In this document: piece by piece, positions 1 through 64,000 of the stretch
Layout: every line of letters starts with the position of its first letter
Position numbering within the stretch: the first letter of the stretch is position 1
Source of the DNA: Candidatus Daviesbacteria bacterium
Lineage (GTDB): Bacteria > Patescibacteriota > Microgenomatia > Daviesbacterales > UBA10151
DNA length: 64,000 nucleotides
Direction of reading: 5' to 3'
Assembly (NCBI GenBank): GCA_016184225.1
Contig: JACPDA010000005.1
Coordinates: 67,590 to 131,589, forward strand
Program-made: the position numbers and the translations under genes
Notes under the pieces: model-generated
The model's input: only the letters and a program-made list of their open reading frames with translations
The model's database searches: none
Told to the model about the DNA's origin: nothing

Positions 1-1
1 T

Positions 2-877
2 AAAGATTGGAAAATAGATTTTGAGGAGTTGGAAACTTTGGCCAAAAAACACAAACCAAAACTAATCTGGGTAGGGACCACGGCTTATCCTTTTAAGCTG
101 GATTATAAAAAGTTTAGAAAAATTGCCGATATGGTGGATGCCACTTTGGTGGCAGATATTTCTCATATCACCGGTTTAATAATTGGCGGTGTTCATACCT
201 CGCCGGTGCCTGATGTAGATATCATTATGACAACAACGCATAAAACCTTAAGAGGCCCCAGGGGAGCGATTATTTTGGTAACCGAGCGGGGACTCGCGAG
301 GGATCCGGAAATAAAGGCAAAAATCGAAAGGGCAATAATCCCCGGCATTCAAGGAGGTCCGCATAATCACCAGACAGCAGCTATTGCGGTAAGTTTGGAA
401 GAAGCTTTGAGGCCTTCATTTAAAAAATATGCTATTGCAGTTGCCAAAAATGCAGCGGTTTTAGCTAAAGAGCTGGGGACTGTTTCAGAAACCCACTTGA
501 TACTTTTAAGTTTGACCAAATATGGATACGGGATGGGCTATCAGGCCCAATACGCGCTGGAGGAGGCGGGTATTACAGTCAATAAAAATACAATTCCCGG
601 AGAACCTGCTTCGCCTTTTTACCCTTCAGGTATTCGCCTTGGGACACCGGCATTAACTTCCAGGGGAATGAAAGAAGAAGATATGGTAAGAATTGCTGGA
701 TGGATTAAAAGAGTTTTAGAAGAAATCAAGGGGCTTGATTTGCCAAAAAAGCAAGAGGAAAGAAAAGATTTCTTAAAAGAAGTTAAAGAAAAGATCCACG
801 AAAACAAAAATTTAAAGCAAATTAGAAAAGAAGTGGAAAAATTTGCTGGAAAATTCCCCGTTCCCGGTATACAATGA
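2..877 (+). CDS. glyA: Serine hydroxymethyltransferase, C-terminal part (5' end cut by window edge)
   Basis: Translation continues from the window start in-frame. The PLP-enzyme C-terminal region (…TTTHKTLRGPRGAIIL…, HNHQTAAIAV) is typical of SHMT. Confidence 0.85.
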   Translation, partial: KDWKIDFEELETLAKKHKPKLIWVGTTAYPFKLDYKKFRKIADMVDATLVADISHITGLIIGGVHTSPVPDVDIIMTTTHKTLRGPRGAIILVTERGLARDPEIKAKIERAIIPGIQGGPHNHQTAAIAVSLEEALRPSFKKYAIAVAKNAAVLAKELGTVSETHLILLSLTKYGYGMGYQAQYALEEAGITVNKNTIPGEPASPFYPSGIRLGTPALTSRGMKEEDMVRIAGWIKRVLEEIKGLDLPKKQEERKDFLKEVKEKIHENKNLKQIRKEVEKFAGKFPVPGIQ

Positions 878-883
878 TCCTTC

Positions 884-1726
884 ATGAAAGTATCCGGTAA
901 GGTAGTTGCAGATGCTATTGCAAAAAAACTTCACGAAAAAGTAAAGAAATTAACAGTTCAACCCACCTTTGCCATAATTTTGGCTGGTAGTGATCCGGCT
1001 TCCCGAATTTATGTAAACTTTAAAATAAAGCGAGCTAATGAAATTGGAGTTAAGGTTAAATCCTTTGAATTTGCCGAAAACCAATTTGATAAGTGTGTAA
1101 AGACTATTGAGGAGCTAAATTCAGACAAAAATGTCCATGGAATGATTGTACAATACCCGATATATAAAAGTTGGAATTTTGATGAGTTAATCGGGAAAGT
1201 TGATCCTAAAAAAGATGTAGATGGGTTTAGCAAGGAGTCTCCTTACGGCAAGGCAACTGCTTTGGCTGTTTGGGAAATGCTGACGGCTTTTGCCTATTTG
1301 GAAGGTTTTTCAAAGACAGAAGATTTTCTAAGGGATAAAAAAATGGTTGTCCTTGGAAGAGGTAAAACAGCGGGAGGACCCATTAGAGAGCTTTTAGAAA
1401 AACATGGATTTGAAGTGACGGTGGTTGCCCGGGATACGGAAAATCCAAATGAAAAGATTAGAAGTTCTGATGTAGTAATTTCTGCAACCGGGGTGAAAAA
1501 TATTGTTAACGGATCAAATGTTAAAAAAGGAGCGTATATTGTAGGAGTTGGTGTAGGTAGGGAGACAGTTGAGGGAAGACATAAAATATATGGGGATATT
1601 AATGAAGAGGAAATCAGTAAAATAGCCAAGCTGTATTGTCCAACTATTGGAGGAATAGGACCTTTAACAATTGTCAGCTTGTTGGAGAATGTGATAGAAT
1701 CAGCGTATCGCTCTCTGTCATCCTGA
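884..1726 (+). CDS. folD: Bifunctional methylene-THF dehydrogenase/methenyl-THF cyclohydrolase
   Basis: 280 aa with FolD-like N-terminal and NAD(P)-binding regions (ILAGSDPASRIYV, VVLGRGKTAGGP). The last codons and the stop are supplied by a dispersed repeat copy. Confidence 0.85.
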   Translation: MKVSGKVVADAIAKKLHEKVKKLTVQPTFAIILAGSDPASRIYVNFKIKRANEIGVKVKSFEFAENQFDKCVKTIEELNSDKNVHGMIVQYPIYKSWNFDELIGKVDPKKDVDGFSKESPYGKATALAVWEMLTAFAYLEGFSKTEDFLRDKKMVVLGRGKTAGGPIRELLEKHGFEVTVVARDTENPNEKIRSSDVVISATGVKNIVNGSNVKKGAYIVGVGVGRETVEGRHKIYGDINEEEISKIAKLYCPTIGGIGPLTIVSLLENVIESAYRSLSS

Positions 1727-1741
1727 GCGAAGCGAAGGATC
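1717..1741. repeat. Dispersed repeat family 1 (core TCCTGAGCGAAG[T]CGAAGGA), copy at the folD 3' end
   Basis: gtcatcctgagcgaagcgaaggatc; supplies the last folD codons (SS*). Confidence 0.7.
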
Positions 1742-1746
1742 TAATT

Positions 1747-2025
1747 ATGGGTTTAATGGACAATCTAAAACAACTGGGGGATCTTAAGAAAATGAGGGAT
1801 CAGGCCATGGAAGTGCAAAAAAGATTGGCCGGGATTAAGATTACTGTGGAACACAAAGGTGTGGTGGTGGTAATGACTGCCGATCAGAAGATAGTTTCTA
1901 TCTCAGGTGACAATGACCTAAATAAAGTTGCAGAAGCCGTTAATGAGGCTTTAAAACAATCCCAAAAAGTGGCAGCAGACGAGATGAAAGGTTTAATGGG
2001 CGGTATGGGAATCCCAGGGATGTGA
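1747..2025 (+). CDS. ybaB: YbaB/EbfC family nucleoid-associated protein
   Basis: About 93 aa (MGLMDNLKQL…GMGIPGM) with the conserved ybaB-recR pairing. The upstream extension of the tracked ORF overlaps folD in another frame and is discounted. Confidence 0.75.
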   Translation: MGLMDNLKQLGDLKKMRDQAMEVQKRLAGIKITVEHKGVVVVMTADQKIVSISGDNDLNKVAEAVNEALKQSQKVAADEMKGLMGGMGIPGM

Positions 2026-2040
2026 CCCGCCTTTGGCGAG

Positions 2041-2066
2041 GTCATCCTGAGCGAAGTCGAAGGATC
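2041..2066. repeat. Family 1 copy, intergenic ybaB-recR
   Basis: gtcatcctgagcgaagtcgaaggatc. Confidence 0.7.
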
Positions 2067-2086
2067 TATGTTAAAATCCTCTCATC

Positions 2087-2683
2087 ATGGCGCAAGTCCC
2101 AAAATCCGTCCAAAATTTAATTGAAGCTTTTGAGAGACTTCCCGGTATTGGGCCGAAAACTGCCCAGAGGTTAACTTATTATCTTTTACACGCTCCTATT
2201 GAAGAAGCTAAGGCGTTAGCTGAGGCAGCCATTGGGATGAAAGAGAAAACCAAAATCTGTTCAATTTGTTTTAACATCGGAGAAGTTGACCCTTGCCAGA
2301 TTTGTTCTGATCAGAGCCGCGATAAAGAAATTGTTGCAGTGGTGGAAAATCCACTAGATGTGCTGGCTTTGGAGAAAGCCAATTTTAAAGGTCTTTATCA
2401 TGTTTTACATGGGGTAATTTCACCCTTAGAAAATATCGGACCATCAGAAATTCATATAAAAGAACTGTTGCCGAGATTAAAAGACGGCATTGTTAAAGAA
2501 ATTATTTTGGCTACCAATCCGACTATGGAGGGAGAAGCCACTGCCATGTATATACAAAGATTGATTGCTCCACTGGGAGTTAAGGTTACCAGAATAGCCA
2601 GGGGGTTGCCGGTTGGGTCGGACTTGGAATATGCAGATGAAACCACACTGTCCCGGGCACTGGAAGGTAGGAAGGAATATTAG
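2087..2683 (+). CDS. recR: Recombination protein RecR
   Basis: HhH motif (LPGIGPKTAQRL), a C4 zinc finger (CSICFNIGEVDPCQIC) and a Toprim domain. Confidence 0.9.
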   Translation: MAQVPKSVQNLIEAFERLPGIGPKTAQRLTYYLLHAPIEEAKALAEAAIGMKEKTKICSICFNIGEVDPCQICSDQSRDKEIVAVVENPLDVLALEKANFKGLYHVLHGVISPLENIGPSEIHIKELLPRLKDGIVKEIILATNPTMEGEATAMYIQRLIAPLGVKVTRIARGLPVGSDLEYADETTLSRALEGRKEY

Positions 2684-2701
2684 TTATGCTAGAATGTATC
2701 A

Positions 2702-3118
2702 ATGGCAAATCGTGGAAATGTTATTGGAAAATTCAGTGAGGAAGTTCAAGAAGCGGCGAGTGAAGTTGCAGAGGATGTTAAAGACTCGGTAGGCGAGGCA
2801 ATTGAACAAGGTGTTCAATTCGCAGCAGCATCCCAGCTTACTCCTCAACAACTGCAACAAAAGCAGCAAACAGACCAAAAAAAAGAAGTAGACAGACAAA
2901 AACAGCTGAGTTATACCAGAAACTGGTTGAGTAATTTAGAGGCGGCACAAGCAAAAGTAAGGGCAGAGAATAAACAAAAAGAACAGCAAAGACTGCAAGC
3001 AGAGCAACAGGAAAAACAAGTTGTGGAAATGAAAAAAGAAGAAAAGAAGAAGAGGCCTGTTAATCCGGCCGTAGCTTATGCCGGCAAAGTAGAATTTAAA
3101 AGAGGAGTAGGAGGTTAA
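2702..3118 (+). CDS. Hypothetical Q/E/K-rich coiled-coil protein
   Basis: 138-aa ORF in an operon position between recR and cysS. Its stop overlaps the cysS ATG. Low-complexity sequence, no recognisable domain. Confidence 0.45.
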   Translation: MANRGNVIGKFSEEVQEAASEVAEDVKDSVGEAIEQGVQFAAASQLTPQQLQQKQQTDQKKEVDRQKQLSYTRNWLSNLEAAQAKVRAENKQKEQQRLQAEQQEKQVVEMKKEEKKKRPVNPAVAYAGKVEFKRGVGG

Positions 3119-4458
3119 TGTTAAAACTTTACAATTTTTTATCCCGTAAATTAGAAGATTTTAACCCGATTAATCCTCCTAATGTCGGACTCTACACATG
3201 CGGGCCAACAACCTATGATTTTGTTCACATCGGTAATTTACGGACTTTTATTTTTGAGGATGTTTTGCAGCGGGTATTGGAAGCGAATGGTTATAAAGTT
3301 AAAAGAGGGATGAATATAACAGATATTGACGATAAAATTATTAAAGGCGCAAAAGAAAAAAATTTACCGATTGATGAATTCTCGGCACCTTTCGAGCGGG
3401 CATTTTTTCAGGATCTGGAAAAGTTAAATATAAAATCTGCCGATGTTTACCCCAAAGCAACAGAACATATTGGTCACATGATTAGGTTTATTGAGGAGCT
3501 AATCAAAAAAGATTTGGCTTACGCGGAAAAAGATGGTTCGGTTTATTTTGATATTTCAAAATTTCCCAACTATGGAAAATTATCCGGATTAGATAACCGT
3601 ATTTTAAAACATGGAACCAGAGTTTTGGCAGATGAATATTCCAAAGATGATGTACAGGATTTTGCCCTTTGGAAAGCTACTGAGGCAGATGAGGTCGGCT
3701 ATGATAGCCCTTGGGGGTTTGGCAGGCCAGGTTGGCATATTGAGTGTTCAGTCATGAGCCAGGAAAATTTAGGTGAAACTTTTGATATTCACGGCGGGGG
3801 AGTAGATTTGATCTTCCCTCATCATGAAAACGAGATTGCACAATCTGAGGGAAAAACCGGCAAGAAATTTGTTAACTATTTTGTGGAAGCAGAACACCTG
3901 CTGGTCAATAACCAAAAAATGGCCAAGTCTGCAGGCAATTTTTTTACTTTGCGGGATATTGAAGAAAAAGGCTTTGATCCGCTGGCTTTCCGTTATCTGG
4001 TTTTAACTGCTCATTATCGGGATAAGTTAAATTTTACCTGGGAATCATTAACTGGTGCCCAAAACGCTTTGAATAATTTAAGGGAAATTATCAGAGACTT
4101 CGATGAGCCGAAAATTGGCTGTGCCCAATATGAGCAGGATTTTATGGAAGCTGTAAATAATGATTTAAATATGCCACAAGCTTTGGCAGTAATGTGGGAT
4201 ATGTTCAAATCTGATTACCCCAGCTCTGCTAAAGCCAAAACACTTTTGGAAATGGATAAAGTCTTAGGATTAAAATTAGATGAGTATCTAGGAAAAAAGG
4301 TGGAGGTTCCGGCAGAAGTACAAAGATTGGTTGACCAAAGAGAGCAAACCAGAAGATCCGGAGACTTCAAAAAATCAGACGGATTGCGTAAGAAAATCAA
4401 AAAACTAGGTTTTGAAATTGAAGATACCCCGGTTGGACCCAGATTCAAAAGAGGCTAA
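3118..4458 (+). CDS. cysS: Cysteinyl-tRNA synthetase
   Basis: Class I aaRS HIGN-type motif (HIGNLRT), a KMAKS (KMSKS) motif and a GGAGG RBS upstream. Confidence 0.9.
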   Translation: MLKLYNFLSRKLEDFNPINPPNVGLYTCGPTTYDFVHIGNLRTFIFEDVLQRVLEANGYKVKRGMNITDIDDKIIKGAKEKNLPIDEFSAPFERAFFQDLEKLNIKSADVYPKATEHIGHMIRFIEELIKKDLAYAEKDGSVYFDISKFPNYGKLSGLDNRILKHGTRVLADEYSKDDVQDFALWKATEADEVGYDSPWGFGRPGWHIECSVMSQENLGETFDIHGGGVDLIFPHHENEIAQSEGKTGKKFVNYFVEAEHLLVNNQKMAKSAGNFFTLRDIEEKGFDPLAFRYLVLTAHYRDKLNFTWESLTGAQNALNNLREIIRDFDEPKIGCAQYEQDFMEAVNNDLNMPQALAVMWDMFKSDYPSSAKAKTLLEMDKVLGLKLDEYLGKKVEVPAEVQRLVDQREQTRRSGDFKKSDGLRKKIKKLGFEIEDTPVGPRFKRG

Positions 4459-4509
4459 TTGACTTTTTGCATCCTAAAAATATAGAATACTAAAACTGTC
4501 TCTAATAAT

Positions 4510-4845
4510 ATGGAAGTGATACCAGTAGAAACACCTCAAACAACAGATTTAGAGTGGAGATATTGGGCAGAGGGTAGTAATCTTGCTTCGGCAGTTGCAT
4601 GGCAAACTATTATGAATTTAAATAAAGGGTATGCAACACCTGGTTTCCTCTCAGCAGCTTTAAACGGTTCGGATGGGGAGAAAATTGCACAAGCCGTAAT
4701 GCAAGAATACATCTTAAATCAATTTATACTTCCGTCTTCAGGGTCAGTAGATCTAGATAATCCACGAGTTGCCTTGGCACTAAAAGTACGGGATTTTGCA
4801 GCTGCGCAATTTAGAGCAGGAATGCTTGAACTATTACAAAACTAA
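4510..4845 (+). CDS. Hypothetical protein (111 aa)
   Basis: ORF only. A TTGACT…TAGAAT promoter-like sequence lies upstream. No recognisable motif. Confidence 0.4.
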   Translation: MEVIPVETPQTTDLEWRYWAEGSNLASAVAWQTIMNLNKGYATPGFLSAALNGSDGEKIAQAVMQEYILNQFILPSSGSVDLDNPRVALALKVRDFAAAQFRAGMLELLQN

Positions 4846-4901
4846 TAAGGGTTTATTCCACAGAGTGTTTTGGGCTGCCAAATTGTGGTAAACTTGGGGA
4901 T

Positions 4902-5567
4902 GTGGAAAATGTAGTCACGATAGATGGGCCAACTTCCTCCGGCAAAAACAGCGTCGGATTTTTATTGGCCCAAAAGTTGGGCTACCAATATATTGACTCC
5001 GGTTCTATTTATCGGGCCGGATGCATTTTTATTCTAAGAAACGATATCTCTATAAATGATTTGGAAAAAGTGGTAGAAGTTTATAAAAACCTGCAGATAG
5101 AAATTAAATTGAGTGATCATGAGCCGAGGTTTTTTGCCAACGGGGAAGATGTCACAGATCATTTGCATAATCCGGAAGTGACCAAAATAGTGCCGGCAGT
5201 CTCTGCTATTAAAGAAGTTAGGGAAGCGACTAAAGTTATTCAATACAGATTAGTTAACTCCCGAAACACTGTTATGACAGGCCGTGATATTGGTTCGGAA
5301 ATTTTTCCGGAGGCAAAACACAGATTTTTTCTGACAGCTTCTGTAGAAACTAGAGCCAAGAGACGATTTAAACAGCTTGCGGAAAAAGACTCTACCGTAA
5401 GATATGAAGATGTACTGTCGTCCATGGAAGAGCGGGACAAACAAGACGAAACGCGTGAGGTTTCACCCCTGCGGATCCCGGAAGGCGCAACTGTGATTGA
5501 TAATTCTAGTCTTACAGTCGAACAGACAGTAGAGGAAATGTTAAAACACATCAATGCATCAAATTAA
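4902..5567 (+). CDS. cmk: Cytidylate kinase
   Basis: GTG start and a P-loop (GPTSSGKNS). The length and NMP-kinase layout fit Cmk. Confidence 0.8.
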   Translation: MENVVTIDGPTSSGKNSVGFLLAQKLGYQYIDSGSIYRAGCIFILRNDISINDLEKVVEVYKNLQIEIKLSDHEPRFFANGEDVTDHLHNPEVTKIVPAVSAIKEVREATKVIQYRLVNSRNTVMTGRDIGSEIFPEAKHRFFLTASVETRAKRRFKQLAEKDSTVRYEDVLSSMEERDKQDETREVSPLRIPEGATVIDNSSLTVEQTVEEMLKHINASN

Positions 5568-6819
5568 AACTTTATCAAACGGATTGACTTTAATTACTGT
5601 AAACCGCCCACATCTTGATTCGGTAACGACTCTGGTTGCCGTCGGCGCCGGCTCCAGGTATGAAACGAAAAAAATCAACGGCATTTCCCACTTTCTCGAG
5701 CATATGTTTTTTAAAGGGTCAACAAAATTTCCATCTGCTGAAAAAATCTCCACTTTAGTTGACGGTATTGGAGCAGTTAATAACGCTATCACAGATAAAG
5801 AAGTGACATATTATTGGATCAAGTCTTCTGCCAAACATATTAAATTATCCTCAGATATTTTATCTTCCATGATTAAAGAATCCTTGTTTAGCCAGGAGGA
5901 AATTGACAGGGAAAAGGGAGTAATTGTAGAGGAACTGCGGATGTACCGGGATAATCCGGCCAGATATGTTTGGGAATTATATGAAAGGTTGCAATACGGC
6001 AACCAGCCTTTGGGTTGGGATACTGGTGGGGAAGAAAAAATTGTTAATTCACTAAACCGCGAAGATTTTATTTCTTACATGGACTCTCTCTATGCACCGG
6101 AAAATATGGCATTAGTTTATGTGGGAAAAATACCGGCCAGTATTGAAGAAGTTGCCAAAGAGTTTTTTTTGAGCTTACCAAAAAGGAAACAATATCCCTT
6201 TAAACCTTTCAAAAAGATAGAACAAAAAAAAGCTAAAGTGGATGTTTTTTATAAAGATACCGACCAGGTTAATTTAGTTTTGGGTATGGAAGGTTTTGAT
6301 AGATATGATGATAGAAAATATGTTGGTAGGGTACTCTCTTGTCTTTTAGGTGAAGGAATGTCTTCCAGGCTATTTATTCAAGTTCGGGAACGAAGGGGTT
6401 TGGCTTACAGCATAGGTGCCCATAGCGGCAGTTACAAAGATACCGGTGCTTTTACTGTTTATGGCGGGTTGAAGTTGGAGAAAATTTATGAGGGAATGGA
6501 AGTAATTTTAGCGGAACTTCAAATGATGGCCAGCGAAAAAGTGACAGATAAGGAGCTTAAGAAAGCCAAAGAAATGATCAGGGGTAGAATTGCCCTGCAA
6601 TCCGAATCAACAAATTTTCTGGCAGAATATTTTGGTACCAGTTTTGTGTTAGATAGAAAAATAGAAACCTTTGAAGAGATTTTACAAAAGATAGACAAAG
6701 TCAGCAAGGAAGATTTACAAAATTTGGCAAAGGAGTTATTCGTCAGACAAAAATATAACCTGCAAATCATTGGTCCTTTTAAAAATGCATCTAAATTTGA
6801 GGATATTTTAAATCTTTAA
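5554..6819 (+). CDS. M16 family zinc peptidase (pitrilysin/insulinase-like)
   Basis: Inverted zinc motif HFLEH with a downstream E, 421 aa and the two-domain M16 layout. Confidence 0.75.
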   Translation: MHQIKTLSNGLTLITVNRPHLDSVTTLVAVGAGSRYETKKINGISHFLEHMFFKGSTKFPSAEKISTLVDGIGAVNNAITDKEVTYYWIKSSAKHIKLSSDILSSMIKESLFSQEEIDREKGVIVEELRMYRDNPARYVWELYERLQYGNQPLGWDTGGEEKIVNSLNREDFISYMDSLYAPENMALVYVGKIPASIEEVAKEFFLSLPKRKQYPFKPFKKIEQKKAKVDVFYKDTDQVNLVLGMEGFDRYDDRKYVGRVLSCLLGEGMSSRLFIQVRERRGLAYSIGAHSGSYKDTGAFTVYGGLKLEKIYEGMEVILAELQMMASEKVTDKELKKAKEMIRGRIALQSESTNFLAEYFGTSFVLDRKIETFEEILQKIDKVSKEDLQNLAKELFVRQKYNLQIIGPFKNASKFEDILNL

Positions 6820-7335
6820 GAAAAGCTTCTCCAAAATTTTTCCGATCGCTAGAGCAATTACTAAGGAAGCCACTGCCGTAATAAATCCTCCTAAAATATC
6901 CAACGGATAATGTACACCTACATAGATCCTTGATATACCTATCCAAAGCATAAGGAATAACAGAAGAGCTGACCATTTAGACTTGAAATAAGTATAGGCA
7001 AAAGCTAAAACTGCGGCAATAGTTGCATGCCTTGATGGGAAAGAGGCGCTATCCGCCGCCTCAGCGACAATTGGAATAAAATGAAAAGTTACAAAAGGTC
7101 GGTTTTCAAATAAAAAAAGATGAATTACCTTGATAAGTAAGAATGAAATGGGTAGCCCTAAGATAATAAGCAGCAAAGCTTTTTTTTCTTTTGTTCCACC
7201 TTTTACAGCTAACACAAAAACGAGTAAAAATGTTAGATAAATTAAGGAGATGGTCCCAAAAACCATTAATTTGTCTAGAGCCCAAAAGCGACCGTTTAAG
7301 TTAAGTACAGAAAAGAATAAACCTACATTATCCAT
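6808..7335 (-). CDS. PAP2 family phosphatase (undecaprenyl-diphosphatase/phosphatidate phosphatase-like)
   Basis: PAP2 signature motifs (SFPSRH and SRIYVGVHYPLD) in a multi-TM protein. Confidence 0.8.
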   Translation of the reverse strand: MDNVGLFFSVLNLNGRFWALDKLMVFGTISLIYLTFLLVFVLAVKGGTKEKKALLLIILGLPISFLLIKVIHLFLFENRPFVTFHFIPIVAEAADSASFPSRHATIAAVLAFAYTYFKSKWSALLLFLMLWIGISRIYVGVHYPLDILGGFITAVASLVIALAIGKILEKLFLKI

Positions 7336-7697
7336 TGTTTAATATACGGAAGAAAAATGATGATCCCGACGACTAATGAGGTTAAGGCGGCCACTAAAAC
7401 CGCCCCTGCTGAAATATCTTTAGCCAGCTTTGCACCAGGATGCTCTTTATCTGTAAATGCATCAACTACAGCTTCTATAGCGGTATTGGTTAATTCAACT
7501 GAAATGACAAATCCGATGAGAAAGATTACTATCATCCAATCAGTCCGGGAAAGACTTAAAATAAAGGAAAGAAGAATTACCAGTAATGCTGCCACAAAGT
7601 GGAATTTTAAATTTGGCTCTTCTTTTAAAGCACTAACAACTCCCACCAAGGCATATTTAAAAGAAAGCACCCGGTGATTATTAGCTAAATTTTCCAT
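7323..7697 (-). CDS. dgkA: Diacylglycerol kinase / undecaprenol kinase family
   Basis: About 124 aa with three TM segments, prokaryotic DAGK-like and adjacent to the PAP2 gene. Confidence 0.7.
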   Translation of the reverse strand: MENLANNHRVLSFKYALVGVVSALKEEPNLKFHFVAALLVILLSFILSLSRTDWMIVIFLIGFVISVELTNTAIEAVVDAFTDKEHPGAKLAKDISAGAVLVAALTSLVVGIIIFLPYIKQWIM

Positions 7698-7719
7698 TAG
7701 TTTAAGTATACCATGTTAC

Positions 7720-7748
7720 TTGACTTTCGAGCTTCGAATAGTTATATT
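7720..7748 (+). promoter_or_regulatory. Sigma70-like promoter TTGACT-17-TATATT for purF; the ATG lies about 6 nt after the -10, so the mRNA is probably leaderless
   Basis: Hexamers with 17-nt spacing were read directly from the sequence. Confidence 0.5.
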
Positions 7749-7753
7749 AAGCT

Positions 7754-9172
7754 ATGGGAAGCAAGATAGGCGAAAAATGTGGGATATTTGGAAGTTTCGG
7801 CAAGGGATTTGAGGCAGCTAGGTTGGTTCACCCAGGGCTTTGGGCCCTGCAACATCGGGGTCAGGAATCTTCAGGAATTTCTTCATCTGACGGAAAAAAG
7901 ATTTATCTTCACAAGGGAATGGGTTTAGTTTCACATGTTTTCGGGGAAGAAGATTTAAGAAAATTAAAAGGTCACTTGGCAGTCGGCCATAACCGTTATT
8001 CTACTTCAGGTGATTCAGTCATTTCTCATGCTCAACCAATTTTAGAAAAGGTTAGTGGCGGTAAGTTTATTGCCTTAGTTCATAATGGCAATCTCCCGTC
8101 AATGAAAAAGTTAGAAGAATTCTTAAAAAGCAAGGTAATTTCTATCAAAGATCTTAATGATTCCGAAATGATTGCCAAAGCAATTGCAGTTTTAATGAAT
8201 GAGGATTTAAGTTTGGAAGAAGCCATCAAAAAAGTCTACCCTTTGCTTACCGGAGTATTTTGTTTGCTTGTTATGGATGAGAAAAAACTTATTGCTGTTA
8301 GGGATAGTTTCGGCATCAGGCCACTTTGCCTGGGAAAGTTAAACGGCGGGTTTATTGTAGCATCGGAAACTTGTGCGCTAGATATTGTCGGGGCAAAGTT
8401 TTTACGGGAAGTTAAGCCTGGGGAAATGGTGGTAATTGATGATGTGGGTTTGCAGAGTATTCAGATAGAAAAAGGCAAACAAAAGTTGGATGTGTTTGAA
8501 TATGTCTATTTTGCCAGACCGGACAGTATAATCTTGGGAAAAAGTGTTGATCTGGTCCGGCAAAATTTAGGGAAAGAACTGGCGAAAGAAAACCTGATTA
8601 AAGCCGATATCGTCATCCCCATCCCTGACTCCGCGATCCCGGCAGCGATTGGATTTTCCAGGCAGTCCAACATTCCTTTTGAAATGGGTCTGATTAAAAA
8701 CCGTTACATCCACCGGACTTTTATTTCTCCGGAGCAGCATACCCGCCACAGAATTGTCCAGCTAAAACTTAATCCAATGAAACACATTATTGCCGGGAAA
8801 AGGGTCATTGTGATTGATGATTCAATTGTGAGAGGTACCACTTCAAAACAAATTATGAAAATGTTAAAAGATGCCGGTGCAAAAGAAATCCACCTTTTGG
8901 TTTCATCGCCACCGATTAAGTTTCCGGATTTTTACGGCATTGATACTCCAGACCAAAATGAATTGATTGCCGCTGTAAAAAACATTAAAGAGATAGAAAA
9001 AGAATTAGGAGTTGATTCACTGCATTATTTATCTTACGGTGGTTTGATAAGAGCGATTGGTTTACCGGAAAGCTTACTTTGTACGGCTTTATTTAATGGA
9101 AATTATCCGGTGGACATTGGCGAGCGGAGTAAAGAAATCACCTATGAAAAAAATAGCGGTATTAATATCTAA
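7754..9172 (+). CDS. purF: Amidophosphoribosyltransferase
   Basis: N-terminal nucleophile Cys (M..CGIFG), a Ntn glutaminase domain and a PRTase domain. Confidence 0.9.
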   Translation: MGSKIGEKCGIFGSFGKGFEAARLVHPGLWALQHRGQESSGISSSDGKKIYLHKGMGLVSHVFGEEDLRKLKGHLAVGHNRYSTSGDSVISHAQPILEKVSGGKFIALVHNGNLPSMKKLEEFLKSKVISIKDLNDSEMIAKAIAVLMNEDLSLEEAIKKVYPLLTGVFCLLVMDEKKLIAVRDSFGIRPLCLGKLNGGFIVASETCALDIVGAKFLREVKPGEMVVIDDVGLQSIQIEKGKQKLDVFEYVYFARPDSIILGKSVDLVRQNLGKELAKENLIKADIVIPIPDSAIPAAIGFSRQSNIPFEMGLIKNRYIHRTFISPEQHTRHRIVQLKLNPMKHIIAGKRVIVIDDSIVRGTTSKQIMKMLKDAGAKEIHLLVSSPPIKFPDFYGIDTPDQNELIAAVKNIKEIEKELGVDSLHYLSYGGLIRAIGLPESLLCTALFNGNYPVDIGERSKEITYEKNSGINI

Positions 9173-11039
9173 TATTGGCACCGGCACAAATTTACAAGCC
9201 ATTATTGATGGGGTTAAGTCCGGGCAAATTACTGCCAGTATTGTAGCTGTTATAAGCGATACCCCGGATGCCAAAGGCTTAGAGCGGGCAAAAAAATACA
9301 AGTTACCGATTGAAGTAGTTTCCAAAAAAGAAAACCTGTTGCCTCTTTTGAAAAAATTAGATCCGGATTATGTCTGCCTGGCCGGATGGAAGCAGATTAT
9401 TCTAGACAGCGTGATTGATGCATTTCCCAACCGGATTTTAAATACCCATCCGGGGTTAATACCAGACAGTATGGATGGGGTTGTAAAAAACCCGGATGAA
9501 ACCGAGGCATTGTGGAATAAAGGAAAAATGACCGATAAAGCGGTACGAAATTTTCTGGAAACTAAAGCCACTTACGCCGGATGCACGAATCACTTTTTAT
9601 CGCTTGAATTTGATTTTGGCCCGGTGTTGGGCAGGTGTTTTGAAAAAATCAAAAAAGGAGACACAATTGAATCTTTATATAAAAGATTAAAGGTAAAGGA
9701 AAATAAATTATATGTGGATGTTTTAGCTAAGTTAGTGCTTTCCAAAACAGTTATGGTCATTGACGGTGGAGGCAGAGGGGCGGCGTTAGTTGATAAATAT
9801 GCTCAGTCTAAAAAGGTATCTAGAATACTGGTTGTACCAGGTAATGATTTGATGCAAGTAAATACTAAAAAGCCGGTTATCACATACCAAAATCTTAAAA
9901 CCACCAGTATTCCTGAAATTCTAAAAATTTGTCAAAAAGAGAAAGTAGATTTGGTAGATGTAGCTCAAGATAATGCAGTAGAAGCTGGGTTGGTAGATCG
10001 ATTGGCGGAAATTGGTATTAATGTATTCGGTCCTACAAGAAAAGCAGGACAGATTGAATGGGATAAGGCCTGGGCCAGGAAATTCATGGTTAAATATCAA
10101 ATTCCAACTCCGAAGTTTCACGCTTTTAATTCAACAAAAGAAGGAATAGATTTTGTCAAAAAATATCCTGATTCAAAATGGTTTGTCAAAGCATCTGGGT
10201 TAGCAGAAGGAAAAGGGGCGATACCGGCATCAACTATTAATGAAGCCATTACAGCTATTGAACAAATGCAAAAGTTTGGAAAGTCCGGAGAAACTTATCT
10301 TTTAGAAGAGTGGTTGATCGGGGAGGAATTTTCCGCATTTGCCCTAAGTGATGGAAAAGAATTTAAAATGGTCGGTTTTGCACAGGACCATAAAAGAGTA
10401 AATGATGGGGACCAGGGAGAAAATACAGGAGGGATGGGTTGTGTTTCCAATCCTTTAATAATTGACAAAAATATCAGAAAACAAACAGAAAACATTTTCA
10501 TAAAAGTAATAGATGGGTTAAAAGAAGAGGGACGGCCATATAAAGGAGTTTTGTATTTGGGAGGGATTGTGGTTGAAGGAAAGGTGTTTATTATAGAATT
10601 CAATGCCAGATGGGGAGATCCTGAGGCAGAGGCGGTACTACCTTCAATACAAAATAATCTTTTTGATTTAGCAAACACAATTAATCTGGGCGGATTAAAG
10701 AAATTAAAAATAAGAATTGATAAAAAAGTAAGAGTGGTGATTGCAGCAACAGCAAAAGGTTATCCGGTAGATTATAAATCAGTGAGGGGTAAAAAAGTTT
10801 TAGGGATTGATAAGGTAAAGGAGACCGGAGTAAAAATTTATGGATCAGGTATTAAAAAAGTGGATTCAGGTTATACAGTTAATGGCGGAAGAGTTTTGTA
10901 TATAGTTGGCGAAGGGAAAAATGTTATAGAGGCAAGAGAAAGAGCTTACAAGGCAATGAGGCTGATTAGCATTGAAGGAAATAACTTGCATTACAGAACA
11001 GACATTGGCTGGCGTGACCTAGAAAGGATAAAAAGATGA
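9144..11039 (+). CDS. purN-purD: Fused GAR transformylase (PurN) and GAR synthetase (PurD)
   Basis: N-terminal PurN (KIAVLISNIGTGTNLQAI, NTHPGLIP, EFDFGPVLG) runs straight into PurD ATP-grasp (VMVIDGGGRGAALVDKY). Start moved to the MKKIAVL methionine at 9144. Confidence 0.8.
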   Translation: MKKIAVLISNIGTGTNLQAIIDGVKSGQITASIVAVISDTPDAKGLERAKKYKLPIEVVSKKENLLPLLKKLDPDYVCLAGWKQIILDSVIDAFPNRILNTHPGLIPDSMDGVVKNPDETEALWNKGKMTDKAVRNFLETKATYAGCTNHFLSLEFDFGPVLGRCFEKIKKGDTIESLYKRLKVKENKLYVDVLAKLVLSKTVMVIDGGGRGAALVDKYAQSKKVSRILVVPGNDLMQVNTKKPVITYQNLKTTSIPEILKICQKEKVDLVDVAQDNAVEAGLVDRLAEIGINVFGPTRKAGQIEWDKAWARKFMVKYQIPTPKFHAFNSTKEGIDFVKKYPDSKWFVKASGLAEGKGAIPASTINEAITAIEQMQKFGKSGETYLLEEWLIGEEFSAFALSDGKEFKMVGFAQDHKRVNDGDQGENTGGMGCVSNPLIIDKNIRKQTENIFIKVIDGLKEEGRPYKGVLYLGGIVVEGKVFIIEFNARWGDPEAEAVLPSIQNNLFDLANTINLGGLKKLKIRIDKKVRVVIAATAKGYPVDYKSVRGKKVLGIDKVKETGVKIYGSGIKKVDSGYTVNGGRVLYIVGEGKNVIEARERAYKAMRLISIEGNNLHYRTDIGWRDLERIKR

Positions 11040-13858
11040 TACAGAAGATAAGAGTGCAAACAATTGGACAACCCAATATTAAAGTTTACCGGTTGGAAGG
11101 GATATCAGTAAAAGATGCTAAAATTCTGGCTGAAAAATTATTGTCAGAGCGAATTAATCAAAAATACACAATAAATCAGCCTATTGCCCGCGGCAAAGTT
11201 ATTGAAATCGCCTATAAACCTGGTGTGATGAATCCGGAGGTGGTATCGATAACCAAAGCTGCATCTGATTTGGGGATTAAACTTATTTCCTGCGACAGTT
11301 CCATTGAATACCTCAGTCAAAAAGTTTCCTTTAATCCTTTAACAGAACACATAATTACAGAAGAACCAAAAACTCTGATTTTAAAAGCTAAACCCGGAAA
11401 GACACAAATTATTTCTATAAGAAATTTGACTGACCAGCAGTTGTTGGATTTATCCAAAGATACGCTTTTCCTTAATTTGGAAGAGATGAAAAAAGTCCAG
11501 AAGTATTTCCAAAAAATAAAAAGAGATCCGTCAGATTTGGAGCTTGAGACTTTAGCCCAAACTTGGAGTGAGCATTCCGGCCATAAAACTTTTAAAGCGG
11601 ATTTAATAATAGACGGTAAGGAAAAAGAACCCCTGATGACTCGGCTGAAAAAGGAAGCCTTAAAACATGATAAAAATATTGTTTCTGCCTTTGTTGATAA
11701 TTCCGGTGTGATGGATTTTTACGACGGTTTTGGGATTTGCGGTAAAGTAGAAACTCATAATGCCCCTTCAGCAATCGAACCTTACGGCGGGGCCATGACT
11801 GGTTCAGGCGGAGTATTCCGGGATATTGCTGCTACTGGTAAAGGCGCAAAAAACATTGCCTCAACAGATGTCTTTTGTTTTGCTCCATTGGATTTATCAG
11901 CTAATGAATTGCCCATGGGGTGTTTGCCGCCTGAATATTTACTAAAAAGGGTTGTGGCCGGTGTCAGGGATTATGGTAATAGGATGGGAATTCCCACTAA
12001 TAATGGCTCAGTTCATTTTCACAAAGATTTCCGGGCCAAGCCTTCGGTGATTGTAGGGGCCTTTGGAATTGTTCCCAAAAAATATGCCAAAAAGGAAAAG
12101 CCAAAAGTGGAAGATCTGATAATTACAATCGGCGGCAGAACAGGTAGGGATGGAATTCATGGGGCTACATTTTCTTCCGGAGAAATGACTGAGAAAACAA
12201 TTGAAGTGCATTCTTCCGCAGTCCAAATTGGCAATGCTATTGAAGAAAAAAGGATGTTTGATGCGCTATTGGAGGCGCGTGATCAGGATTTAATAAGGTT
12301 GGTGCAGGATTGCGGCGGAGGAGGATTTTCCTCAGCAATTGGGGAAATAGGTGAGGAGTTGGGGGTCTTGATTGACCTTAAAAATGCTCCTTTAAAATAT
12401 CAGGGTTTAGCTCCTTGGGAAATTTGGATGTCAGAGTCACAAGAGCGGATGATTGTGGTTTTAGAAAAAATAAACCTGAAGAAATTTGAGGATATTTGTA
12501 AAAAGTACAATGTGGAATTTGCAGTTTTGGGAAAGTTTGATGGAAGTAAGAAATTGAATGTGACTTTTGAAGGTAAAGTAGCTGGTGATTTAGACATGCA
12601 ATTTCTTCATCATGGGTTACCAAAAAGGATTCTAATAGCAAAAAAATCAAATCGTCATTCTGGGGAGCAAAGCGACTCCAGAATCAAAAAAGGATCCTGG
12701 ACAAGCCAGGATGACAGAGTGGAACAGCCTAAGACTGAAAGAGAATGGATAAAGGTTTTAGAAAAAGTGCTAGCTCATGGAAATGTTAATTCCAAAGAAC
12801 CAATTGTTAGATTGTATGATCATTCAGTTCAAGGGACAAATGATCTGCAGTCTTATTCGGGAACTAATTTAGATGGGCCAAATGATTCACCGGTTCTCCG
12901 CCCTTTTCTTGATAAGAAGTATGGCATGGTAATTTCCCATGGATTAAATCCTGTCTTAAATAATATAGATCCGTATTGGGGGAGCATCTGGGCGGCAACA
13001 GAAGCACTCTCCAATTTTGTAGCAGTCGGAGGGAATTACAAAGAAGCTTGCTTAATTAATAATTATATTTGGCCATTTCCGGATGAGCAGTCTCTTTGGT
13101 CTTTAGATAGGTCGGTTGATGCGGTTGTAGATTTTATGAAAACTTTCAAGATTCCTGTAATTTCTGGGAAAGACAGTTTGTCCTCGTCTTACAGAAGCAA
13201 AGATGGAAAAGTAATTAAAATCCCACCTGTACTTTGTATCTCCGTTTTGGGAAAAATTCCTGATGCCGGAAAAACTGTTACTGCAGATTTTAAACGCAGT
13301 GGTTCAACAATTGTTTTAGTAGGTAAAATGGATAAGAATCTTGGAGGCTCTGTTTATTATCAAGTACTTTACCCTGAGCGAGCGGAGCAAGTCGAAGGGC
13401 CAAAAGTTGATTTGAAGATTTTGCCAAAGACTTTTGATGCAATTTGCAAAGGGATACAGACTGGTAAGATTCTATCTTCCCATGATGTTTCGGAAGGTGG
13501 CGTAATTGGGGCTATTTTTGAAATGTGTGTAGGCGGAGGAATGGGAGCGACCATTCACCTCGGAGGAGTAACTTCGTCACACCTCCGAGGTGACCGAATG
13601 GGCTCCTCGGAGGTGGAATTCTTGTTTAATGAAACAGCAGGGTGTTTTATTGTGGAGGTGGAAAATGAAAGTATGGCAAAACAACTTTTTAAGAATGTGC
13701 CATTTAGGATTTTAGGTAAAACAAAAGAAGGAAATAAAATGGAAATATATGGAAATAAGACAAGCTTGCCGCTTCGCGATAAAAAGAAATTATTTGTTGT
13801 GGATGTAAATGATTTGAAGAAAGTTTGGCAGGAACCAATGAGGAGGTTATTCCCATGA
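11036..13858 (+). CDS. purL: FGAM synthase synthetase subunit PurL with a PurS-like N-terminal domain
   Basis: The AIRS-like PurL core (HSGHKTFKA…NAPSAIEPYGGAMTG) is preceded by about 170 aa resembling the PurS / large-PurL N-terminus (YKPGVMNPEVVSITKAASDLGI). It contains an in-frame repeat-element insert (RHSGEQSDSRIKKGSWTSQDD). Confidence 0.85.
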   Translation: MIQKIRVQTIGQPNIKVYRLEGISVKDAKILAEKLLSERINQKYTINQPIARGKVIEIAYKPGVMNPEVVSITKAASDLGIKLISCDSSIEYLSQKVSFNPLTEHIITEEPKTLILKAKPGKTQIISIRNLTDQQLLDLSKDTLFLNLEEMKKVQKYFQKIKRDPSDLELETLAQTWSEHSGHKTFKADLIIDGKEKEPLMTRLKKEALKHDKNIVSAFVDNSGVMDFYDGFGICGKVETHNAPSAIEPYGGAMTGSGGVFRDIAATGKGAKNIASTDVFCFAPLDLSANELPMGCLPPEYLLKRVVAGVRDYGNRMGIPTNNGSVHFHKDFRAKPSVIVGAFGIVPKKYAKKEKPKVEDLIITIGGRTGRDGIHGATFSSGEMTEKTIEVHSSAVQIGNAIEEKRMFDALLEARDQDLIRLVQDCGGGGFSSAIGEIGEELGVLIDLKNAPLKYQGLAPWEIWMSESQERMIVVLEKINLKKFEDICKKYNVEFAVLGKFDGSKKLNVTFEGKVAGDLDMQFLHHGLPKRILIAKKSNRHSGEQSDSRIKKGSWTSQDDRVEQPKTEREWIKVLEKVLAHGNVNSKEPIVRLYDHSVQGTNDLQSYSGTNLDGPNDSPVLRPFLDKKYGMVISHGLNPVLNNIDPYWGSIWAATEALSNFVAVGGNYKEACLINNYIWPFPDEQSLWSLDRSVDAVVDFMKTFKIPVISGKDSLSSSYRSKDGKVIKIPPVLCISVLGKIPDAGKTVTADFKRSGSTIVLVGKMDKNLGGSVYYQVLYPERAEQVEGPKVDLKILPKTFDAICKGIQTGKILSSHDVSEGGVIGAIFEMCVGGGMGATIHLGGVTSSHLRGDRMGSSEVEFLFNETAGCFIVEVENESMAKQLFKNVPFRILGKTKEGNKMEIYGNKTSLPLRDKKKLFVVDVNDLKKVWQEPMRRLFP
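12654..12715. repeat. Dispersed palindromic repeat family 2 (GTCATTCTGG…GACTCCAGAATC…GATYCTGGACAAGCCAGRATGAC), in-frame in purL
   Basis: gtcattctggggagcaaagcgactccagaatcaaaaaaggatcctggacaagccaggatgac. Confidence 0.75.
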
Positions 13859-14637
13859 AGCCCAAAGTATTAGTTTTAAAAGCAGATGGGACAAATCGGG
13901 ATTACGAGATGTCATATGCTTTCAATGTTGCCGGGGGGAATCCCAAAATAGTGCATGTAAATGAACTTAGAAACGGATCTGAAAAAATGAGTGATTATCA
14001 AATCCTTGCTTTGCCCGGTGGATTTGCCTATGGGGATGATATTGTTTCCGGAAAAATCCTGGCAATAGAACTTACCTCTTTTTTAGGTCAGGAAATGAGA
14101 AAGTTTATTGACAGAAAAGATACGGCAATAATTGGAGTGTGCAACGGGTTTCAGGTTTTAGTCAGAACCGGACTTTTGCCGTTTAGAAAAATCGGGGAAA
14201 TGGATGTGACTTTAACTAACAATGATTCAGGACATTTTGAATGCCGGTGGATTAAGTTAAAAGTTAACGGTAAAAACAACAGCAAATTCCTTCAGGGAAT
14301 AGATGGAATAATGTGGCTTCCCATAGCGCATGGAGAAGGAAAATTCCTTACCGATCAGAAAACTTTAAAAGAAATAGAAAATAAAAATCTGGTAGCCTTT
14401 AGGTATGTAGATGATAATGGCAGCCCGACACAAAAGTATCCGGATAATCCGAACGGTTCCTTAAATGCCATAGTCGGGATAACAGATGAGACGGGAAGAA
14501 TTTTAGGGATGATGCCGCATCCGGAGTGTTTTATTAGAGCAGAGCAACACCCAAACTGGAGACGTGGTACAGTGAAAGTTGACGGCTTACCAATTTTTGA
14601 AAATATAGTGAAATTTGCGAAGGAGAATAAAAAATGA
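13855..14637 (+). CDS. purQ: FGAM synthase glutaminase subunit
   Basis: Class I GATase with the catalytic Cys in GVCNGFQ and an ATGA overlap with purL. Confidence 0.85.
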   Translation: MKPKVLVLKADGTNRDYEMSYAFNVAGGNPKIVHVNELRNGSEKMSDYQILALPGGFAYGDDIVSGKILAIELTSFLGQEMRKFIDRKDTAIIGVCNGFQVLVRTGLLPFRKIGEMDVTLTNNDSGHFECRWIKLKVNGKNNSKFLQGIDGIMWLPIAHGEGKFLTDQKTLKEIENKNLVAFRYVDDNGSPTQKYPDNPNGSLNAIVGITDETGRILGMMPHPECFIRAEQHPNWRRGTVKVDGLPIFENIVKFAKENKK

Positions 14638-16193
14638 TTTTATTAATTGATTTCGGATCACAGACAACACATTTAATAGCAAGAAGGGTTAGAGAACTGG
14701 GGTCAGAGGTTGAGATTGCAACTCCCGAAGTTGCCGTACAAAAAATTAGAGCAGAGGAAATACAGGGAATAATTTTATCCGGAGGGCCGGCAGCGGTTTT
14801 TGAAAAACAGTCCCCGACAGTTAACCCGGAGATTTTTGAGTTAGGTATTCCGGTTTTAGGGATTTGTTACGGACAACAATTAATGTGTCATTTATTAGGA
14901 GGAGAAGTAGTGGCTGGTAGAAAAAGAGAGTATGGACCGGCGGTAGTTAGGCAACAGGCAACAGGCGATAAGCGGAGCTTGCGACCTAGCGGTCTTAGGC
15001 CACAGTTTTTGGAAGGGATACCGGATGAGTTTACCGCTTGGATGAGTCACGGGGATCAGGTAATTAAGATACCGGAAGGGTTTGTGACATATGGCACAAC
15101 GGAGACAATACCACACGCTATTATTGCTAATGAAAAAAGAAAATTTTATGGAATTCAGTTTCATCCTGAAGTGGTCCATACCGAATTTGGGGAACAAATC
15201 CTTAAAAACTTTTTAGAAATTTGTGGAATAAAAATAAAGAAACAAGAAATTGACGGCGAGTTTGTAGAAAATCTTATTAAAAATATCAGGGATTCGCTGG
15301 GAGAGGAAAAAGCGATTTGCGCTTTGTCCGGAGGAGTTGATTCTTCTGTGGTAGCGCTTTTGGTGCACAAAGCCATCGGTAAAAATTTAACATCTGTTTA
15401 TGTTGACTCCGGATTAATGAGGGAAGGCGAGACGGAAACTCTGAGGAGTGTTTTCCAACAGCATTACAAAATGAATGTTGATATAGTTGATGCAAAAAAA
15501 GAATTTCTCAAAGCATTAAAGAAAGTTGTGGATCCGGAGCAAAAAAGAAAAGCTATTGGCAAAACTTTTATAGAAGTTTTTGATAATGTGGCAAAAAAAA
15601 TTTATGCCAAGTTTTTGGTCCAGGGAACTATTTATCCGGATGTGATAGAGTCCGCCGGCAGCAAGCACTCGCAAAAAATAAAATCACACCACAATGTTGG
15701 AGGTTTGCCGGAAGAGATGAATTTAATTTTAATTGAACCTTTAAGAAATTTTTATAAAGATGAAGTAAGAAAAATTGGTAGGATTTTAGGACTCCCTGAT
15801 GAGATTATAGAAAGGCAACCTTTTCCCGGTCCGGCCCTTGCAGTAAGAATTATTGGTGAGGTGACAGAAGAAAAGTTAGAGATTTTAAGGAAAGCAGATA
15901 AAATTGTACTAGAGGAAATAGAAAAAGCCGGGTTAGGTAAAAAACTTTGGCAATATTTTGCAGTTTTTACCGGCATTAAAACTACCGGCGTCCGGGGAGA
16001 CCAGAGGTTTTACGGTGAAACAATTGCCATCCGGGCAATTGAAGCAACCGATGCCATGAGTGCCAGCTTTGCCAAACTGCCTTATGATTTACTTGATAAA
16101 ATTTCCACCAGGATTGTCAATGAGGTTCCCGAAGTGAACCGCGTAGTTTATGACATTACCAATAAACCCCCAGCCACTATGGAATGGGAGTAG
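14634..16193 (+). CDS. guaA: GMP synthase (glutamine-hydrolysing)
   Basis: GATase domain, ATP-PPase SGGVDSSV motif and a C-terminal dimerisation domain. Confidence 0.9.
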   Translation: MILLIDFGSQTTHLIARRVRELGSEVEIATPEVAVQKIRAEEIQGIILSGGPAAVFEKQSPTVNPEIFELGIPVLGICYGQQLMCHLLGGEVVAGRKREYGPAVVRQQATGDKRSLRPSGLRPQFLEGIPDEFTAWMSHGDQVIKIPEGFVTYGTTETIPHAIIANEKRKFYGIQFHPEVVHTEFGEQILKNFLEICGIKIKKQEIDGEFVENLIKNIRDSLGEEKAICALSGGVDSSVVALLVHKAIGKNLTSVYVDSGLMREGETETLRSVFQQHYKMNVDIVDAKKEFLKALKKVVDPEQKRKAIGKTFIEVFDNVAKKIYAKFLVQGTIYPDVIESAGSKHSQKIKSHHNVGGLPEEMNLILIEPLRNFYKDEVRKIGRILGLPDEIIERQPFPGPALAVRIIGEVTEEKLEILRKADKIVLEEIEKAGLGKKLWQYFAVFTGIKTTGVRGDQRFYGETIAIRAIEATDAMSASFAKLPYDLLDKISTRIVNEVPEVNRVVYDITNKPPATMEWE

Positions 16194-16346
16194 AGAATTT
16201 TCAATATTAATTAATTTTTATCTTGACATTTCATTGCGATTTTTCGAATAATCACTACAAAGTCGTTACAATTAAATTCTTCAGTAAAAGCAAATTTGCA
16301 ATAGAAGCCTTTATATTGTATACTATCGGATTATTTTAATAAAATT

Positions 16347-16778
16347 ATGGGAAGATCTGAAAATAAAGGGGAACGTACACATGAAGGTAAACCTTATCAA
16401 GGTACTATGATAAGAGAATTACGTCATGGTGTAGATAAATCACTTAAAGAATTTGCAGAAGAAGTCGGAATAGTCTCTGCTTCTCTCTCTAAGATAGAAA
16501 CAAATAGAGCTAGAGCAGGAAAAGAGCTTTTATCCAAAATTGCAGACAAGGTAGGTATTCTTGGGGGTGAATTATCAAAAACACCAATACACCCCAGATT
16601 GATAGAAATACAAAGGAAACCACGACAGACTTGTAGTTTACTGAGTGTAGGAGATCAAGTTAATGAAATGGTTATGAAGGCTAATTTATTGCCAGTTCAA
16701 CTCCAGTTAGCAGAACAGTTAATTTTAGATACTAGCAGAGCCATAATTCTGAGATTAGGTGTTTCTAACAAGCCTTAA
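16347..16778 (+). CDS. XRE-family helix-turn-helix transcriptional regulator
   Basis: HTH segment (IRELRHGVDKSLKEFAEEVGIVSASLSKIETN) with a TTGCAA-17-TATACT promoter upstream. Confidence 0.55.
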   Translation: MGRSENKGERTHEGKPYQGTMIRELRHGVDKSLKEFAEEVGIVSASLSKIETNRARAGKELLSKIADKVGILGGELSKTPIHPRLIEIQRKPRQTCSLLSVGDQVNEMVMKANLLPVQLQLAEQLILDTSRAIILRLGVSNKP

Positions 16779-16781
16779 ATT

Positions 16782-18164
<1,383 letters not shown>

Positions 18165-18166
18165 TT

Positions 18167-19183
18167 ATGGGAATTATAAAATACACAATTGTTACTTTAG
18201 GTTCTCACTCCGCCCTGCAAATCCTCAAAGGGGCAAAAGATGAAGGCTTTAAAACTGGCGTAGTAGCTACTCCGGATAGATTAACACTTTATAACTCCTA
18301 CAATAATTTTATTGATGAGATTTTAGAAATAGACTCCTGGAAAAATTTCCCCAGATTAGAAAAAGAGTTACTTAAAAGAAATGCCATTATAATTCCACAC
18401 GGCTCGTTTGTGGCATACCTTGGGATGGAACAAAATAAAAATATGAAAGTGGCATATTTTGGCAATAAGAAGGTTTTGGATTGGGAAGAAAACCGCAAAA
18501 TGCAAAGAAACTGGATGGAAGAGGCTAGAGTAAAAGTTCCACACCGGTTTAAAAGGGGAGACAAAATAGACCGACCGGTAATTGTTAAATCATATGGGGC
18601 TTCCGGTGGCAAAGGTTATTTTACTGCCAGAAACCAAAAAGAATTCGACGAAAAGTTAAAAGGTTACAATGAAGAACGATTTATGGTTCAAGAATATGTT
18701 ATTGGGGTGCCGCTCTATTTCCACTTTTTCTATTCGCCTTTGACCAAAAAAGTAGAATTAATGAGTGTTGATAAACGTTATGAAACAAATGTTGACTCAT
18801 TAGGCCGAATTCCGGCTAAAAATCAAAAAGGATTAAATATTGAACCGTCATTTGAGGTGGTGGCAAACATTCCATTGGCTGTTAGGGAGTCTATGATGGC
18901 GGAAGCAGTAGCAATGGCAGAGAGGGTGGTAAAAGCTTCTCAAAAACTTATACCAAGCAAAGGGCTTTTTGGTCCGTTTTGTTTGGAGACAATTATTACC
19001 TCATCTGAGGAAATTTATGTGATAGAAATCTCGGCCAGAATTGTAGCCGGGACAAATTGTTTTATAAATGGATCTCCTTATACTTACTTAAATTATGATG
19101 AACCAATGTCAACAGGAAGACGTATTGCCAGGGAGATAAAGAATGCAATAAACGCAAAGAAGCTTAAGGAGGTGCTGGATTGA
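18167..19183 (+). CDS. purP: FAICAR synthetase, archaeal type (PurP, ATP-grasp, formate-dependent)
   Basis: Strong resemblance to archaeal PurP (…TLGSHSALQILKGAK, IIPHGSFVAYLG, SGGKGYF, FFYSP…VELMSVDKRYETN). Confidence 0.8.
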   Translation: MGIIKYTIVTLGSHSALQILKGAKDEGFKTGVVATPDRLTLYNSYNNFIDEILEIDSWKNFPRLEKELLKRNAIIIPHGSFVAYLGMEQNKNMKVAYFGNKKVLDWEENRKMQRNWMEEARVKVPHRFKRGDKIDRPVIVKSYGASGGKGYFTARNQKEFDEKLKGYNEERFMVQEYVIGVPLYFHFFYSPLTKKVELMSVDKRYETNVDSLGRIPAKNQKGLNIEPSFEVVANIPLAVRESMMAEAVAMAERVVKASQKLIPSKGLFGPFCLETIITSSEEIYVIEISARIVAGTNCFINGSPYTYLNYDEPMSTGRRIAREIKNAINAKKLKEVLD

Positions 19184-20271
19184 AAAATAAACAATATACC
19201 ATTGCTGTTTTAGGTTCTCATTCTGCTTTAGATGTATGCCGTGGGGCTAAGGATTTAGGATTTAAGACACTAGTTATTTGTAAGAAGGGTAGAGAAAAAA
19301 CATACAAAGATTATTTTGCATCTGAAGGGGAACTGGGTTGTGTAGATGAAGTGATTGTGTTGGATGAATTCAAGGATATATTAAGCGAGAAAGTCCAGCA
19401 AGAACTTCTTAAGAGAAATTGTATTTTTATTCCACACAGATCTTTTGAAGTTTACATAAATGACTATAATGCGATTGAGAAAAAGTTTAAGGTGCCGATG
19501 TTCGGCAACAGGTTTTTGCTTAAAGCGGAAGAGCGGGGAGTGAAACCAAACCAGTATGATCTGCTCGACGCTGCCAAGATTCGTTACCCAAAGCAGTATA
19601 AGGATCCCAAGGAAATAGATAGACTTTGTATCGTTAAAGTGTTGGAAAAAGAACGCGGTTTTGAAAGGGCATTTTTCTTGGCCGAAAATTATGAGGACTT
19701 TGTTATGCATGCATCAAATGCAATTTCAGCTAATAGAATTACAAAACAACAATTAGAAAAAGCTGTCATTGAGGAGTTTATTTTTGGGGTGCAAGTTAAT
19801 TTTAATTTCTTTTATGACCCTATTAATAATAGGTTAGAATTAATTGGAACAGATACTAGAAGGCAAACAAATATTGAAGGGCTTATTAAAACTCCCGCTC
19901 CTTACCAGCAATCTATTATGGCAAGAACGCAGATCAAATATGAGGAAGCAGGTCATATTGCCGTTACAGTTTTGGAGTCTATGCTTGAGGATGCATTTGC
20001 CATAGGGGAAAGATTTGTTGAAGCTACTCAGAAGTTGTTTAAACCAGGAGTCATTGGGCCGTTTGGTTTACAAACAGTTATAACCGCCGGCCCGCCCAAA
20101 AAAGAGATTATTGTTTTTGATGTTTCCCCGAGAATGCCGGGATCTCCCGGGATATTGGCCACACCTTACAGTGGATATTTATATGGACAAAATATTTCTA
20201 TGGGAAAAAGAGTAGCCATGGAGATTAAGGAAGCGATTGAAAGAGGTCAGCTGGAAAGGATATTAACTTAA
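19180..20271 (+). CDS. purP: Second PurP-like paralog (FAICAR synthetase family)
   Basis: Same family as the upstream gene (LGSHSALDVCRGAK, FIPHRSF, NFFYDP…ELIGTDTRRQTN), in tandem with a 4-nt overlap. Confidence 0.75.
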   Translation: MKNKQYTIAVLGSHSALDVCRGAKDLGFKTLVICKKGREKTYKDYFASEGELGCVDEVIVLDEFKDILSEKVQQELLKRNCIFIPHRSFEVYINDYNAIEKKFKVPMFGNRFLLKAEERGVKPNQYDLLDAAKIRYPKQYKDPKEIDRLCIVKVLEKERGFERAFFLAENYEDFVMHASNAISANRITKQQLEKAVIEEFIFGVQVNFNFFYDPINNRLELIGTDTRRQTNIEGLIKTPAPYQQSIMARTQIKYEEAGHIAVTVLESMLEDAFAIGERFVEATQKLFKPGVIGPFGLQTVITAGPPKKEIIVFDVSPRMPGSPGILATPYSGYLYGQNISMGKRVAMEIKEAIERGQLERILT

Positions 20272-20272
20272 T

Positions 20273-21802
20273 ATGGAAAAATATGCCTTACTCTCGGTAT
20301 ATAATAAGGAAGGTATATCTGACTTTGCAAAGGTATTAGAGAAGTTGGGATACAAAATTATCTCCACTGGCGGTACTTATGAACAGTTAAAAAAGAACGG
20401 TATTGATGTTACCCCAATTGATGAGATAACCGGTAACCCCAGAGACTCCTTTGACGGCCGGATGAAAACTATTAGTTTTCAAATTGAGTCGGGAATTTTG
20501 TTTGACCGGAGAAATCCTAAGCATGTAGAAGAGGCCCAAAAATTGGGGGTACCGCAAATAAACATTGTGATATGCAACCTTTATCCGTTTGAAGAAAAGC
20601 CTGGCATTGAAACAATCGATGTCGGAGGGCCAACCATGATTAGGGCTGCAGCTAAAAATCATGTAAATGTTTTGGTGGTGGTTAGTCCTGCTGATTATGG
20701 TATGGTGGCAGATGCTTTAGAAAAGGGGAAAGTTACAGAAAAATTAAGGAAAGAATTGGCTGCTAAAGCTTTTTATCATCTATCTTTTTACGATTCTCAA
20801 ATCGGTAACTTTTTCAGTAGCGAGAGGTTTCCCAAAGAACTCACTATACCTCTTAGAAAAACTAATGTTCTCCGCTATGGGGAAAATCCCCATCAAGAAG
20901 GAGCCCTCTATCTTATGCCAAAAACCAATTCTCCTTTTGCAAAATTAAAACACCTTTGGGGAAGGGAACTTTCCGGCACCAACATTGGTGATATTCAAGC
21001 AGGACTGGAAACTGTCAGACAATTTAAGGAACCGGCAGCCGCAGTTATAAAACATTTAAGCCCTTGCGGAATAGCTACCGGCAAAGATGCTTTCGAGGCT
21101 CTGTACCGGGCAACCGAAGCAGACCCTGTTTCCGCATTTGGAGGGGTAGTGGTATTAAATAAGCCCATGGATTTAGAGGCTGCAAAGAATATTGCCACGT
21201 TTAAAAATGAAAGAGAAGGAAATACTGATATTGTGGCAGTTCCATCAATTTCGCCTGATGCTTTGGAATTACTGAAAAAAGTCAGAAAGAGTATGGGAGT
21301 TTATACATTTGGTGAAATTCCAAGGGAAAGAACTGAAAGATGGGACTTAAAATATTTTGCCGGAGCAGTATTACTTCAGGATTTTGATGATGATGTTGAC
21401 AAAAGTTTTAAGGCCTGGAAAGTTGTAACTAGAAATAAACCGACAGAGAAACAACTTGAGCAAATGAAATTTGGTTTTAAAGCAGTGAAAGCTGTCAGGT
21501 CTAATGCCGTGATAGTAATTGATAAAGATATTCCGATGACCCGCGGGATTGGTTCCGGACAAACTTCACGCGTAGGTGCTACCAAGATTGCCCTGGAGCA
21601 AGCAGGAAAATTAGCAAAAGGTGGTATCCTAATAAGTGACAGCTTTTTTCCGTTTGAAGATTCAGTGGAAATGGCAGCAAAATACGGAATCGGAGCCATT
21701 CTGGAGCAAGGGGGTTCTGTTAATGATCAGGCATCTGTGACGGCCGCAGATAAGGCAGGTATCCCGATGGTATTTACCGGAAGGAGGGCATTCAGACACT
21801 AA
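20273..21802 (+). CDS. purH: Bifunctional AICAR transformylase / IMP cyclohydrolase
   Basis: MGS-like N-domain (ALLSVYNKEGI) plus an AICARFT C-domain, about 509 aa. Confidence 0.85.
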   Translation: MEKYALLSVYNKEGISDFAKVLEKLGYKIISTGGTYEQLKKNGIDVTPIDEITGNPRDSFDGRMKTISFQIESGILFDRRNPKHVEEAQKLGVPQINIVICNLYPFEEKPGIETIDVGGPTMIRAAAKNHVNVLVVVSPADYGMVADALEKGKVTEKLRKELAAKAFYHLSFYDSQIGNFFSSERFPKELTIPLRKTNVLRYGENPHQEGALYLMPKTNSPFAKLKHLWGRELSGTNIGDIQAGLETVRQFKEPAAAVIKHLSPCGIATGKDAFEALYRATEADPVSAFGGVVVLNKPMDLEAAKNIATFKNEREGNTDIVAVPSISPDALELLKKVRKSMGVYTFGEIPRERTERWDLKYFAGAVLLQDFDDDVDKSFKAWKVVTRNKPTEKQLEQMKFGFKAVKAVRSNAVIVIDKDIPMTRGIGSGQTSRVGATKIALEQAGKLAKGGILISDSFFPFEDSVEMAAKYGIGAILEQGGSVNDQASVTAADKAGIPMVFTGRRAFRH

Positions 21803-23214
21803 TGAAAGTGCAAAGTGCAAAGTGCAAAGTGCAAAGTTATGATAGTTACCAATCACCATTTTCTTGGAGATATGGATCAGAAAAAATGAGAGAGATATTC
21901 TCAGAAGAGAAGAAATATAAACTTTGGAGAAAGATTTGGGTAGCTCTTGCAAAAGCACAAGCAAAAGAAGGTTTGGTATCAAAAGAAGAACTGGCAGACC
22001 TGGAAAAAAATCAAGACAACATAGATATCGAACGGATTTGGGAAATTGAAAAAGATACCTGGCATGACACCGTAGCGGCAATAAAAGAATTTGCTGAGAA
22101 AGCCAAAATCGGCGGCGGCAAAATACACCTCGGTGCCACTTCCATGGATATTTCCGATAATGCTGAAACTATTAGGATTAGGGAAGCCTTGGATATAGTT
22201 GAAAAAAGACTCGTAGCTTTGCTACTCGCGCTTTCTTCGAAAGTAAAAAAATATGCTAACTTTCCCTGTATGGGGTATACCCATCTGCAGCCGGCAGAAC
22301 CAACAACCTTAGGATATAGATTTGCTTTCTACGCCCAGGATCTTTTAATGGATCTGGAACTTTTAAGATTTGTTAAGAAGAATTTAAAGAGTAAAGGTTT
22401 AAAGGGCGCAGTCGGAACATCAGCCAGTTATGTTAAATTGTTGGATAGGAAAAAAGCAGAAGAGATGGAAGTTAGGATTTTAAGGGAGTTAGGGGTAGAA
22501 GCATTTGAAATTACCAATCAAACTGCGTCCAGAAAGATAGAATTTTGGGTAGCCAGCTTACTCGCGGGAGTTGCACAGTCCTTGAATAAATTTGCCTTTG
22601 ATTTAAGGATTATGCAGTCACCCGGGTTTGGTGAATGGCAGGAGCCGTTTGGAGTTTTGCAGGTTGGTTCATCCGCAATGCCTTTTAAGAAAAATCCTAT
22701 TAAAGCAGAACAAATTTGTTCTTTGTCCAGGCTGGTGGTGAATTTATCAAAGACTGCCTGGGATAATGCTTCCATGATGTTACTTGAGCGGACTCTGGAT
22801 GATTCGGCTAACAGAAGAGTAGTAATTCCGGAAATGTTTTTGGCAATTGATGAAATGCTAAATTCTACCGCAAATATTGTTGAAGGATTAATTGTAAATG
22901 ACAAACAAATAATGAGAAATTTGGAAAAATATTGGCCTTTTTCTGCAACAGAAGGAATTATTCTGGAAGCAGTAAAACAGGGGGCAGACAGACAAAAAAT
23001 GCATGAGGCGCTCAGAGAAATTGCCATGAGAGCGTGGAAGTCTATCCAAGAAGGGAATCCAAATCCAATACAGGATTTATTAGAAGAAAATTCCACTATT
23101 AAACAGTACTTAAAACCAATAGAAATAATAGAAGTTCTGGATGCAAAAAATCATGTTGGTAATGCAAAAGAAAAAGCTTTGACTTTGGCGGATCAAATTG
23201 ATAGATTGACATAA
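21802..23214 (+). CDS. purB: Adenylosuccinate lyase
   Basis: Fumarate-lyase family with a PurB N-terminus (SWRYGSEKMREIF). The first codons are a heptanucleotide tandem repeat (MKVQSAKCKVQS). Confidence 0.85.
   Translation: MKVQSAKCKVQSYDSYQSPFSWRYGSEKMREIFSEEKKYKLWRKIWVALAKAQAKEGLVSKEELADLEKNQDNIDIERIWEIEKDTWHDTVAAIKEFAEKAKIGGGKIHLGATSMDISDNAETIRIREALDIVEKRLVALLLALSSKVKKYANFPCMGYTHLQPAEPTTLGYRFAFYAQDLLMDLELLRFVKKNLKSKGLKGAVGTSASYVKLLDRKKAEEMEVRILRELGVEAFEITNQTASRKIEFWVASLLAGVAQSLNKFAFDLRIMQSPGFGEWQEPFGVLQVGSSAMPFKKNPIKAEQICSLSRLVVNLSKTAWDNASMMLLERTLDDSANRRVVIPEMFLAIDEMLNSTANIVEGLIVNDKQIMRNLEKYWPFSATEGIILEAVKQGADRQKMHEALREIAMRAWKSIQEGNPNPIQDLLEENSTIKQYLKPIEIIEVLDAKNHVGNAKEKALTLADQIDRLT
21804..21838 (+). 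repeat. Heptanucleotide tandem repeat (CAAAGTG x about 5) within the first codons of purB
   Basis: gaaagtgcaaagtgcaaagtgcaaagtgcaaagtt. Confidence 0.8.
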
Positions 23215-23389
23215 ATATGGAAAAAACGGCTTATCACCACAGTACAAAAAATCGCTCGTACGGTAGAGACTTACTCACTTGTGAGTATTTTGTGGATACC
23301 AATAATCACGTATCGTTGAGACATTCAACACAAAATCCTCAACATTTTTTGTTACTTTGTGACTTCGCCGTTTTTATGGAGGAATTTTC

Positions 23390-23881
23390 ATGAAAGTCCT
23401 GATTATTACAGGTTCTGATTCTGATTTATCTGTTATGAAAGAGGCTGCAGAGGTGCTGGAAGAATTTGGTGTAGAGTATGAAATGACTATTTCTTCGGCA
23501 CACAGATCTCCCGAGAGAACTAAAGAATTAGTGGAAAAGGCCAAGAGGGATGGGGTAAAGGTGATAATTGCCGGAGCGGGGATGGCTGCTCATCTAGCAG
23601 GGGCGGTAGCAGCAGATTTTCCGTTACCGGTGATTGGAGTACCACTACAAAGCGGGATATTAAAGGGGATGGATGCATTTCTGTCAACCATACAAATGCC
23701 ACCGGGAGTGCCGGTAGCAACAGTGGCCATCAACGGGGCAAAAAATGCCGGACTGCTAGCAGTGCAAATTTTGGCAATCTCTGATAAACAGTTAGAGCAG
23801 AGATTGATGGACTATAAAAAAAAATTGGCAAATGATATTTGGAAGAAGTCAGAAAAGTTAAGAAGAATAACGAGAGCATGA
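23390..23881 (+). CDS. purE: AIR carboxylase / N5-CAIR mutase
   Basis: PurE fold (ITGSDSDLSVM…SAHRSPE…AGAGMAAHL). Confidence 0.9.
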   Translation: MKVLIITGSDSDLSVMKEAAEVLEEFGVEYEMTISSAHRSPERTKELVEKAKRDGVKVIIAGAGMAAHLAGAVAADFPLPVIGVPLQSGILKGMDAFLSTIQMPPGVPVATVAINGAKNAGLLAVQILAISDKQLEQRLMDYKKKLANDIWKKSEKLRRITRA

Positions 23882-24834
23882 TTGACAGGAAAACTATTAT
23901 TGGGAATATTCCCTTTTCTCTTAAATCCGTAAACCTCCCTAAGTTGGGTAAAAAATATCAAGGCAAAGTCCGTGATAGTTATGTACTTAACGACAAAAGA
24001 ATTATTGTCACAACTGACCGGCAATCTGCATTTGACCGTGTCCTGGGTTTCATTCCATTCAAAGGACAAGTCCTTACTAAACTTTCTGAATTTTGGTTTC
24101 AAAAAACTGCTGATATTATTCAGAATCACTTGCTTTCTGTTCCGGATCCTAATGTGATGGTGGTAAAAAACTGTCAGGTTATTCCGATTGAAATGGTGGT
24201 CCGGGGTTATATCACCGGAGTGACTGATACTTCCATTTGGGGTTCATATGAAAAAGGGGACAGGGTAATTTATGGTGTTAAATTTCCAGAAGGTTTGCAA
24301 AAAAACCAGAAACTTTCTGAGCCGGTGATTACTCCTACTACCAAAGCAGAAGCCGGCCACGATGAAAGGTTAACTGAAAAAGAAATTATCCAGAGAAAGA
24401 TTGTATCCCCGGCGATATGGAAACAGATGAAAAAAACTGCTCTGGATCTTTTTGAGCGAGGACAGGAAATTTGTGATAAGGCAGGGATAATTTTGGTGGA
24501 TACAAAATATGAATTTGGATTGGATAAACAGGGGAAGCTTATATTGGTTGATGAGATCCATACCCCTGACTCTTCAAGATACTGGATAAAAAAAACTTAT
24601 CCAGAAAGATTTAAAAAAGGCGTAGAGCCGGAAAGCTATGATAAAGAACCACTCCGGATTTGGTTTAAGGAGAGAGGTTTTACCGGTAAGGGTAAAATTC
24701 CCAAAATGCCCCCAAGTTTTATTGCCAAATTGAGCAGGCTGTATATGGGAATTTATGAAAAAATCACTGGCAAAAAATTTGTCCCTGAACTTTCAAAAAA
24801 CGTTAATCAAAGAATTATAAAGAACCTCTCCTGA
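23878..24834 (+). CDS. purC: SAICAR synthetase (long form)
   Basis: Conserved SAICAR-synthase blocks (GKVRDSY, TDRQSAFDRV); start moved to the ATG at 23878, which forms an ATGA overlap with purE. Confidence 0.85.
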   Translation: MIDRKTIIGNIPFSLKSVNLPKLGKKYQGKVRDSYVLNDKRIIVTTDRQSAFDRVLGFIPFKGQVLTKLSEFWFQKTADIIQNHLLSVPDPNVMVVKNCQVIPIEMVVRGYITGVTDTSIWGSYEKGDRVIYGVKFPEGLQKNQKLSEPVITPTTKAEAGHDERLTEKEIIQRKIVSPAIWKQMKKTALDLFERGQEICDKAGIILVDTKYEFGLDKQGKLILVDEIHTPDSSRYWIKKTYPERFKKGVEPESYDKEPLRIWFKERGFTGKGKIPKMPPSFIAKLSRLYMGIYEKITGKKFVPELSKNVNQRIIKNLS

Positions 24835-24912
24835 TTTAGGTTTATCCTGATAAACGATTGTTCCCGGCATCATGCTTATATTTTAGCATATTTGGAATTC
24901 AACTCTAGTCAA

Positions 24913-24941
24913 ACTTGACGATCGGCCCCAATAAGTATAGT
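24913..24941 (+). promoter_or_regulatory. Promoter-like TTGACG…TATAGT with an embedded GACGATCGGCCCC half-palindrome upstream of PaaX-like gene 1
   Basis: The CGATCGG motif sits inside the promoter spacer. Confidence 0.4.
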
Positions 24942-24955
24942 CTGAAAATATACCG

Positions 24956-25456
24956 ATGATAAAGAAAAATTCATTAAGTTATTTTTTGCTTCTTGGTTTG
25001 GAGAAATCGATTCAGAGTGGCGTTTTGCTAATTGATTTTGCCTACAATTCCCACTGGTATGTTTATCCCGGGCGAGACCCAAGAGATATAAATTACGGCG
25101 CTCTTTATCAGGCAGTTAGGGATTTGCGTGAGAAAGGCTTTATTGAAACCGAAAAAGACGGCAGAAAAATTATGTTGAAATTAACAGATAAAGGTAGGGA
25201 AGAGGCAATAGTAAAAAAGCTCTTAGCAGAAGAGAAATGGGATAGGAAGTGGAGAATTGTTATTTTCGATGTTCCGGAAAAGCACCGGAAATTAAGAAAA
25301 ATCTTGCGGAGTAAACTTAGGGAGTGGGAATTTGAGCCTTGGCAGAAAAGTGTTTGGGCAGGTAAAAAGGATGTAACAAGTCCATTGCGAAATTTTATTA
25401 AAGAGGTTGGTTTATCTGATTGGGTAAGGGTGGTAGTCGGTGCTGATGTAGCTTAG
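24956..25456 (+). CDS. Short PaaX-family-like transcriptional regulator (wHTH plus WDGKW-motif domain)
   Basis: Matches the PaaX N-terminus/middle region (…KWDRKWRIVIFDVPEKHRKLRKILRSKL…QKSVWAG). Paralog of 59013..59507. Confidence 0.6.
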   Translation: MIKKNSLSYFLLLGLEKSIQSGVLLIDFAYNSHWYVYPGRDPRDINYGALYQAVRDLREKGFIETEKDGRKIMLKLTDKGREEAIVKKLLAEEKWDRKWRIVIFDVPEKHRKLRKILRSKLREWEFEPWQKSVWAGKKDVTSPLRNFIKEVGLSDWVRVVVGADVA

Positions 25457-25477
25457 GATCTCTCACTTTAGACAAAT

Positions 25478-25491
25478 AGGCCGATCGGCCT
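25478..25491. promoter_or_regulatory. Perfect palindrome AGGCCGATCGGCCT just downstream of PaaX-like gene 1
   Basis: 14-bp perfect inverted repeat. Confidence 0.5.
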
Positions 25492-25576
25492 AAACGAGTA
25501 AAGTTGTGTTACCAGAATAATCAAACCGAATGATTGATATTTGACGATAACTATAAGGTATAGTATTATTTGCTGT

Positions 25577-26356
25577 ATGGTTGAGAGAATCAATTTTTCA
25601 ACAAAGGATTTGACCTTTCAATCCGTTACTAATCAACATAGTTTTGATAATTTTTCTGGTGAGCGAGTGTGGTTCAGTAAAAACAATTGGGGCGATGTCA
25701 GATTAGCGAGAGAAGGAAATTCTTCTGTTTTAAGGTGGGTTGATAACCGCATTATATGTTTAGATCCAGGATTTTCTTTCTACTATGATCATAACTACTG
25801 GGTTCAACCTTTTGGTATGGGTTTCCAACCTAAAGAATTAGCTGGTTCATATCCAGCAGTGATCAGTGCTGAGTCTGCAACCGAAGCGGAAGATGGAAGG
25901 ATAGTTGGCGCCATACAATACGGAACATTTTGGTATAACCCGGAAGGCGCTTTAACTGCCATAAGATGTGGAGGATTAACACGCGGAGGGTTTGAGATGA
26001 ATAATCCCTTTTTAGATCTGGTCAGGTTAGACCAGAGTGTGTGGCAAATCTATCGACTGGAAGACGTAACTCAATACACCTATGAGTATTTTCTTAAACA
26101 TAAAGAGAAGCTGCCAGAAGAAGTATTGTTAAAAGATGGGAAGGATATAATTTTTGATGAATTGATTACAAATATCACAGATGACGGTAAGGTTGTAACT
26201 CTTACGCAGAGTACAATTACCGGCCACAAACAAAAAGTTATCCAAGTTCCTTCGCATATAGATATTCTTAAATGGCGGGAAACTTTAGGTAAGCTTGAAG
26301 GTGCATGGGTGCAGGTCTTGAAGGATTTTCCCACGCAAATCGAACTCGTGGTATAA
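25577..26356 (+). CDS. Hypothetical cytoplasmic protein (about 260 aa)
   Basis: ORF with no recognisable motif; the track start at 25541 is also possible. Confidence 0.4.
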   Translation: MVERINFSTKDLTFQSVTNQHSFDNFSGERVWFSKNNWGDVRLAREGNSSVLRWVDNRIICLDPGFSFYYDHNYWVQPFGMGFQPKELAGSYPAVISAESATEAEDGRIVGAIQYGTFWYNPEGALTAIRCGGLTRGGFEMNNPFLDLVRLDQSVWQIYRLEDVTQYTYEYFLKHKEKLPEEVLLKDGKDIIFDELITNITDDGKVVTLTQSTITGHKQKVIQVPSHIDILKWRETLGKLEGAWVQVLKDFPTQIELVV

Positions 26357-26374
26357 TAATTTAACTTAACCTTT

Positions 26375-27352
26375 ATGGCAACGACTAATGGTTTTGTACT
26401 TTTAACAGGGACTGCTAATTTAAAACTTGCCAAAGATATTGCTAAAGTTTTGGGAAAAGATGCTGATGAAACCGTGAGCGTTTTTGCTGACGGCGAAAAG
26501 AGAATTGTTATCCCCGAGAATTTAAGGAAAAGAGATGTTTTTATAATCCAACCCACTTGTCCGCCGGTTGATGCAAACATTATGGAACTGCTTTTGATAA
26601 TAGACGCTGCAAAAAGATCATCCGCCTCAGAAGTAACAGCCATAATTCCTTATTTTGGATACTCCAGGCAGGACCGCAAAGATCGACCGCGAGTTCCCAT
26701 ATCAGCGTCTTTGGTTGCCAGGTTAATTGAATTTTCCGGGGCAGACAGAATTTTGACGGTTGATATCCACTCGGAGCAAGAGCCCGGATTTGTGGAAATC
26801 CCTTGGGATAATTTATACAGCAGTTACTCTTTTCTTCCCCAGCTAAAAAAATATTTCGGATCAAACTTAATTGTTGCCTCGCCTGATAAAGGCGGAGTTT
26901 TAAAAGCTGCATTTTATGCGGATCTGCTTGACGCTGATGGAGTGGCGATTGTTTTTAAGGAAAGGGATGTGATGAAAAAGAATGAAAGCAAGGCTTTGGA
27001 TATGATTGGTGACGTTAAGGGCAAAGACGTATTAATTGTGGATGATATGATTGATACGGCCGGAACGATTTGTGAAGCTGCTAAATTGATTAAGGGAAAA
27101 GGGGCAAAAAGCGTATCTGCTGCTGCTGCTCATGGGCTTTTTTCCGACCCTGCCATAGAACGGATTAACGACTCACCCCTAGATAAGATTTTTATCACAG
27201 ATACAGTGCCGCTTAGGAAGGAAGTTTTGGAGAGCCAAAAGTTTATTGTAATATCAGTGGCTAACCTTTTGGCAGAAGCTATAAACTGTATTCACAATGG
27301 TGATTCAATTTCTGAAAAATTAATCCCCAAAACTCACGAAGAAAGAAACTAG
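26375..27352 (+). CDS. prs: Ribose-phosphate pyrophosphokinase
   Basis: PRPP-binding motif (VLIVDDMIDTAGT) and the Prs N-domain. Confidence 0.9.
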   Translation: MATTNGFVLLTGTANLKLAKDIAKVLGKDADETVSVFADGEKRIVIPENLRKRDVFIIQPTCPPVDANIMELLLIIDAAKRSSASEVTAIIPYFGYSRQDRKDRPRVPISASLVARLIEFSGADRILTVDIHSEQEPGFVEIPWDNLYSSYSFLPQLKKYFGSNLIVASPDKGGVLKAAFYADLLDADGVAIVFKERDVMKKNESKALDMIGDVKGKDVLIVDDMIDTAGTICEAAKLIKGKGAKSVSAAAAHGLFSDPAIERINDSPLDKIFITDTVPLRKEVLESQKFIVISVANLLAEAINCIHNGDSISEKLIPKTHEERN

Positions 27353-27372
27353 CCCTTCGACTACGCTCAGGG
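27353..27372. repeat. Family 1 variant core between convergent prs and purM
   Basis: cccttcgactacgctcaggg. Confidence 0.55.
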
Positions 27373-27374
27373 TT

Positions 27375-28478
27375 TTAACGGACCTCTAAAGTTTCTGCCC
27401 CAAAACTGATTTTGATCGGTTCAATAATAACCTCTTTTGGTCCTTCCTGAACTACTCCGGCATTCCAGGATTTTAAGTTATGTTTTTCTGCTATGGCTTG
27501 GGCTTTTTCTACTTGGGTTACTGGCAAATATATCGCAAACCCGGCACCCATATTAAAGTTGCCGTACATATCTTTGTCACTGCTGCCCGATTGATTTTGG
27601 ATAAACTTAAAAGTTTGGGGAATTGGGGGGATTTGGGTAAGGAGGTAAGTAAAAGCTCTGTTTGCCCGCATTAGTTTTCTCCAACCATGGCCGGTAATGT
27701 TGACCAGGTAGTGTATTTCCACTCCGGCCTCAAATAAGTCTTTGATTAAATTTACATATATATAGGTAGGTGTAAGTAAGAAATCTCCGTATATTGTTCC
27801 GTCAGGTAATTTAGTGGTATAGCCTTCCGGTAGTTTTTCCGCAATAGCCCTGGCCAATGATAATCCATTAGCATGAACACCGCTGCTCTCTATTAGTAAA
27901 ATTGCATCGCCTGCCGTAAGTTTGTCTCCGAGAGTCAGTCTTTCTTTTGGTTTGATAATTCCGATACAAGCACCAGCCAGGTCTATTGTGTTTGGATTGA
28001 TGATTCCGGCCAGTCCCGGAGTTTCACCGCCGCCCCAGGTGGCCCCTGCCAGCTGGCAGGCTTTGGTCCAGCCTTCTACTAAAGCTTTGGAGCGATCACT
28101 GTTTGTGAACCACTCCGGACCTCCTGACCCGAAGTAAGCATTTATCACTTGTGGCATGGCTCCAACAGTAATGATATCGTTTACTATCATGGCAATGGTG
28201 TCTTGGGCAATGGCGCCATAATAACTTTGGCCGGTGGTTTTTTCCATTTCATCAGCCACTAAATTCTTCGTCCCCAAACCTTCAATAACAAATGCCCGGT
28301 ATGAATCTTCTTCTTCCCAGACAAAAGCTGATTCGCCCCGGCTTTCTGCTACTTCTTTTGCTCCAAAATTAAGCAGGTTTTGTGAAGTTTGTTTACCCAT
28401 TTGTTGGGCTAGTTTTTTAAGGGGATCCATGACATTGTAATTAACACCGGTGGAAGAGTAAGTGATTGTCTTGCTCAT
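27375..28478 (-). CDS. purM: AIR synthetase (phosphoribosylformylglycinamidine cyclo-ligase)
   Basis: AIRS N/C domains (GLGTK, ITGHG, FNMGAGF), 367 aa. Confidence 0.8.
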   Translation of the reverse strand: MSKTITYSSTGVNYNVMDPLKKLAQQMGKQTSQNLLNFGAKEVAESRGESAFVWEEEDSYRAFVIEGLGTKNLVADEMEKTTGQSYYGAIAQDTIAMIVNDIITVGAMPQVINAYFGSGGPEWFTNSDRSKALVEGWTKACQLAGATWGGGETPGLAGIINPNTIDLAGACIGIIKPKERLTLGDKLTAGDAILLIESSGVHANGLSLARAIAEKLPEGYTTKLPDGTIYGDFLLTPTYIYVNLIKDLFEAGVEIHYLVNITGHGWRKLMRANRAFTYLLTQIPPIPQTFKFIQNQSGSSDKDMYGNFNMGAGFAIYLPVTQVEKAQAIAEKHNLKSWNAGVVQEGPKEVIIEPIKISFGAETLEVR

Positions 28479-28532
28479 TTTATTAATATACTATAATTAT
28501 ATATCATACATAACCCTGATATAATTTTTAGT

Positions 28533-29447
28533 ATGCCTGAACGTAGGAAAAAAAGAAAAAAACGCAGTGCATCGAAGCAATCCGGCGTATCTTTATTTGT
28601 TATAGTAATTTTGTTATTTAGTGCGGCGCTCCTAATTGTTAAAGGATCAGGTTTTAATAAACCAATTCCGGATGTTGTCGAAATACCTAAAGAAGTGCAG
28701 GAATCAATTAAAAATGTAAAACCGCAAAAGTATCTACGAGTACCAATTCTTTTATATCACTATGTAGAGTATGTGAAAGACCCGAAGGATACAATCAGGA
28801 AATCGCTAAACTTAGAACCTCATGCTTTTGATTTGGAGGTGAAAACTTTGCAGGAAGCAGGATATAGCTTCATCACTTTAGCTGATTTGGCTGATGGTCT
28901 GGATGACAAAAGGACTTTGCCTGCAAAATCCGTTATTTTAACTTTTGATGACGGATACAGGGATTTTTATACGGACGTATTCCCGATCCTTAAAAAATAC
29001 CAAATAAAAGCAGTCGTTTTTGTCATTCCTAATTTTATAGACAGGCCGGATAATTTAACTACTTGGATGATTTCTGAAATTATCAAAAGCGGGTTAGTAG
29101 AAATAGGTGCACATACCATGAATCATACATATTTGCGCGGGCTATCTTTGAACCAAGTCCGGTATGAGATAGAGCAGAGCAAGAGCTACCTTGAGAAGAG
29201 TTTCGGCATCCAGGTTATCTCTTTCGCTTATCCTTATGGAGCTTTTGATAACGGGGCTATTGATGAAGTTAAAAAGGCGGGATTCAGGACTGCTGTAACT
29301 ACCATCCCCGGTACTTTCAGCATGGATGTTAATAGGTTTTTTCTTTATAGAGTTAGGCCGGGAGGAAGAGTGGGCCCGGATCTTTTGGAACTGTTAGAGA
29401 GAACAAAAGTTACCTCCATTCCTAAAAATGAAAATATCTTATCTTGA
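28533..29447 (+). CDS. Polysaccharide deacetylase (NodB homology domain) with an N-terminal TM anchor
   Basis: NodB motifs (TFDDGY, HTMNH). Confidence 0.8.
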   Translation: MPERRKKRKKRSASKQSGVSLFVIVILLFSAALLIVKGSGFNKPIPDVVEIPKEVQESIKNVKPQKYLRVPILLYHYVEYVKDPKDTIRKSLNLEPHAFDLEVKTLQEAGYSFITLADLADGLDDKRTLPAKSVILTFDDGYRDFYTDVFPILKKYQIKAVVFVIPNFIDRPDNLTTWMISEIIKSGLVEIGAHTMNHTYLRGLSLNQVRYEIEQSKSYLEKSFGIQVISFAYPYGAFDNGAIDEVKKAGFRTAVTTIPGTFSMDVNRFFLYRVRPGGRVGPDLLELLERTKVTSIPKNENILS

Positions 29448-30064
29448 ATGATAAAACCGGATTTTTTTATCAGATCCTCCAATTGGTTGTGGTGGAAAGG
29501 ATGAAGATGGGCATTTCTCCATACTCTGCCCTTTGTATTTTCCCAAATAAACCACACAATTCGAAAAAGTAGGCTTCCGGAATCCATCGTCAAAATTAAA
29601 GTGCCGTTTTCCTTAAGCACTCTACGAATTTCTTTTAAACACTTATCCGGTTTTTCAACATGTTCGATTGTTTCATAAAAAAGAATTAAGTCAAAAAAGG
29701 TTTTTTTATAAGGTATCCTCTCGGCTGATGCAATTTTAAAATCTATCCCGGGATAGGTTTTCTTTGCGGAATCGATAGCCTTATCGTAGACGTCTACACC
29801 ATAATAGGAAGCGCCGGGGAATGCTTTGGCAATTTCCGAGACCATAAAACCCGAGGCACAGCCGACATCCAGGCAGTTATTAAATTCCAGATCTTTAATA
29901 ATTTTTTTGGCAAGCTTAATTTTAGTATCGTGCCAGAGCCACTGGAAGAAATTATTTTTGACTCCATTTTGATAATAATTTACCGGGACCTTGCTCCAAG
30001 TGTTATATAGCCTGTGGTTTTGCATATTTTTGGACCGTGAAGCCGCCGATAGTTTTTTCTTCAA
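29345..30064 (-). CDS. Class I SAM-dependent methyltransferase
   Basis: Motif I (LDVGCASG) and a post-I acidic residue. An alternative start near 30025 is possible. Confidence 0.7.
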   Translation of the reverse strand: MKKKLSAASRSKNMQNHRLYNTWSKVPVNYYQNGVKNNFFQWLWHDTKIKLAKKIIKDLEFNNCLDVGCASGFMVSEIAKAFPGASYYGVDVYDKAIDSAKKTYPGIDFKIASAERIPYKKTFFDLILFYETIEHVEKPDKCLKEIRRVLKENGTLILTMDSGSLLFRIVWFIWENTKGRVWRNAHLHPFHHNQLEDLIKKSGFIIQDKIFSFLGMEVTFVLSNSSKRSGPTLPPGLTL

Positions 30065-31559
30065 TTAATTCGCCTTTTTCCTTTGCCCAGGTTCTGCCTA
30101 TATTTTTGTAAATCTCGGGGATGCGGTTGGTTTCCGAGATTAACATATAGAAATATTTTTCCTTGTTTGTTGTTTTAGGAAGCAGGTCATAAGGGTGGAG
30201 TTGATCTCCGCCCAGCCAGCCGGGTACATATCCAAAGTTTTCTTTACCGTACCAATTATAAAGATATGCCCACATGCCGTTATAGTAAAGCGGATAGGTG
30301 ACTGCGTTAATAGCAAACGGCAGCCCAGCTGCACTTTTATAAGTATAATCAACTACCTGCAATTGATAATTCATATAGGAAGTGGAGTCATATATGGAAT
30401 TAAACAGCTGATAAGCTTTAGACGGCCTGTTCAGTATTATGGTTGCATTGCTTGAAACTATTGCCAGTATGGCTAACAGGATTAAAAACCTAAATTTTAG
30501 TTTTGATATGGCATAGCCGGAGATAAGCGCTATAGCAGGAGGCAGTCCTATTAAAAACCAGGGTTTTTGATGATACCCCAAAATCAGCGTGACAACAGGA
30601 GAGAAAAGATATAGCAGCAGGAAGTAGATTGCAGATTTTTCCTGTTTTGCCAGTTTAGGTCTAAACAGGAAATACAGGGTAATTAGGATTATGATTGCTG
30701 CTATAAAAATGCCAAGGTCCGGCCTGGTAGGAAATAAATTATTTGAAAAATTTATCCCAAAATCTTGTAAAAACAATTGCAATCTTTGGCCATAAGGCAA
30801 TTTTGTTTCACCAAAGTTTGAAGAAAAATTAAGCAGGGTTTTAACTCCGGCAAAGTTTAGTTTTATTTCGGTCAAAATCATAGTTGCGGTAGCGGCTGCA
30901 AAGGCGGCAAGAGAAAGCAAAGATAACTTTAAGGTTAAAATCTGGGGCTTAAAAATGAGCAAATAAATTATAAATACCGGAATAAGGTATAGAAAAGTAA
31001 GATCTGCCTGTATGGACAGACCCAAACTTACGGCGGAAAGTATTAGTCCCCATCCTCTCTTTATAACAATAAGCCAAAGCCCCAGGTAAAAAAGGGGGAC
31101 TGTAAAAATTGTCACCGTATCAATGGTTAACCAGTTTGAGAATTTAATAAATTCAAAAGAAGCGGCTATGATAATTGCCGAAAGAATCCCCGGTAATACC
31201 TTTTTGAACATTAACCAGGAAAGGACAAAGATTACAAATAAGGTGGCAGCATTGAAGAAGCTATTCCAGTAGGCGCTTGCCAGCGGGCTGCCGTTGCCGG
31301 CAAGAAAGGGAATCAGATTGTAGTAATAATAGAATACTCCGTGATGGATTCGGGGGTCGCCATAAATTGCCCGTCCAATAATCGGGAGCTCGTGATCAAC
31401 GGCAATTTTGTATGTATAGAATAAGTCTTCATACTGGTCGAAATCTAAAACAATGTTACCCCCTTTAATATTTTCATGCCTTAACCAAAAACCAAAAATA
31501 AAAGTGCAAAGTAAAATTAAAAACACAAGTAATTTGCTTTTTGGGATAAACTTAAACAC
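30003..31559 (-). CDS. Polytopic membrane protein, putative GT-C fold glycosyltransferase (ArnT/PMT-like)
   Basis: More than 10 predicted TM segments and an aromatic-rich N-terminal loop; assignment by architecture only. Confidence 0.45.
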   Translation of the reverse strand: MFKFIPKSKLLVFLILLCTFIFGFWLRHENIKGGNIVLDFDQYEDLFYTYKIAVDHELPIIGRAIYGDPRIHHGVFYYYYNLIPFLAGNGSPLASAYWNSFFNAATLFVIFVLSWLMFKKVLPGILSAIIIAASFEFIKFSNWLTIDTVTIFTVPLFYLGLWLIVIKRGWGLILSAVSLGLSIQADLTFLYLIPVFIIYLLIFKPQILTLKLSLLSLAAFAAATATMILTEIKLNFAGVKTLLNFSSNFGETKLPYGQRLQLFLQDFGINFSNNLFPTRPDLGIFIAAIIILITLYFLFRPKLAKQEKSAIYFLLLYLFSPVVTLILGYHQKPWFLIGLPPAIALISGYAISKLKFRFLILLAILAIVSSNATIILNRPSKAYQLFNSIYDSTSYMNYQLQVVDYTYKSAAGLPFAINAVTYPLYYNGMWAYLYNWYGKENFGYVPGWLGGDQLHPYDLLPKTTNKEKYFYMLISETNRIPEIYKNIGRTWAKEKGELIEEKTIGGFTVQKYAKPQAI

Positions 31560-31640
31560 ACCCTTGATTATATATACTTATTTGTCATTTGACTACTTGA
31601 CTTTAAGGAGTTATAGAAATATCCTGAATACAGGATTATT

Positions 31641-32102
31641 ATGAATAATCAAGATGGTAGTTACGGAAAAAGACCGCTTTGGCAGTGGGTATTAATTTAC
31701 GTAGTTATTGGTTTGGTAGTTTATGGCTTGATTTATTATTTTATATTGGCTAGAAAAGGTGGATCCACCTACGGCCCTCCTTCAACTGCCCCTGCTAACA
31801 GTACACCTGCTACTTCTTCTGCATCAGAAAATCAGCAAGATACAATTGTTCTAACAGCAGATGGTTTTTCACCGGCAACGTTAACTGTGAAAACAGGTAC
31901 AAAGGTTATTTTGTCTAATCAAAGCGGAATTGATGCTACCGTAAATTCCAGCCCGCATCCTACTCATACGGATTATCCGCCGCTCAACTTAGGAAGTTTG
32001 CCTGTTGGGGGAACAGTATCTATGACATTTGATAAACCCGGTACATACAAATACCATAACCACCTTAAACCGAGCCAATTCGGGACAATTGTTGTAGAGT
32101 AG
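31641..32102 (+). CDS. Membrane-anchored cupredoxin-like protein lacking the Cys ligand
   Basis: N-terminal TM, a PT-rich linker and a C-terminal beta-sandwich-like region (HPTHTDYPP…YKYHNH…GTIVV). Confidence 0.35.
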   Translation: MNNQDGSYGKRPLWQWVLIYVVIGLVVYGLIYYFILARKGGSTYGPPSTAPANSTPATSSASENQQDTIVLTADGFSPATLTVKTGTKVILSNQSGIDATVNSSPHPTHTDYPPLNLGSLPVGGTVSMTFDKPGTYKYHNHLKPSQFGTIVVE

Positions 32103-32116
32103 TTTTCTTCATAGTC

Positions 32117-33637
32117 ATGATCGGATTCGTGGATGATTTTTTAAACGGTATTACCATGTACCGTTTGATTTTTTATTTTTTGACCTTTCTTTCACTGGTG
32201 GCAGTGGCCTTCAGCGCTTTGGGGATTTTGCCCTTTAACCCGATAGCCTTAATTTTTTCAGTTGCTTTCTTAACTTTAGCCTGCTGGATATCAAATACCT
32301 TTTTTGCCAGAGTTTTTAGGGTGCAGACTAACTTAGAATCGGTCTATATTACAGCCCTGATTTTGGCACTGATCGTGACTCCGGTACGTAACCTTCAAGA
32401 TGCATTGCTGCTGGGCCTGGTGGCGGTTTTATCACAGGGGAGCAAATATATTTTGGCTGTAAACAAAAAACATATTTTTAATCCGGCGGCTTTTGCAGTA
32501 GCCATGGGAGCCTTAGCTTTTAAGGAAGGGGCCAGTTGGTGGGTGGGGACATCCTGGATGGCACCCTTTGTTTTAGTAGGCGGCCTTTTAATAGTTAGAA
32601 AGATAAGACGGTTTAGTTTGGTATTGAGCTACCTCATTGTCAGCATAATTGCTATTTTAGGATCCAGTGCATTTTCAAGCAATAATCCGTTAATAATTAT
32701 TAAAAATCTTATTCTTGATTCTCCGATAATATTCTTTTCTTTGGTGATGTTGACAGAGCCGCAAACAACTCCGCCCGGAAAGTTTTTACAGATAACTTAT
32801 GGGGGTTTAGTGGGATTTTTATTTGCTCCGTTTGTTCGTCTTGGTACATTTTCCTTCTCCCCGGAAATGGCGCTTTTGGCCGGAAATATTTTTTCTTACC
32901 TCCTCAGCCCCAAAGAAAAATTATTGTTAAAAATAAAAGAGAAAATACAAATTGCCCCGGATATTTATGATTTTGTATTTGATCAGGATAGAAAATTGGT
33001 ATATCTTCCCGGACAATATATGGAGTGGACCCTGGGCCACAAAAACCCTGACAGGAGAGGGACGAGGAGGTATTTTACTATCGCTGCATCACCAACTGAA
33101 GAAAACCTTCGTATCGGTGTTAGGTTTTCCCAGAATGGAAGTTCTTTTAAAAAAGCATTAATTTCCATGAGTTCTGGAGATTCAATCATTGCATCCCAGC
33201 TCTCCGGGGAGTTTACTTTGCCAAGAGATCCAAGCAGAAAACTGGTTTTTATTGCCGGAGGGATCGGGGTAACACCTTACCGAAGTATGATTAAATATTT
33301 GTTAGATACTGAGCAAAAGAGAGATATGGTTTTATTTTATGCTAGTAAGAAAGAGGCGGACTTTGTTTACAGTGATATATTTGATAAAGCTGAAAAAAGT
33401 TTGGGGATGAAAACAGTTTATGTCTTAACGGAAAGTGAAAATGTCCCTAAGAGTTGGCAGGGAAAAGTTGGTCAGATTGATAAGAAGATGATTGCGGAAG
33501 AAGTCCCAGATTATCATGATAGGATTTTCTATATTTCCGGCCCGCATTCAATGGTAGATGTTTTTGAGAAGGTACTTAAAGGGCTGGGCATTGCTGGTAA
33601 CCAGATCAAAATAGACTTCTTTCCCGGCTATGCATAA
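32117..33637 (+). CDS. Membrane oxidoreductase with a C-terminal FNR-like FAD/NAD(P)-binding domain
   Basis: N-terminal multi-TM domain plus an RxYT-type FAD motif (RRYFTIAS) and an NAD-binding GGIGVTP. Confidence 0.55.
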   Translation: MIGFVDDFLNGITMYRLIFYFLTFLSLVAVAFSALGILPFNPIALIFSVAFLTLACWISNTFFARVFRVQTNLESVYITALILALIVTPVRNLQDALLLGLVAVLSQGSKYILAVNKKHIFNPAAFAVAMGALAFKEGASWWVGTSWMAPFVLVGGLLIVRKIRRFSLVLSYLIVSIIAILGSSAFSSNNPLIIIKNLILDSPIIFFSLVMLTEPQTTPPGKFLQITYGGLVGFLFAPFVRLGTFSFSPEMALLAGNIFSYLLSPKEKLLLKIKEKIQIAPDIYDFVFDQDRKLVYLPGQYMEWTLGHKNPDRRGTRRYFTIAASPTEENLRIGVRFSQNGSSFKKALISMSSGDSIIASQLSGEFTLPRDPSRKLVFIAGGIGVTPYRSMIKYLLDTEQKRDMVLFYASKKEADFVYSDIFDKAEKSLGMKTVYVLTESENVPKSWQGKVGQIDKKMIAEEVPDYHDRIFYISGPHSMVDVFEKVLKGLGIAGNQIKIDFFPGYA

Positions 33638-33755
33638 GGCCATACCAAAATGGCAAGGGAGCTGCAAGTCCAATTCCATCTGCCCAAAGGCAACCCCAAA
33701 AGACCCAAAAGACAGGGGTTGACACCGAAAGGATAATTTGTAACAATGTATAAGA

Positions 33756-34526
33756 ATGCATAAGATCTGTTCAAAGCTTATTCCGGCTTTATTTTTATTT
33801 GTTGCGGCAATTTTTTTAAGTGTCTTTTATCCTTCCGAAGCCTTAGCTAGTCATTCCTGGGGCGGATACCATTGGGCCAGGACCAGCAATCCTTTTAATT
33901 TGAAATTAGGTGATAATGTTTCAGGTGTCTGGGATTCAATTCTCGGTACTACTTCTTTTGATTGGACTGCTTCCTCTATTTTGGATACGTCAATTGTGGC
34001 CGGCGGTACAAAAGCGCGCAATTGCCGGCCAACCTCGGGCCGGGTGGAAGTCTGCAACTCCAAGTATGGAAATAACGGCTGGTTGGGTTTAGCCCAAATT
34101 TGGGCTAGCGGCCTGCATATTGTGCAAGGAGTGACCAAAGTGAATGACACTTATTTCAACACTTCAACTTACAATACTACTGCCTGGCGGAACCTAGTCA
34201 TGTGCCAGGAGGTAGGTCATACTTTGGGACTGACCCATCAGGATGAGAATTTTAACAATAGCAATTTAGGCAGCTGTATGGATTATACCAGTAATCCGGA
34301 GACCAATCAGCATCCTAATCAACATGATTACGATGAACTGGAGCTAATCTATTCTCATCTTGATGCCATCACTACTATCAGCCAAACACTGCAATCGGGT
34401 CAAGGCAACTTCGAGAACCCGTCAGAGTGGGGCAGATTAGTTAAAAAACAGGGTCGTGTAGCAGTTTTTGAAAGGGATTTTGGTTTGGGGAATAAATTAT
34501 TTACCTTCGTCATTTACGCCGACTAA
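33756..34526 (+). CDS. Secreted metzincin-like metalloprotease homolog with a variant motif QEVGHTLGLTH
   Basis: Signal peptide and an xExxHxxGxxH block whose first His is replaced by Gln. Confidence 0.45.
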   Translation: MHKICSKLIPALFLFVAAIFLSVFYPSEALASHSWGGYHWARTSNPFNLKLGDNVSGVWDSILGTTSFDWTASSILDTSIVAGGTKARNCRPTSGRVEVCNSKYGNNGWLGLAQIWASGLHIVQGVTKVNDTYFNTSTYNTTAWRNLVMCQEVGHTLGLTHQDENFNNSNLGSCMDYTSNPETNQHPNQHDYDELELIYSHLDAITTISQTLQSGQGNFENPSEWGRLVKKQGRVAVFERDFGLGNKLFTFVIYAD

Positions 34527-35554
34527 TTCTGCATCTGAACGGATAAAACTGTTAACGAGAGGGCAGTGCCTACAGGAACTAATAAGTTATCATCTATCAA
34601 AAAAGAAAACTGATCTAAAACAGCGGTTAGTAAAGAAGCGGAAAGAATCAGGGAGAGAGAAAGGTCTAGTGGAGTTAAGGATTTAAGGAATAGTCCTGCG
34701 GTTACAGAAGTAAAAATATAGATTCCTGCTCCGCCGAGCGTTTTTTCCTTTATTAAAGGAATGGATAGAAAGTGCTGGCCTATGGGAACAAGAGAATCCC
34801 CCAAAAGGAAGGCAGTTAAAGAGAGCACGGCGATTTCTTTGGGAAACAACCCAATGGTTAGGAGCATACTCAAAAAGAGTAGGGTAGCACCGGAAGGTTG
34901 AAATCTTTCTTTTTGTTTGGCAAAGATTGACAGGAGCAAATAACGCTGATTGATCTTTGGCGCAAGGAAACGTACAGCGTCAAAGACGGCAAAAACTAAA
35001 AAGAGCGCAGCGATAATCGGAATGACAAATTCTCTGGGCAGCCAGATTGCTCCCAAGGGTAGAGCGATCACACCCAGCTTTAAAATTTGGCGCAAAGGGT
35101 GCGCAAAAGCCAATTTTTTGGAAACAGCGATGGCATAGGTGGTGGTTAATATTAAAAGTGCCAAAGCATAAATTGATCTGGTATAGAAAATTGTCACTGC
35201 AGTGAGGCCCCAAAGGGAAGCTACACCTTTCCCTCCTTTAAACTGAAGATAAAAAGGTTTGATCTGACCAACCACGACTGCCAATCCTGCAAGGATAGCC
35301 AGATCAGGGGTTACTGGTTTAAAAGGAAAGAGGCCGGAAACTGCCAAAAAATAAACAAAAGGAGCTTTTAGAAAATCAAAAATGCCTGTCAGGATACCAA
35401 AAACAGGCCCTACAATTTGATAAGTATTAGTGGCTCCGGTGTTTTTATTGCCAAACTCTCGGATATCAATATGTTTGACAAGTTGTCCGAAAAAATAACC
35501 GGGGGAAAGAGAGCCTATCAGGTAGCCTAAAAATAGTATTAGACCCAAACTCAT
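34523..35554 (-). CDS. plsY: PlsY (acyl-phosphate:glycerol-3-phosphate acyltransferase) fused to a C-terminal CTP-transferase-like membrane domain
   Basis: N-terminal PlsY motifs (FGNKNTGATN, GGKGVAS) over about 200 aa, then about 140 extra aa carrying GDSLVPIG…PLIKEKTLGGAG, which resembles the CdsA/dolichol-kinase superfamily signature. Confidence 0.65.
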   Translation of the reverse strand: MSLGLILFLGYLIGSLSPGYFFGQLVKHIDIREFGNKNTGATNTYQIVGPVFGILTGIFDFLKAPFVYFLAVSGLFPFKPVTPDLAILAGLAVVVGQIKPFYLQFKGGKGVASLWGLTAVTIFYTRSIYALALLILTTTYAIAVSKKLAFAHPLRQILKLGVIALPLGAIWLPREFVIPIIAALFLVFAVFDAVRFLAPKINQRYLLLSIFAKQKERFQPSGATLLFLSMLLTIGLFPKEIAVLSLTAFLLGDSLVPIGQHFLSIPLIKEKTLGGAGIYIFTSVTAGLFLKSLTPLDLSLSLILSASLLTAVLDQFSFLIDDNLLVPVGTALSLTVLSVQMQN

Positions 35555-35581
35555 ATAGATAATTTGAGTATACCAGCTTTC

Positions 35582-37513
35582 TTAGATGCGGGTGACGGTG
35601 CGGAACGTTTGACTGCCGGAGGTGGAGGAAACGATTACATAACTTGGAGCTCGAGATACCCCATCTTTAACTAGTTCATAAGATGAAGAACTTGGTATAT
35701 AAGTCATAGTACCGTAATTTTTGACGGCTAAAGTAGCTTTGCCTAAAGAAGTACTGGTAGCTTTTACTATTAATTGCCTTTTGGAAGTAGAATAGGTAGC
35801 TGAGGTGATTTTGACTATATCCTTAATCACTTTTACTATTGTGGTATCTTGAGCGCTGGCGCCTGCTGCGTCTTTAACTGTTAAAATCACTGTGAAAGTA
35901 CCTGTTTTGCTATAGGTTTTATTGACTGTTTGTCCGGCTCCGGTAGTACCATCACCAAAGCTCCAGCTGTAGGTGTAAGGACCTTGCCCGCCGGTAGCTC
36001 CGCCAGAGAAAGTAACGGAAGTTTTTAAGAACTCTATTTTATCCGCTCCGGCGTCAGCTTTTAAGGGAGCCGGAACAGGGGTTGGTGTAGGAGTCGGTGA
36101 TGGAATAGGTGTCGGAGTGGGAGTAGGGCTTGGGGTAGGTGCCGGCATGGTATTGCCTAGATTTAACCTTTTTCCGCTAAGTGTTTTTCCTGTCAGTGCT
36201 GCTGTCGGATCAGAAGAGGTAAGAAGTTTGTCTTTAATCTGGAGGTGAGACAAAGAGTTTGATATCCCCCAAAGATAAGCTGCTGCGCCGGATACATGGG
36301 GGGTGGCCATAGAAGTACCGCTCATTAAACGATAGCCACTAGGGTCGCAACTACCACAGGCGCCTTTTGGTACGGTGGAAAAAATACTGACTCCCGGAGC
36401 GCCTATATCCACTGTGGCGGCACCGTAGTTGGAGAATGAGGCTAAATTATCATATTTATCAGTGGCTGCTACCGAGATAATATTTGGCAGGTCATATGAA
36501 GCAGGATAGAAGTAAGTTGCATCATTATTATTGGCAGCATTTCCTGCCGCAGCTATAAACAAGGAACCGGCATTATTGGCAGCAGAAATGGCATCATAAA
36601 GGGCTTGGGAATACCCGCCTCCGCCCCAGCTATTGTTAGTGATTTTAAAGTTCATCACAGTGGCATATTGGATGGCTCTAATTGCGCCGTCTATAGTGCC
36701 TGCGCCTGAAGCATTTAAAAATTTCAAAGCAGCAACTTTACCCGGGTAATTTACCCCGGCGACTCCTACCCCGTTATTACCTACAGCTGCAATTGTGCCT
36801 GCAACATGGGTTCCGTGACCATGGTCATCTATCGGGTCAGGGTCGTTATTGACAAAATCATAGCCGTAAATATCATCTACAAAACCGTTTCCGTCATCAT
36901 CCACTCCTGCCTGACCAACTGCTTCGGCGCTATTTTTCCACATATTGGCGCTTAAGTCTTCATGGTTATAATCGATCCCGGTATCAATTACACCTGTAGT
37001 AACGCTACTGCCGTAAGGGGTATCCCAGGCCTCGGGAGCATCAATATCTGCATCTGTGGTTCCACCGGATTGACCGGTATTATTAAGGCCCCATAAATTA
37101 ACGAACAAGGGATCGTTTGGAAGTTGGCTGGTGTGAAGAATGAAATTAGGTTCGGCATATTCTATTTCAGGATCGCTTTTTAGTTTTTGCAAAAGCTCGG
37201 GCAGCTTTTGTTCGTCGGTGGAGGCCACATAGAGCTTATCCAAGCCTTTGTCTTTAAAGGCTTGGATTTTCTCCTGGCGTTTTTGAGCACGGTCTAACTC
37301 CCGCAAGATCTTTCTGGCTGAGCGGAGTTGGAATTTGTTTACTACTTCTTCTTCCGCCGGACTGACAGTTTTGAACTTAATAATTAATTCACCCGGGACA
37401 TATTCAAAAGATGATGGTAAGTTTTGTGGAGACTGCGCAAAAGCAGTCCCAAAACTAAGTGCGGAAAGAGAAAAAATAAGGAGGAATGATAAAAATTTGA
37501 GGCAGTTTTTCAT
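35582..37513 (-). CDS. Secreted subtilisin-like serine protease (S8) with I9 propeptide, PT-rich linker and PKD-like domain
   Basis: D/H/S catalytic blocks (VIDTGID, HGTHVAG, GTSMATPHVSG), a PAPTPSPTPTP linker and YTYSWSFGDG. Confidence 0.85.
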   Translation of the reverse strand: MKNCLKFLSFLLIFSLSALSFGTAFAQSPQNLPSSFEYVPGELIIKFKTVSPAEEEVVNKFQLRSARKILRELDRAQKRQEKIQAFKDKGLDKLYVASTDEQKLPELLQKLKSDPEIEYAEPNFILHTSQLPNDPLFVNLWGLNNTGQSGGTTDADIDAPEAWDTPYGSSVTTGVIDTGIDYNHEDLSANMWKNSAEAVGQAGVDDDGNGFVDDIYGYDFVNNDPDPIDDHGHGTHVAGTIAAVGNNGVGVAGVNYPGKVAALKFLNASGAGTIDGAIRAIQYATVMNFKITNNSWGGGGYSQALYDAISAANNAGSLFIAAAGNAANNNDATYFYPASYDLPNIISVAATDKYDNLASFSNYGAATVDIGAPGVSIFSTVPKGACGSCDPSGYRLMSGTSMATPHVSGAAAYLWGISNSLSHLQIKDKLLTSSDPTAALTGKTLSGKRLNLGNTMPAPTPSPTPTPTPIPSPTPTPTPVPAPLKADAGADKIEFLKTSVTFSGGATGGQGPYTYSWSFGDGTTGAGQTVNKTYSKTGTFTVILTVKDAAGASAQDTTIVKVIKDIVKITSATYSTSKRQLIVKATSTSLGKATLAVKNYGTMTYIPSSSSYELVKDGVSRAPSYVIVSSTSGSQTFRTVTRI

Positions 37514-37590
37514 TCAGGGGCACAAGAGTGGATATAATAACTAATAAGAATCAATTTGTCAAGGTCCCGCTTAATTAGTGAAAAGAAGGA

Positions 37591-37878
37591 CTATTTAGTA
37601 AAACCGCCGTGGGACTGAATGTTTTTATAAGTTTGGGTTAATTTTTCCTTCACTTTTTCCAGGCTTTGGGAAGTAGATATATTCATAGTGTATTTTCTGT
37701 AATTTAACCATTCCGCTTCTGTAATTTTATTTAAGGATTTAACAACAACACTATCCAGCGAGCCTGATTCCCAGCTAATTATTTTAACTACTAGTTTAAA
37801 CAGTTTATCTTTTGCTGCTTGGGCTTTTAAGAGGGCCAGTTTTCTTTCATCTTGTGTTTTTGAGGGGCTTATTATCAT
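37591..37878 (-). CDS. Hypothetical protein (95 aa)
   Basis: ORF only. Confidence 0.3.
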   Translation of the reverse strand: MIISPSKTQDERKLALLKAQAAKDKLFKLVVKIISWESGSLDSVVVKSLNKITEAEWLNYRKYTMNISTSQSLEKVKEKLTQTYKNIQSHGGFTK

Positions 37879-37977
37879 AAAAAGACATGTGCTACTTAAA
37901 AAGTTTTAAATAGACCACTATTATAGCAGGATATAGAAGAAATAACAACTTCCCGTATTGTTTGGAGGTGGTGGGAT

Positions 37978-38676
37978 TTAGGGTTTGCAGAGGGTGGATT
38001 GGGAGCCGCTTATTGAATCTGCAGGTGGGAGGCTTTTGACCTTGGATGAGTCCTCGGGTGGTAATAGATCAAACCAGCAGATGGCATTTTCCCGAGGACT
38101 TGAGAAAATTTTCCCCCTCATATCATATACCCCAAAATCTACAAAAACGTTGTTGTTTTGTCTGAACCCAACCGCTGTAGCAATAATTTCCCCCTTGGTA
38201 ACACTTATCTTTTGGCTAAGTCTGGAAGTTCTTGAATCATGTTCTTTGGCCGCCGACAGCTCTTCTATTACTTTGGCAAATTTAGGGGTAAGTGTTAATA
38301 GGTGATCAAAACGGTACATTATTCCGCAAGAGGTTCTAAAATCAAGCAGATATTGTACTTCTCCTTGTTCGATATATCTGCTGGCACTATCAAATTCTGC
38401 ATCTATTGGAGCTTTAACCTCGATTTCATCAGTTCTAGAGTTATCAAAACGGAATCCTCCGTGTGGTTTAAAATCCCCGCCCCTGACTTGGCCAGGATAA
38501 AGGATGGAAGTGACTTTGTTCATATCAACTGGAGTCTGTAGAACGAGAGGGCTTGGACAATCCGGTGTACTCTTCGATTCCCAAGGCGCAGGTCCAGCCG
38601 GCTTACGAAAGAAGAATCCAAAGCCCAAAATAGCAACTACAATAAGCACTGCAATTACTAAAATCTTGGGCAGCAT
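37978..38676 (-). CDS. Hypothetical membrane-anchored protein (232 aa)
   Basis: N-terminal TM helix and a soluble domain with no recognisable motifs. Confidence 0.4.
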   Translation of the reverse strand: MLPKILVIAVLIVVAILGFGFFFRKPAGPAPWESKSTPDCPSPLVLQTPVDMNKVTSILYPGQVRGGDFKPHGGFRFDNSRTDEIEVKAPIDAEFDSASRYIEQGEVQYLLDFRTSCGIMYRFDHLLTLTPKFAKVIEELSAAKEHDSRTSRLSQKISVTKGEIIATAVGFRQNNNVFVDFGVYDMRGKIFSSPRENAICWFDLLPPEDSSKVKSLPPADSISGSQSTLCKP

Positions 38677-38746
38677 ACTTTAAGTTTAGCATATATTACA
38701 CCAACCAGAACTTGACTCAAAGTTTAAATTTAAATATAGTATAAAT

Positions 38747-38974
38747 ATGGGGAAAATAGCAATTATTGTTGCCTTAATCCTTATTCTTGGCGGTGGGGCA
38801 TATGTCTTTTTAAACAGTGGCAAGATTCCAGGTATTGGCAAAAAATCACAAGCACCATCCTTAGGTGAACAAATTTATAATCAGCAAAATCCTCTTGGGG
38901 ATAAATTGCCCGAAACCAACCCGTTTGCTAAGGTGAATCCATTTAAAGGGGTATATAAAAATCCATTTCAATAA
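38747..38974 (+). CDS. Small TM protein (75 aa)
   Basis: ORF with an N-terminal TM segment, immediately upstream of the Cys-rich protein. Confidence 0.3.
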   Translation: MGKIAIIVALILILGGGAYVFLNSGKIPGIGKKSQAPSLGEQIYNQQNPLGDKLPETNPFAKVNPFKGVYKNPFQ

Positions 38975-38977
38975 ATT

Positions 38978-40378
38978 ATGAAACTTAAGAATTTCATTTT
39001 TCTTATTGCAACATTCATATCATTTTTGATAGGGGCCCAGGTATCTCCGGCAGTTTTTGGTGCAACGCCCACACAGTATGGCTTTACATTTCCAGTTGGC
39101 GAGCTGAATAACTGTGCAACTGTGGCAGAATGCGGAAATTACTGTGAGAAAGACGGTAATCTTCCGGCGTGCATGGCATTTGTGAAAAAGTACAAAATTA
39201 CCAAAGATGATGTATTAACATTCACTATTGATGAACTGGGTAATTGTCAGATGGGTTCTGATTGCCGCAATTTTTGCAACCGTGACGAAAATATTACCAA
39301 ATGCATTGATTTTGCCGATAAATATGACCTGCTTTCTACCAGCAATCTTGAACTGGCGCAGAAATTTGCCAAAGCAGTTGGTTCCGGAGGTGGGCCGGGG
39401 GGCTGCAGGAGCCTTGAGCAGTGTGACCGCTATTGTGACATAAGTGAACATACCAACGAATGTCTTGACTATGTGGGCAAGAAGGATTTATTACCACGTA
39501 ATGAATTGGCACAAGTTCGCAAAGTGGCAGAGGGTTTTAGACAGGGAATAGAAACCCCGGGTAAGTGTCGTGATTACACGGAGTGCAATGTTTATTGTAC
39601 TGATTCTAGCCACTCTAACGAGTGCGGAGTTTATGCTGTAAAGGTTGGTTTTATCACAACCGAGGAGGCAGAACAGGCCAAAAAATATGGCGGAACCGGT
39701 CCTGGAGGTTGTAAATCAGAGCAAGAATGTAGCGCTTTTTGTCAACAGCCATATAATCAGAGAGTCTGCTTAAGTTATGCAAACGAACATAATATAAAAG
39801 TAGATTTTAAAGGACCCGGCGGTTGTAGTGATATTTCATCCTGCACATCTTACTGTACTAAAAGTAAGTCTGATCCAGAGTGTCAAAAGTACGCTAGTCA
39901 ATACCAAGGATTTAAAGGGCCTGGCGGGTGTGAGGATGAAGCCTCCTGCAAAACTTATTGTCAGGCTAATCCTGCTGATGCGGAATGTAAACAATATGCC
40001 GGTCAATATGGCGGATTTTCCGGACCTGGAGGGTGTAGTGATGTAGGATCTTGTACTGCCTATTGTAAAGATCACTATCAAGATCAAGAATGTCAAAAAT
40101 ACTCAAGCCAGTATGGTGGAGGATTTTCCGGGCCTGGCGGGTGTAATTCAGAAAGCTCATGTAAAGCTTACTGCACTGCCAACTCTGGGGATGCAGCCTG
40201 TAAACAATATGCCGGTCAATATGGCGGATTTTCCGGACCTGGTGGGTGTACGGATGAGGCTTCTTGTACCTCTTACTGTAAGTCAAACCCCAAAGATTCA
40301 GCTTGTGCCCCATATGTTGGCCAGTATAAAGATCAATACCAACAGCAAAATCAGCAACAACAACCTCAACCACAATAG
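38978..40378 (+). CDS. Secreted cysteine-rich tandem-module protein (about 10 modules of GPGGC-x5-C-x3-C-x8-C…QYGGF, Q-rich tail)
   Basis: Signal peptide; about 30-aa modules with 4 Cys each repeated head-to-tail, ending QQQNQQQQPQPQ. Confidence 0.6.
   Translation: MKLKNFIFLIATFISFLIGAQVSPAVFGATPTQYGFTFPVGELNNCATVAECGNYCEKDGNLPACMAFVKKYKITKDDVLTFTIDELGNCQMGSDCRNFCNRDENITKCIDFADKYDLLSTSNLELAQKFAKAVGSGGGPGGCRSLEQCDRYCDISEHTNECLDYVGKKDLLPRNELAQVRKVAEGFRQGIETPGKCRDYTECNVYCTDSSHSNECGVYAVKVGFITTEEAEQAKKYGGTGPGGCKSEQECSAFCQQPYNQRVCLSYANEHNIKVDFKGPGGCSDISSCTSYCTKSKSDPECQKYASQYQGFKGPGGCEDEASCKTYCQANPADAECKQYAGQYGGFSGPGGCSDVGSCTAYCKDHYQDQECQKYSSQYGGGFSGPGGCNSESSCKAYCTANSGDAACKQYAGQYGGFSGPGGCTDEASCTSYCKSNPKDSACAPYVGQYKDQYQQQNQQQQPQPQ
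39380..40335 (+). repeat. Tandem roughly 90-bp coding repeats inside the Cys-rich protein gene
   Basis: Recurrent ggacctggnggntg…caatatggcggattttccgg blocks seen directly. Confidence 0.6.
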
Positions 40379-40404
40379 TTAATTTCCTGCTATAATTTCC
40401 AAAT

Positions 40405-41529
40405 ATGAGCTTGAAAGTAGGAATAGTTGGACTTCCAAACGTTGGGAAATCAACTCTGTTCAATGCGTTATTAAAAAAGAGAGTTGCATTATCTGCAAAT
40501 TATCCATTTGCTACTGTTGAACCAAATGTCGGGGTGGTGGCTGTTCCGGACGGCAGATTACAAGTGCTAAGTGAGTTAGTGCAAAGGGAAGAGTCAAAGG
40601 AAAACCCGCCGCCGATTGTGCCGGCGGTTGTTGAATTCGTGGATATTGCCGGGTTGGTTAAGGGGGCTTCTACCGGAGCAGGGTTGGGAAACCAGTTCCT
40701 GTCCCATATCCGTGAAGTTGATGCCATTGTCCATGTGCTGCGGGATTTTGAGGATGCCAGTATTATTAGGGAGGGATCTGAAAATCCTGATTCGGATAAA
40801 TTGACTGTTGAAACAGAGTTAGGGTTGGCAGATCTACAAGTAATAGACAAACTGATTGATAATTTGAAGAAGGAAGCAAAACCGGTACCAAATTTACGCA
40901 ATAGCGAAAAAATGGTACCGATTTTGGAAGAGATTAAACGAAATCTTGAGCAAGGAGAGGTAACCAGTAAACTTGAATTGGAAGACCGAGACCTCAAAAA
41001 ATGGTTCGAGACGCTACCGCTGCTGACCATCAAGCCGGTTTTGTATGTCTACAATGTGGATGAGGCAAGGTTACAGGCCTTCGGCTCTGAGGCTCAGGCT
41101 CGAAGAGTTACAGGGGACAGTGGACAGGAAAATTCACTCACAATCTGTGCCAAATTGGAGGAAGAATTAGCAGATCTGGATGAGGCAGAGCGGCTGGAAT
41201 ATCTTAAATCTGTGGGTGTTGAGCAAACAGGACTGGAGCGGCTGATTAAAAAAGCTTACAGTCTTTTGGGTCTAATTTCCTTTTTAACTGCCGGGGTAAA
41301 GGAGGTCAGGGCCTGGACTATTAAGAAAGGAACTCTGGCTCCCCAAGCTGCCGGAGTAATCCACACTGATTTTGAGAGAAAGTTTATCCGGGCTCAGGTG
41401 ATTGAATATGAAAAGTTAATTGAGGCCGGATCTTATGGTCTGGCCAAGCAAAAAGGCTGGATTAGGACTGAAGGGAAGGATTATGAGGTTGAGGATGGTG
41501 ATGTAGTAGAATTTTTAGTAGGCAGTTAG
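40405..41529 (+). CDS. ychF: Ribosome-binding ATPase YchF (Obg family) with TGS domain
   Basis: G1 motif (GLPNVGKST) and a C-terminal TGS domain. Confidence 0.85.
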   Translation: MSLKVGIVGLPNVGKSTLFNALLKKRVALSANYPFATVEPNVGVVAVPDGRLQVLSELVQREESKENPPPIVPAVVEFVDIAGLVKGASTGAGLGNQFLSHIREVDAIVHVLRDFEDASIIREGSENPDSDKLTVETELGLADLQVIDKLIDNLKKEAKPVPNLRNSEKMVPILEEIKRNLEQGEVTSKLELEDRDLKKWFETLPLLTIKPVLYVYNVDEARLQAFGSEAQARRVTGDSGQENSLTICAKLEEELADLDEAERLEYLKSVGVEQTGLERLIKKAYSLLGLISFLTAGVKEVRAWTIKKGTLAPQAAGVIHTDFERKFIRAQVIEYEKLIEAGSYGLAKQKGWIRTEGKDYEVEDGDVVEFLVGS

Positions 41530-41568
41530 TTTGAAAATACTATAGGTATATAGTAGAATACTACAAAT

Positions 41569-42693
41569 ATGGCAATTGAAATAGATCCATTAGCTTATTT
41601 TAAAGCACTTGGAGAGAGATTTAGCGGGGAGAATTTACTTTCTAGAAGAACTAGGGCAGAACCGGATACAGAATCTAAGGAGATTGTTGATCCGTTGCAG
41701 ACTATTGCCGGCCTTCAAAAAAAAGCAGGTATTATGGTTAAGATGATTGAATCCGGTGAAGTTGAGCAACCTTATATTGAGGAAACGCGTAAGTGGTTTA
41801 GGTTATATGTTAGCAATCTTGTATGGGATGGAGGAGTAGAAGGATTGGATAACTTACAACGTGCCATAACTCAAGCTAGAAGTGAAAAGAAGAGGTTAGT
41901 TTTTACCCCTTCCCATTTGGCTGATGCTGACCATCCAATAGCAACCTACCTGATGGAGTATGAAGGCCGAGGTCTGGGGGTGCAGGATGAATTAGTTTGG
42001 ATGGCAGGAGTTAATATGTTGAGACGCCCGAAAATTGAGAGATATATGCGGGCAGAGAATCTTCTTTATAATGTGACACCCCGCGATACGGATCACCTCC
42101 AAGAGTTGAAAGATCATAAATACAATCTTGATGAGTCACAAATAGATACATTAGAAGAGATTAAAAAGATATTTAATAGAATGAATTTTGCGGCAATGAG
42201 AAGACTTGTAGAAACTTGTATTAAAGGGAAGAATCCTTTAGTAGTTTATATTGAAGGGGGGAGGTCTTATGATCCTGATGGTTTTCTTTATCCTCCTTTA
42301 CTACACTTCTCTGGATTTTTCCCTAAAGATGACAGTGTTATTGTTGTTCCTTACAGAGTTTATGGATCAAGGGAATTAAATCCACCTGGCAAAGAACCTC
42401 CATTCCTAAGAAAAGAACTAATACCAGGGTTTAGACAAAGGGTTAGTATGATAGTCGGCGAATCTTATCCGTCTTCTGAAATTTGGGAGGTTCAGAAACA
42501 AAGAGAAGCAGAAGCTACAGTGGTGGATGGAAAGAAAGTTGAAATAAATCCAATGGATTGGGTAATGGCAAATATTGCCAACCTTGATCCATCGTATGTA
42601 AGACCGGAAGAGCAACGTTATTATGGGGATCTTATGAAGAGGTTTGCTCCTTTGCGCAATAGAATAGTGATCCCGGATGAAGTAGCCACATAA
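41569..42693 (+). CDS. PlsC/GPAT-family acyltransferase-like protein
   Basis: HX4D motif (HLADAD) and a second block YIEGGRS (cf. FPEGTRS). Confidence 0.5.
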   Translation: MAIEIDPLAYFKALGERFSGENLLSRRTRAEPDTESKEIVDPLQTIAGLQKKAGIMVKMIESGEVEQPYIEETRKWFRLYVSNLVWDGGVEGLDNLQRAITQARSEKKRLVFTPSHLADADHPIATYLMEYEGRGLGVQDELVWMAGVNMLRRPKIERYMRAENLLYNVTPRDTDHLQELKDHKYNLDESQIDTLEEIKKIFNRMNFAAMRRLVETCIKGKNPLVVYIEGGRSYDPDGFLYPPLLHFSGFFPKDDSVIVVPYRVYGSRELNPPGKEPPFLRKELIPGFRQRVSMIVGESYPSSEIWEVQKQREAEATVVDGKKVEINPMDWVMANIANLDPSYVRPEEQRYYGDLMKRFAPLRNRIVIPDEVAT

Positions 42694-42734
42694 GCTATTG
42701 AATTATCCGAACCTTCCTAGTACAATTACCCGAG

Positions 42735-43016
42735 ATGAATTCATATTATTTAACTTTAGTTTTAAGACCTGATTTGGAAGAAAAAGAGAGAAAGGTACTC
42801 CTAGATTCCATTAGCAAAAAGGTCAGTGGAACTGAAGGCAAGATTGAAAAGGAAGACCTTTGGGGGGTACGTACTTTAACCTATCCAATTAAGAGAAATA
42901 CCTCGGGTTACTTTGCCCACTTTGAAATCTCCGGCGATCCAAAGAATGTAAAAGGTCTTGACAAAAGTTTGAAAGTAGAAGAAGATATCTTACGTTATCT
43001 TCTAATTCGAAAATAG
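42735..43016 (+). CDS. rpsF: 30S ribosomal protein S6
   Basis: 93 aa with S6-like sequence and the S6-ssb-S18 gene order. Confidence 0.85.
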   Translation: MNSYYLTLVLRPDLEEKERKVLLDSISKKVSGTEGKIEKEDLWGVRTLTYPIKRNTSGYFAHFEISGDPKNVKGLDKSLKVEEDILRYLLIRK

Positions 43017-43020
43017 AAAA

Positions 43021-43581
43021 ATGGCCTCAAGATCTTGGAATAGAGTAGAACTAATAGGTAATTTAACCAGGGACCCGGAACTTCGATATACCCCTAATGG
43101 TGCTGCTGTTTGTACTTTTGGCATGGCCACCAACCGCACTTATGTGACTGAGGGCGAGAGAAAAGAAGAAGCAGATTTTCACAGATTAGTGGCCTGGAAT
43201 AAACTGGCTGAACTTTGTAATCAACTTTTGAAAAAGGGCAACCGGGTTTTTGTTTCCGGAAGGCTGCAGACCCGGTCCTGGGAAGGCCAAGATGGTCAAA
43301 CCAGAAACGTTACGGAGATTGTGATAGAGGATATGATTTTGCTGACTCCTAAAAGTAACGGAGATTATACACCGGTACCGGAAGATGTGGGGGTAGAGCC
43401 GGTTAAAGTAAAAGAGTCGAAGGAGTCAGAGGAGCCGGAAGAATCAAAGGCAGAGAAAAAGACAGAAATTCAAAAAGAAGAGCCTAAAGAAAAAGAAGAA
43501 CCAAAGACAGAATCCTTCGACTCCGCTCAGGACAAGAAAGCCGCCCCCAAAGAAGAAGTAGAGGATGATCTTCCATTCTAA
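43021..43581 (+). CDS. ssb: Single-stranded DNA-binding protein
   Basis: OB fold (VELIGNLTRDPELRYTPNGAAV) and an acidic tail ending DDLPF. The tail includes a dispersed-repeat core (ESFDSAQDK). Confidence 0.9.
   Translation: MASRSWNRVELIGNLTRDPELRYTPNGAAVCTFGMATNRTYVTEGERKEEADFHRLVAWNKLAELCNQLLKKGNRVFVSGRLQTRSWEGQDGQTRNVTEIVIEDMILLTPKSNGDYTPVPEDVGVEPVKVKESKESEEPEESKAEKKTEIQKEEPKEKEEPKTESFDSAQDKKAAPKEEVEDDLPF
43514..43533. repeat. Family 1 core in-frame in the ssb C-terminal tail
   Basis: tccttcgactccgctcagga, translated SFDSAQD. Confidence 0.6.
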
Positions 43582-43705
43582 TTTTTTGGACTAATTCGGT
43601 ATGTGCCTTGGACTGTTATAGAGAACATCTGCCGAATTGTCCACTACGACCTTAATCCCGCAATCTATTGATGTAAAAGAGAATTTAATATATAATCTTA
43701 CGATT

Positions 43706-44014
43706 ATGGCCGAGAAAAAAATCACCAGAAAAGTAATATCCAAAGCTCCTTCGGAAGAAGTAGCAAAGGAAGAGGCAATAAATGTATCAAAGACAGAGGA
43801 GGCAGGCAGGCCTAAAAGGGTTTGCTTTTTTTGTAATGGCAAAACAAGTCCTTCTTATACAGACATCAATACTCTGCGCCGTTTTACAACAGATAGAGCT
43901 AAGATTGTAGCCCGGGCAAAAAGTAATCTTTGTAGCAGTCACCAGCGGGCGGTTACAAGACAGATCAAATATGCCCGCCATCTGGCCCTGCTTCCTTTTG
44001 TACCCAAGGTTTAG
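43706..44014 (+). CDS. rpsR: 30S ribosomal protein S18
   Basis: S18 core (FCNGKTSPSYTDINTLRRFTTDRAKI); start moved to MAEKK. Confidence 0.85.
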   Translation: MAEKKITRKVISKAPSEEVAKEEAINVSKTEEAGRPKRVCFFCNGKTSPSYTDINTLRRFTTDRAKIVARAKSNLCSSHQRAVTRQIKYARHLALLPFVPKV

Positions 44015-44017
44015 TAC

Positions 44018-44097
44018 TATAGAATAGTGACTAGTCGCTAGAGTCTAGAGTCAAGTAATTATTTTCTAGACTCTAGATTCTAGACACTTGACTCTAA
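44018..44097. repeat. Intergenic repeat family 4 (ATAGTGACTAG…GAGTCAAG…TCTAGACTCTAGA…ACTCTA), copy A after rpsR
   Basis: About 80 bp, partly palindromic and rich in tctaga/gagtc. Confidence 0.6.
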
Positions 44098-44099
44098 CT

Positions 44100-44768
44100 A
44101 TGCCCAAACTGCCCGGACTTTTTGACAGCTTTGATAACCTGGATCAAATTTCACCGGAGGATATAGCTCTAGGTTTAAAACCCATACCCCAAGCTAACCT
44201 CTTAGAAAATTACCTGGGAAATAGGATTTTATACCCGGGGACTCTTCCTTTAACCGAGCAGGATATGAAAATAGACTTAAGTATTCTGCGGGAGGCCTTA
44301 AAACAAACCAATCCAAAACCTCCACACCAGAAGCTGAATGCTTTACTTGGGGATAACCCTTTTCTCAATACGACACTTAGGAAAGTACTTATACCTGTAA
44401 GATTCCTTGATTTCGTTCCGGATCTTAAGAGTTTAGTGCTTACTTTCATTGATGCGCTGCTTTTGGGACGCGAAAGACAAGACTTTTTTGAGGATTTATG
44501 GACCATTGTTTTAACCGATGATATTGATGAGGTAGCCGGTTCACTGCTTCTGCCGCAATTTGATGGTAGCAGCGGAGTAATGAATCTAAGGTTACAGGGA
44601 GAGAGATACGAGATTAATCAGGGAAGCTTCAAGATTATATCTTGTCCGAAAGAGCGGTGCGAGATAGCGTATAAGCTTCAAAAAGGCCGGATGCTGGGAA
44701 AACAAGAGAGTGCAGTTGAAATTTATGGAGGAAAGCTAGGGTTGGTGGTTGACGGGAGATCAGTATGA
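44100..44768 (+). CDS. Hypothetical protein (about 222 aa)
   Basis: ORF translationally coupled to the next gene. Confidence 0.4.
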   Translation: MPKLPGLFDSFDNLDQISPEDIALGLKPIPQANLLENYLGNRILYPGTLPLTEQDMKIDLSILREALKQTNPKPPHQKLNALLGDNPFLNTTLRKVLIPVRFLDFVPDLKSLVLTFIDALLLGRERQDFFEDLWTIVLTDDIDEVAGSLLLPQFDGSSGVMNLRLQGERYEINQGSFKIISCPKERCEIAYKLQKGRMLGKQESAVEIYGGKLGLVVDGRSV

Positions 44769-45907
44769 AGCATTTTGCTCCTGCAAGAATGCGGGTAGAA
44801 AGGGATGTAGTCACCAGGGTGACAAGGGTTTTGAAGGGGAAAGGCAAACTTAATATAAACGTAGGCCAGCAAGTTACACCACCGGAAATTATAGGCGAGG
44901 CCAGGATTTCTTCCGGATTTAGGACCTTAAATCTTTCCGAGTTGCTTTCTGTTTCCCCCCGTGATGTTGACAAGTTCCTTGTCGGAAAGCTGCATCAGCG
45001 AATATATAAAGGCGAGCTTTTGGCTTTTAAAAAAGAATGGCTCGGCGGTAAAAAGGTGGTAACGGCACCTACGGATGGCGTGTTAGATTTTTTAAATACA
45101 GAAACCGGGGAGCTTAAGATTGCCTTCCTGCCGAAAAATGCCAAACTGCCCGCAGGGGTTTACGGAATCGTGGAGGAGGTTGACGAAGAGCGGGGGCAAG
45201 CGGTAATCCGGACCGAAGTTACCAGGATATACGGCATGTTTGGTTCAGGGCATAGTCGTGACGGCACCTTGCATATTTTAAGGAAAAACGATGACTTAAT
45301 TGGAAAAAGCGAAATACAAACAGGCTACGAGGGGTATGTGCTGGTTGGGGGCAGTTTATTTTTTAAAGATACAATTTCAGCCGCTATCTCAGACGGGGTC
45401 AGCGGCATTATTATAGGGGGAATAGATGCCGGAGATTACAGAGGAATGGCCGGCGGGCGTTTAGTCTTTCCCAGAAAACTGGATAATGATATAGGCATCT
45501 CGGTTGTAGTTTGTGAGGGATTTGGTTCAATACCTATAGGTGATGATATTTTTAAAGTTTTATCTGAATATGATGGGAAATTTGTTTTTATTGATGGGAA
45601 TAAAGCAGTTGTTAGCCTTCCTTCACCGCACTCATCCAGTCTGGTAAGGATCAAAAATACTAAGTTGCCAAGTTTGCAATCTTTCGGCTTAAAAATAGGG
45701 AGGGAGCGTGAAGAAGCCTTAGAGCTAAAAATTGGCTTAAGGGTGAGGGTAGTGGGCAACTCTTATCAAGGGGAACAGGGGAAACTGGTAGCAATTGATG
45801 ACTCTTTGACACTTTTGCCATCCGGCCTCCGTACCTACCTTGCTACAATAGAGACAGCAAGGAGAAAACTTCAGATCCCAGTTGCTAATCTGGAAATAAT
45901 AGGGTAA
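44765..45907 (+). CDS. Hypothetical protein with a C-terminal KOW-like segment (380 aa)
   Basis: 4-nt overlap with the upstream ORF; C-terminal RVRVVGNSYQGEQGKLVAID. Confidence 0.4.
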   Translation: MKHFAPARMRVERDVVTRVTRVLKGKGKLNINVGQQVTPPEIIGEARISSGFRTLNLSELLSVSPRDVDKFLVGKLHQRIYKGELLAFKKEWLGGKKVVTAPTDGVLDFLNTETGELKIAFLPKNAKLPAGVYGIVEEVDEERGQAVIRTEVTRIYGMFGSGHSRDGTLHILRKNDDLIGKSEIQTGYEGYVLVGGSLFFKDTISAAISDGVSGIIIGGIDAGDYRGMAGGRLVFPRKLDNDIGISVVVCEGFGSIPIGDDIFKVLSEYDGKFVFIDGNKAVVSLPSPHSSSLVRIKNTKLPSLQSFGLKIGREREEALELKIGLRVRVVGNSYQGEQGKLVAIDDSLTLLPSGLRTYLATIETARRKLQIPVANLEIIG

Positions 45908-45919
45908 AGTTTACTTTTT

Positions 45920-47140
45920 ATGAGAGTTTTCTTTCAAAATATCAACGCAAAGTTAGTTCTAATCGTAATACTTTCTTTCCTGTTGGGCTGGCAGGTAGCC
46001 CATCGGGAAGTGCAAATCAGATGGGCTACTTACAAGCCTACTGTTTCGGTAAAAAATAAAATTCCCCCTGAGAATATTAAGGTGGATTTCAAATTATTTT
46101 GGGATACATGGGACCTGCTATCCCGTTCTTACTTCGATAAGAAGACCATTGATCCTAATAAGTTATTTTACGGGGCTATTTCAGGCATGGTCGCTGCTTT
46201 GGGAGACCCTTATACGGTATTTTTGCCACCGGAACAACAAAAGTTCTCCCAGGATGAGTTAAACGGCAGTTTTGAGGGTGTAGGTATTCAACTTGGATTC
46301 AATAAGGATAAAAGACTGGTAGTGATAGCTCCGCTTTCAGGAACTCCTGCAGAAAAAGCCGGAATTAAACCGGAGGATGAGATTGTCAAAATTGAAGATA
46401 AAGATACTACCAATATGACGCTTCCGGAGGCAGTGGGATTAATAAGAGGTGCTAAAGGGACACAAGTTACGTTGACCATTTTTAGGGAAGGAGATTCGGA
46501 TACAAGAGAGATTAGTCTGATGCGGGATACCATTATTGTCAAAAGCGTGGAAGTTTCTTTCAAAAATACCCAGTCGGATAAAAAGGTGGCAGTGGTGAAG
46601 CTGTCGAGGTTTGGGGAAAGAACCCAGGATGAGTGGAATAAAGCAGTTAACAGCCTGATTTTAGCTAATTCAAAGGCTTTGGTTTTGGACTTAAGGAATA
46701 ATCCCGGCGGGTTTTTGGAGGGGGCCGTATTTATTGCATCGGAATTTTTAGAAGGAGAAGAGGTAGTTTTACAAGAAAATAGTGACGGGGAAAGAGCTTC
46801 TTTTAAAGTTACGAGAGCAGGAAAGTTGACGGAAATTCCGCTTGTGGTATTGATTAATAAAGGTTCTGCCTCTGCCTCAGAGATTGTGGCAGGTGCGCTG
46901 CAGGATAGAAGAAGAGGTCAACTGGTGGGAGAAAAATCATTTGGCAAAGGCACCATTCAGGAAGCACAAAATCTCTCGGGCGGAACAGGGATCCATATTA
47001 CTGTGGCAAAGTGGTTGACCCCCAGCGGCAGATGGGTTAATGATACTCAAGGTTTTGAACCTGATGTTAAAATAGAAGGCGACAAAGATGATGTAACTAA
47101 AGATCCACAGTTGGATAAGGCAATGGAACTGCTGGAGTGA
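45920..47140 (+). CDS. ctpA: Carboxyl-terminal processing protease (S41) with PDZ
   Basis: PDZ domain plus S41 catalytic blocks (NNPGG; GSASASEIVAGALQD). Confidence 0.85.
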   Translation: MRVFFQNINAKLVLIVILSFLLGWQVAHREVQIRWATYKPTVSVKNKIPPENIKVDFKLFWDTWDLLSRSYFDKKTIDPNKLFYGAISGMVAALGDPYTVFLPPEQQKFSQDELNGSFEGVGIQLGFNKDKRLVVIAPLSGTPAEKAGIKPEDEIVKIEDKDTTNMTLPEAVGLIRGAKGTQVTLTIFREGDSDTREISLMRDTIIVKSVEVSFKNTQSDKKVAVVKLSRFGERTQDEWNKAVNSLILANSKALVLDLRNNPGGFLEGAVFIASEFLEGEEVVLQENSDGERASFKVTRAGKLTEIPLVVLINKGSASASEIVAGALQDRRRGQLVGEKSFGKGTIQEAQNLSGGTGIHITVAKWLTPSGRWVNDTQGFEPDVKIEGDKDDVTKDPQLDKAMELLE

Positions 47141-47146
47141 AACGCT

Positions 47147-48271
47147 ATGGATAATTCGAAATTACCAAAACTTAATACTGCCGGCATAGTTGTAGCGATA
47201 CTGCTGGGAGTAGTGGTGGCTGTAGGGGTGTATCAAGCTCAAGCGAGGGGTTTGATACCAGCATTTCCTGGGAACTTCCCTAAACTGGAAACCAGGGAAA
47301 CTAGGACAGTTATCCAAGAAGAGAATGCAGTTGTTTCCACAGTTGAAAAAGTCTCCCCTTCTGTGGTGGCAATTGGCGCCACTATCAGAACTTTTAATCC
47401 TTTTGATCCTTTTTCGCTGCCACGGAGCCAAAATAGTACTATCGGTACAGGTTTTGTTGTATCAGAGAAAGGGATTATTGTAACCAATAAGCATGTGGTG
47501 GATGATCCTGATATTAAATACAATGTAGTTACAAAAGACGGTCAAAAGTATGAAATCAGGAAAATTTACCGGGATCCGGTTTTGGACTTGGCGATTGTCC
47601 AAGTGGATGCAGGCGACTTAAAGGCTTTGGAGCTTGGCGATTCTTCCAAGCTTAAGGTTGGTCAAACAGTCATAGCTATTGGGAATGCTTTGGGCAGGCT
47701 TACCAACACTGTTACAACAGGTGTTGTATCAGGAGTGGGCAGAAGGGTAGTGACCGGGGATCCTTTCTCGGGAACAGCCGAGAGTTTAGATGATTTGATC
47801 CAAACAGATGCGGCTATTAATCCGGGTAATTCGGGAGGGCCGCTTTTAAATTCCGCCGGTCAGGTGATTGGAGTGAATGTTGCTGTGACAGAGGGGGCGC
47901 AAAATATCGGCTTTGCCATCCCGATCAATTCGGTGAAGAAAATTACCGATGAATTTATCCAAACAGGCTCAGTTTCCCGGCCATTTTTGGGTATTTCTTA
48001 CAGGTTTATTTCTAAAGATGTAGCCATTATGAATGAAGTTCCTCAAGGAGCTTATATCCAGGAGGTAGTGGTAAACTCATCTGCCGATAAAGCCGGAATA
48101 AGAGTTGGGGATATTATTACTAAAGTGGACGGCCAATCGGTTGATTCTGAAACCAAAATCTCTCAAGTGATTGGGAGTAAAAAAATGGGGGGTAATTTAA
48201 ATTTGACTGTTTGGAATGACGGAAAAGAAAGAAGTGTAACTGCCACTTTACAAGAGCTGCCAAATCAGTAA
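47147..48271 (+). CDS. htrA: HtrA/DegP-family serine protease with PDZ
   Basis: Trypsin-like H/D/S blocks (TNKHVV; DLAIV; GNSGGPL) and a PDZ domain. Confidence 0.85.
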   Translation: MDNSKLPKLNTAGIVVAILLGVVVAVGVYQAQARGLIPAFPGNFPKLETRETRTVIQEENAVVSTVEKVSPSVVAIGATIRTFNPFDPFSLPRSQNSTIGTGFVVSEKGIIVTNKHVVDDPDIKYNVVTKDGQKYEIRKIYRDPVLDLAIVQVDAGDLKALELGDSSKLKVGQTVIAIGNALGRLTNTVTTGVVSGVGRRVVTGDPFSGTAESLDDLIQTDAAINPGNSGGPLLNSAGQVIGVNVAVTEGAQNIGFAIPINSVKKITDEFIQTGSVSRPFLGISYRFISKDVAIMNEVPQGAYIQEVVVNSSADKAGIRVGDIITKVDGQSVDSETKISQVIGSKKMGGNLNLTVWNDGKERSVTATLQELPNQ

Positions 48272-48300
48272 TAATTCATTTAAAGAAAGGAGGGAAAATA

Positions 48301-48552
48301 ATGGTAACTAAAGAAAATGGGGAAAAATTGGAAAGGGTTATTTCTTTAAAGGAGACATTAGGGGCAGAATTAAATAGAATTAAAAGGGAGAAGGAAATGG
48401 GCGTACCATTGGAAGATTCCTTTGAAAGCTTACTGAGAGTAGTTGAAGTATTAGTTGGGCAGATCAAAGACGAAAATCCATTTGGTCAAATATCGAAGGT
48501 AGACCCACTGAAGCCGCGGGTTGGTGGGTTCATACCGCCGGAACATCATTGA
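48301..48552 (+). CDS. Hypothetical small protein (83 aa)
   Basis: ORF only; its end overlaps prmC on the opposite strand. Confidence 0.25.
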   Translation: MVTKENGEKLERVISLKETLGAELNRIKREKEMGVPLEDSFESLLRVVEVLVGQIKDENPFGQISKVDPLKPRVGGFIPPEHH

Positions 48553-49279
48553 TAATAAGTACCCTTTGTTTTTTGGCAAGGTCGGTTTTGACCTCTACTT
48601 TTGCTTGGGGAAAATATTTTTGGGCTTCATTTGCTGCCAGTTCTCCGTGGGTATAGTCAATTTCTCCGATAATCAATTTAGGTTTCCAACCTACACTCCA
48701 GGAGTGTAAGTTCGAATTCACTCCTGGAGTGGAAAGCTGTTTGATCTGTTGGAAAAGTTTCCGGTAAAGTTCAAAGCCATCTTCTCCGCCGTCCAAGGCA
48801 ACATGTGGTTCAAAGTCTTTGACTGAAGAGTCTAAATAAGGAATCCTGGCAGAAGGGATGTAAGGTAAGTTAGTGACAATGACTAGGTTACAGGTTTCAG
48901 GGTACAGGTTACAGTTTAACCCGGAAAGCAAATTACTTTTTAAAAAAGTGATTTTATCTTCAACTCCATGGAGTTTGGCATTTTGTCTGGCTACTTTTAA
49001 AGCTTTCTGGGAAATATCTGAAGCAATAATAGTTACGTTTACACCCTTGGGGTGGAGGCTTAGGTTTTTGGCAATGGAAATGGCAATGTTGCCGGAGCCG
49101 GTGCCAAGGTCTAAAATGAGGTTACAGGTTTCAGGGTACAGGTTACAATAATTTAAAACTTCATCTACTAAAAGTTCTGTTTCCGGGCGGGGGATTAGAA
49201 CATCAGGAGTGACTTTGAAACGTAATTTGTAAAATTCAACCCAACCTTTAATGTACCCAGAGGGCTTTGATGATGTCAT
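48530..49279 (-). CDS. prmC: Release-factor glutamine N5-methyltransferase
   Basis: SAM motif (LDLGTGSG) and an NPPY-type motif (TNLPY). Carries two in-frame copies of a 29-bp repeat ([10 protein letters not shown]). Confidence 0.8.
48886..48914. repeat. Repeat family 3 (GGTTACAGGTTTCAGGGTACAGGTTACAG), in-frame in prmC
   Basis: Translated on the minus strand as [10 protein letters not shown]. Confidence 0.7.
49120..49147. repeat. Family 3 second copy, in-frame in prmC
   Basis: ggttacaggtttcagggtacaggttaca, translated [10 protein letters not shown]. Confidence 0.7.
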
Positions 49280-50198
49280 CCATATCTCCTTCTAAGATCC
49301 TATCCAGATTATGCCAGGATTTACCAATCCGGTGGTCAGTCACCCTGTTTTGGGGGAAGTTATAAGTTCTGATTTTTTCACTTCGCTCACCGCTTCCCAC
49401 TTGGGCAGACCTTTGAGCCTCAATATTTCCCACCTTTTTCTGTTGCTCCATTTCCCAAAGTTTAGCCCGCAAAAGCGATAGGGCGTTTTCCCTGTTTTGC
49501 AGTTGGGATCTTTCAGTTTGGGCTGTGACTACAGTTCCTGTTGGGATATGCTTAAGCCTGACGGCAGTGGAGACTTTATTAACATTCTGGCCTCCGGCAC
49601 CGCCGGAGCGGAAAGCTTCAAATTCTATATCAGATGGGTTAACAATAACTTGAGTTTTATTAACTTCCGGAAGCACTGCTACTGTTGCAGTTGAAGTATG
49701 GATTCTCCCCGAAGATTCTGTAACAGGTACTCTTTGTACCCGGTGTACACCGGACTCAAACTTTAGGCTGTTGTATGAATCTTTGCCGGAGATTTTGAGT
49801 ACAAGTTCTTTAATTTGTCCAAGGTTGCCCTCTGACCTGTTTAACTCCTCAACTTTCCACTTGCGGTTTTGAGCAAATCTGGTATACATCCTGCTTAAAT
49901 CCCCGGCAAACAGCCCGGCCTCATCTCCGCCGGCAGCGCTCCTTATTTCCAAAATACAGCTATCAGCATTCAGTATCGCTTCGCTGTCAGCTGTCAGACT
50001 TTCTGAATTCTCTGACGACTGACGACCGGTACCAACCGAAGGTTGGTGGACTGACGACTCTAGTTCACTTTTTTGTTTCTCAAGTTCAACAATTTCCTCC
50101 CTGGCCAATTCAGCCATGTCAGGATCCTCGGTTAAAGACTTAAGGTCTTGAATTTTTTTGTTTATTTGATCAATTTGGTCTTTTAGGTAATCGTTCAT
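49248..50198 (-). CDS. prfA: Peptide chain release factor 1
   Basis: PVT tripeptide motif and GGQ. It has an extra N-terminal segment ([12 protein letters not shown]) encoded by a palindrome flanked by direct repeats. Confidence 0.85.
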
Positions 50199-50203
50199 AA
50201 AAG

Positions 50204-50272
50204 TTTACAGGGTACAGGTTTTAGGTTACAGATAGGTGAAGCTACTGTCAACTGTTCACTGTAACCTGTCAC
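50204..50272. repeat. Family 3 variant copy plus an inverted partial copy in the rpmE-prfA spacer, ending 6 nt upstream of the prfA start codon
   Basis: tttacagggtacaggttttaggttacag … ctgtaacctgtcacc. Confidence 0.55.
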
Positions 50273-50599
50273 CTAACTAGAGGCTTGTTTGCGGGCTTGC
50301 ATCAACAAATCCTTTAGTGATGGCCGTTCTTTCTTTTTCTCTTCAACTTTAGATTTTCTAGCTTCCAGAATTCTCATTCTTTCTTCCTGTTTAACTTTAG
50401 AGCTTTCGGTTTTCTTCACAAACCTGTCAACTTGTCCTAAAGTGTCAACAAACTTCTGCTGACCGCTGAAAAAGGGATGGCAGGCACTGCAAATTTCCAC
50501 GCGAATTGCCGGCACTGTTGAGCCGGTGGTAAAAGTATTTCCGCAAGCACAAGTAACCTTAGCCTCCGGATACCAAGTTGGATGAATATCTGCTTTCAT
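50273..50599 (-). CDS. rpmE: 50S ribosomal protein L31 with a basic C-terminal extension
   Basis: L31 core with a CxxC…C zinc ribbon (CACGNT…CSACHPF). Confidence 0.85.
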
Positions 50600-50605
50600 A
50601 ATGGA

Positions 50606-50697
50606 GCATAGTATAGCAAAAATAGTGACTAGAGTCGAGAGTCAAGAGTCTAGACTTAAAAATTCCTAAACTCTAGAACCTAGCAACTAGACTCTAT
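50606..50697. repeat. Family 4 copy B between eamA and rpmE
   Basis: Shares the atagtgactag / gagtcaag / tctagac / actctaga / actcta blocks with copy A. Confidence 0.6.
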
Positions 50698-51625
50698 GAG
50701 CCTTATGAATCTTATGGTGGGCTTCTTTGGCCAGTGTTCCCAAATAGGCTCCCACGGCAATCAGGACTGCGCCAATTAGAAACTGGTTAGACATTTGCTC
50801 ACCCAGGATTAAAACAGCCAGTCCTATTGCCGCAAAAGGTTCAATATAGTGGAAAAGGTCAGCTATGGTAACCGATGTTTTAGACAAACCCCACTCAAAA
50901 AGAAAATAAGCGGAGATGGAGGAAAGCAGGACCATAAAGGTCAGCCCCAGGACTCCTAAAATAGTGATTTGGCTGGCCCAGCCCGGGTTGTGGATATATT
51001 CAAGGGCAGCCGGAATAAAAAAGGCAACAGTCCCTACTAAAAAAGCCACTGCCGTGATAATTAAAGAAGAGTATTTACTTAAGATCTTTTTGGAAATGGT
51101 GGCCCCGAAAACCCAGGAAACGGAAGCTAAAATTATTAATAAATTGCCGGTTAACATCTGAGAAGAAACTGTGCCGGTGATGACTTGGGGTAAGCCAACA
51201 ATAACTAAGGCTCCTGCAAACCCTAAGGCCACACCTAAAAGATTAACCAAGTAAACTTTTTCCTTCAAAAACCACCAGCCGAAAAGTACCGATAATATGG
51301 GTACTGTTAAGGAGAGGATAGAAGCATCAATTGCGCTGGTGCGTTTAATCCCTTCAAAGAAGAAGGTGATATTTAAAACAATAATAAAAACTCCAATCGC
51401 TACCAATTTTGGAAGGTCAGCTTTCTCAATTTTAACTTTTGTTGTTTCTGCCAAAAAAAATGGGGCCAAAAGCAGGGAAGCTATGGCAAACCTCAGAAGG
51501 GCTAAGCTCATCGGGGGAAATTCCTGCAAAGTAATCTTGGCCACTACAAAATTAGCCCCCCAAATTAAGTGGGCAATAATGAGGGCAATGTAGGGAATAG
51601 GCTTTTTAAGTATTTGAGATGACAT
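50687..51625 (-). CDS. EamA/DMT-family transporter
   Basis: Ten TM segments with a two EamA-repeat architecture. Confidence 0.7.
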   Translation of the reverse strand: MSSQILKKPIPYIALIIAHLIWGANFVVAKITLQEFPPMSLALLRFAIASLLLAPFFLAETTKVKIEKADLPKLVAIGVFIIVLNITFFFEGIKRTSAIDASILSLTVPILSVLFGWWFLKEKVYLVNLLGVALGFAGALVIVGLPQVITGTVSSQMLTGNLLIILASVSWVFGATISKKILSKYSSLIITAVAFLVGTVAFFIPAALEYIHNPGWASQITILGVLGLTFMVLLSSISAYFLFEWGLSKTSVTIADLFHYIEPFAAIGLAVLILGEQMSNQFLIGAVLIAVGAYLGTLAKEAHHKIHKAHRV

Positions 51626-51631
51626 ATTGAG

Positions 51632-52045
51632 TTAAGAGTTACGAGTTAAGAGTGCAGAATTATTTCTGGATTTCTTCAGAATCGTAACCAGTATTCTTAT
51701 TATTTCATCATTTTCCTTTAAAAGTAAACCTAACTTCTTAGAGGGAATTAGTTGTGATCGGGAAAGAATCGTTAACCAATAATAGGTTTCCCTTGCTTCT
51801 TTTAAGGAGATGTTGACTAAGTGTATAAAATCTTTTCTGGAGGCAGCACTTTGAGCTTCTTGTAAGTTTGCTCCAATAGATGTTCCGGACCTTACTACTT
51901 GTGATGCTAAAGCATAACCAGCAGGAGTTTTCGGTAAGGAGTTAACCATGTAAACAATTCTTACTGCAAATTCTATGGATCTTTCTGCGATTCCAATTCT
52001 TAACTCTTCACTCTGCACTCTGAATTCTCCTGATGGCTTCGTCAA
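51632..52045 (-). CDS. Four-helix-bundle protein (23S rRNA intervening-sequence protein family)
   Basis: Family-typical sequence (…SIGANLQEAQSAASRKDFIHLVNISLKEARETYYWL…). The N-terminal region overlaps the hisS 3' end by about 37 nt. Confidence 0.65.
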   Translation of the reverse strand: MTKPSGEFRVQSEELRIGIAERSIEFAVRIVYMVNSLPKTPAGYALASQVVRSGTSIGANLQEAQSAASRKDFIHLVNISLKEARETYYWLTILSRSQLIPSKKLGLLLKENDEIIRILVTILKKSRNNSALLTRNS

Positions 52046-53300
52046 GTGTAATCAGTTTGTCTTGGGTTTGGCTCGCTAGATTTTTCAGTGTTACTTTATT
52101 TGATTCAGCTTCCTCAGGGCCAATGATCACAACATAAGGGATGCCTTTTTGGTCAGCATATTTGAGTTGCTTTTCCAATTTAGTCTCCGGATCCAGCCAA
52201 AGCTCAGTATTTATATTGTTCGAGCGAAGCTGAGAACATACCTCGATCGATTTTTGTTCAAACTCTTTAGACCCGCCTGCATCGCTATGCGAAGCATTGC
52301 GGGCAGGAAATACTGTCACCAAAACTTTGACAGTAGCTAAATCAGCCGGAAATAAATTCAGCTCCGTCATAGCCTCTACAATCCTGTCAAAGCCAAAGGC
52401 AAATCCGACGGCTGGGATTTGTTTATCTGCAAAAATACCAATTAGATTATCAAACCTGCCTCCGCCTCCGACCGACCCAACAGTATATCCTTCCACTTCC
52501 ACTTCAAAAATCATTCCTGTGTAATAATCCAAACCCCGGGCTAAAGTCGGTGAGAACTTATACACTGAAGAAGGAATACCAAACTTTTCCAGGTAAGTAA
52601 ATATTTGCTGAAGGTTTTCAGTAGGACTGAAGTATTCAATCTGCTGGACAATATAAGTGGCTTTTTCCGAACCGTAACCTTTTTCTATTAGTTCATTTAA
52701 TACTCCCTCTCTGCCAATTTTTTTAAGCTTATCAATAGAACGTATGATGGACGTAAGATCTTTTTCCGGTACAACACCTCTTTTAACCATCATGGAAAAA
52801 ATATTGCGGTCGTTAATAATAATCTTAAAGTTTTTAAATCCTAATTGTTTTAAGGATTCGACCACTGTGGCAATTATTTCCACATCAGCTAGGGGAGAGT
52901 TGGTACCCACGGTGTCAATGTCACACTGCAAAAATTCCCTGAACCGGCCTTTTTGTGGATTTTCCGCCCGCCAGACCGGTTGGATTTGATAGCGCTTGAA
53001 TGGAATGGGTAACTGGTTCTGATACTGTGCTACAACGCGGGCCAAAGGTACAGTCTGGTCGTAGCGGAGAGCCACTTTACGGCCACCGTTGTCGGTAAAA
53101 CGATACATCAGCTTATCGCCTTCCTCGCCGTATTTGCCCAAAAGTACTTCTTCATACTCCAAAGCCGGTGTTTCCAATGGTTCAAAACCAAAAGACTCAA
53201 AGACACTTTTAAGCTTATTTATGACAAACTGCCGCTTCCTCGATTCTCGAGGCAAAAAATCCCGAAATCCCTTTAATGTCTGTGCTTTAATTTTGTTCAT
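52008..53300 (-). CDS. hisS: Histidyl-tRNA synthetase
   Basis: Class II aaRS motifs and a HisRS anticodon-binding C-domain, 430 aa. Confidence 0.9.
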   Translation of the reverse strand: MNKIKAQTLKGFRDFLPRESRKRQFVINKLKSVFESFGFEPLETPALEYEEVLLGKYGEEGDKLMYRFTDNGGRKVALRYDQTVPLARVVAQYQNQLPIPFKRYQIQPVWRAENPQKGRFREFLQCDIDTVGTNSPLADVEIIATVVESLKQLGFKNFKIIINDRNIFSMMVKRGVVPEKDLTSIIRSIDKLKKIGREGVLNELIEKGYGSEKATYIVQQIEYFSPTENLQQIFTYLEKFGIPSSVYKFSPTLARGLDYYTGMIFEVEVEGYTVGSVGGGGRFDNLIGIFADKQIPAVGFAFGFDRIVEAMTELNLFPADLATVKVLVTVFPARNASHSDAGGSKEFEQKSIEVCSQLRSNNINTELWLDPETKLEKQLKYADQKGIPYVVIIGPEEAESNKVTLKNLASQTQDKLITLDEAIRRIQSAE

Positions 53301-53329
53301 AGATTAATATTAACAGGGGAATACGTATT

Positions 53330-53350
53330 AAAAAAGACCCTGGTGGGTCT
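53330..53350 (-). terminator. Rho-independent terminator (GACCC-ACCA-GGGTC followed by a U-run) about 40 nt upstream of hisS
   Basis: GC stem with a T-tract on the minus strand. Confidence 0.55.
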
Positions 53351-53490
53351 CTGGACTAAACGTACCATTTTAGTTCAGCTCCGTATTCCGACACTGACTG
53401 TTTCATTTTACGGTTAAACTTCCGTAGAGTATTTGGCTCTCGACTCCCGAATCGTGACTTCGGTACAAACGTCTTTGGTTATTAAGTTGT
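53336..53490 (-). ncRNA. Candidate small RNA or cis-acting leader of hisS (about 155 nt), bounded by a promoter and an intrinsic terminator
   Basis: A TTGACA-16-TATACT promoter (53497..53524, minus strand) and a gaccc-acca-gggtc hairpin plus U-run (about 53330..53350) bracket a non-coding stretch ending about 40 nt upstream of the hisS ATG. The RNA class was not determined. Confidence 0.4.
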
Positions 53491-53496
53491 AAATAC

Positions 53497-53524
53497 AGTA
53501 TACCACAAAAATTTCTGTTGTCAA
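53497..53524 (-). promoter_or_regulatory. Sigma70-like promoter TTGACA-16-TATACT (minus strand)
   Basis: Hexamers read on the reverse complement. Confidence 0.5.
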
Positions 53525-53611
53525 ATTTACTATCGGTTAATAAATTACCTGGGGTGGCAACCTACACCCACCCCTAGGGTGTCCTGGGTGTCCAAGGCAT
53601 GTCCAACATAA

Positions 53612-54199
53612 TTAAGCTGCTTTTTTAAGATCAATTGGCTGTAGGTAGGGATTATTTTCTAATTGTGAATCCGGAGTGGAATTTGGAAATATTGCGGGGG
53701 TTTCTTGTTGGGAAACATTGATTCCTTCTACAACTTCTATCATTTGTTCTTGAGGTTTCTCAATGGTGGCTAAATCATTAAATACGATTACCATCTCCTG
53801 GCCGGTAATTGAAACCGGAGCAGGTAATTCAGCTGTGACGGGAACTTTTTCGCCTCTGGTTTGCCAGGCCAGTATTTTGCCTGAATCTTCATTCATTCCG
53901 GAACCCGGATCCTGCCAGCCTGTCTGAAGAGGTGCATCTACTTCATTAACAATGACTGCGTCTCCTAAATGATCTCCAGCGTTGGCGATGTGTTTAAAAG
54001 GCATTTTTGCCAATGCATATGCCTTAACTGTTTTGACATACTGAGTAAAGTCATGTGTTCGGGTTCTAATTTTAAATGCCAGGGCCCTGATTATTGAGTA
54101 TTCAGTTGAGGTTTTGGTTGCTGCCTTCTGACCTGGAAAAATAATAACGTTTTCTTTCATATAAGAGCGGAGTGTAATATGAATAAGTCCAAATTGCAA
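53612..54199 (-). CDS. Hypothetical protein (195 aa)
   Basis: ORF only; a loose resemblance to GreA/Rnk C-domains was not convincing. Confidence 0.35.
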   Translation of the reverse strand: MQFGLIHITLRSYMKENVIIFPGQKAATKTSTEYSIIRALAFKIRTRTHDFTQYVKTVKAYALAKMPFKHIANAGDHLGDAVIVNEVDAPLQTGWQDPGSGMNEDSGKILAWQTRGEKVPVTAELPAPVSITGQEMVIVFNDLATIEKPQEQMIEVVEGINVSQQETPAIFPNSTPDSQLENNPYLQPIDLKKAA

Positions 54200-54250
54200 A
54201 TTTAATTCAGGACTTTCTTAAGTGTAGTGTGGTATGTTATATATTTACTT

Positions 54251-54958
54251 ATGGTAAAGGTAGCAATAATTTTGGCAGGGGGAAAAGGGGAGAGGCTTAG
54301 GCCTTATACCAATGACCGGCCCAAGGTCATGGTAGAGATTTCCGGCAAGCCTATTTTAGCCTGGCAAATAGAATGGCTTAAATCCCACGGAATTACGAAA
54401 TTTGTTTTAACAGTCAGTTACATGTATCACGTAGTCCAGGAGTATTTTGGGGACGGTTCAAAATTCGGCATTGAAGTTGATTATTCGATTGAAGAAACTC
54501 CGCTGGGCAGAGGCGGAGGTATCAAAAAAGCTTTCAAAAGCCCCTTACTTTCCGGTGAAACAGATGTGGTAGTTTGCAATGGTGACATCATTACCAAACT
54601 TAATTTAACCAATATGATCAAAAATCACCTGGACCAACAAGCCCTGGTCAGCCTGCTCTTGGTGCCTTATATTTCCAGATGGGGAGTGGTGAAAGTTGAC
54701 GAAGACGACCATATTACCGGCTTTGAAGAAAAACCCAAACTGCCTTATTGGATAAACGGCGGCATATATTTATTTAATAAGGATATAGAACCGCTTTTGC
54801 CTGAAGTAGGCGACCATGAAAAGGAAACCTTTCCCAAAATCCCCAAGGAAAAATTTGTGGGGTTTAAGGATGAGGGTTTTTGGCGGGCGGTTGATGTGGT
54901 GAAAGACAAATCCGAAGCAGAAGAGTTTTTAAGCAATGGCAAGCAAGATTTTAGTTAG
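54251..54958 (+). CDS. Sugar-phosphate nucleotidyltransferase (NTP_transferase family)
   Basis: N-terminal AIILAGGKGERLRP motif; start moved to MVKVAII. Confidence 0.75.
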   Translation: MVKVAIILAGGKGERLRPYTNDRPKVMVEISGKPILAWQIEWLKSHGITKFVLTVSYMYHVVQEYFGDGSKFGIEVDYSIEETPLGRGGGIKKAFKSPLLSGETDVVVCNGDIITKLNLTNMIKNHLDQQALVSLLLVPYISRWGVVKVDEDDHITGFEEKPKLPYWINGGIYLFNKDIEPLLPEVGDHEKETFPKIPKEKFVGFKDEGFWRAVDVVKDKSEAEEFLSNGKQDFS

Positions 54959-55006
54959 TATTCGATTTTTGACAAAAGGCTTATAAAGATATATGATCGC
55001 ACTATT

Positions 55007-55441
55007 ATGAGCGCAGAAGCAATAACTAATATGCAGGATTTGATTGAACAAACCGTTACTGGTACGGCTGGATATTTACCAAATCCTAATTTTGAATGCG
55101 TAGAAAGGCATGCTGTTAAGTGTGGACCTGAAGAAAGAGATGCATTAGATTTGCAAACTCACTTAGGTTTTATGGAAGTGATACGAAAGGCGGTACAATT
55201 TAATCTTCATCCTCAGTATGTGTGGTGGTTTGTAGCAGATGCGGCTGTAGTCAGGCAGGCTAGTTCAGGCTATCTAAGTAGTCCTAAGTCGGGAATACAG
55301 GCATGGAAAAGGTTAGAGCGAGATCCGGAGTGGAAAGGTGTAGTCTATAGGCGGGAGTGTGATTTTGCGGGTGATATGGCAACGATCAGGGTACTAAAAC
55401 GTTCTATTGCCCGGATGGAGAAGTCAGAAGTAGCAGTTTAA
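55007..55441 (+). CDS. Hypothetical protein (144 aa)
   Basis: ORF only. Confidence 0.35.
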   Translation: MSAEAITNMQDLIEQTVTGTAGYLPNPNFECVERHAVKCGPEERDALDLQTHLGFMEVIRKAVQFNLHPQYVWWFVADAAVVRQASSGYLSSPKSGIQAWKRLERDPEWKGVVYRRECDFAGDMATIRVLKRSIARMEKSEVAV

Positions 55442-55443
55442 CC

Positions 55444-56169
55444 TTATTTTTTCTTTCCAGTGGGAGTGGCAGACTGGGTGGCTACCTTTTTGGGTTTTAT
55501 TATTCCGCCTTGAGGTATCACATAAACAAATCCAGCTTCGAAAATTTCATTCTTATTTTTGCTTCCCGTGAGTATCACAAAATCTTTTAACTTTACCGTC
55601 GCTGAGGTGGGCAAACTGACGGCTACATTTTGGAAGTTTTTATCCTTGAGGGTAATTAGCTCGTCAGAGATAGAGATTACCTGGCCCCAAAAGTAAGTTT
55701 TTGGTTCTAAGTTAGGAGTTGGCAGTAAGATAATTTTTTTAGCTGTCAGTACGCCTGTTTCGTCAATATCGCCCAAAGCCGCAATATAGTCATCTTCCGC
55801 AATTGCCTTCAGAGAGAATTTAGTTTTTCCTTTAATTTTGCTTTCAAAAACAGTATCCTGATTGATGCTGATTATTTTGGGTCCGGATGCGGCTGCTAAA
55901 GTTAGGGAAGTTTCCGAACTTGCTTTAACCATGCCTGTGTAAGCTTTATCTTTCAGTTTGTGGTTAACCTCTTGTTTTAATTTAGCGGCCTTTGAAGCAA
56001 TTTCCTTTTTTAGTTCCTCCAGTTTGGCCTTAATGTCGGCAGAAGGGGTGGAATCAGCAGCATAGGTAGGGTATAGGGTATAGGGTATAGGGTATAGGAA
56101 AACAAAAAATACAAAAAATAAGGCAATTATTTTACTAGTGGCTAACCCCCAAACCCTAAACCCTCTCAT
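55444..56169 (-). CDS. Hypothetical secreted/anchored protein (241 aa)
   Basis: N-terminal hydrophobic segment. The N-terminal codons include a heptanucleotide tandem repeat (YPIPYTLYPTY). Confidence 0.4.
   Translation of the reverse strand: MRGFRVWGLATSKIIALFFVFFVFLYPIPYTLYPTYAADSTPSADIKAKLEELKKEIASKAAKLKQEVNHKLKDKAYTGMVKASSETSLTLAAASGPKIISINQDTVFESKIKGKTKFSLKAIAEDDYIAALGDIDETGVLTAKKIILLPTPNLEPKTYFWGQVISISDELITLKDKNFQNVAVSLPTSATVKLKDFVILTGSKNKNEIFEAGFVYVIPQGGIIKPKKVATQSATPTGKKK
56063..56098. repeat. Heptanucleotide tandem repeat (GGGTATA x about 4.5) inside the N-terminal coding region of ORF 55444..56169
   Basis: taggtagggtatagggtatagggtatagggtatagg. Confidence 0.8.
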
Positions 56170-56618
56170 AGTTTTTCCTTCGAATAATACACTGTCCGCT
56201 CCGCTGACCTGGAATCTCCTGTTGAATCAAAGGTTGCAGCAGTGATCTTATTTACCCCTTCGTCTAAACTTAAAACAGTGGAAAAGGAGCCATCAGGTTT
56301 TGATTTAATGACCGAATCAAAATTTTCTGTGGAGATTAAAACCAAACTCCCCGGCCCGGTTTTGCCGGAAACCAATACTTCCGGCGAATAAAATAAACTA
56401 TCCTGCTCAGGCTGGTCAAGATCCAGCCGCAGAGTCTTAGGGGCAGTGGTAATCGGCCCGGCCAAAAAGGGGCCTTTGGGTTTTTGATACTGGATATTTA
56501 AAATGTAATAAAGTCCTGCAAGAAATATTAAACCAAAACTTAAAAGTAAAATCTGGGAAATGAAAAACTGTTTGGTGGAGAGTTTTTTGGTTAATTTCAT
56601 TTGACAGCATTTTAACAT
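56166..56618 (-). CDS. Hypothetical membrane-anchored protein (150 aa)
   Basis: TM segment; 4-nt overlap with the downstream gene. Confidence 0.35.
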   Translation of the reverse strand: MLKCCQMKLTKKLSTKQFFISQILLLSFGLIFLAGLYYILNIQYQKPKGPFLAGPITTAPKTLRLDLDQPEQDSLFYSPEVLVSGKTGPGSLVLISTENFDSVIKSKPDGSFSTVLSLDEGVNKITAATFDSTGDSRSAERTVYYSKEKL

Positions 56619-56676
56619 ATATCTTAAGTTTTGGTGGATTGTCTCGTTAACTTATTTTTGATAGTATTTCGAAACG

Positions 56677-57333
56677 ATGGATATATATTGGTACGGACAA
56701 GCATGTTTTAAATTAAAAGGCAAAAATGCGACTGTCGTCATCGATCCATTTGACCCTGATTTTACCGGTCTTAAACTTCCCAAGGATTTGCAATCTGATG
56801 CAGTTTTAACAACCCATGGCCACCGCGACCACAACTTTGTATCGGGTACCACTACATCCTCAGGTGCTAAACCCCCGGTTTTTGATAAACCAGGGGAATA
56901 TGAAGTTTCCGGGGTAGTCATGACCGGGATAAATTCTTTCCATGACAACTCCCAGGGTACAGAGCGGGGGACGAACACTATTTTCCATTTACTTTTTGAT
57001 AATTTGGATATTATTCATTTGGGGGATTTAGGACAAAGCAAATTAACTGAAGAGCAGGTTGCCCAAATTGGCCAGACGGATATTCTGCTGGTTCCTGTAG
57101 GGTCTATCTATACAATAGACTCTAAGGCTGCCTCGGAAATAGTTTCACAGCTTGAACCGAAAATTATCATCCCGATGCATTACAGGATAGATGGGTTAAA
57201 GTTTGAACTTGAAGGGGTTGAGAGCTTCTTAAAAGAAATGGGAGCAGAAGGGGTGGTTCCGGTGCCAAAGCTGTCAATTACTAAGGAAAAACTGCCGGAG
57301 GAACTGCAGGTAGTGGTATTAGGTAAGAGTTAG
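56677..57333 (+). CDS. Metallo-beta-lactamase-fold hydrolase
   Basis: HxHxDH motif (THGHRDH). Confidence 0.7.
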   Translation: MDIYWYGQACFKLKGKNATVVIDPFDPDFTGLKLPKDLQSDAVLTTHGHRDHNFVSGTTTSSGAKPPVFDKPGEYEVSGVVMTGINSFHDNSQGTERGTNTIFHLLFDNLDIIHLGDLGQSKLTEEQVAQIGQTDILLVPVGSIYTIDSKAASEIVSQLEPKIIIPMHYRIDGLKFELEGVESFLKEMGAEGVVPVPKLSITKEKLPEELQVVVLGKS

Positions 57334-57376
57334 TTTTCGGTTTTCTGTTTTCGGTTTTCAGATTCTGGTTTTTCAG
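57334..57376. repeat. Heptanucleotide tandem repeats (GTTTTCN x about 6) that form the left arm of a long imperfect inverted repeat upstream of dnaB
   Basis: ttttcggttttctgttttcggttttcagattctggtttttcag; right arm ccgaaaactggcaaac…ccgaaaactgacc. Confidence 0.7.
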
Positions 57377-57452
57377 TTGTCTGTTGACCGGTTAACCGAA
57401 AACTGGCAAACTAATATCCGAAAACTGACCACTGAGAACTGATAACCGAACT

Positions 57453-58811
57453 ATGGCGCAGCTAACGACTAAGCTTCCCCCACAAAATATAGATGCTGAA
57501 CAATCCCTTTTGGGCGCGCTCCTCATTGACAAAGATGCAATTGTGCGGATTTCGGAAATCCTGCACCCTTCAAACTTTTATAGATCCGAACAACATGGAG
57601 CTATCTTTGAAGCGATACAAAGCTTATTTGAAAGGCGTGAACCGATAGATTTGGTCACTGTTACGGAAGAGCTTAAAAGAAAAAGCGTTTACGACAAAAT
57701 TGGAGGGTCGGCATATTTAACTTCCCTGATAAATGTTGTTCCTACATCTGCTCATATTGAACATTATGCCAAAATAATTAGAGACCATGCTGTCAGGAGA
57801 AACTTAATTACACAAGCTACTTCTTTGATACAGCAGGCCTATAATGAAGGCGAGTCGGTGGAGGAGCTTTTGGAGACGGCCGAGGCGGGTATATTTGCCC
57901 TGTCGCAAGAACATGTCAGCCGGGATTTTTTGCCGATTAAAGATGCGTTAACAGAGTCTTTTGACAGACTTGATGAGCTGCAAAAATCTTCCGGAAAACT
58001 GCGGGGTATACCAACCGGTTTCCGGGATCTTGATGCCAAGTTGGCCGGCATGCAAAACTCCAACCTGTTAATTCTAGCTTCCCGTCCGGGGCAGGGTAAA
58101 ACTTCCATGGCTTTAAACATTGCCCAATATGTGGCAGTTACGGCAGGACTCCCGGTGGGAATTTTTTCTTTGGAAATGAGCCAGGAAGAGTTGGTAGATA
58201 GGTTGTTGGTGGGACAAGCAGACATAGACGCTTGGAAGCTAAAAACAGGCAGGTTAGATGAGAAGGACTTTGATAAGTTGTCTTTGGCCATGGGAGAGTT
58301 GGCAGAGGCGCCGATATTTATTGATGATACCCCGGGAATCACAATTTCCGAGATGAGGACAAAGGCGCGAAGATTGCAGATTGAGCATGGTTTAAAGTTT
58401 TTAATTGTAGATTATCTGCAGCTTATAAAGGGGCGGAATTTGGAAAATAGGGTCCAGGAAGTTTCAGAAATTTCCCAGAATTTAAAGAATTTGGCCAGAG
58501 AGCTGAAAATTCCGGTTTTAGCTATCTCACAGCTTTCCCGGGCAGTAGAGCAGCGGGGGACAAAAAAGCCGCAGCTGGCCGACCTTCGGGAGTCGGGGGC
58601 GATTGAACAGGATGCCGATGTGGTGATGTTTATCTGGCGGGAAGATAGTGAACATCCGGAACAGGTCACATTAGATATTCAAAAACACCGCAACGGTCCA
58701 ACCGGAGAAATAAACATGATCTTTAGGGCTGATCGGACTAAGTTTTATGGCATGGAAAAAACCAGAGGCAGACCAAAAGAAGAAACTAAAGAATTAGCCT
58801 CCGCTGCATAG
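57453..58811 (+). CDS. dnaB: Replicative DNA helicase
   Basis: DnaB N-domain, Walker A (SRPGQGKTS) and a RecA-like C-domain. Confidence 0.9.
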   Translation: MAQLTTKLPPQNIDAEQSLLGALLIDKDAIVRISEILHPSNFYRSEQHGAIFEAIQSLFERREPIDLVTVTEELKRKSVYDKIGGSAYLTSLINVVPTSAHIEHYAKIIRDHAVRRNLITQATSLIQQAYNEGESVEELLETAEAGIFALSQEHVSRDFLPIKDALTESFDRLDELQKSSGKLRGIPTGFRDLDAKLAGMQNSNLLILASRPGQGKTSMALNIAQYVAVTAGLPVGIFSLEMSQEELVDRLLVGQADIDAWKLKTGRLDEKDFDKLSLAMGELAEAPIFIDDTPGITISEMRTKARRLQIEHGLKFLIVDYLQLIKGRNLENRVQEVSEISQNLKNLARELKIPVLAISQLSRAVEQRGTKKPQLADLRESGAIEQDADVVMFIWREDSEHPEQVTLDIQKHRNGPTGEINMIFRADRTKFYGMEKTRGRPKEETKELASAA

Positions 58812-58818
58812 GTCAAAG

Positions 58819-58902
58819 TGCCGAGGGAGGGAGTCGAACCCTCATGATCTTTAGGACCAAAGGTTTTTGAGACCTTCGCGTCTGCCATTCCGCCACCTCG
58901 GC
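58819..58902 (-). tRNA. tRNA-Leu (anticodon CAA), type II with a long variable arm; CCA not encoded
   Basis: The reverse complement folds into a cloverleaf: acceptor GCCGAGG/CCUCGGC, anticodon loop CUCAAAA, T-arm GAGGG-UUCGACU-CCCUC, discriminator A. Confidence 0.8.
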
Positions 58903-58974
58903 AATAAAAGTACTTGAGGTATTATATCAAGTTTAACTTGATGAAAAAAGGATAAAGAGGAAATTAAAGTCTGT

Positions 58975-59004
58975 ACAAATGTCCTCCGATCGTGGTACAT
59001 TTGT
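58975..59004. promoter_or_regulatory. Palindrome ACAAATGT-CCTCCGATCGTGGT-ACATTTGT overlapping the promoter (TGtGATAAT) of PaaX-like gene 2
   Basis: 8-bp arms around a CGATCG core; the ATG follows within about 9 nt. Confidence 0.5.
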
Positions 59005-59012
59005 GATAATAT

Positions 59013-59507
59013 ATGGCACGACCACCAAGCAAGCGAAAGGTTCTAACAGATTTAGTTCTTTTAGCTTTAGAGAAATCAATTGACGGGTATGTAGCGTTTG
59101 AAGATTTCATTTACAATCCACTGCTAGAAAGACCTGTTAAAAAATCAGTCCTTTCTCAGGTTATAAAAAGACTTCGGGATCAAGGTTTAGTGGAGTTTAT
59201 TAGTGATAATGAGTTAATTTTAAGATTGACTGATTCTGGTAGAGATAAAGCGCTATGGAAGAAGATGGCTCTCGGAGATGAGAAATGGGATGGGAAATGG
59301 CGGCTGGTAATATGGGATGTGCCGGAAAAAAGGAGATTGGCTAGGGATTTACTAAGGTTTAAACTTAAACAGTTAGGTTTTAAACAGTGGCAAAAAAGTG
59401 TTTGGGCTTCAAAGATAAACTGTACTAAGTTATTACGAGATTTTATCAAGCAAGTAGGAATAGAGGATTGGGTGATGGTGATTGAATCCGATAACGTAGG
59501 AGTTTAA
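59013..59507 (+). CDS. Short PaaX-family-like transcriptional regulator (paralog of 24956..25456)
   Basis: KWDGKWRLVIWDVPEKRRLARDLL…QKSVWASK; N-terminal wHTH. Confidence 0.6.
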   Translation: MARPPSKRKVLTDLVLLALEKSIDGYVAFEDFIYNPLLERPVKKSVLSQVIKRLRDQGLVEFISDNELILRLTDSGRDKALWKKMALGDEKWDGKWRLVIWDVPEKRRLARDLLRFKLKQLGFKQWQKSVWASKINCTKLLRDFIKQVGIEDWVMVIESDNVGV

Positions 59508-59508
59508 A

Positions 59509-59538
59509 CATTTGTCCTCCGATCGTGGTACAAATGTG
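59509..59538. promoter_or_regulatory. Near-identical palindrome ACATTTGT-CCTCCGATCGTGGT-ACAAATGT immediately downstream of PaaX-like gene 2
   Basis: Same 14-nt core in direct orientation with the arms swapped. Confidence 0.5.
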
Positions 59539-59590
59539 ACAAACAATGCAATCTAGACTTTTTTAACCGATTTATGTATAAGTTACTTCT

Positions 59591-62263
59591 ATGAATAAAT
59601 CTACAAAAAATGAAGTCAGGCTTCCGGTGCATGTTAAGCCTGAGCGGTACAGGATTATGCTCCGGCCGGATCTGGAGGGGTTTACATTTTACGGCGAAGA
59701 AACAATTTTTTTGGTTTTAGAAAAGCCCACCAAACAAATTACCCTGCATGCTGCTGAGCTGGAGATAGAATCGGCAGAATTTATACATGGTAACAAAGAG
59801 GTATGGGCTGGGAGGATTAATTATGATAAAAAAGCGGAAACTGCTACATTTACTTTTGCTAAAAATATTCAAAAAGGCAAAGGACAATTAAAGCTTGCTT
59901 TTAAGGGAATCTTGAATGATAAAATGCGGGGCTTTTACCGTTCCCGCTATGAAGTGAGTGGAGTATCAAAGCATCTGGCTACTACCCAGTTTGAATCAAC
60001 TGATGCCAGGAGGGCTTTTCCCAGCTTTGATGAACCCGCTCAAAAGGCTGTTTTCGATGTGACTTTAGTGGTTCCTGCCAAGACTGTGGCTATCTCCAAC
60101 ACCATTGAATCTAACATCCGAGAACATGAAAGCGGTTACAAGGTAATAGAGTTTGCCCCAACCCCGAAAATGTCTACTTATCTTTTAGCCTTTATTGTGG
60201 GGGAGTTTGAGAGTGTAGAAGTGCAAAGTGCAAAGGGCAAAGTGATAAGGGTTTTTACCACACCGGGTAAAAAAGAACAAGCCAGATTTGCCCTTGATGT
60301 AGCCGGAAAATGCTTGGATTTCTATGAACAATACTTTGGTATCTCTTACCCTTTGCCGGTGTTGGATCTTATTGCAATACCTGATTTTGCTGCCGGGGCC
60401 ATGGAAAACTGGGGAGCAGTGACATATCGCGAATCTTTGCTGTTAATTGATGAGGAGGCTTCCTCCACTGCCAATAAACAATGGGTGGCTTTAGTGATTG
60501 CCCATGAGCTGGCTCACCAGTGGTTTGGCAATTTAGTCACTATGGAGTGGTGGACCCACCTTTGGTTAAATGAAGGTTTTGCCTCATTTATTGAATTCTT
60601 GGCTATTGACCATATTTTCCCGGAGTGGGATATCTGGACCCAATTTGTAGGGAGCGAAATGGGTGAAGCTTTCTCGCTGGACGGCTTAAAAAACACCCAC
60701 CCGATTGAGGTGGAGGTGGGCCATCCGGCCGAGATTTCCGAGATTTTTGATAAGGTCAGCTATTCCAAAGGAGCCTCAATTCTGCGTATGCTTATGTCTT
60801 ATCTGGGGGAAAAAGATTTTCAAAAAGGGTTGCAATTTTATCTTAAAAAACATGCTTATGGAAATGCGGAGACCCAGGATTTGTGGAAAGCATTGGAAGA
60901 AGTTTCCGGGAAACCTGTTGGCAAGCTGATGAAAAACTGGACCTCAAAGCCCGGACATCCGGTGATAAGGTTACAGTCAACAGGCAGCAGGCTACAGTTA
61001 ACACAAAGCAGGTTTTTCTCCTCTCCAATTTCTAAAAGAAAGACGAAAGATGGTGCTGTCTGGAGTATTCCTATCACTGTCATTCTGGGGAGTTCTGCAA
61101 GGCAGAACGACTCCAGAATCGATTCTGGACAAGCCAGAATGACTAATCTATTAATGAATAAAAAATCCATGACTATTTCAGGAATTAAAGATAACGAGTG
61201 GATTAAATTAAATGCCGGGGAGGCGTCATTAGTTAGAGTTGATTATCCGCAGGAATATCTCAAGAAGCTGGAAGAGGCGGTTAAGAATGGAAAACTGCCT
61301 GCAGTGGACAGGTTGGGCCTAATCAGAGATTCTTTCTCTTTGGCAGAGTCAGGTCAAAGCCCAACCACTTTATCTTTGGAGCTGACTCAAAGTTACATGG
61401 GTGAAGAAGATTATACTGTTTGGGCTGAGCTGACGGGAAAACTGCTGCAGCTTGATTCTCTTTTAGCTCTGGAACCATTTTATCCGGATTTCAAAAAATA
61501 CGGCATAAAGATTTATCAAGATATAGGGGGTAAGCTAGGCTGGAAAGCAAGAAAAGGAGAAAAGCATACAGATTCCCTGCTGCGGGGTATGGTTTTAAAT
61601 ATGCTGGGAGGGTTTGGAGATGGGGAGACTATAAAGGTGGCTCAGGAATTATTTAGAGCTTATGTAGTACGTCATTCTGGGGAGCGCAGCGACTCCAGAA
61701 TCAAAGGGGGGGATTCTGGACAAGCCAGAATGACAAGTAGTCACGGCATTCATCCTGATTTAAAGGGAGTTGTTTACAATTTGGTGGCGGAAAACGGTGG
61801 AAAAAAAGAATTCGATACTTTGATGAAGATGTACAAGCAAGAGGAAAATCAACAGGAAAAAGATCGGATTGGCCGGGCTTTGGGGAAGTTTAAAATTAAA
61901 GCCCTTCTTTCTAAAACCCTGGATTTTTCTATTTCCAAGCATGTGAGATTCCAAAACAGTCTGCAAATTATTGCAGCTGTTTGGGCTAATCCGGTCGGCC
62001 GTTATCTGGCCTGGGAGTTTGTAAAAAAGAATTGGAAATTGTTAAAAGATAGGTATGCAGGGGGCCATTATTTTACCAAAGTTTTTGGACCGGCCGGAAG
62101 CTTTACCAAAAAAGTTGATGCCAAAGATATTGAATCCTTTGTCAAGAAAAATCCTGTCCCGGAAGCCAAAAGAACCATTGCCCAAGCCTTGGAACAGATT
62201 TATTCCAATGCAGAGTGGCTAAAAAGGGATAGACAGAAAATCAAAGATTTTCTGTTAAGATAA
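59591..62263 (+). CDS. pepN: Aminopeptidase N (M1 family)
   Basis: GAMEN and HELAHQW…E zinc motifs. Carries two in-frame palindromic repeat inserts (SSARQNDSRIDSGQARMT; RHSGERSDSRIKGGDSGQARMTS). Confidence 0.9.
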   Translation: MNKSTKNEVRLPVHVKPERYRIMLRPDLEGFTFYGEETIFLVLEKPTKQITLHAAELEIESAEFIHGNKEVWAGRINYDKKAETATFTFAKNIQKGKGQLKLAFKGILNDKMRGFYRSRYEVSGVSKHLATTQFESTDARRAFPSFDEPAQKAVFDVTLVVPAKTVAISNTIESNIREHESGYKVIEFAPTPKMSTYLLAFIVGEFESVEVQSAKGKVIRVFTTPGKKEQARFALDVAGKCLDFYEQYFGISYPLPVLDLIAIPDFAAGAMENWGAVTYRESLLLIDEEASSTANKQWVALVIAHELAHQWFGNLVTMEWWTHLWLNEGFASFIEFLAIDHIFPEWDIWTQFVGSEMGEAFSLDGLKNTHPIEVEVGHPAEISEIFDKVSYSKGASILRMLMSYLGEKDFQKGLQFYLKKHAYGNAETQDLWKALEEVSGKPVGKLMKNWTSKPGHPVIRLQSTGSRLQLTQSRFFSSPISKRKTKDGAVWSIPITVILGSSARQNDSRIDSGQARMTNLLMNKKSMTISGIKDNEWIKLNAGEASLVRVDYPQEYLKKLEEAVKNGKLPAVDRLGLIRDSFSLAESGQSPTTLSLELTQSYMGEEDYTVWAELTGKLLQLDSLLALEPFYPDFKKYGIKIYQDIGGKLGWKARKGEKHTDSLLRGMVLNMLGGFGDGETIKVAQELFRAYVVRHSGERSDSRIKGGDSGQARMTSSHGIHPDLKGVVYNLVAENGGKKEFDTLMKMYKQEENQQEKDRIGRALGKFKIKALLSKTLDFSISKHVRFQNSLQIIAAVWANPVGRYLAWEFVKKNWKLLKDRYAGGHYFTKVFGPAGSFTKKVDAKDIESFVKKNPVPEAKRTIAQALEQIYSNAEWLKRDRQKIKDFLLR
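61079..61143. repeat. Family 2 copy, in-frame in pepN (variant left arm)
   Basis: gtcattctggggagttctgcaaggcagaacgactccagaatcgattctggacaagccagaatgac. Confidence 0.75.
61671..61734. repeat. Family 2 copy, in-frame in pepN (near-perfect palindrome)
   Basis: gtcattctggggagcgcagcgactccagaatcaaagggggggattctggacaagccagaatgac. Confidence 0.8.
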
Positions 62264-62306
62264 TTAGTGGATTAGTGAATCGGTGAGTTAGATCTAATTT
62301 ACTTTT

Positions 62307-62554
62307 ATGGCGAAAAGCTTTGAGGAGCTTGAAATTTGGAAAAAAGCACATGAGTTATCTATGAAACAATTCATTTCCTATACGACTCTCGTGCTTCAGC
62401 ACAGGAAGTCAGGAACTGTTTAATGTTAGCCAAGGATTTAAAAGAGATCGCTATGAGGATTGAAGAATTTGCTGTTTTTGATGTAGAATACATAGGATTA
62501 ATTAAAGGAATTAATGGGTTTGTGAGTTATCTGAGAAATAAAAACTCTAGTTAA
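62307..62554 (+). pseudogene. Internally deleted/frameshifted four-helix-bundle (23S IVS protein family) gene remnant
   Basis: N-terminal MAKSFEELEIWKKAHEL, then a stop; a second frame continues with LAKDLKEI…IGLIKGINGFVSYLRNK, which matches the family C-terminus. The middle of the protein is missing. Confidence 0.5.
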
Positions 62555-62581
62555 CTAATCAACCAATTAACTAATTTACTT

Positions 62582-63154
62582 ATGTTGAATGTAACTGACC
62601 TTAGAAATGGCACTTTTTATAAAGAGGGGAAAGATATTCTTTTGGTTTTAACTTATGAGCATGTCAAAACCGGCCGGGGTTCCGGCAACATCAAGCTTAA
62701 GACCAGGAATATCAGGACGGGAGCTGTAACGGAAAAATCTTTTATTACCGGAGCCAGGGTTGATGAGGCTAATGTAGAAAAGGAAAAGGCTCAGTTTCTC
62801 TACAGAGATGGAGATTCGCCGGTTGGCGAATTTTATTTCATGGATCCAGTGAGTTTCGAACAGTTTGCAATCCCCGCGCAAGTGATAGGCGATCAGGCAA
62901 AATATTTAAAAGAGGGATTAGAAGTAATTTTGATTGTCTCGGATGGTGAAGCATTAGGACTAGAGCTTCCCATGAGCCTGGTTTATACCATATCTGAAAC
63001 CGGCCCGGGGGAAAAAGGCAATACTGTTTCCAATGTTTTTAAGGAAGCAACCTTGGACAATGGCCTAGTGGTTAAAGTTCCCATGTTCATGAATGTGGGG
63101 GAAAAGGTGAAAGTGGATACTAGGAGTGGGGAATATATAGAGAGAGTTAAATAA
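62582..63154 (+). CDS. efp: Elongation factor P
   Basis: EF-P KOW/OB domains (KTGRGSGNIKLK). Confidence 0.9.
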   Translation: MLNVTDLRNGTFYKEGKDILLVLTYEHVKTGRGSGNIKLKTRNIRTGAVTEKSFITGARVDEANVEKEKAQFLYRDGDSPVGEFYFMDPVSFEQFAIPAQVIGDQAKYLKEGLEVILIVSDGEALGLELPMSLVYTISETGPGEKGNTVSNVFKEATLDNGLVVKVPMFMNVGEKVKVDTRSGEYIERVK

Positions 63155-63243
63155 ATTAACCTAATTACTAATTGACCTAATTTCTAAATAATGTCTAATG
63201 ACTTAATAACCAAATTTTAGACATTAGATCATTGGTGCTTGTT

Positions 63244-63271
63244 TAGAAATTAGAAATTAAAAATTAGAAAT
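63244..63271. repeat. Heptanucleotide tandem repeat (TAGAAAT x 4) in the galU promoter region
   Basis: tagaaattagaaattaaaaattagaaat, followed by an extended -10 TGtTATACT and then the ATG. Confidence 0.7.
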
Positions 63272-63294
63272 TCTGCTCATGTTATACTTACACT

Positions 63295-64000
63295 ATGTCC
63301 AAAAAGATTACTAAAGCATTAATACCTGCGGCCGGGTTTGGCACCAGATTCCTTCCCCAAACCAAGGCCATGCCCAAGGAGATGCTGCCTATTGTGGATA
63401 AACCGGTTATCCAGTATGTGGTAGAAGAAATAGTGGGTTCCGGGATAGACAATATTATTATTGTGACCGGTGCCACCAAAAGAGCGATTGAAGACCACTT
63501 TGATGTGCCGAACGAAGATTTGGTTCAGAATTTAATGAATGGGAAAAAAGCCGAGATCCTGGAGCAGATCAAGCATATTTCCGATATGGCAAACTTCATT
63601 TATATCAGGCAGAAAGGTCCATATGGTAACGGTACGCCGGTGCTGTCCGGGGAATCGGTGATTGAAGATGAGCCGTTTGCTGCTATCTGGGGAGATGAGT
63701 TTATTTTAGCCGAGCCGCCAAGATTAAAACAGATGATTGATGTTTTTGAAAAATACGGCGGCATGGTGATTTCCGGAGTGAGAATCGAAAAAAAGGAGGA
63801 CTTAAGCCGCTACGGTATAGCAGATCTCGAGCCGGTGGAAGGCAATGTTTACAAAATCAAATCAATTGTAGAAAAACCGGATCCGGATAAAGCTCCCTCT
63901 AACCTGGCTACTCACGGCGCGTATATTTTGCCACCGGAAATCTTTAGCGCCCTAAAGCGGCTGACACCGGGTCAAAACGGGGAGATTTGGCTGGTTGATG
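63295..64000 (+). CDS. galU: UTP-glucose-1-phosphate uridylyltransferase (3' end beyond window)
   Basis: ALIPAAGFGTRFLPQTKAMPKEMLPIVDKP; no stop before the window end. Absent from the ORF track because it is open-ended. Confidence 0.85.
   Translation, partial: MSKKITKALIPAAGFGTRFLPQTKAMPKEMLPIVDKPVIQYVVEEIVGSGIDNIIIVTGATKRAIEDHFDVPNEDLVQNLMNGKKAEILEQIKHISDMANFIYIRQKGPYGNGTPVLSGESVIEDEPFAAIWGDEFILAEPPRLKQMIDVFEKYGGMVISGVRIEKKEDLSRYGIADLEPVEGNVYKIKSIVEKPDPDKAPSNLATHGAYILPPEIFSALKRLTPGQNGEIWLVD

Follow-up and report, generated by a model that had tools for sequence, protein, structure and literature searches.

Two copies of a 29-bp repeat lie in frame within a prmC gene of Candidatus Daviesbacteria, and we show here that the 29-mer is a four-unit heptanucleotide microsatellite and a member of a class of period-7 arrays. 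These arrays are probably microsatellites that were trapped in sequence-tolerant loops of PrmC and are held in frame by selection. In the Rossmann fold of PrmC, the two arrays make up the coding sequence of surface loops located just before strands beta1 and beta4, rather than being foreign DNA added to these loops. The analysis was carried out on a 64-kb stretch of DNA, referred to as the window. The gene, its two arrays and an ORF on the opposite strand are located as follows:

48530..49279, minus strand: prmC (hemK), a 249-aa ORF for the release-factor glutamine N5-methyltransferase, which carries both arrays
49119..49148, minus strand: site-1 array, four heptamers plus TC, encoding residues 45-54, then ILDLGTGSG
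48885..48914, minus strand: site-2 array, four heptamers plus TA, encoding residues 123-132, then VIVTNLPY
48873..49151, plus strand: antisense ORF of 92 aa, which starts and ends in the two prmC arrays; judged to be an artefact

The ORF at 48530..49279, which overlaps the end of prfA, is PrmC/HemK. Its product matches methyltransferase families in Pfam, a 100% identical protein carries the database name PrmC (Candidatus Daviesbacteria), and solved HemK structures are matched by sequence as well. Furthermore, HemK/PrmC entries 1sg9, 1nv8 and 2b3t (PrmC-RF1) are the top Foldseek matches of its AF2 model (pLDDT 79.6). Motif I of the class I methyltransferase fold is present as LDLGTGSG and the catalytic NPPY motif as the variant NLPY, which is invariant across 43 aligned Daviesbacteria orthologs.

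The exact 29-mer GGTTACAGGTTTCAGGGTACAGGTTACAG is found at 48886-48914, and at 49120-49148 it recurs with a single mismatch, A being its last base there. The 64-kb window holds just these two copies, and the number expected by chance from dinucleotide shuffles is 0. Sequence and translation confirm the first-pass annotation in that the repeat is real and lies in frame before motif I and before NLPY, both copies being translated into one shared 10-residue peptide. Absent from that annotation was the tandem structure of the 29-mer itself, which TRF reports as a period of 7, with 4.9 copies at 48885-48918, 4.1 copies at 49119-49147 and 81% matches. On the sense strand the four heptamers read TGTAACC TGTACCC TGAAACC TGTAACC; the plus-strand units are GGTTACA, GGTTTCA and GGGTACA, the array being imperfect with three variants among four units. 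GGTTACA resembles the telomere repeat unit of fission yeast, which we take to be a coincidence. The site-1 array begins within the last residues of helix 32-47, continues through the loop 48-53 and reaches residue 54, where beta1 starts (54-58, LILDL). The site-2 array falls in a long loop (115-131, pLDDT about 59) and extends to residue 132, with which beta4 begins (132-136, LVIVT), ahead of NLPY. Over 1.5-6.6 kb that include both copies, four assemblies from separate sequencing runs match the window at 100% identity. Since these independent assemblies agree, the pair is not an assembly artefact, and no length polymorphism was seen at the arrays among the four assemblies of this population.

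The claim that the 29-mer forms a private repeat family of its own did not hold, as the repeat unit is only 7 nt long and the arrays are part of a genome- and lineage-wide period-7 class. Using a window statistic at lag 7, 13 period-7 segments were detected in the window as compared to 0.05 in shuffles, while every other period from 3 to 15 gave 0-2. This enrichment of period 7 only is repeated in other related loci (80 to 94 loci). Most of the period-7 arrays of the window are intergenic and the two prmC copies are intragenic. The following arrays were considered in addition:

about 50202-50231, minus strand: diverged member of the unit family, situated between rpmE and prfA and sharing 79% identity with the 29-mer
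50245..50273, minus strand: inverted heptamer array (plus strand CTGTCAA CTGTTCA CTGTAAC CTGTCAC C), which abuts the rpmE stop codon
49983..50060, minus strand: heptamer remnants in prfA (RF1), with GCTGTCA twice at 49983-49997, CTGACGA twice at 50012-50026 and GGACTGACGACTC at 50048-50060
56063..56103, minus strand: GGGTATA array of 4.6 copies (sense TATACCC), read in frame as LYPIPYTLYPTY
60217..60249, plus strand: AAGTGCA array of 3.7 copies, read in frame as EVQSAKGKV
21801..21842, plus strand: AAAGTGC array of 4.7 copies at the purH/purB junction

A related copy in the rpmE-prfA spacer and its inverted partner had been described before, and both are indeed present. The former reads GTTTACA GGGTACA GGTTTTA GGTTACA G on the plus strand and ends, on the mRNA strand, 4 nt before the prfA ATG. 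Together, the arrays at 50203-50231 and 50245-50273 can pair as an imperfect hairpin (-20.3 kcal/mol), which is not significantly more stable than shuffles (z = -1.06); with this stability and its absence from the terminator scan, the hairpin was rejected as a terminator. Apart from a tRNA, the Rfam scan of the window gave no match, and thus no RNA family at the arrays. The prfA remnants flank a 17-nt palindrome (50031-50047) and lie within an extra RF1 segment of 32 residues. CAGTCAT/CAGTCGT arrays are also found in the orthologous RF1 genes of the related loci L012 (1013-1048), L016 (1259-1295) and L022 (8909-8940 and 9130-9165).

It had also been noted that other repeats of the window preserve a host reading frame, and this is borne out by the arrays at 56063..56103 and 60217..60249. 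The former is placed after the hydrophobic N-terminal segment of the ORF 55444..56169, and its TATACCC unit with the peptide YTLYPIPYTL recurs at PrmC site 1 of L019/L026. The latter lies in an M1 aminopeptidase (59591..62263), in the linker that joins its N-terminal domain to the catalytic one. If the ATG at 21802 is the start codon, the array at 21801..21842 encodes the PurB N-terminus MKVQSAKCKVQS. Intergenic arrays abut the start codons of prfA, of an EamA-like gene and of rpmE, and the array upstream of rpmE includes a hexamer resembling a -35 element.

The antisense ORF had already been suspected of being an artefact of the repeat. The GGTTACA strand is free of stops in every frame, and the corresponding antisense frame is stop-poor in all orthologs (0-4 stops as compared to 2-10 in the other two frames). 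Even so, it contains 1-4 stops in 18 of 23 orthologs. The ORF 48873..49151 is thus not conserved and is judged to be an artefact.

The alignment with PrmC orthologs found the repeat at the two sites named in the first-pass annotation, and did not bear out its statement that other PrmC proteins have shorter loops there, nor its wording that the repeat was 'inserted'. In solved PrmC structures the loops at the two array sites are just 0-3 residues shorter. In a set of 119 Daviesbacteria orthologs, the median loop length is equal with and without the repeat (14 vs 14 and 18 vs 18 residues). The arrays thus bring no gain in loop length and are not net insertions. Many Daviesbacteria orthologs are without a periodic peptide at one or both sites.

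The 22-nt core of the repeat was found, among 185,579 species genomes, in one relative only (L012), there at the orthologous prmC site; all remaining matches lie within longer heptamer arrays of Bacteroidota. At the orthologous PrmC sites, arrays of at least eight units occur (TATACCC, CAACTAC, GTATTAA, GTCACCA, CAGTAAT, AATTTCC, ACTCACT and CAAACAC), and heptamer arrays of many units are found at these loops across Patescibacteria and the Niastella group of Bacteroidota. Thus, the array persists at the PrmC sites while the unit sequence turns over. The absence of the 10-residue peptide from PrmC of distant lineages, on which the first-pass reading depended, stood in part. The peptide or close variants are present at matching sites in several Daviesbacteria species at 67-76% identity, whereas more distant PrmC proteins (35-47% identity) and those of Bacteroidota carry analogous heptad-periodic peptides encoded by other heptamers at these sites. 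Cys and Tyr (TGT/TAT) interchange at the array sites among orthologs, and because the two alternate no residue is conserved there.

In the site-1 loop, amino-acid identity at lag 7 amounts to 19% for Daviesbacteria PrmC and to 22.5% for that of the Niastella group, as compared to 4-8% at other lags. Loop lengths of Niastella-group PrmC cluster at 17, 24, 31, 38, 45 and 52 residues, in steps of 7 residues (21 nt), with 39 of 119 loops in one residue class modulo 7 (p 6e-8). We infer frame-preserving slippage from these steps. In Daviesbacteria, loop lengths are unimodal. Of the 78 arrays detected in PrmC loci, 35 lie inside PrmC, i.e. in 7.3% of the DNA (p about 1e-19). Per kb, PrmC contains 0.68 arrays, other coding DNA 0.022 and intergenic DNA 0.31.

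Orthologs that share at least 8 of 10 residues with each other at a site have 44 of 50 codons identical, as compared to 103 of 197 in the flanking conserved motifs (p about 9e-8, from few pairs that are not independent of one another). The excess appears solely where the peptide is shared; when all pairs are taken, synonymous conservation is not generally raised in the array columns (0.494 vs 0.484). A first version of the test (49 of 52 codons identical) was discarded, since its pairs had been picked after viewing the sequences and one came from a nucleotide search. Identical codons under shared peptides point to maintenance at the level of the DNA, in agreement with the earlier view that the repeat is a DNA-level feature and no conserved protein motif of PrmC.

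The series of four units present in the window is found at site 1 in the window, in L012/P0004 (29 nt identical) and in L096 (1 nt off). At site 2 it is restricted to the window, L095/P0002 (identical) and L015/P0003 (2 nt off); site 2 of L096 reads TGTCACC TGTTGCC TGTAACC TGTAACC. The likeness of the two copies would fit a gene conversion in the window clade, with site 1 as donor and site 2 as recipient. Routine concerted evolution of the two sites was rejected, as sites 1 and 2 of one genome resemble each other no more than sites taken from different genomes (permutation p 0.26; 0.49 with the window protein left out). Because this test of within-genome likeness was negative, conversion between the sites is regarded as occasional and invoked for the window clade only. 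PrmC arrays tend only weakly to have their unit in common with the remaining arrays of their locus (5.0 vs 4.6 matches of 7; p 0.064), and this signal was given no weight in the interpretation.

Taken together, we consider it probable that PrmC harbors trapped microsatellites. Both loops accept almost any sequence, with a fairly constant loop length in Daviesbacteria. Slipped-strand misalignment and short-tract conversion between units would create the arrays and re-homogenise them, and selection would retain only in-frame, stop-free variants. A perfect TGTAACC run would put TAA in frame; the window codon at this position is TAC. Deletion bias could not clear the arrays from the loops without harming the protein, resulting in long persistence with drifting units. 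The 10-residue peptide would then be a by-product with no motif-specific role, and a short intragenic gene conversion may have overwritten site 2 with the older site-1 array in an ancestor of the window genome, P0002 and P0003. Plain tolerance does not predict the array density of PrmC, which exceeds that of intergenic DNA; trapping combined with phylogenetic inheritance may explain this excess. No test run here accounts for the 7-nt unit length or for the preference for PrmC.

As an alternative, the 29-mer could be a mobile element of the MITE, REP or Rickettsia-palindromic-element type that was inserted with preservation of the frame twice into prmC and once into the spacer. Two like copies separated by 234 bp, with a diverged third one at a distance of 1 kb, would suit such an element, and the Rickettsia elements are a precedent for repeats inserted in frame. 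However, the copies have no terminal inverted repeats and no palindromic body, consisting instead of direct heptamers with GGTTACAG at both ends, and their flanks show no target-site duplication. Beyond these copies the window contains no others, and outside it the core is confined to the orthologous site of L012 and to Bacteroidota arrays. Together with the loop lengths, which match those of repeat-free orthologs, and the unrelated heptamer arrays at orthologous sites, this largely refutes the mobile-element reading, to which we assign hardly any likelihood. A selection of the peptide at the protein level is very improbable, too. The four cysteines of the two peptides (two C-x6-C pairs, N-terminal to beta1 and beta4) could bind metal or form disulfides and thereby stabilise a PrmC without the N-terminal domain. 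The peptides precede beta1 and beta4 (strand positions from the AF2 model), which are adjacent in the sheet of class I methyltransferases, and window-like peptides occur in several species. Yet Cys is freely exchanged for Tyr (YTLYPIPYTL, NYTLSPKPYTL), wholly different peptides are found at the array sites (QLPTTNYQL, IKYYVLSIKG, VTSHQSPVTS), and many orthologs manage without a periodic peptide at one or both sites. Moreover, selection on the protein does not need the identical codons found under shared peptides, and the site-2 loop is modelled at low confidence.

More weight, although still well short of an even chance, is given to the possibility that the arrays act as nucleic acid, either as factor-binding sites in the rpmE-prfA-prmC transcript or as slippage switches of PrmC, in which gain or loss of one 7-nt unit would shift the frame and turn PrmC and release-factor methylation on or off. 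PrmC has more arrays per kb than intergenic DNA, arrays recur in its functional partner RF1, several intergenic arrays abut start codons like the TAACTGA repeats (PMC4679880), the array upstream of rpmE contains the -35-like hexamer, and shared arrays are conserved at the nucleotide level. Furthermore, some orthologs have perfect arrays of 4-5 units, which are expected to slip readily. On the other hand, the unit differs wholly between lineages, making a single sequence-specific binder unlikely; the imperfect units of the window suppress slippage, and the four assemblies are identical. The spacer hairpin, which is no more stable than shuffles, and the lack of a matching Rfam family speak against it, too. 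An unlikely but consequential variant is that the PrmC loops and the RF1 linker are preferred targets of an active heptamer-writing process, or carry positively selected repeats, in at least two unrelated phyla. If so, the translation-termination operon would have in these arrays a conserved feature, functional or mechanistically targeted, and not passive junk; a slippage-based or RNA-level control of release-factor methylation is conceivable.

The recurrence of heptamer arrays in PrmC is unexpected, since a 7-nt unit should be the worst for a gene, each slip of a single unit shifting the frame. Here, such arrays occur inside a conserved enzyme at fixed structural positions, across the candidate-phylum radiation and in Bacteroidota. 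They therefore offer a natural system for microsatellite persistence and concerted evolution under reading-frame constraint, and they bear on whether the 7-nt preference is mutational (polymerase footprint) or selected; as Niastella is cultivable, both questions are open to experiment. Hypervariable 'insertion' loops in proteins of uncultivated bacteria may likewise be translated microsatellites, which confuse alignment, phylogeny and domain annotation.

Rickettsia palindromic elements are about 100-150 bp long and palindromic, occur in many dispersed copies and lengthen the host protein. Like them, the PrmC arrays are repeated DNA translated at surface positions of conserved proteins with their function left intact; they differ in being direct heptamers of 28-30 bp at orthologous sites that add no length. 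In Borg elements, intragenic repeat units are, as far as is known, multiples of three, whereas the 7-nt unit in PrmC forces a reading period of 21 nt (7 residues). These archaeal and extrachromosomal elements share with our case fast-evolving perfect repeats in ORFs that give new, probably unstructured peptides (PMC9879509).

Heptanucleotide repeats are the most abundant class of long simple sequence repeats in many bacteria, with polymerase slippage as the proposed cause (Mrazek, Guo & Shah 2007, in the summaries of PMC4679880 and PMC4692102). The likeness to our arrays is close: short head-to-tail arrays with period 7 over-represented, dispersed, mostly intergenic and variable between relatives. 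Intragenic repeats there have mainly multiple-of-three units, and Patescibacteria are outside the coverage (Mrazek 2007), whereas the heptamers described here are in frame within housekeeping enzymes and, over a deep phylogeny, in the same loops of one family. TAACTGA arrays of Beggiatoaceae, Cyanobacteria and Bacteroidetes, for which binding of a nucleic-acid factor was proposed (MacGregor 2015, PMC4679880), also comprise 2-6 heptamer copies, often directly upstream of start codons, with the unit shared by distant phyla, and a few arrays within ORFs are translated as a 7-residue periodic peptide (LSVISYQ). With GGTTACA/TGTAACC, GGTTTCA and GGGTACA as units, our arrays have only this general behaviour in common with them, and intragenic TAACTGA arrays are located at protein termini or in hypothetical proteins (PMC4679880), whereas ours lie at orthologous positions in loops within a conserved enzyme. 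The cyanobacterial STRR and the GGGAATC / GGGGA(T/C)T repeats of Xanthomonas and Nostoc are dispersed tandem heptamers as well, which can form stem-loops from direct and inverted arrangements and which differ in length and sequence among close relatives at the same intergenic position (Rehm 2015, PMC4692102). Their G-tracts are quadruplex-capable and they are essentially intergenic, whereas our units contain no more than GG or GGG and are read into protein. Literature searches gave nothing relevant on heptamer repeats in Patescibacteria/Microgenomates or on repeats in PrmC/HemK. What is new with respect to known heptamer arrays is the intragenic position, almost half of the arrays of PrmC loci (35 of 78) lying within PrmC itself.

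Both copies of the 29-bp repeat that the first-pass annotation had reported twice in frame in prmC were recovered, one of them exact, and each is translated before the motif named for it. The third, diverged copy with an inverted partner in the rpmE-prfA spacer was likewise found. By chance, no matches to the 29-mer would be expected in the window.

Copies of the 29-mer and inverted partner in the window
48886-48914, inside prmC: 29-mer GGTTACAGGTTTCAGGGTACAGGTTACAG, exact copy
49120-49148, inside prmC: second copy, one terminal mismatch
50203-50231, rpmE-prfA spacer: third copy, four heptamers
50245-50273, rpmE-prfA spacer: four inverted heptamers, after a 13-nt gap from the third copy

Both prmC copies lie inside a single ORF of 249 amino acids (48530..49279, minus strand), which is PrmC/HemK on four grounds: it is matched by Pfam methyltransferase families, it is 100% identical to a Candidatus Daviesbacteria database protein annotated as peptide chain release factor N5-glutamine methyltransferase, the best structure matches of its AlphaFold model (pLDDT 79.6) are HemK and PrmC (1sg9, 1nv8, 2b3t), and the gene is located downstream of rpmE and overlaps the end of prfA. 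The same 10-residue peptide is encoded by each copy, at residues 45-54 followed by ILDLGTGSG (site 1) and at residues 123-132 followed by VIVTNLPY (site 2). Independent assemblies of 4 sequencing runs gave contigs that match the window without a difference over 1.5-6.6 kb; thus, the repeats do not stem from misassembly. Residues 137-140 read NLPY versus NPPY in the canonical catalytic motif. NLPY is invariant in an alignment of 43 Daviesbacteria orthologs and common in more distant Patescibacteria loci, and these NLPY proteins are missing the N-terminal helical domain of E. coli PrmC.

The 29-mer consists of four tandem heptamers (plus strand GGTTACA, GGTTTCA, GGGTACA and GGTTACA; TRF period 7), which on the coding strand read TGTAACC, TGTACCC, TGAAACC and TGTAACC. 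When translated, such a run repeats every 21 nt, i.e. every 7 residues. In a perfect TGTAACC run an in-frame TAA would arise; as read directly from the sequence, the prmC copies have TAC at that codon. The hairpin of the third copy and the inverted heptamers in the spacer is no stabler than shuffled sequence (z -1.06). The antisense ORF 48873..49151, which had been suspected to be an artefact of the repeat, is indeed one: none of the frames of the GGTTACA strand contains a stop, and in every ortholog the antisense frame corresponding to this ORF is the one poor in stops, yet it is interrupted in 18 of 23.

The best 120 PrmC homologs obtained by BLASTP are all Daviesbacteria-like (59-76% identity), and many have heptad-periodic peptides at precisely sites 1 and 2, e.g. 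QLPTTNYQL. Three or more lag-7 identities are present at site 1 in about 26% of orthologs and at site 2 in 25%, as compared to 3-5% after shuffling. A metagenome scan yielded 80 PrmC loci (35-76% identity), the DNA of which contains real heptamer arrays at the sites, with units such as TATACCC, CAACTAC, GTATTAA, GTCACCA, CAGTAAT, AATTTCC, ACTCACT and CAAACAC. PrmC, which makes up 7.3% of the DNA of these loci, holds 35 of their 78 arrays (p about 1e-19). Array density per kb is 0.68 in PrmC, as compared to 0.022 in the remaining coding DNA and 0.31 between genes. The PrmC arrays recur at four positions, around residues 46-52, 75-81, 116-131 and 171-193; in the model, strands beta1 and beta4 directly follow the first and the third position, respectively. 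Window prmC also contains a perfect 12-nt inverted repeat, ACTCCAGGAGTG ... CACTCCTGGAGT (48695-48706 and 48719-48730, 12-nt spacer), read in frame as a 13-residue peptide at residues about 183-195. This segment is not in the ortholog consensus LFxQIxxxxWKPK, model confidence is low there, and the position holds heptamer arrays in other lineages. In the prmC of one metagenome locus (L021), the site-1 array (GTATTAA/GTATTAT, 10129-10166) and the site-2 array (CATAATA/CAAAATA, 10351-10394) are mutual reverse complements, so that the loop-coding sequences could pair in the mRNA, in contrast to the direct repeats of the window.

The term "inserted twice" used in the first-pass annotation does not hold. 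The median loop length in Daviesbacteria is equal with and without periodicity, and solved PrmC proteins can be aligned across the two sites with just 0-3 gapped residues. The arrays constitute the loops rather than lengthening them. Orthologs replace the array peptide freely, which contradicts a protein-level role for it: no residue is conserved, Cys and Tyr alternate and whole peptides are swapped. Pairs of orthologs with 8 or more of the 10 residues of a site in common use the same codon there in 44 of 50 cases, versus 103 of 197 in their flanking highly conserved motifs (p about 9e-8; six pairs, which are not independent). This more frequent use of identical codons indicates that the arrays are maintained as nucleotide sequence; an unconditioned comparison of all pairs gave no excess conservation in the arrays.

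At site 1, the order TGTAACC-TGTACCC-TGAAACC-TGTAACC is found in the window and in the related loci L012 and, with one change, L096, and its protein-level form is present there in at least 8 further species. At site 2 this order is restricted to the window, L095 (identical) and L015 (differing by 2 nt); L096 has TGTCACC TGTTGCC TGTAACC TGTAACC, and CNLLPVTCNL is the site-2 peptide of many species. Judged by these unit orders, the simplest history would be that a short gene conversion copied site 1 onto site 2 in an ancestor shared by the window genome and those encoding the PrmC proteins P0002 (L095) and P0003 (L015). Among the 120 orthologs the two sites are no more alike within than between genomes, and site-to-site conversion is therefore not a general habit.

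Arrays were scored as 21-nt windows in which 17 or more positions matched at a given lag. Period 7 gave 13 segments (about 10 arrays) in the window versus 0.05 in shuffles, in agreement with TRF, and all other periods from 3 to 15 gave essentially none. The arrays are mostly intergenic and several directly adjoin start codons; others, given below, are read in frame.

Further in-frame arrays in the window
ORF 55444..56169, after a hydrophobic N-terminal segment: TATACCC, 4.6 copies, read as LYPIPYTLYPTY
M1 aminopeptidase, interdomain linker: AAGTGCA, 3.7 copies, read as EVQSAKGKV
PurB, N-terminus: AAAGTGC, 4.7 copies
RF1, extra segment: degenerate GTCGTCA-type units

The RF1 segment lies in the region that links the N-terminal part to the PCRF core, and the relatives L012, L016 and L022 have CAGTCAT/CAGTCGT arrays at the matching position. 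Amid its heptamer remnants lies a 17-nt palindrome in prfA (ACCAACC GAA GGTTGGT, 50031-50047). Upstream of rpmE, a promoter-like site (50610-50638, minus strand; TCGACT, 17 nt, TG-TATACT) has its -35-like hexamer within an AGAGTCA-type array (50623-50656) that is conserved in L012 (388-415). ORF 51632..52045 (minus strand), located between hisS and a putative EamA-like membrane-protein ORF, encodes a 23S-rRNA-intervening-sequence (four-helix-bundle) protein (PF05635, E 3e-23). It is bracketed by inverted GAGTTAA-type and TTAACTC-type arrays (51629-51658 and 51994-52028), which resemble a long-range stem enclosing a small and possibly selfish gene.

Other repeats of the window were also recorded.

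12653-12715, 61088-61143 and 61670-61734: REP-like dispersed repeat, unrelated to the heptamers; hairpin CGTCATTCTGG...CCAGAATGAC with mutually complementary arms
2045-2065, 17017-17038 and 43512-43533: TCCTGAGCGAAGTCGAAGGAT or its complement (21-22 nt, both strands, 95-100% identity), another short dispersed repeat family
39802-40281: tandem repeat, period about 105-108 nt (36 residues), 2.7 copies, 64-77% identity, probably a repeated protein module
25228-25359 and 59276-59407: 34 kb apart, 75-78% identical, apparently paralogous coding sequence
58968-59009 and 59501-59542: 42-nt direct repeat pair, 81% identical, flanking 59276-59407 and adjoining the sole Rfam-detected tRNA gene of the window (58819-58902, minus strand)

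A scan of species genomes with the 22-nt core, three different unit variants in the same order, returned one Daviesbacteria relative (L012, at the orthologous prmC site) and 13 Bacteroidota loci (L001-L011, L013 and L014; Niastella, Agriterribacter, Sphingobacteriales and other Bacteroidota). There, the core lies within longer, apparently intergenic GGTTACA/GGTTTCA/GGGTACA/GGTTGCA arrays, often with an inverted partner. As the core is exact in these 13 loci, one heptamer family is common to two unrelated phyla, by convergence or transfer. One Niastella locus includes prmC (L010, 3202-4104), with a CTTACCT-type array encoding SSYILPPTSYFS at site 1, and a search with this L010 protein returned 120 Niastella-group orthologs (P0121-P0240). 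Their site-1 loop is hypervariable (16-76 residues) and made of translated heptamer arrays with 7-residue periodic peptides, e.g. GSQKSEV, SYILPPT, NRQSAIG and RKYEVGNT. Lag-7 identity in this loop is 22.5% versus 4-7% at other lags, and 19% versus 5-8% in Daviesbacteria. Loop lengths cluster at 17, 24, 31, 38, 45 and 52 residues (p 6e-8); steps of 7 residues are three heptamers, the sole slippage steps that preserve the frame. Unlike in Daviesbacteria, the loop before the NPPY motif is conserved in Niastella-group PrmC.

The best-supported account, which we consider probable, is that heptanucleotide microsatellites have become trapped in loops where any sequence is tolerated. In these loops the arrays would be renewed by slippage and conversion, be filtered for frame and stops, and occasionally be copied from site to site. 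A mobile-element origin of the 29-mer fails each defining test that could be run. A function at the nucleic-acid level, in regulation of the rpmE-prfA-prmC transcript or in frame-switching, appears unlikely; it is favored by the higher array density in PrmC than in intergenic DNA and by the arrays in RF1. No result of the analysis accounts for the 7-nt unit length or for the preference for PrmC.

Our literature search turned up no description of heptamer arrays for Patescibacteria or for PrmC. According to the summaries of Mrazek 2007 in PMC4679880 and PMC4692102, heptamer repeats are over-represented, with slippage as the hypothesised cause. One heptamer family is common to Beggiatoaceae, Cyanobacteria and Bacteroidetes, and is rarely translated, as LSVISYQ at protein ends (PMC4679880).

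Follow-up and report, generated by a model that had tools for sequence, protein, structure and literature searches.

A hisS-linked RNA of Daviesbacteria probably derived from a T-box riboswitch, with the tRNA-His decoding module kept and the charge-sensing half lost

The RNA encoded directly upstream of hisS in the window (the whole 64-kb stretch of Candidatus Daviesbacteria DNA analysed here) appears to be an uncatalogued kind of T-box, in which the half that reads tRNA-His has been kept and the half that senses its charging has been lost. We regard its derivation from a T-box as nearly certain. The reading that we prefer for its present state, to which we would give a probability of roughly 0.5, is that of an uncoupled T-box relic: a tRNA-His decoding module that is still intact, an RNA that ends constitutively at a terminator derived from T1 (the first of two terminators in the T-box leaders of relatives), and a hisS gene with a leaderless promoter of its own. 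The features on which this reading is based are listed in Table 1.

Table 1. Features of the hisS-linked RNA and its surroundings (positions are those of the window)
Feature	Position	Strand	Description
Promoter P1	53497..53524	minus	-35 TTGACA 53524..53519; 16-nt spacer; extended -10 TGG-TATACT 53505..53497 (TATACT 53502..53497)
Decoding module and Stem X	53366..53475	minus	matched by covariance model R1
Base helix P0	53473..53471 with 53444..53442	minus	3 bp; flanks Stem I; covaries (columns 5-7 with 103-105)
Stem I (ultrashort)	53447..53463	minus	CCGAA/UUCGG, 5 bp; 7-nt terminal loop GUCACGA; pairs covary (columns 53-57 with 65-69)
Specifier CAC (His)	53456..53454	minus	in Stem I loop, followed by a purine
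Stem II hairpin	53426..53441	minus	GAGAG-CCAAAUA-CUCU, A-rich loop; GAGAG at 53441..53437
Stem IIA and IIB pseudoknot	53400..53424	minus	IIA CGG/CCG; IIB GUUU 53419..53416 with AAAC 53403..53400; F-box-like ACCGUAAAA
Stem X	53375..53397	minus	UCAG-UG-UCG-GAAUA-CGG-AG-CUGA; between pseudoknot and discriminator
Hairpin Z	53355..53374	minus	ACUAAA/UUUAGU, loop AUGGUACG (AUGGUAYG across carriers); holds UGGUAC 53367..53362; RNAfold of L081 and L086
Intrinsic terminator	53330..53352	minus	8-bp hairpin AGAGACCC-ACCA-GGGUCUUU and U-run (U6); RNAfold MFE
T2 5' strand remnant (probable)	53307..53329	minus	AAUACGUAUUCCCCUGUU...; contains candidate promoter P2
Candidate promoter P2	53315..53307	minus	TG-T-TAATAT (TGTTAATAT), extended -10 motif; 6 nt before hisS ATG (53300)
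hisS	52008..53300	minus	histidine--tRNA ligase, 430 aa; Pfam tRNA-synt_His and HGTP_anticodon

The feature is a real transcription unit: between promoter and terminator lie ~160 nt that contain no credible ORF. This agrees with the first-pass annotation, which had described a minus-strand TTGACA-16-TATACT promoter, about 155 nt of RNA without a credible ORF, and a GC-stem/U-run terminator; the distance from terminator to hisS ATG, given there as about 40 nt, is 30 nt. Promoter P1 scored 11/12 with its TG extension, in a scan that returned three sites against 2.2 expected in shuffles, so that a single match is not above chance; the leader alignment, however, shows the -35/-10 pair of P1 at a constant spacing from the RNA in all related loci. 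Transcription would start near 53490, at a conserved ACAAYU. The sole ORF listed in the RNA region (36 aa, TTG start, 53414..53524) begins within the -35 hexamer, and a 16-codon AUG ORF inside the RNA (AUG at 53406) contains no His codon and is missing from the related locus L081. A hairpin and U-run homologous to the terminator are present in relatives, one of which (L086) has the loop GUGA on an unchanged stem. The consensus terminator scanner did not list the terminator at 53352..53330, we believe because the maximal stem takes in three U's. The strings UGGUAC, CAC, and GAGAG, to which attention had been drawn, are all present in the RNA, CAC being the specifier. A riboswitch-like closing helix (GUACC/GGUAC), seen in the MFE structure of the window sequence alone, was rejected, as it is not conserved in L081 or L086.

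The 5' ~110 nt of this RNA constitute an intact T-box decoding module for tRNA-His. A structure drawn by hand was tested on an alignment of 18 leaders (A1; the window and 17 loci), in which 94.1% of cells are paired (80.1% when shuffled, 23-41% in slid controls) and 14 pairs have changed on both sides, a number reached by 0 of 500 shuffles. Covariation supports every helix of the module, including the pseudoknot. Compensatory changes give Stem II (helices 3 and 4) the forms GAAUAC/GUAUUC, GUCCGC/GCGGAC, and GCAAG/CUUGC in relatives; the pseudoknot and Stem IIA (helices 5 and 6) covary as well (columns 158-173 being UA in 11, GC in 4, and AU in 3 sequences), and IIB occurs across leaders as GUUU/AAAC, GUUA/UAAC, and GUUG/CAAC. 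The Stem I loop GUCACGA, which presents CAC, is invariant in all 18 sequences. Stem X (helix 7), whose apical pairs covary, reads CGA/UCG in the canonical form versus CAG/CUG in the window; it is not part of the Rfam T-box consensus and is treated by Rfam as an insertion, whereas the ACCGU(U/A)AAA of the module is aligned by Rfam to its CGUUA and Stem IIA. With 117.1 bits (E = 3.7e-22) in covariance model R1, the window element is more than chance. With this model, a search of 630 kb yielded the 18 seed sequences and nothing else: the single copy of the window, 17 in Daviesbacteria-like loci, and no match in the ~67 other hisS loci.

The first-pass annotation had also advised a comparison of hisS upstream regions. 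By BLASTN with the window leader against 80 hisS loci from species-representative genomes, P1 and the first ~115 nt of the RNA (53383..53530) were found to recur in 13 loci, and the last ~50 nt were not. In 12 of the 13, and in two loci reached through HisS homologues (L082 and L083), the conserved part continues into ACUAAGAG, a variable hairpin, and AAACAGGAUGGGACCGCGGGAGGUCCUUUUUU, usually followed by a long hairpin that ends in GGGAGG and U5-7 directly before AUG. Among the 17 related loci, 14 carry behind the module a purine string, Stem III, the T-box sequence AGGAUGGGACCGCG, and two terminators (T1 and T2). The genes behind such canonical leaders encode HisG (hisG), PRA-PH (hisE), PRA-CH (hisI), an M20 peptidase, and a CntK_N-type protein, with hisS last, and the CAC specifier matches the pathway of the downstream genes both there (HisG, PRA-PH, PRA-CH, hisS) and in the window (hisS). 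Contigs examined for P0015, P0006, P0002, P0012, and P0008 showed either the canonical form or too little upstream DNA.

Full-length alignments of these leaders to the Rfam T-box model RF00230 score 17.9 (L001), 27.3 (L004), 32.7 (L007), and 34.5 bits (L082; local E 2.6e-6), far below the gathering score of 93 bits. Aligned in this way, L082 has a canonical antiterminator made up of A1 (AGGA/UCCU), the bulge UGGGACC, and A2 (GCGGG/CUCGU). Because the 3' strands of A1 and A2 fall in the 5' strand of the long hairpin T2, T2 is the canonical T-box terminator; T2 hairpins have energies of -26 to -42 kcal/mol, precede U5-7, and hold the Shine-Dalgarno (SD) sequence GGGAGG in their 3' strand. T1 is a compact hairpin with a U-run (GGGACC/GGUCCU) located within the A2 loop, the bulge itself serving as its 5' strand, and is the only terminator of L008. 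The discriminator model R2, which yields 90.5 bits on L001 and L083, aligns the window terminator to T1 and identifies the two as homologues. In addition, Stem III covaries in 14 relatives, and their T-box sequence matches the consensus at 13 of 14 positions. These leaders are thus T-boxes, predicted to control his genes and hisS. Their UGGG is complementary to a CCCA 3' end, the end that bacterial tRNA-His is expected to have from its G-1:C73 identity. A tRNA gene scan of 88 loci found none at all, tRNA-His included, and tRNA-Leu is the only one in the window.

This continuity bears on the question whether the RNA could be something other than a T-box derivative, such as a his leader-peptide attenuator, another riboswitch or known small RNA, or a promoter and terminator paired by chance. 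Other attenuators, too, could show a promoter, a structured RNA, a terminator, and an aminoacyl-tRNA synthetase gene in this arrangement, and the z-score for folding of the entire RNA is only -1.72. On the other hand, the window contains no short ORF with consecutive His codons (CAC/CAU) and no conserved small ORF. The Rfam covariance-model scan proposed in the first-pass annotation returned no T-box, 6S, SRP, or other match at the gathering threshold in the whole window except for tRNA-Leu elsewhere, and no family matched the 401-nt region around the RNA at E <= 10. Together with 117 bits in R1, covariation, and continuity with the T-box leaders of relatives, this leaves such origins hardly any weight.

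What the window copy appears to have lost is the sensing part. It is without Stem III and the conserved purines, the A1 strand, the UGG of the bulge, the 3' strand of T2, and all his genes. The T-box sequence AGGGUGGNACCGCG with its bulge UGGNACC does not occur in the window, where the best string (AAAAUGGUACGUUU) agrees at 7 of 14 positions, and R2 scores only 7.2 bits (filters off) versus 90.5 in relatives, deleting AAACAGGAU (the A1 strand and the U of UGG) from the alignment; the first-pass annotation had rightly been unable to fit a canonical antiterminator. In place of Stem III and the T-box bulge there is hairpin Z, which is identical in three carriers except for one C/U difference, too few sequences for covariation support. 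UGGUAC in its loop, rather than being a T-box bulge, is probably a remnant of the loop and 3' strand of Stem III (cf. AGUAAUGGUAC in L019), which AAUGGUAC in the window still resembles. Similarly, AAUACGUAUUCCCCUGUUAAUAUUA downstream of the terminator resembles the start of the 5' strand of T2. Folding of the three carriers yields only Stem X, hairpin Z, and the terminator, with no competing pairing that would form an antiterminator mutually exclusive with the terminator. Three candidate pairings, namely 5' GUUU(G/U)U with AGAGAC, GGUACGU with ACGUAUU, and CAGGG with CCCUG, were rejected on the basis of folding and inspection, being weak, located 3' of the U-tract, or not conserved in all three carriers. 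Mimicry of the tRNA 3' end by the ACCA loop of the terminator, pairing with UGGU, was also rejected, the loop being GUGA in L086.

It is possible, but in our view rather unlikely, that the RNA still works as a tRNA-His-responsive attenuator with a reduced, non-canonical discriminator. In such an attenuator, tRNA-His would dock on the module and its free 3' CCA would pair with the UGG(U) that the 8-nt loop of hairpin Z presents, this hairpin being similar to A1 and the bulge minus A2; termination 2 nt downstream would somehow be lowered, and read-through transcripts of hisS would add to the basal ones. In favour of this are a decoding module that every carrier has kept intact, a 3' half that hardly varies between divergent genomes, and the setting of UGG, which comes immediately after an A-rich purine string and lies between ACUAA and UUAGU in the window as well as in L012, a locus that also lacks a T-box, has ACUAA...UGG...GUUUAGU in common with the window form, and has UGGG. 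Moreover, the canonical relatives are already compact in using the bulge as the 5' strand of T1 and, in L008, T1 as the only terminator. However, folding revealed no structure mutually exclusive with the terminator, UGGU mismatches a C73 discriminator where relatives use UGGG, and the window has neither the ACC of the bulge nor Stem III nor the RAG/purine context. AAUGGUAC is more simply explained as a Stem III remnant, a read-through mRNA would have an internal AUG without SD, and close relatives of L086 manage without any leader.

The variant 3' half (AACAGUCAGUGUCGGAAUACGGAGCUGAACUAAAAUGGUAYGUUUAGUCCAGAGACCC, followed by the loop and GGGUCUUUUUU) is located directly before hisS in the window, in L081 (identical to L085), and in L086, where the gene encodes a short HisS of 304 aa. 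In these three genomes, a near-invariant 45-nt segment with the terminator replaces the sensing half. Their 3' halves differ by one C/U substitution and four loop bases; with the terminator loop left aside, this is ~1 substitution in 69 nt. The decoding modules, in contrast, have diverged by ~20%, showing compensatory substitutions, an enlarged Stem II in L081, and a hairpin insertion in L086. The three carriers are neither a clade nor mutual closest relatives by HisS identity (76% between the window and L081, 83% between L081 and L001, and ~48% between L086 and all others), and none of the relatives of the short L086 HisS (79-87% identity) carries the leader. When metagenomes were scanned with a 20-mer particular to the variant form, only L085 and L086 matched, and two scans of viral contigs gave nothing real. 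Near-invariance of the 3' half against ~20% divergence of the module suggests selection on the RNA. Recombination at the hisS leader locus is also real, judging from window positions 53650..53411, which are identical to L001 at 239 of 240 positions, and 53410..53261, identical to L081 at 144 of 150, in a setting of flanking coding DNA that is mostly 65-85% identical. Recombination could explain the near-invariance equally well, so that neither selection nor decay is proven.

The hisS gene itself encodes a protein 100% identical to P0001, which is named histidine--tRNA ligase and comes from a Candidatus Daviesbacteria bacterium; the next HisS reaches 78% identity. The hisS ATG has no SD. A TGnTAATAT motif precedes this ATG by 6-7 nt in all three carriers, with a gap of 7 nt in L081 and of 6 nt in L086 (TGCTAATAT), and TATAAT-N6-ATG occupies the corresponding place in L092, which is related to L086 but lacks the upstream RNA. 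Within the window, TGnTAnnnT ending 5-8 nt before the start codon was observed at 7 of 48 ORF starts, compared with 0.39 +/- 0.62 in shuffled upstream regions (maximum 4 in 500) and with 1.1% of all ATG triplets; the enrichment at ORF starts is ~13-fold. Genes without the element have an SD, as do operon-internal and T2-controlled genes. An extended -10 that drives leaderless transcription is apparently a common layout in this genome, into which hisS, with TGnTAnnnT 5-8 nt before its start and no SD, would fit at the level of the motif. It seems that hisS has acquired its own promoter. If hisS is leaderless from P2, read-through of the terminator is unnecessary and the upstream RNA is a separate unit. 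The first-pass view of a T-box-type leader thus stands for the 5' two-thirds of the RNA, which are homologous to leaders with a T-box, Stem III, and terminators, but with an extended -10 of its own and an SD-less ATG, hisS is perhaps no longer led by it.

The uncoupled relic that we favour might have arisen by deletions that fused a remnant of the 5' strand of T2 to the start of hisS, a fusion that would have created the extended -10 promoter TGTTAATAT 6 nt before an SD-less ATG. hisS would now be transcribed alone as a leaderless mRNA. The upstream RNA would end constitutively at its terminator, because hisS would be transcribed separately and only a T1-like terminator with no opposing pairing is left. 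This relic probably still binds the tRNA-His anticodon and is predicted to no longer read aminoacylation. Several observations argue against it. Its 3' half is near-invariant in genomes whose HisS are 48-76% identical; P1 is near-consensus in all three carriers, although a useless, highly transcribed RNA should lose it; the ACUAA...UGG...GUUUAGU of L012 is a hint that hairpin Z and its UGG have been retained as a motif; and P2 is a motif match only. At somewhat short of even odds, the 3' half may be under selection and the decoding module functional without a T-box sequence, either as a minimal sensor of the acceptor end (UGG in the loop of hairpin Z by the terminator) or as an autonomous tRNA-His-binding small RNA beside a leaderless hisS.

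A sensor and a small RNA are both kept under consideration because of the striking conservation of the 3' half and P1. A repurposed autonomous small RNA, retained for tRNA-His binding or for action on the adjacent hisS promoter rather than as a riboswitch, is quite unlikely in our estimation; the first-pass annotation had offered an independent small RNA as its alternative. Such an RNA would account for a unit complete in itself, with P1 at one end, the terminator at the other, and a separate promoter behind it, for the preserved consensus of P1 in all carriers, and for the presence of the unit before a quite different 304-aa HisS in L086, whose nearest relatives are without it, which suggests transfer and retention. 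Nevertheless, there is no evidence of a trans target, only three carriers are known, and sequestration of tRNA-His would be costly; the RNA is always found at the hisS locus, a position that a cis role or plain inheritance and recombination explains. SreA and SreB, the SAM riboswitch RNAs of Listeria, are terminated riboswitch fragments that act as small RNAs. The window RNA is like them in having an aptamer-type domain, its own promoter, and an intrinsic terminator, separate from expression of the downstream gene, but its domain is for a tRNA, and a trans target or function is not part of the likeness.

Known T-box riboswitches (RF00230) include the tyrS, glyQS, and hisS-aspS leaders of Bacillus subtilis. 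The leaders described here are similar to them in preceding an aminoacyl-tRNA synthetase or amino-acid gene, in having a specifier (CAC) that fits the pathway, its third position being C, as is usual, and the next base a purine, and in possessing Stem II and a IIA/B pseudoknot with a CCGUUA-like F-box; the relatives, but not the window copy, further share the purine string, Stem III, T-box sequence, antiterminator versus terminator, and termination read-out. They differ in Stem I, where 7-9 nt replace the 76-78 positions of the Rfam model: instead of a long Stem I with a K-turn, a specifier internal loop, and a distal platform for the tRNA elbow, there are 5 bp and a 7-nt terminal loop that holds the codon, with no K-turn GA motif and no recognisable S-turn in Stem II. 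They also differ in the extra Stem X, in the second terminator T1 that relatives build from the bulge, and in scores far below gathering, and the window copy in having no T-box sequence, Stem III, or antiterminator.

T-boxes with an ultrashort or intermediate Stem I are described for ileS of Actinobacteria, in Mycobacterium tuberculosis and Nocardia farcinica (Sherwood et al. 2015, as related in PMC7583486). A short Stem I goes with translational control, whereas transcriptional T-boxes generally need a long one (PMC7583486), and the short-Stem-I model of TBDB is applied to Actinobacteria only. Like the actinobacterial ileS T-boxes, the present leaders have a Stem I reduced to the specifier region without elbow platform and a decoding that relies on Stem II and the IIA/B pseudoknot, and the relatives place an SD in the 3' strand of the competing hairpin. 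Unlike them, they combine a short Stem I with hairpin and U-run terminators, have a Stem II without S-turn, and concern another amino acid (His), other genes, and another phylum (Patescibacteria/CPR). Assignment to class II (short Stem I, translational) would agree with the truncated Stem I, but the SD GGGAGG in T2 of the relatives is accompanied by U5-7, and the window has no SD and a terminator only.

In the literature searched, there were no papers on T-boxes in CPR/Patescibacteria and nothing relevant on leaderless mRNAs in Patescibacteria. The family described here extends T-box riboswitches to the candidate phyla radiation (Daviesbacteria), where the Rfam model stays below threshold. The relatives join an ultrashort Stem I, with the codon in its terminal loop, to hairpin/U-tract terminators, against the rule that transcriptional control goes with a long Stem I (PMC7583486), and may therefore offer a natural test of the minimal needs for co-transcriptional tRNA sensing; they also place a terminator inside the antiterminator loop, with the tRNA-binding bulge as one of its strands. 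The window copy may represent a T-box after loss of its regulated operon, in which the decoding half persists, the sensing half has been replaced, and the synthetase has gained a leaderless promoter. Whether fossil, new sensor, or tRNA-binding small RNA, it would inform on the decay or re-use of riboswitches. The main interest lies in the CPR T-box family that it reveals and in what amounts to a natural dissection of a T-box into its two halves.

The leader of the window, a minus-strand T-box-type tRNA-His RNA upstream of hisS, is a mosaic when set beside related Daviesbacteria-like loci, being identical to locus L001 at 239 of 240 positions over 53650..53411 and to locus L081 at 144 of 150 over 53410..53261. 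This switch from an L001-like to an L081-like segment points to recombination between lineages; an assembly chimera is considered less likely as the source.

Between the upstream open reading frame and the leader promoter P1 (window 53530..53650, minus strand) lie ~85 nt with 100% identity to L001 1500..1584, a stretch that L081 does not have. It reads ...GGACAUGCCUUGGACACCCAGGACACCCUAGGGGUGGGUGUAGGUUGCCACCCCAGG... and contains a repeated GGACAC and the inverted repeat ACACCC/GGGUGU. The upstream frame itself is conserved beside the leader of both L001 and L081, and its C-terminus ...ENNPYLQPIDLKKAA is common to them. On the other side, the 3' end of hisS overlaps by 38 nt the gene for a 23S rRNA-intervening-sequence protein, and the C-terminus of the window HisS is ~16 aa longer than in relatives.

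Table. Coordinates of features in the window and in related loci
Feature	Location	Strand	Remark
195-aa ORF upstream of leader	window 53612..54199	minus	no Pfam match
23S rRNA-intervening-sequence protein gene	window 51632..52045	minus	PF05635, 82 bits
Third form of leader	L012 2531..2700		
T-box-controlled his operons	L001 1882..2990; L082 1328..3008; also L005, L006, L008, L019, L021		
Extended -10 close to start codon (examples)	window 18125..18169, 2670..2704, 28505..28535, 40375..40407		

Canonical relatives (L001 1770..1940; L004, L013, L028, and others) carry two serial terminators, each a hairpin with a U-tract. The hairpin of T1, which sits within the A2 loop of the antiterminator, is formed by UGGGACC, the very bulge of the T-box. 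T2 is the canonical competitor, also hides the Shine-Dalgarno sequence, and is missing in L008 and L007. R2, the covariance model of the canonical discriminator, weakly matched an AT-rich stretch at window 6151..6250 on the plus strand (16.8 bits, E 0.11); the T-box core is missing there, and the match is most likely due to chance. In the third leader form, the decoding module is intact and is followed by ACUAA-UCCUCGUCAAGGAGC-UUGGGUUUAGUUUUUG, with neither a T-box sequence nor a clear terminator; UGG..GUUUAGU is common to it and the window's form, and a 90-aa ORF of unknown function separates it from hisS.

Many first genes in the window have an extended -10 (TGnTAnnnT), at some of them accompanied by a full TTGACA, whose end lies 5-8 nt upstream of the start codon. 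These genes have no Shine-Dalgarno sequence, and the layout suggests that leaderless mRNAs are widespread in this Daviesbacteria genome. Operon-internal genes have GGAGG-type Shine-Dalgarno sequences.

HisRS-like proteins of ~300 aa (L086 1773..2687; proteins P0121-P0240) form a large family in which the anticodon-binding domain is missing and GGGRYD-type motifs are kept. In many Daviesbacteria/Microgenomates their genes occupy the hisS position (NTP-transferase / hisS / EamA / L31 / RF1), and the name given to the proteins differs between sources, being HisZ in some and histidine--tRNA ligase in others.

In these CPR genomes, histidine biosynthesis within the T-box-controlled operons is limited to the first steps (HisG, PRA-PH, and PRA-CH, sometimes fused), and beside these enzymes the operons carry a gene for either a CntK_N-type (histidine-racemase-like) protein or an M20 peptidase, with hisS coming after it. 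Such a partial pathway is odd in organisms thought to be without amino-acid biosynthesis.

What the first reader, a model, noticed from the sequence alone, without database searches (positions are those of the whole stretch)
56063..56098. Heptanucleotide microsatellite (GGGTATA x about 4.5) in the N-terminal coding region of a secreted hypothetical protein
The unit array encodes YPIPYTLYPTY, right after the hydrophobic signal/anchor segment of ORF 55444..56169. Frameshifting by unit change would truncate this surface protein, the classic arrangement of a phase-variable surface antigen. Together with the purB, dnaB-upstream and galU-promoter arrays, 7-nt periodic repeats look like a genome feature.
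Basis: partly seen in the sequence, partly recalled or inferred. Interest (0 to 1): 0.6.

Follow-up and report, generated by a model that had tools for sequence, protein, structure and literature searches.

The report
Frameshift-prone heptamer hairpin in signal peptide
A perfect 7-base repeat inside the signal-peptide codons of a conserved exported protein of a Daviesbacteria (CPR) genome is one arm of a hairpin-forming pair of repeat arrays; the pair changes copy number, was found once in nature in an out-of-frame "off" state, and is swapped as a block between otherwise identical strains.

Summary
The repeat is real: 56067..56098 is 32 nt of perfect period 7, (CCTATAC)4.6 on the gene strand. 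It encodes YPIPYTLYPT between the hydrophobic core and the TYA|A cleavage motif of ORF 55444..56169(-), a conserved Candidatus Daviesbacteria exported protein (coiled coil plus two OB-like barrels).

Period-7 arrays are a lineage feature: 32 observed against 0.2 expected in 330 kb. Thirteen of the 32 lie in the first ~110 nt of this one gene.

- The array is the 3' arm of an inverted pair. The n-region array GGGTTTA is close to its reverse complement, and the hydrophobic-core codons form the loop.
- Orthologues use different heptads, but the two arms stay complementary within each lineage.
- Copy number differs between relatives (1, 2.4, 3.7, 4.6 and 5.4 units).
- One natural allele (L020) is out of frame with an otherwise intact gene.
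- Strains 100% identical over 1.6 kb carry unrelated versions of this ~150-nt module.

Against a classic contingency locus:
- the arrays have only about 4 units;
- consensus alleles are nearly always in frame;
- similar arrays sit in frame in purB, prmC-like and RF1-like genes.

Verdict: a slippage-prone, frameshift-capable palindromic module. Adaptive phase variation is plausible but unproven.

The parts
56067..56098 (-). 3' arm of the hairpin: perfect heptanucleotide array (CCTATAC)4.6 on the gene strand, TAGGGTA/GGGTATA on the + strand. It encodes L25-T35 (LYPIPYTLYPT), the c-region of the signal peptide. This is the finding itself.
   Evidence: TRF; sequence; translation. The 32 nt are identical in L021/L022, whose proteins are 76% identical to the window's.
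56142..56164 (-). 5' arm of the hairpin: imperfect array GGGTTTA GGGTTTG GGGGTTA, starting 6 nt after the ATG and encoding G3-L9 (n-region). Its unit matches the reverse complement of the 3'-arm unit at 6 of 7 positions. The imperfections remove the in-frame TAG that a perfect (GGGTTTA)3 would contain.
   Evidence: TRF row 56142..56164, period 7, 3.3 copies, 81%; DNA in register; unit comparison; fold.
56099..56141 (-). Loop of the hairpin: codons of the hydrophobic core (about A10-F24, ATSKIIALFFVFFVF).
   Evidence: MFE and centroid structures; AlphaFold helix at residues 5-25.
56056..56066 (-). Codons of the predicted signal-peptidase site TYA|A. A37 is invariant and AADSTPSAD nearly invariant in 34 homologues. 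This is also the downstream boundary of the exchangeable module.
   Evidence: Alignment A1; breakpoints. The cleavage itself is inferred; no predictor was available.
55444..56169 (-). Gene for a 241-aa exported protein (NCBI HYU45_05015, a relative of the DUF5666 family): signal peptide, a disordered segment at the array-encoded residues, a long helix, and two OB-like beta-barrels.
   Evidence: 514 homologues; DUF5666 at 18.2 bits, below the cut-off of 27; pLDDT 77; Mpa coiled coil plus OB domain, S1/CSD folds.
56166..56169 (-). ATGA overlap between the stop of the upstream gene and the start of this gene. Start/stop overlap is seen in most orthologous loci (TAATG or TAGTG in some); translational coupling is inferred from it.
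56176..56181 (-). Shine-Dalgarno-like AAGGA 7-11 nt upstream of the ATG (GGAG or AAGGAG in orthologues). It is left unpaired in the predicted folds.
   Evidence: Sequence; folds. Assignment by inference.
56166..56618 (-). Upstream gene of the pair: 150 aa, N-terminal membrane anchor, Ig-like domain resembling Glucodextran_B. It carries no arrays. Its conserved 3' end (...ERTVYYSKEKL*) is the upstream boundary of the exchangeable module.
57328..57452 (+). Second heptad-periodic hairpin, between the MBL-fold gene and dnaB: (GTTTTCG)3.9 at 57333..57359 paired with CGAAAAC units downstream. It is a lineage-specific insertion.
   Evidence: Fold -46.3 kcal/mol, z -5.6. The spacer is 0-30 nt in most relatives. 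Weak Rfam hits to generic hairpin families.
63161..63272 (+). Third heptad-periodic hairpin, upstream of galU: (TTAGAAA)4.3 at 63243..63272 paired with CTAATTN units at about 63161..63190.
   Evidence: Fold -28 kcal/mol, z -4.7; partner test.
44033..44093 (+). Fourth heptad-periodic hairpin: CTAGAGT x2 paired with TCTAGAC x4.6, in intergenic DNA.
   Evidence: Fold -30.9 kcal/mol, z -5.0; partner with 0 mismatches in 14.
21805..21837 (+). Solitary perfect array (AAAGTGC)4.7 directly after the purB ATG. It encodes an N-terminal extension, KVQSAKCKVQS, and has no inverted partner.
48885..49147 (-). Two identical 29-nt composite arrays (AGGTTACAGGTTTCAGGGTACAGGTTACA on the + strand, at about 48885 and 49119), in frame in a PrmC-like methyltransferase gene. 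Each encodes [10 protein letters not shown].

Best explanation
The (GGGTATA/CCTATAC)4.6 tract is the 3' arm of an imperfect palindrome with heptad-periodic arms. That palindrome makes up almost the whole signal-peptide-coding module of a conserved Daviesbacteria exported protein.

Shown:
1. Heptanucleotide arrays are strongly over-represented in this lineage, and this gene's 5' end is their main hot spot.
2. An array just after the ATG and an array just before the cleavage-site codons are reverse complements of one another in each lineage, although the heptad itself differs between lineages.
3. The arrays are kept homogeneous at the DNA level, and copy number differs between relatives.
4. One natural allele has a unit count that puts the signal peptide out of frame with an otherwise intact gene.
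5. The whole ~150-nt module is replaced between strains that are otherwise identical.

Inferred mechanism: replication slippage, for which 7-nt units appear favoured in many bacteria, adds and removes units. Either templated correction between the two arms or selection for pairing keeps them complementary. Homologous recombination through the very conserved flanks moves module types between strains. Because 7 is not a multiple of 3, each single-unit change switches the protein off, giving truncated products of 33-57 aa, and a further change can restore it, as in neuO. With only about 4 units the switching rate is probably modest. Whether the switch is selected (a true contingency locus) or is a tolerated side effect of palindromic heptad repeats colonising an unconstrained signal peptide is not settled.
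For: - **Array and frame:**
- **Period-7 excess:** 2 observed against 0.0 expected in the window; 32 against 0.2 in 330 kb of Daviesbacteria DNA, with little or no excess at other periods (period 6: 4 against 0.2).
- **Hot spot:** 13 of 32 arrays lie in the first ~110 nt of this gene, about 0.6% of the DNA.
- **Different units at the same site in orthologues:** CCTATAC, CTTCACC, TTTACAT, TTTTTAC, CTGTACC, AAATCAT and others.
- **DNA-level conservation:** 11 of 11 array codons are identical between the window and L021, against 99 of 175 (57%) at conserved residues elsewhere in the gene, and 85% nt identity in the rest of the signal peptide.
- **Arm complementarity:** duplex energy within a lineage averages -22.0 kcal/mol against -12.3 between lineages, reached by 0 of 20,000 permutations. 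Unit matches are 5.5 of 7 within families against 3.96 of 7 between, with 3% of between-family pairs reaching 6. The hairpin is the MFE fold in most loci.
- **Copy-number states:** 1 unit in L019, 2.4 in L020, 3.7 in L005, 4.3-4.6 in WIN/L002/L021, 5.4 in L018.
- **OFF allele L020:** 98 nt from the ATG to the AAD codons, a 221-aa mature frame that is intact, no start codon in that frame, and one extra unit restores ...PYTLYPTYAADSTP. All 10 neighbouring genes are intact.
- **Cassette exchange:** L027 and L029 are 100% identical from +92 to +1680 and from -130 to -70, but only 20-63% identical between about -45 and +92. L030/L031 show the same pattern. Signal-peptide identity and mature-protein identity are uncorrelated, r = -0.05.
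- **Precedents:** neuO (PMC3046976); heptamer SSR excess and a four-unit modal array size (PMC4679880 and PMC4692102).
Against: - Only one out-of-frame allele was found among about 30 loci with DNA. Four other suspected cases were simply mis-called start codons.
- Lineages with 62-76% protein identity share the same copy number (4.3-4.6 units). The two Hainich replicate assemblies are identical, and one array-bearing protein is identical in four MAG accessions and on 16 contigs. The consensus state is therefore stably ON.
- 4.6 units is short compared with experimentally phase-variable heptamer tracts.
- Arrays also lie in frame in purB, PrmC-like, RF1-like and aminopeptidase-like genes, where switching would be harmful. 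Array presence alone therefore does not indicate a contingency gene.
- No read-level data could be examined.
- The hairpin's z-score against shuffles is modest for the window sequence (-2.1). Sense and antisense strands fold equally well, so there is no specific sign of selection on the mRNA structure.
Confidence: 0.55

Rival explanations
1. A selected contingency locus in the classic sense. The tract is maintained because stochastic ON/OFF switching of this exported protein is advantageous, for example to evade phage, host or predator recognition, as with neuO or the Haemophilus and Neisseria surface genes.
For: - The tract is in the 5' coding region of an exported protein, and its unit is not a multiple of 3.
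- The hot spot is conserved across lineages despite turnover of the unit.
- The array is kept perfect while its flanks diverge.
- An OFF allele exists with an intact gene body.
- The module is polymorphic within otherwise identical strains, as expected under diversifying or balancing selection.
Against: - The tracts are short (about 4 units).
- ON consensus alleles are almost universal, with the same copy number in divergent lineages.
- The variable part is the cleaved signal peptide, not the mature protein.
- Comparable arrays occur in housekeeping genes.
- No surface or antigen role has been shown for the protein.
Confidence: 0.25
2. A non-adaptive by-product. Daviesbacteria have a mutational bias that generates heptamer arrays and heptad palindromes. 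These persist wherever sequence constraint is weak (intergenic spacers, signal peptides, linkers, N-terminal extensions). Occasional frameshifts are simply deleterious mutations.
For: - The period-7 excess is lineage-wide and the units are diverse.
- Non-target arrays are enriched in intergenic DNA, 35% against 8% expected, p = 8e-4.
- Arrays occur in linkers and N-terminal extensions of housekeeping genes and mid-gene in the L004 linker.
- Palindromic insertions of several kinds occupy the MBL-dnaB spacer in some lineages only.
- The sense-versus-antisense fold symmetry points to a DNA-level process.
- Heptamer excess is known in many bacteria.
Against: - A 40% share of arrays in 0.6% of the DNA is hard to explain by tolerance alone.
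- The adjacent gene's N-terminal membrane anchor has no arrays.
- The array is more conserved than the neighbouring signal-peptide codons.
- The arms co-vary.
Confidence: 0.3
3. An mRNA structural element. The hairpin beginning a few nucleotides after the AUG controls translation initiation, for instance by enforcing coupling to the upstream ORF whose stop overlaps the start, or controls mRNA stability. On this view the heptad repeats are only the material the arms are built from.
For: - The hairpin is conserved across at least 8 unit families, and even in a lineage (L024) that uses a REP-like palindrome instead of arrays.
- The stem base lies at or next to the AUG, and the SD is left free.
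- Start/stop overlap is seen in most orthologous loci (ATGA, or TAATG/TAGTG in some).
Against: - The sense strand has no advantage over the antisense strand, and G-U pairs are few.
- Some orthologues lack a significant hairpin: L009 and L017, and L019 after array contraction.
- z-scores against shuffles are modest for many loci.
- There is no Rfam family at the locus.
Confidence: 0.15
4. A G-quadruplex element. (GGGTATA)4 on the + strand, the template strand of the gene, is a formal G3N4 x4 motif like the GGGAATC repeats of Xanthomonas, and acts through G4 formation.
For: There are four GGG runs with 4-nt loops at 56069..56092. Heptamer G4 repeats with a four-unit mode are described in PMC4692102.
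Against: Orthologous arrays in other lineages (CTTCACC, TTTACAT, TTTTTAC, AAATCAT) have no G or C triplets on either strand, so G4 potential is not the conserved property.
Confidence: 0.03

Closest known systems
neuO poly-psi motif of E. coli K1 (CUS-3 prophage): a heptanucleotide VNTR in the 5' coding region
   Same: A 7-nt unit repeated in tandem just downstream of the start codon. Three units encode one peptide heptad (RLKTQDS there, LYPIPYT here). Only copy numbers in one residue class modulo 3 give full-length protein; all others truncate it. Slippage gains or loses single units (PMC3046976; in-silico test here).
   Different: neuO carries 2-93 copies and its switching has been measured; here there are about 4 copies and no rate data. 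The neuO tract encodes an N-terminal extension of a cytoplasmic enzyme; here it encodes the c-region of a signal peptide. neuO has a single array; here the array is paired with an inverted array to form a hairpin, and the module is exchanged between strains.
Over-represented heptameric long SSRs of bacteria: Mrazek et al. 2007 as cited in PMC4679880 and PMC4692102, GGGAATC repeats of Xanthomonas, GGGGA(C/T)T of Nostoc, and the heptamer repeats reported for the cyanobacterium Calothrix (PMC4692102)
   Same: A genome-wide excess of period-7 tandem arrays, a modal size of about four units, a preference for intergenic DNA close to gene ends, and length and sequence variation between close relatives.
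   Different: Those families have one or a few conserved units per genome. Here nearly every array has its own unit, many arrays are inside ORFs in frame, and four of the window's eleven arrays (including this one) come as inverted pairs.
TAACTGA direct repeats of marine Beggiatoaceae (PMC4679880)
   Same: Short sets of heptamer repeats (2-6 copies) placed directly next to translational starts, with a proposed role in translational regulation.
   Different: A single favoured unit that contains stop codons and is therefore excluded from ORFs. Those repeats are almost all direct, with only one inverted set reported.
Rickettsia palindromic elements (RPE) and other MITE-like palindromes inserted in frame (PMC10969869)
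   Same: Hairpin-forming elements that sit in frame inside protein-coding genes, including housekeeping genes, and add peptide segments. Presence or absence is lineage-specific.
   Different: RPEs are about 150-bp families with conserved sequence and many copies. The heptad hairpins here share architecture but not sequence, and no transposition signature (TSD, transposase) was found or sought. Here the element provides a functional signal peptide.
Quasipalindrome template-switch mutagenesis (established concept; cited from my own knowledge, not from a tool result)
   Same: It would explain how a change in one arm is copied into the other, so that the arms co-vary without selection on RNA structure. 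This fits the strand symmetry seen.
   Different: It is described as a point or patch mutation mechanism in E. coli and phage, not as a process that maintains paired tandem arrays. It was not tested here.

Membership tests
SSR-mediated translational phase-variable (contingency) locus, neuO type | A perfect tandem tract, with a unit length not divisible by 3, inside the 5' part of an ORF | tested here: met
   32 nt of perfect period 7 at codons 25-35 of a 241-codon ORF.
SSR-mediated translational phase-variable (contingency) locus, neuO type | Gain or loss of a unit shifts the frame and truncates the product; changes of three units are in frame | tested here: met
   Simulated -2, -1, +1 and +2 units give products of 33, 50, 40 and 57 aa. 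Changes of -3 and +3 units give 234 and 248 aa.
SSR-mediated translational phase-variable (contingency) locus, neuO type | Natural alleles differ in unit number, including out-of-frame alleles of an otherwise intact gene | tested here: met
   States of 1, 2.4, 3.7, 4.3-4.6 and 5.4 units were found. L020 is out of frame with an intact 221-aa mature ORF. There is only one OFF allele, and the differences are between lineages rather than within one clone.
SSR-mediated translational phase-variable (contingency) locus, neuO type | High-frequency, reversible switching within a clonal population | not testable with these tools
   No reads or cultures were available. Identical consensus sequences in replicate assemblies and on 16 contigs argue against very high rates.
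SSR-mediated translational phase-variable (contingency) locus, neuO type | Tract long enough to be hypermutable | tested here: inconclusive
   4.6 units (32 nt), against 2-93 in neuO. Homogenisation of the units implies slippage over evolutionary time, but no rate can be derived.
Genome-wide heptameric long SSRs (Mrazek LSSR, Xanthomonas/Nostoc type) | Period-7 arrays over-represented relative to other periods and to chance | tested here: met
   32 observed against 0.2 expected; periods 4-12 otherwise show little or no excess (period 6: 4 against 0.2; period 9: 2 against 0).
Genome-wide heptameric long SSRs (Mrazek LSSR, Xanthomonas/Nostoc type) | One or a few conserved unit sequences per genome | tested here: not met
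   The 19 period-7 rows in the window carry about 15 unrelated units.
Palindromic in-frame elements (RPE / MITE-like) | An inverted repeat able to form a hairpin, found inside ORFs in frame | tested here: met
   for this gene. RF1-like internal inverted mini-arrays. L024 carries a REP-like palindrome in frame at the same place.
Palindromic in-frame elements (RPE / MITE-like) | A dispersed multi-copy family with conserved sequence | tested here: not met
   No second copy of this module exists in the 64-kb window. Only the two 29-nt blocks in the PrmC-like gene are identical to each other.
Palindromic in-frame elements (RPE / MITE-like) | Signs of transposition (target-site duplication, cognate transposase) | not tested
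   Not examined. Insertion polymorphism of hairpins in the MBL-dnaB spacer is compatible with mobility but does not prove it.
Sec-type cleavable signal peptide | A positively charged n-region, a hydrophobic h-region of 10-15 residues, and small residues at positions -1 and -3 before the mature protein | tested here: met
   MRGFRVWGLATSK / IIALFFVFFVFL / YPIPYTLYPTYA|AD. A37 is invariant in 34 homologues, and the model has a helix at 5-25. Judged by inspection only, because no signal-peptide predictor was available; the c-region is unusually long at 12 aa.
G-quadruplex-forming heptamer repeats (GGGAATC type) | At least four G3 runs with short loops, conserved as a property of the locus | tested here: not met
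   The motif is present in the window but absent from the orthologous arrays of other lineages.

The most novel reading that the evidence does not exclude
Daviesbacteria carry a previously undescribed kind of genetic element: short palindromes whose arms are tandem heptads. They arise or insert in spacers and in frame in genes. At this locus the element has become an exchangeable signal-peptide cassette that combines (i) a frameshift ON/OFF switch, (ii) a start-proximal hairpin and (iii) discrete allelic types shuffled between strains by short-patch recombination. If so, this would be the first contingency-type locus described in the Candidate Phyla Radiation, controlling a conserved exported OB-fold protein encoded next to dnaB.
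Probability: 0.22. Interest if true: 0.8.

Novelty: new variant of a known kind. Interest (0 to 1): 0.6.

Why it matters
CPR/Patescibacteria are uncultured, reduced-genome episymbionts whose surface biology and gene regulation are almost unknown. My literature searches found no paper linking them with SSR phase variation.

If this module switches in populations, it would show that these minimal cells use stochastic switching for an exported protein, and it would give a simple read-level marker to follow in metagenomes.

Three further observations are general and can be tested across thousands of existing MAGs:
- Both arms of the hairpin are tandem heptads that co-vary.
- Such heptad hairpins occur in spacers, and heptad arrays also sit in frame in housekeeping genes.
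- An entire signal-peptide module is swapped between otherwise identical genomes.

They bear on how palindromic repeats arise, how signal peptides can originate from them (the reverse complement of Lys/Arg codons encodes Phe/Leu/Ser/Pro), and why heptamers are the favoured long SSR in bacteria.

There is also a practical point. Gene callers often mis-place the start of this gene.

Tried and rejected
1. **Abruptly starting homologues.** P0055, P0042, P0037, P0090 and P0062 were suspected of being OFF alleles. Their DNA shows intact frames from the true ATG or GTG, so the gene callers had chosen a later start. L015 and L016, which lacked my anchor motif, are also intact.

2. **Search for the frameshifted product.** A protein search with the predicted 50-aa frameshift product found nothing. 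The index needs three shared 5-residue words, so this test is uninformative rather than negative.

3. **G-quadruplex.** It is a formal motif in this lineage only, and I rejected it as the conserved property.

4. **Selection at the mRNA level, tested by sense-versus-antisense folding.** There is no asymmetry: +2.0 kcal/mol in favour of the antisense strand, not significant. The RNA-function idea is therefore neither supported nor excluded.

5. **Known RNA families.** There are none at the locus. The only hits are sub-threshold matches to miRNA-precursor families at the dnaB-upstream hairpin.

6. **A single mobile repeat family.** Rejected, because the units differ at almost every array.

7. **Enrichment of non-target arrays within -120..+150 nt of start codons.** Not significant: 9 of 20 against 29% expected, p = 0.09. 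Only the intergenic enrichment holds.

8. **Inverted partner as a universal property.** Rejected. It holds for 4 of the 11 window arrays; the purB, aminopeptidase and other arrays are solitary.

Full report
**1. Observation**

The window sequence at 56067..56098 is TAGGGTATAGGGTATAGGGTATAGGGTATAGG. TRF reports period 7, 4.6 copies, 100% matches and score 64.

ORF 55444..56169(-) is 241 aa, and its ATG overlaps the stop codon of ORF 56166..56618(-) as ATGA. On the gene strand the array is (CCTATAC)4.6. It encodes L25-T35 (LYPIPYTLYPT), between the hydrophobic run IIALFFVFFVF and TYA|ADSTPSAD.

Chance is excluded. Perfect period-7 arrays of at least 4 copies number 2 in the window against 0.0 expected from Markov-1 simulations (random sequences with the window's dinucleotide transition frequencies). 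No other period from 5 to 15 behaves this way.

**2. The gene**

The protein is identical to NCBI HYU45_05015 of a Candidatus Daviesbacteria MAG (metagenome-assembled genome) and has 514 homologues at E <= 1e-3, essentially all from Daviesbacteria/Microgenomates. Pfam gives only a sub-threshold DUF5666 hit.

An AlphaFold model (pLDDT 77) has these parts:
- a hydrophobic helix at residues 5-25;
- a disordered stretch at 29-40, which is exactly the array-encoded peptide;
- a long helix at 42-73;
- two beta-barrels.

Foldseek matches the coiled-coil-plus-OB arrangement of Mpa and S1/cold-shock-type barrels.

A37 is invariant and AADSTPSAD nearly invariant in 34 aligned homologues. I read the N-terminus as a cleavable Sec signal peptide. 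This is by inspection only, because no predictor was available. "Surface antigen" is not established.

**3. Heptamers as a lineage feature**

In 329,580 nt of Daviesbacteria DNA (the window plus 17 orthologous loci fetched through the mature-protein motifs) there are 32 period-7 arrays against 0.2 expected. Eight have at least 3.6 copies. Periods 4-12 otherwise show little or no excess; period 6 has 4 arrays against 0.2 expected.

Thirteen of those 32 arrays lie in the first ~110 nt of this one gene, which is about 0.6% of the DNA. The remaining arrays are enriched in intergenic DNA, 35% against 8% expected, p = 8e-4. They are not significantly enriched near start codons (p = 0.09).

An excess of heptameric SSRs, a four-unit modal size and placement near gene ends have been described for other bacteria (PMC4679880, PMC4692102). 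The general phenomenon is therefore known, although I found no report of it for CPR bacteria.

**4. Orthologues carry different heptads at the same site**

Printed in register from the ATG to the conserved DSTP codons, the c-region arrays are:

| Locus | c-region array |
|---|---|
| window | (CCTATAC)4.6 |
| L002 | (CTATACC)4.3 |
| L001 | (CTTCACC)4.3 |
| L005 | (TTTACAT)3.3-3.7 |
| L006 | (TTTTTAC)3.4 |
| L003, L004, L010, L012, L014 | imperfect arrays of other units |
| L007, L008, L011, L013 | a decayed CTGTNNC series |
| L009, L017 | none |

The homologues' peptides show the matching 7-residue periodicities, for example LHPSPFT.LHP, LRTTNYE.LRT and INHKSLF.INH.

The array is conserved at the DNA level. 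Between the window and L021 (proteins 76% identical), all 11 array codons are identical. Elsewhere in the gene, 99 of 175 conserved degenerate codons (57%) are identical, and the rest of the signal peptide is 85% identical at the nucleotide level.

**5. Copy number changes, and one allele is out of frame**

- L019 has the single-unit state (CCTATCCCCTGCC). Its N-terminus is exactly 7 aa shorter, and its n-region is otherwise the same as the window's.
- L018 has (TTTACAT)5.4, where L005 has about 3.7.
L021 and L022, two replicate assemblies from one groundwater well, carry the identical 32-nt array.
- L020, a 33.8-kb contig, carries only 2.4 units. It has 98 nt between the ATG and the AAD codons, so the ATG frame ends after 42 codons. 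The 221-aa mature frame is intact, about 66% identical to the window protein, and contains no ATG, GTG or TTG upstream. Adding one unit regenerates ...LVAIPYTLYPTYAADSTP.
- The other 10 ORFs in that 10-kb locus are intact, so this is not a generally error-ridden assembly.

Simulation on the window gene shows that -2, -1, +1 and +2 units give products of 33, 50, 40 and 57 aa, while changes of 3 units stay in frame. Four homologues that seemed to start abruptly were only mis-called starts. L020 is thus the sole OFF allele among about 30 loci.

**6. The array is one arm of a co-varying inverted repeat**

The n-region also holds an array, GGGTTTA GGGTTTG GGGGTTA at 56142..56164 (TRF row). Its unit matches the reverse complement of the c-region unit (GGGTATA) at 6 of 7 positions.

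The same relation holds in other module families, each with its own heptad. Examples are AAGATTT/ATGATTT, AGGTTAC/GTAACCT, GTAAAAA/TTTTTAC and ATGTAGT/CATACTA.

Quantitatively:
- The duplex energy between the first and second halves of the signal-peptide codons averages -22.0 kcal/mol within a lineage and -12.3 between lineages. None of 20,000 permutations reaches the within-lineage value.
- Consensus heptads match at 5.5 of 7 positions within families against 3.96 of 7 between, and only 3% of between-family pairs reach 6.
- The MFE fold is one long hairpin. Its 5' arm starts a few nucleotides after the AUG, the h-region codons form the loop, and the SD is left free. For the window the energy is -42.8 kcal/mol over 161 nt, z = -2.1.

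Sense and antisense strands fold equally well, and the stems are almost purely Watson-Crick. The complementarity is therefore a symmetric DNA-level property, with no visible tuning for the mRNA.

The imperfections of the 5' arm are explained by coding. A perfect (GGGTTTA)3 would read GGG TTT AGG GTT TAG, whereas the sequence has GTT TGG GGG TTA.

**7. Heptad hairpins elsewhere in the window**

Four of the 11 arrays above my threshold have an inverted partner within 160 nt, and each folds into a long hairpin:

| Region | MFE (kcal/mol) | z |
|---|---|---|
| dnaB-upstream, 57325..57460 | -46.3 | -5.6 |
| 44015..44110 | -30.9 | -5.0 |
| galU-upstream, 63150..63294 | -28 | -4.7 |
| the target, 56040..56200(-) | -42.8 | -2.1 |

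The MBL-dnaB spacer is 0-30 nt in most relatives. It holds the 119-nt heptad hairpin here, other heptad hairpins in L007 and L014, and REP-like palindromes in L001, L003, L009, L010 and L013. A palindrome closely resembling L010's forms the in-frame 5' module of the target gene in L024.

Solitary arrays sit in frame in several housekeeping genes:
- purB: (AAAGTGC)4.7 directly after the ATG;
- a PrmC-like gene: two identical 29-nt blocks, each encoding [10 protein letters not shown];
- an RF1-like gene: two short arrays (at 49983 and 50012) that look inverted by eye, not tested;
- an aminopeptidase-like gene.

The elements thus behave like insertable or locally generated palindromes and arrays. 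They are comparable in their in-frame tolerance to Rickettsia palindromic elements (PMC10969869), but without a conserved sequence.

**8. The module is a cassette**

Within 90%-identity protein clusters, the signal peptides can be unrelated: P0005/P0127, P0026/P0129 and P0056/P0132.

At the DNA level, L027 (a 1.02-Mb contig) and L029 are 100% identical from +92 to +1680 and from -130 to -70. They are only 20-63% identical from about -45 to +92, where they carry different module types. L030 and L031 show the same pattern.

Over 123 proteins, signal-peptide identity and mature-protein identity are uncorrelated (r = -0.05). The same module type sits on mature proteins as little as 58% identical (median 68%). 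Twenty pairs with at least 85% mature identity have signal peptides less than 40% identical.

The boundaries coincide with the two very conserved flanks, ...ERTVYYSKEKL* and AADSTPSAD. I infer short-patch homologous recombination between co-occurring strains. Whether this reflects a hot spot or selection is open.

**9. Interpretation**

Shown:
- The tract is real.
- It is kept homogeneous at the DNA level.
- It changes copy number over evolutionary time.
- It can put the gene out of frame in nature.
- It is half of a co-varying palindrome.
- It belongs to a module exchanged between strains.

Inferred: slippage adds and removes units, and the arms are kept complementary either by templated correction or by selection for pairing. 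The outcome resembles neuO, where heptanucleotide AAGACTC repeats 2 nt after the start codon give full-length protein only at copy numbers divisible by three (PMC3046976).

Against a classic, selected contingency locus:
- The tract is short.
- Lineages only 62-76% identical at the protein level share the same unit number.
- Consensus sequences are identical across replicate assemblies, and one array-bearing protein is identical in four MAG accessions and on 16 contigs.
- Only one OFF allele was found.
- Comparable arrays occur in housekeeping genes.

I therefore commit to [quoted passage not shown] (confidence 0.55). Adaptive phase variation (0.25), a non-adaptive by-product (0.30) and an mRNA regulatory hairpin (0.15) are overlapping readings that these data cannot separate. 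A G-quadruplex role is rejected as a general explanation, because the orthologous units lack G or C runs.

**10. Novelty and score**

Each ingredient has a precedent: neuO, heptamer SSR excess, and in-frame palindromic elements. I did not find their combination described, namely paired inverted heptad arrays that together encode a signal peptide, co-vary across unit families, and are shuffled as a cassette, in a CPR lineage. I classify it as a new variant of a known kind, interest 0.6. The decisive missing datum is read-level length heterogeneity at the tract.

Noticed in passing
window 48885..48918 and 49119..49147 (ORF 48530..49279, - strand): Two identical 29-nt composite heptad blocks (AGGTTAC AGGTTTC AGGGTAC AGGTTAC A) lie 234 nt apart, in frame, in a PrmC/HemK-like methyltransferase gene. 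Each encodes [10 protein letters not shown], and each sits just before a conserved motif (ILDLGTGSG and NLPYIP). The identical pattern of unit variants implies the block was copied as a whole. A closely similar series (AGGTTAC AGGTTTC AGGTTTT AGGTTAC) forms the n-arm of the target gene in L008 and L013.
   Followed up: partly
window 21802..21840 (purH/purB junction): The perfect (AAAGTGC)4.7 array begins right after the purB ATG, which shares one base with the purH stop. Every unit contains GTG, so three consecutive units offer a GTG in all three frames. A unit change might therefore be rescued by initiation at an in-array GTG. The same unit recurs at 60219..60242 inside an aminopeptidase-like ORF, and probably at the orthologous site in L016 (4942..4973) and L003 (4239..4256).
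   Followed up: partly
window 49983..50026 (ORF 49248..50198, - strand, RF1-like): Two short heptad arrays, GCTGTCA x2.1 and CTGACGA x2.1, lie inside the N-terminal domain of a release-factor-1-like gene. By eye they look like an inverted pair, but this was not tested. L014 has a CTGACGA array at 15968..15986 next to a TTCAGCT array at 15931..15949.
   Followed up: no
L024 1397..1530; L010 MBL-dnaB spacer; L001/L003/L009/L013 spacers: A REP-like palindrome (ATTGTCATTCTGAGCGTAGCGAAGAATCTC ... GGAATGACAAT, translated as ...IVILSVAKNLS...) forms the in-frame 5' module of the target gene in one lineage (also P0041, P0094 and P0120). Closely similar or related palindromes occupy the MBL-dnaB spacer in others. 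This looks like a dispersed palindromic element family in Daviesbacteria.
   Followed up: partly
L004 4916..4946: A perfect (ACTACCA)4.4 array lies in the middle of the target gene, in the linker between the two barrels, and encodes LPTTNYQLPT. Heptad arrays can therefore also occupy the inter-domain linker of this protein.
   Followed up: no
window 51629..51653 and 51998..52022: GAGTTAA x3.6 and its reverse-complement-type array (TCTTAAC/TCTTCAC) lie 345 nt apart and bracket ORF 51632..52045(-), which is 137 aa. L007 has GAGTTAT/GAGTTAA ... CACTCTT/GCACTCT arrays in its MBL-dnaB spacer. The ORF was not searched against any database.
   Followed up: no
window 56142..56164: On the gene strand the n-arm reads GGGTTTAGGGTTTGGGGGTTAG. 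From my own knowledge, this resembles the plant-type telomere heptad TTTAGGG; almost certainly a coincidence.
   Followed up: no
L001-L004, L006, L007, L011, L012, L015, L016 (record titles): Many of these Daviesbacteria-like contigs are deposited as 'uncultured Gammaproteobacteria bacterium' (binchicken and SRP co-assemblies). Their gene content and synteny match Daviesbacteria/Microgenomates, so the taxonomic labels look wrong.
   Followed up: no
L018, L023-L026 (genes for P0055, P0042, P0037, P0090, P0062): Automated gene calls start this gene 33-102 nt too far downstream, inside the signal peptide, although an in-frame ATG or GTG overlaps or adjoins the upstream stop. The repeat-rich 5' module seems to mislead start prediction.
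   Followed up: yes
P0092 (protein only): Its N-terminus, MIGFRVWGLGFSLIALVFLYPIPYVREAKASSAYTLYPSYAAD, looks like the LYPIPYTLYP array interrupted by a 9-residue insertion (VREAKASSA).
   Followed up: no
window 39983..40269: TRF reports a 108-nt repeat, 2.7 copies, 64% matches, inside ORF 38978..40378(+). This is a protein-level tandem domain repeat unrelated to the heptamers.
   Followed up: no
P0019 vs P0124 vs P0007 (proteins): P0124 combines the n- and h-regions of P0007 with the c-region and mature part of P0019. This suggests a recombination breakpoint inside or next to the c-arm array itself.
   Followed up: no
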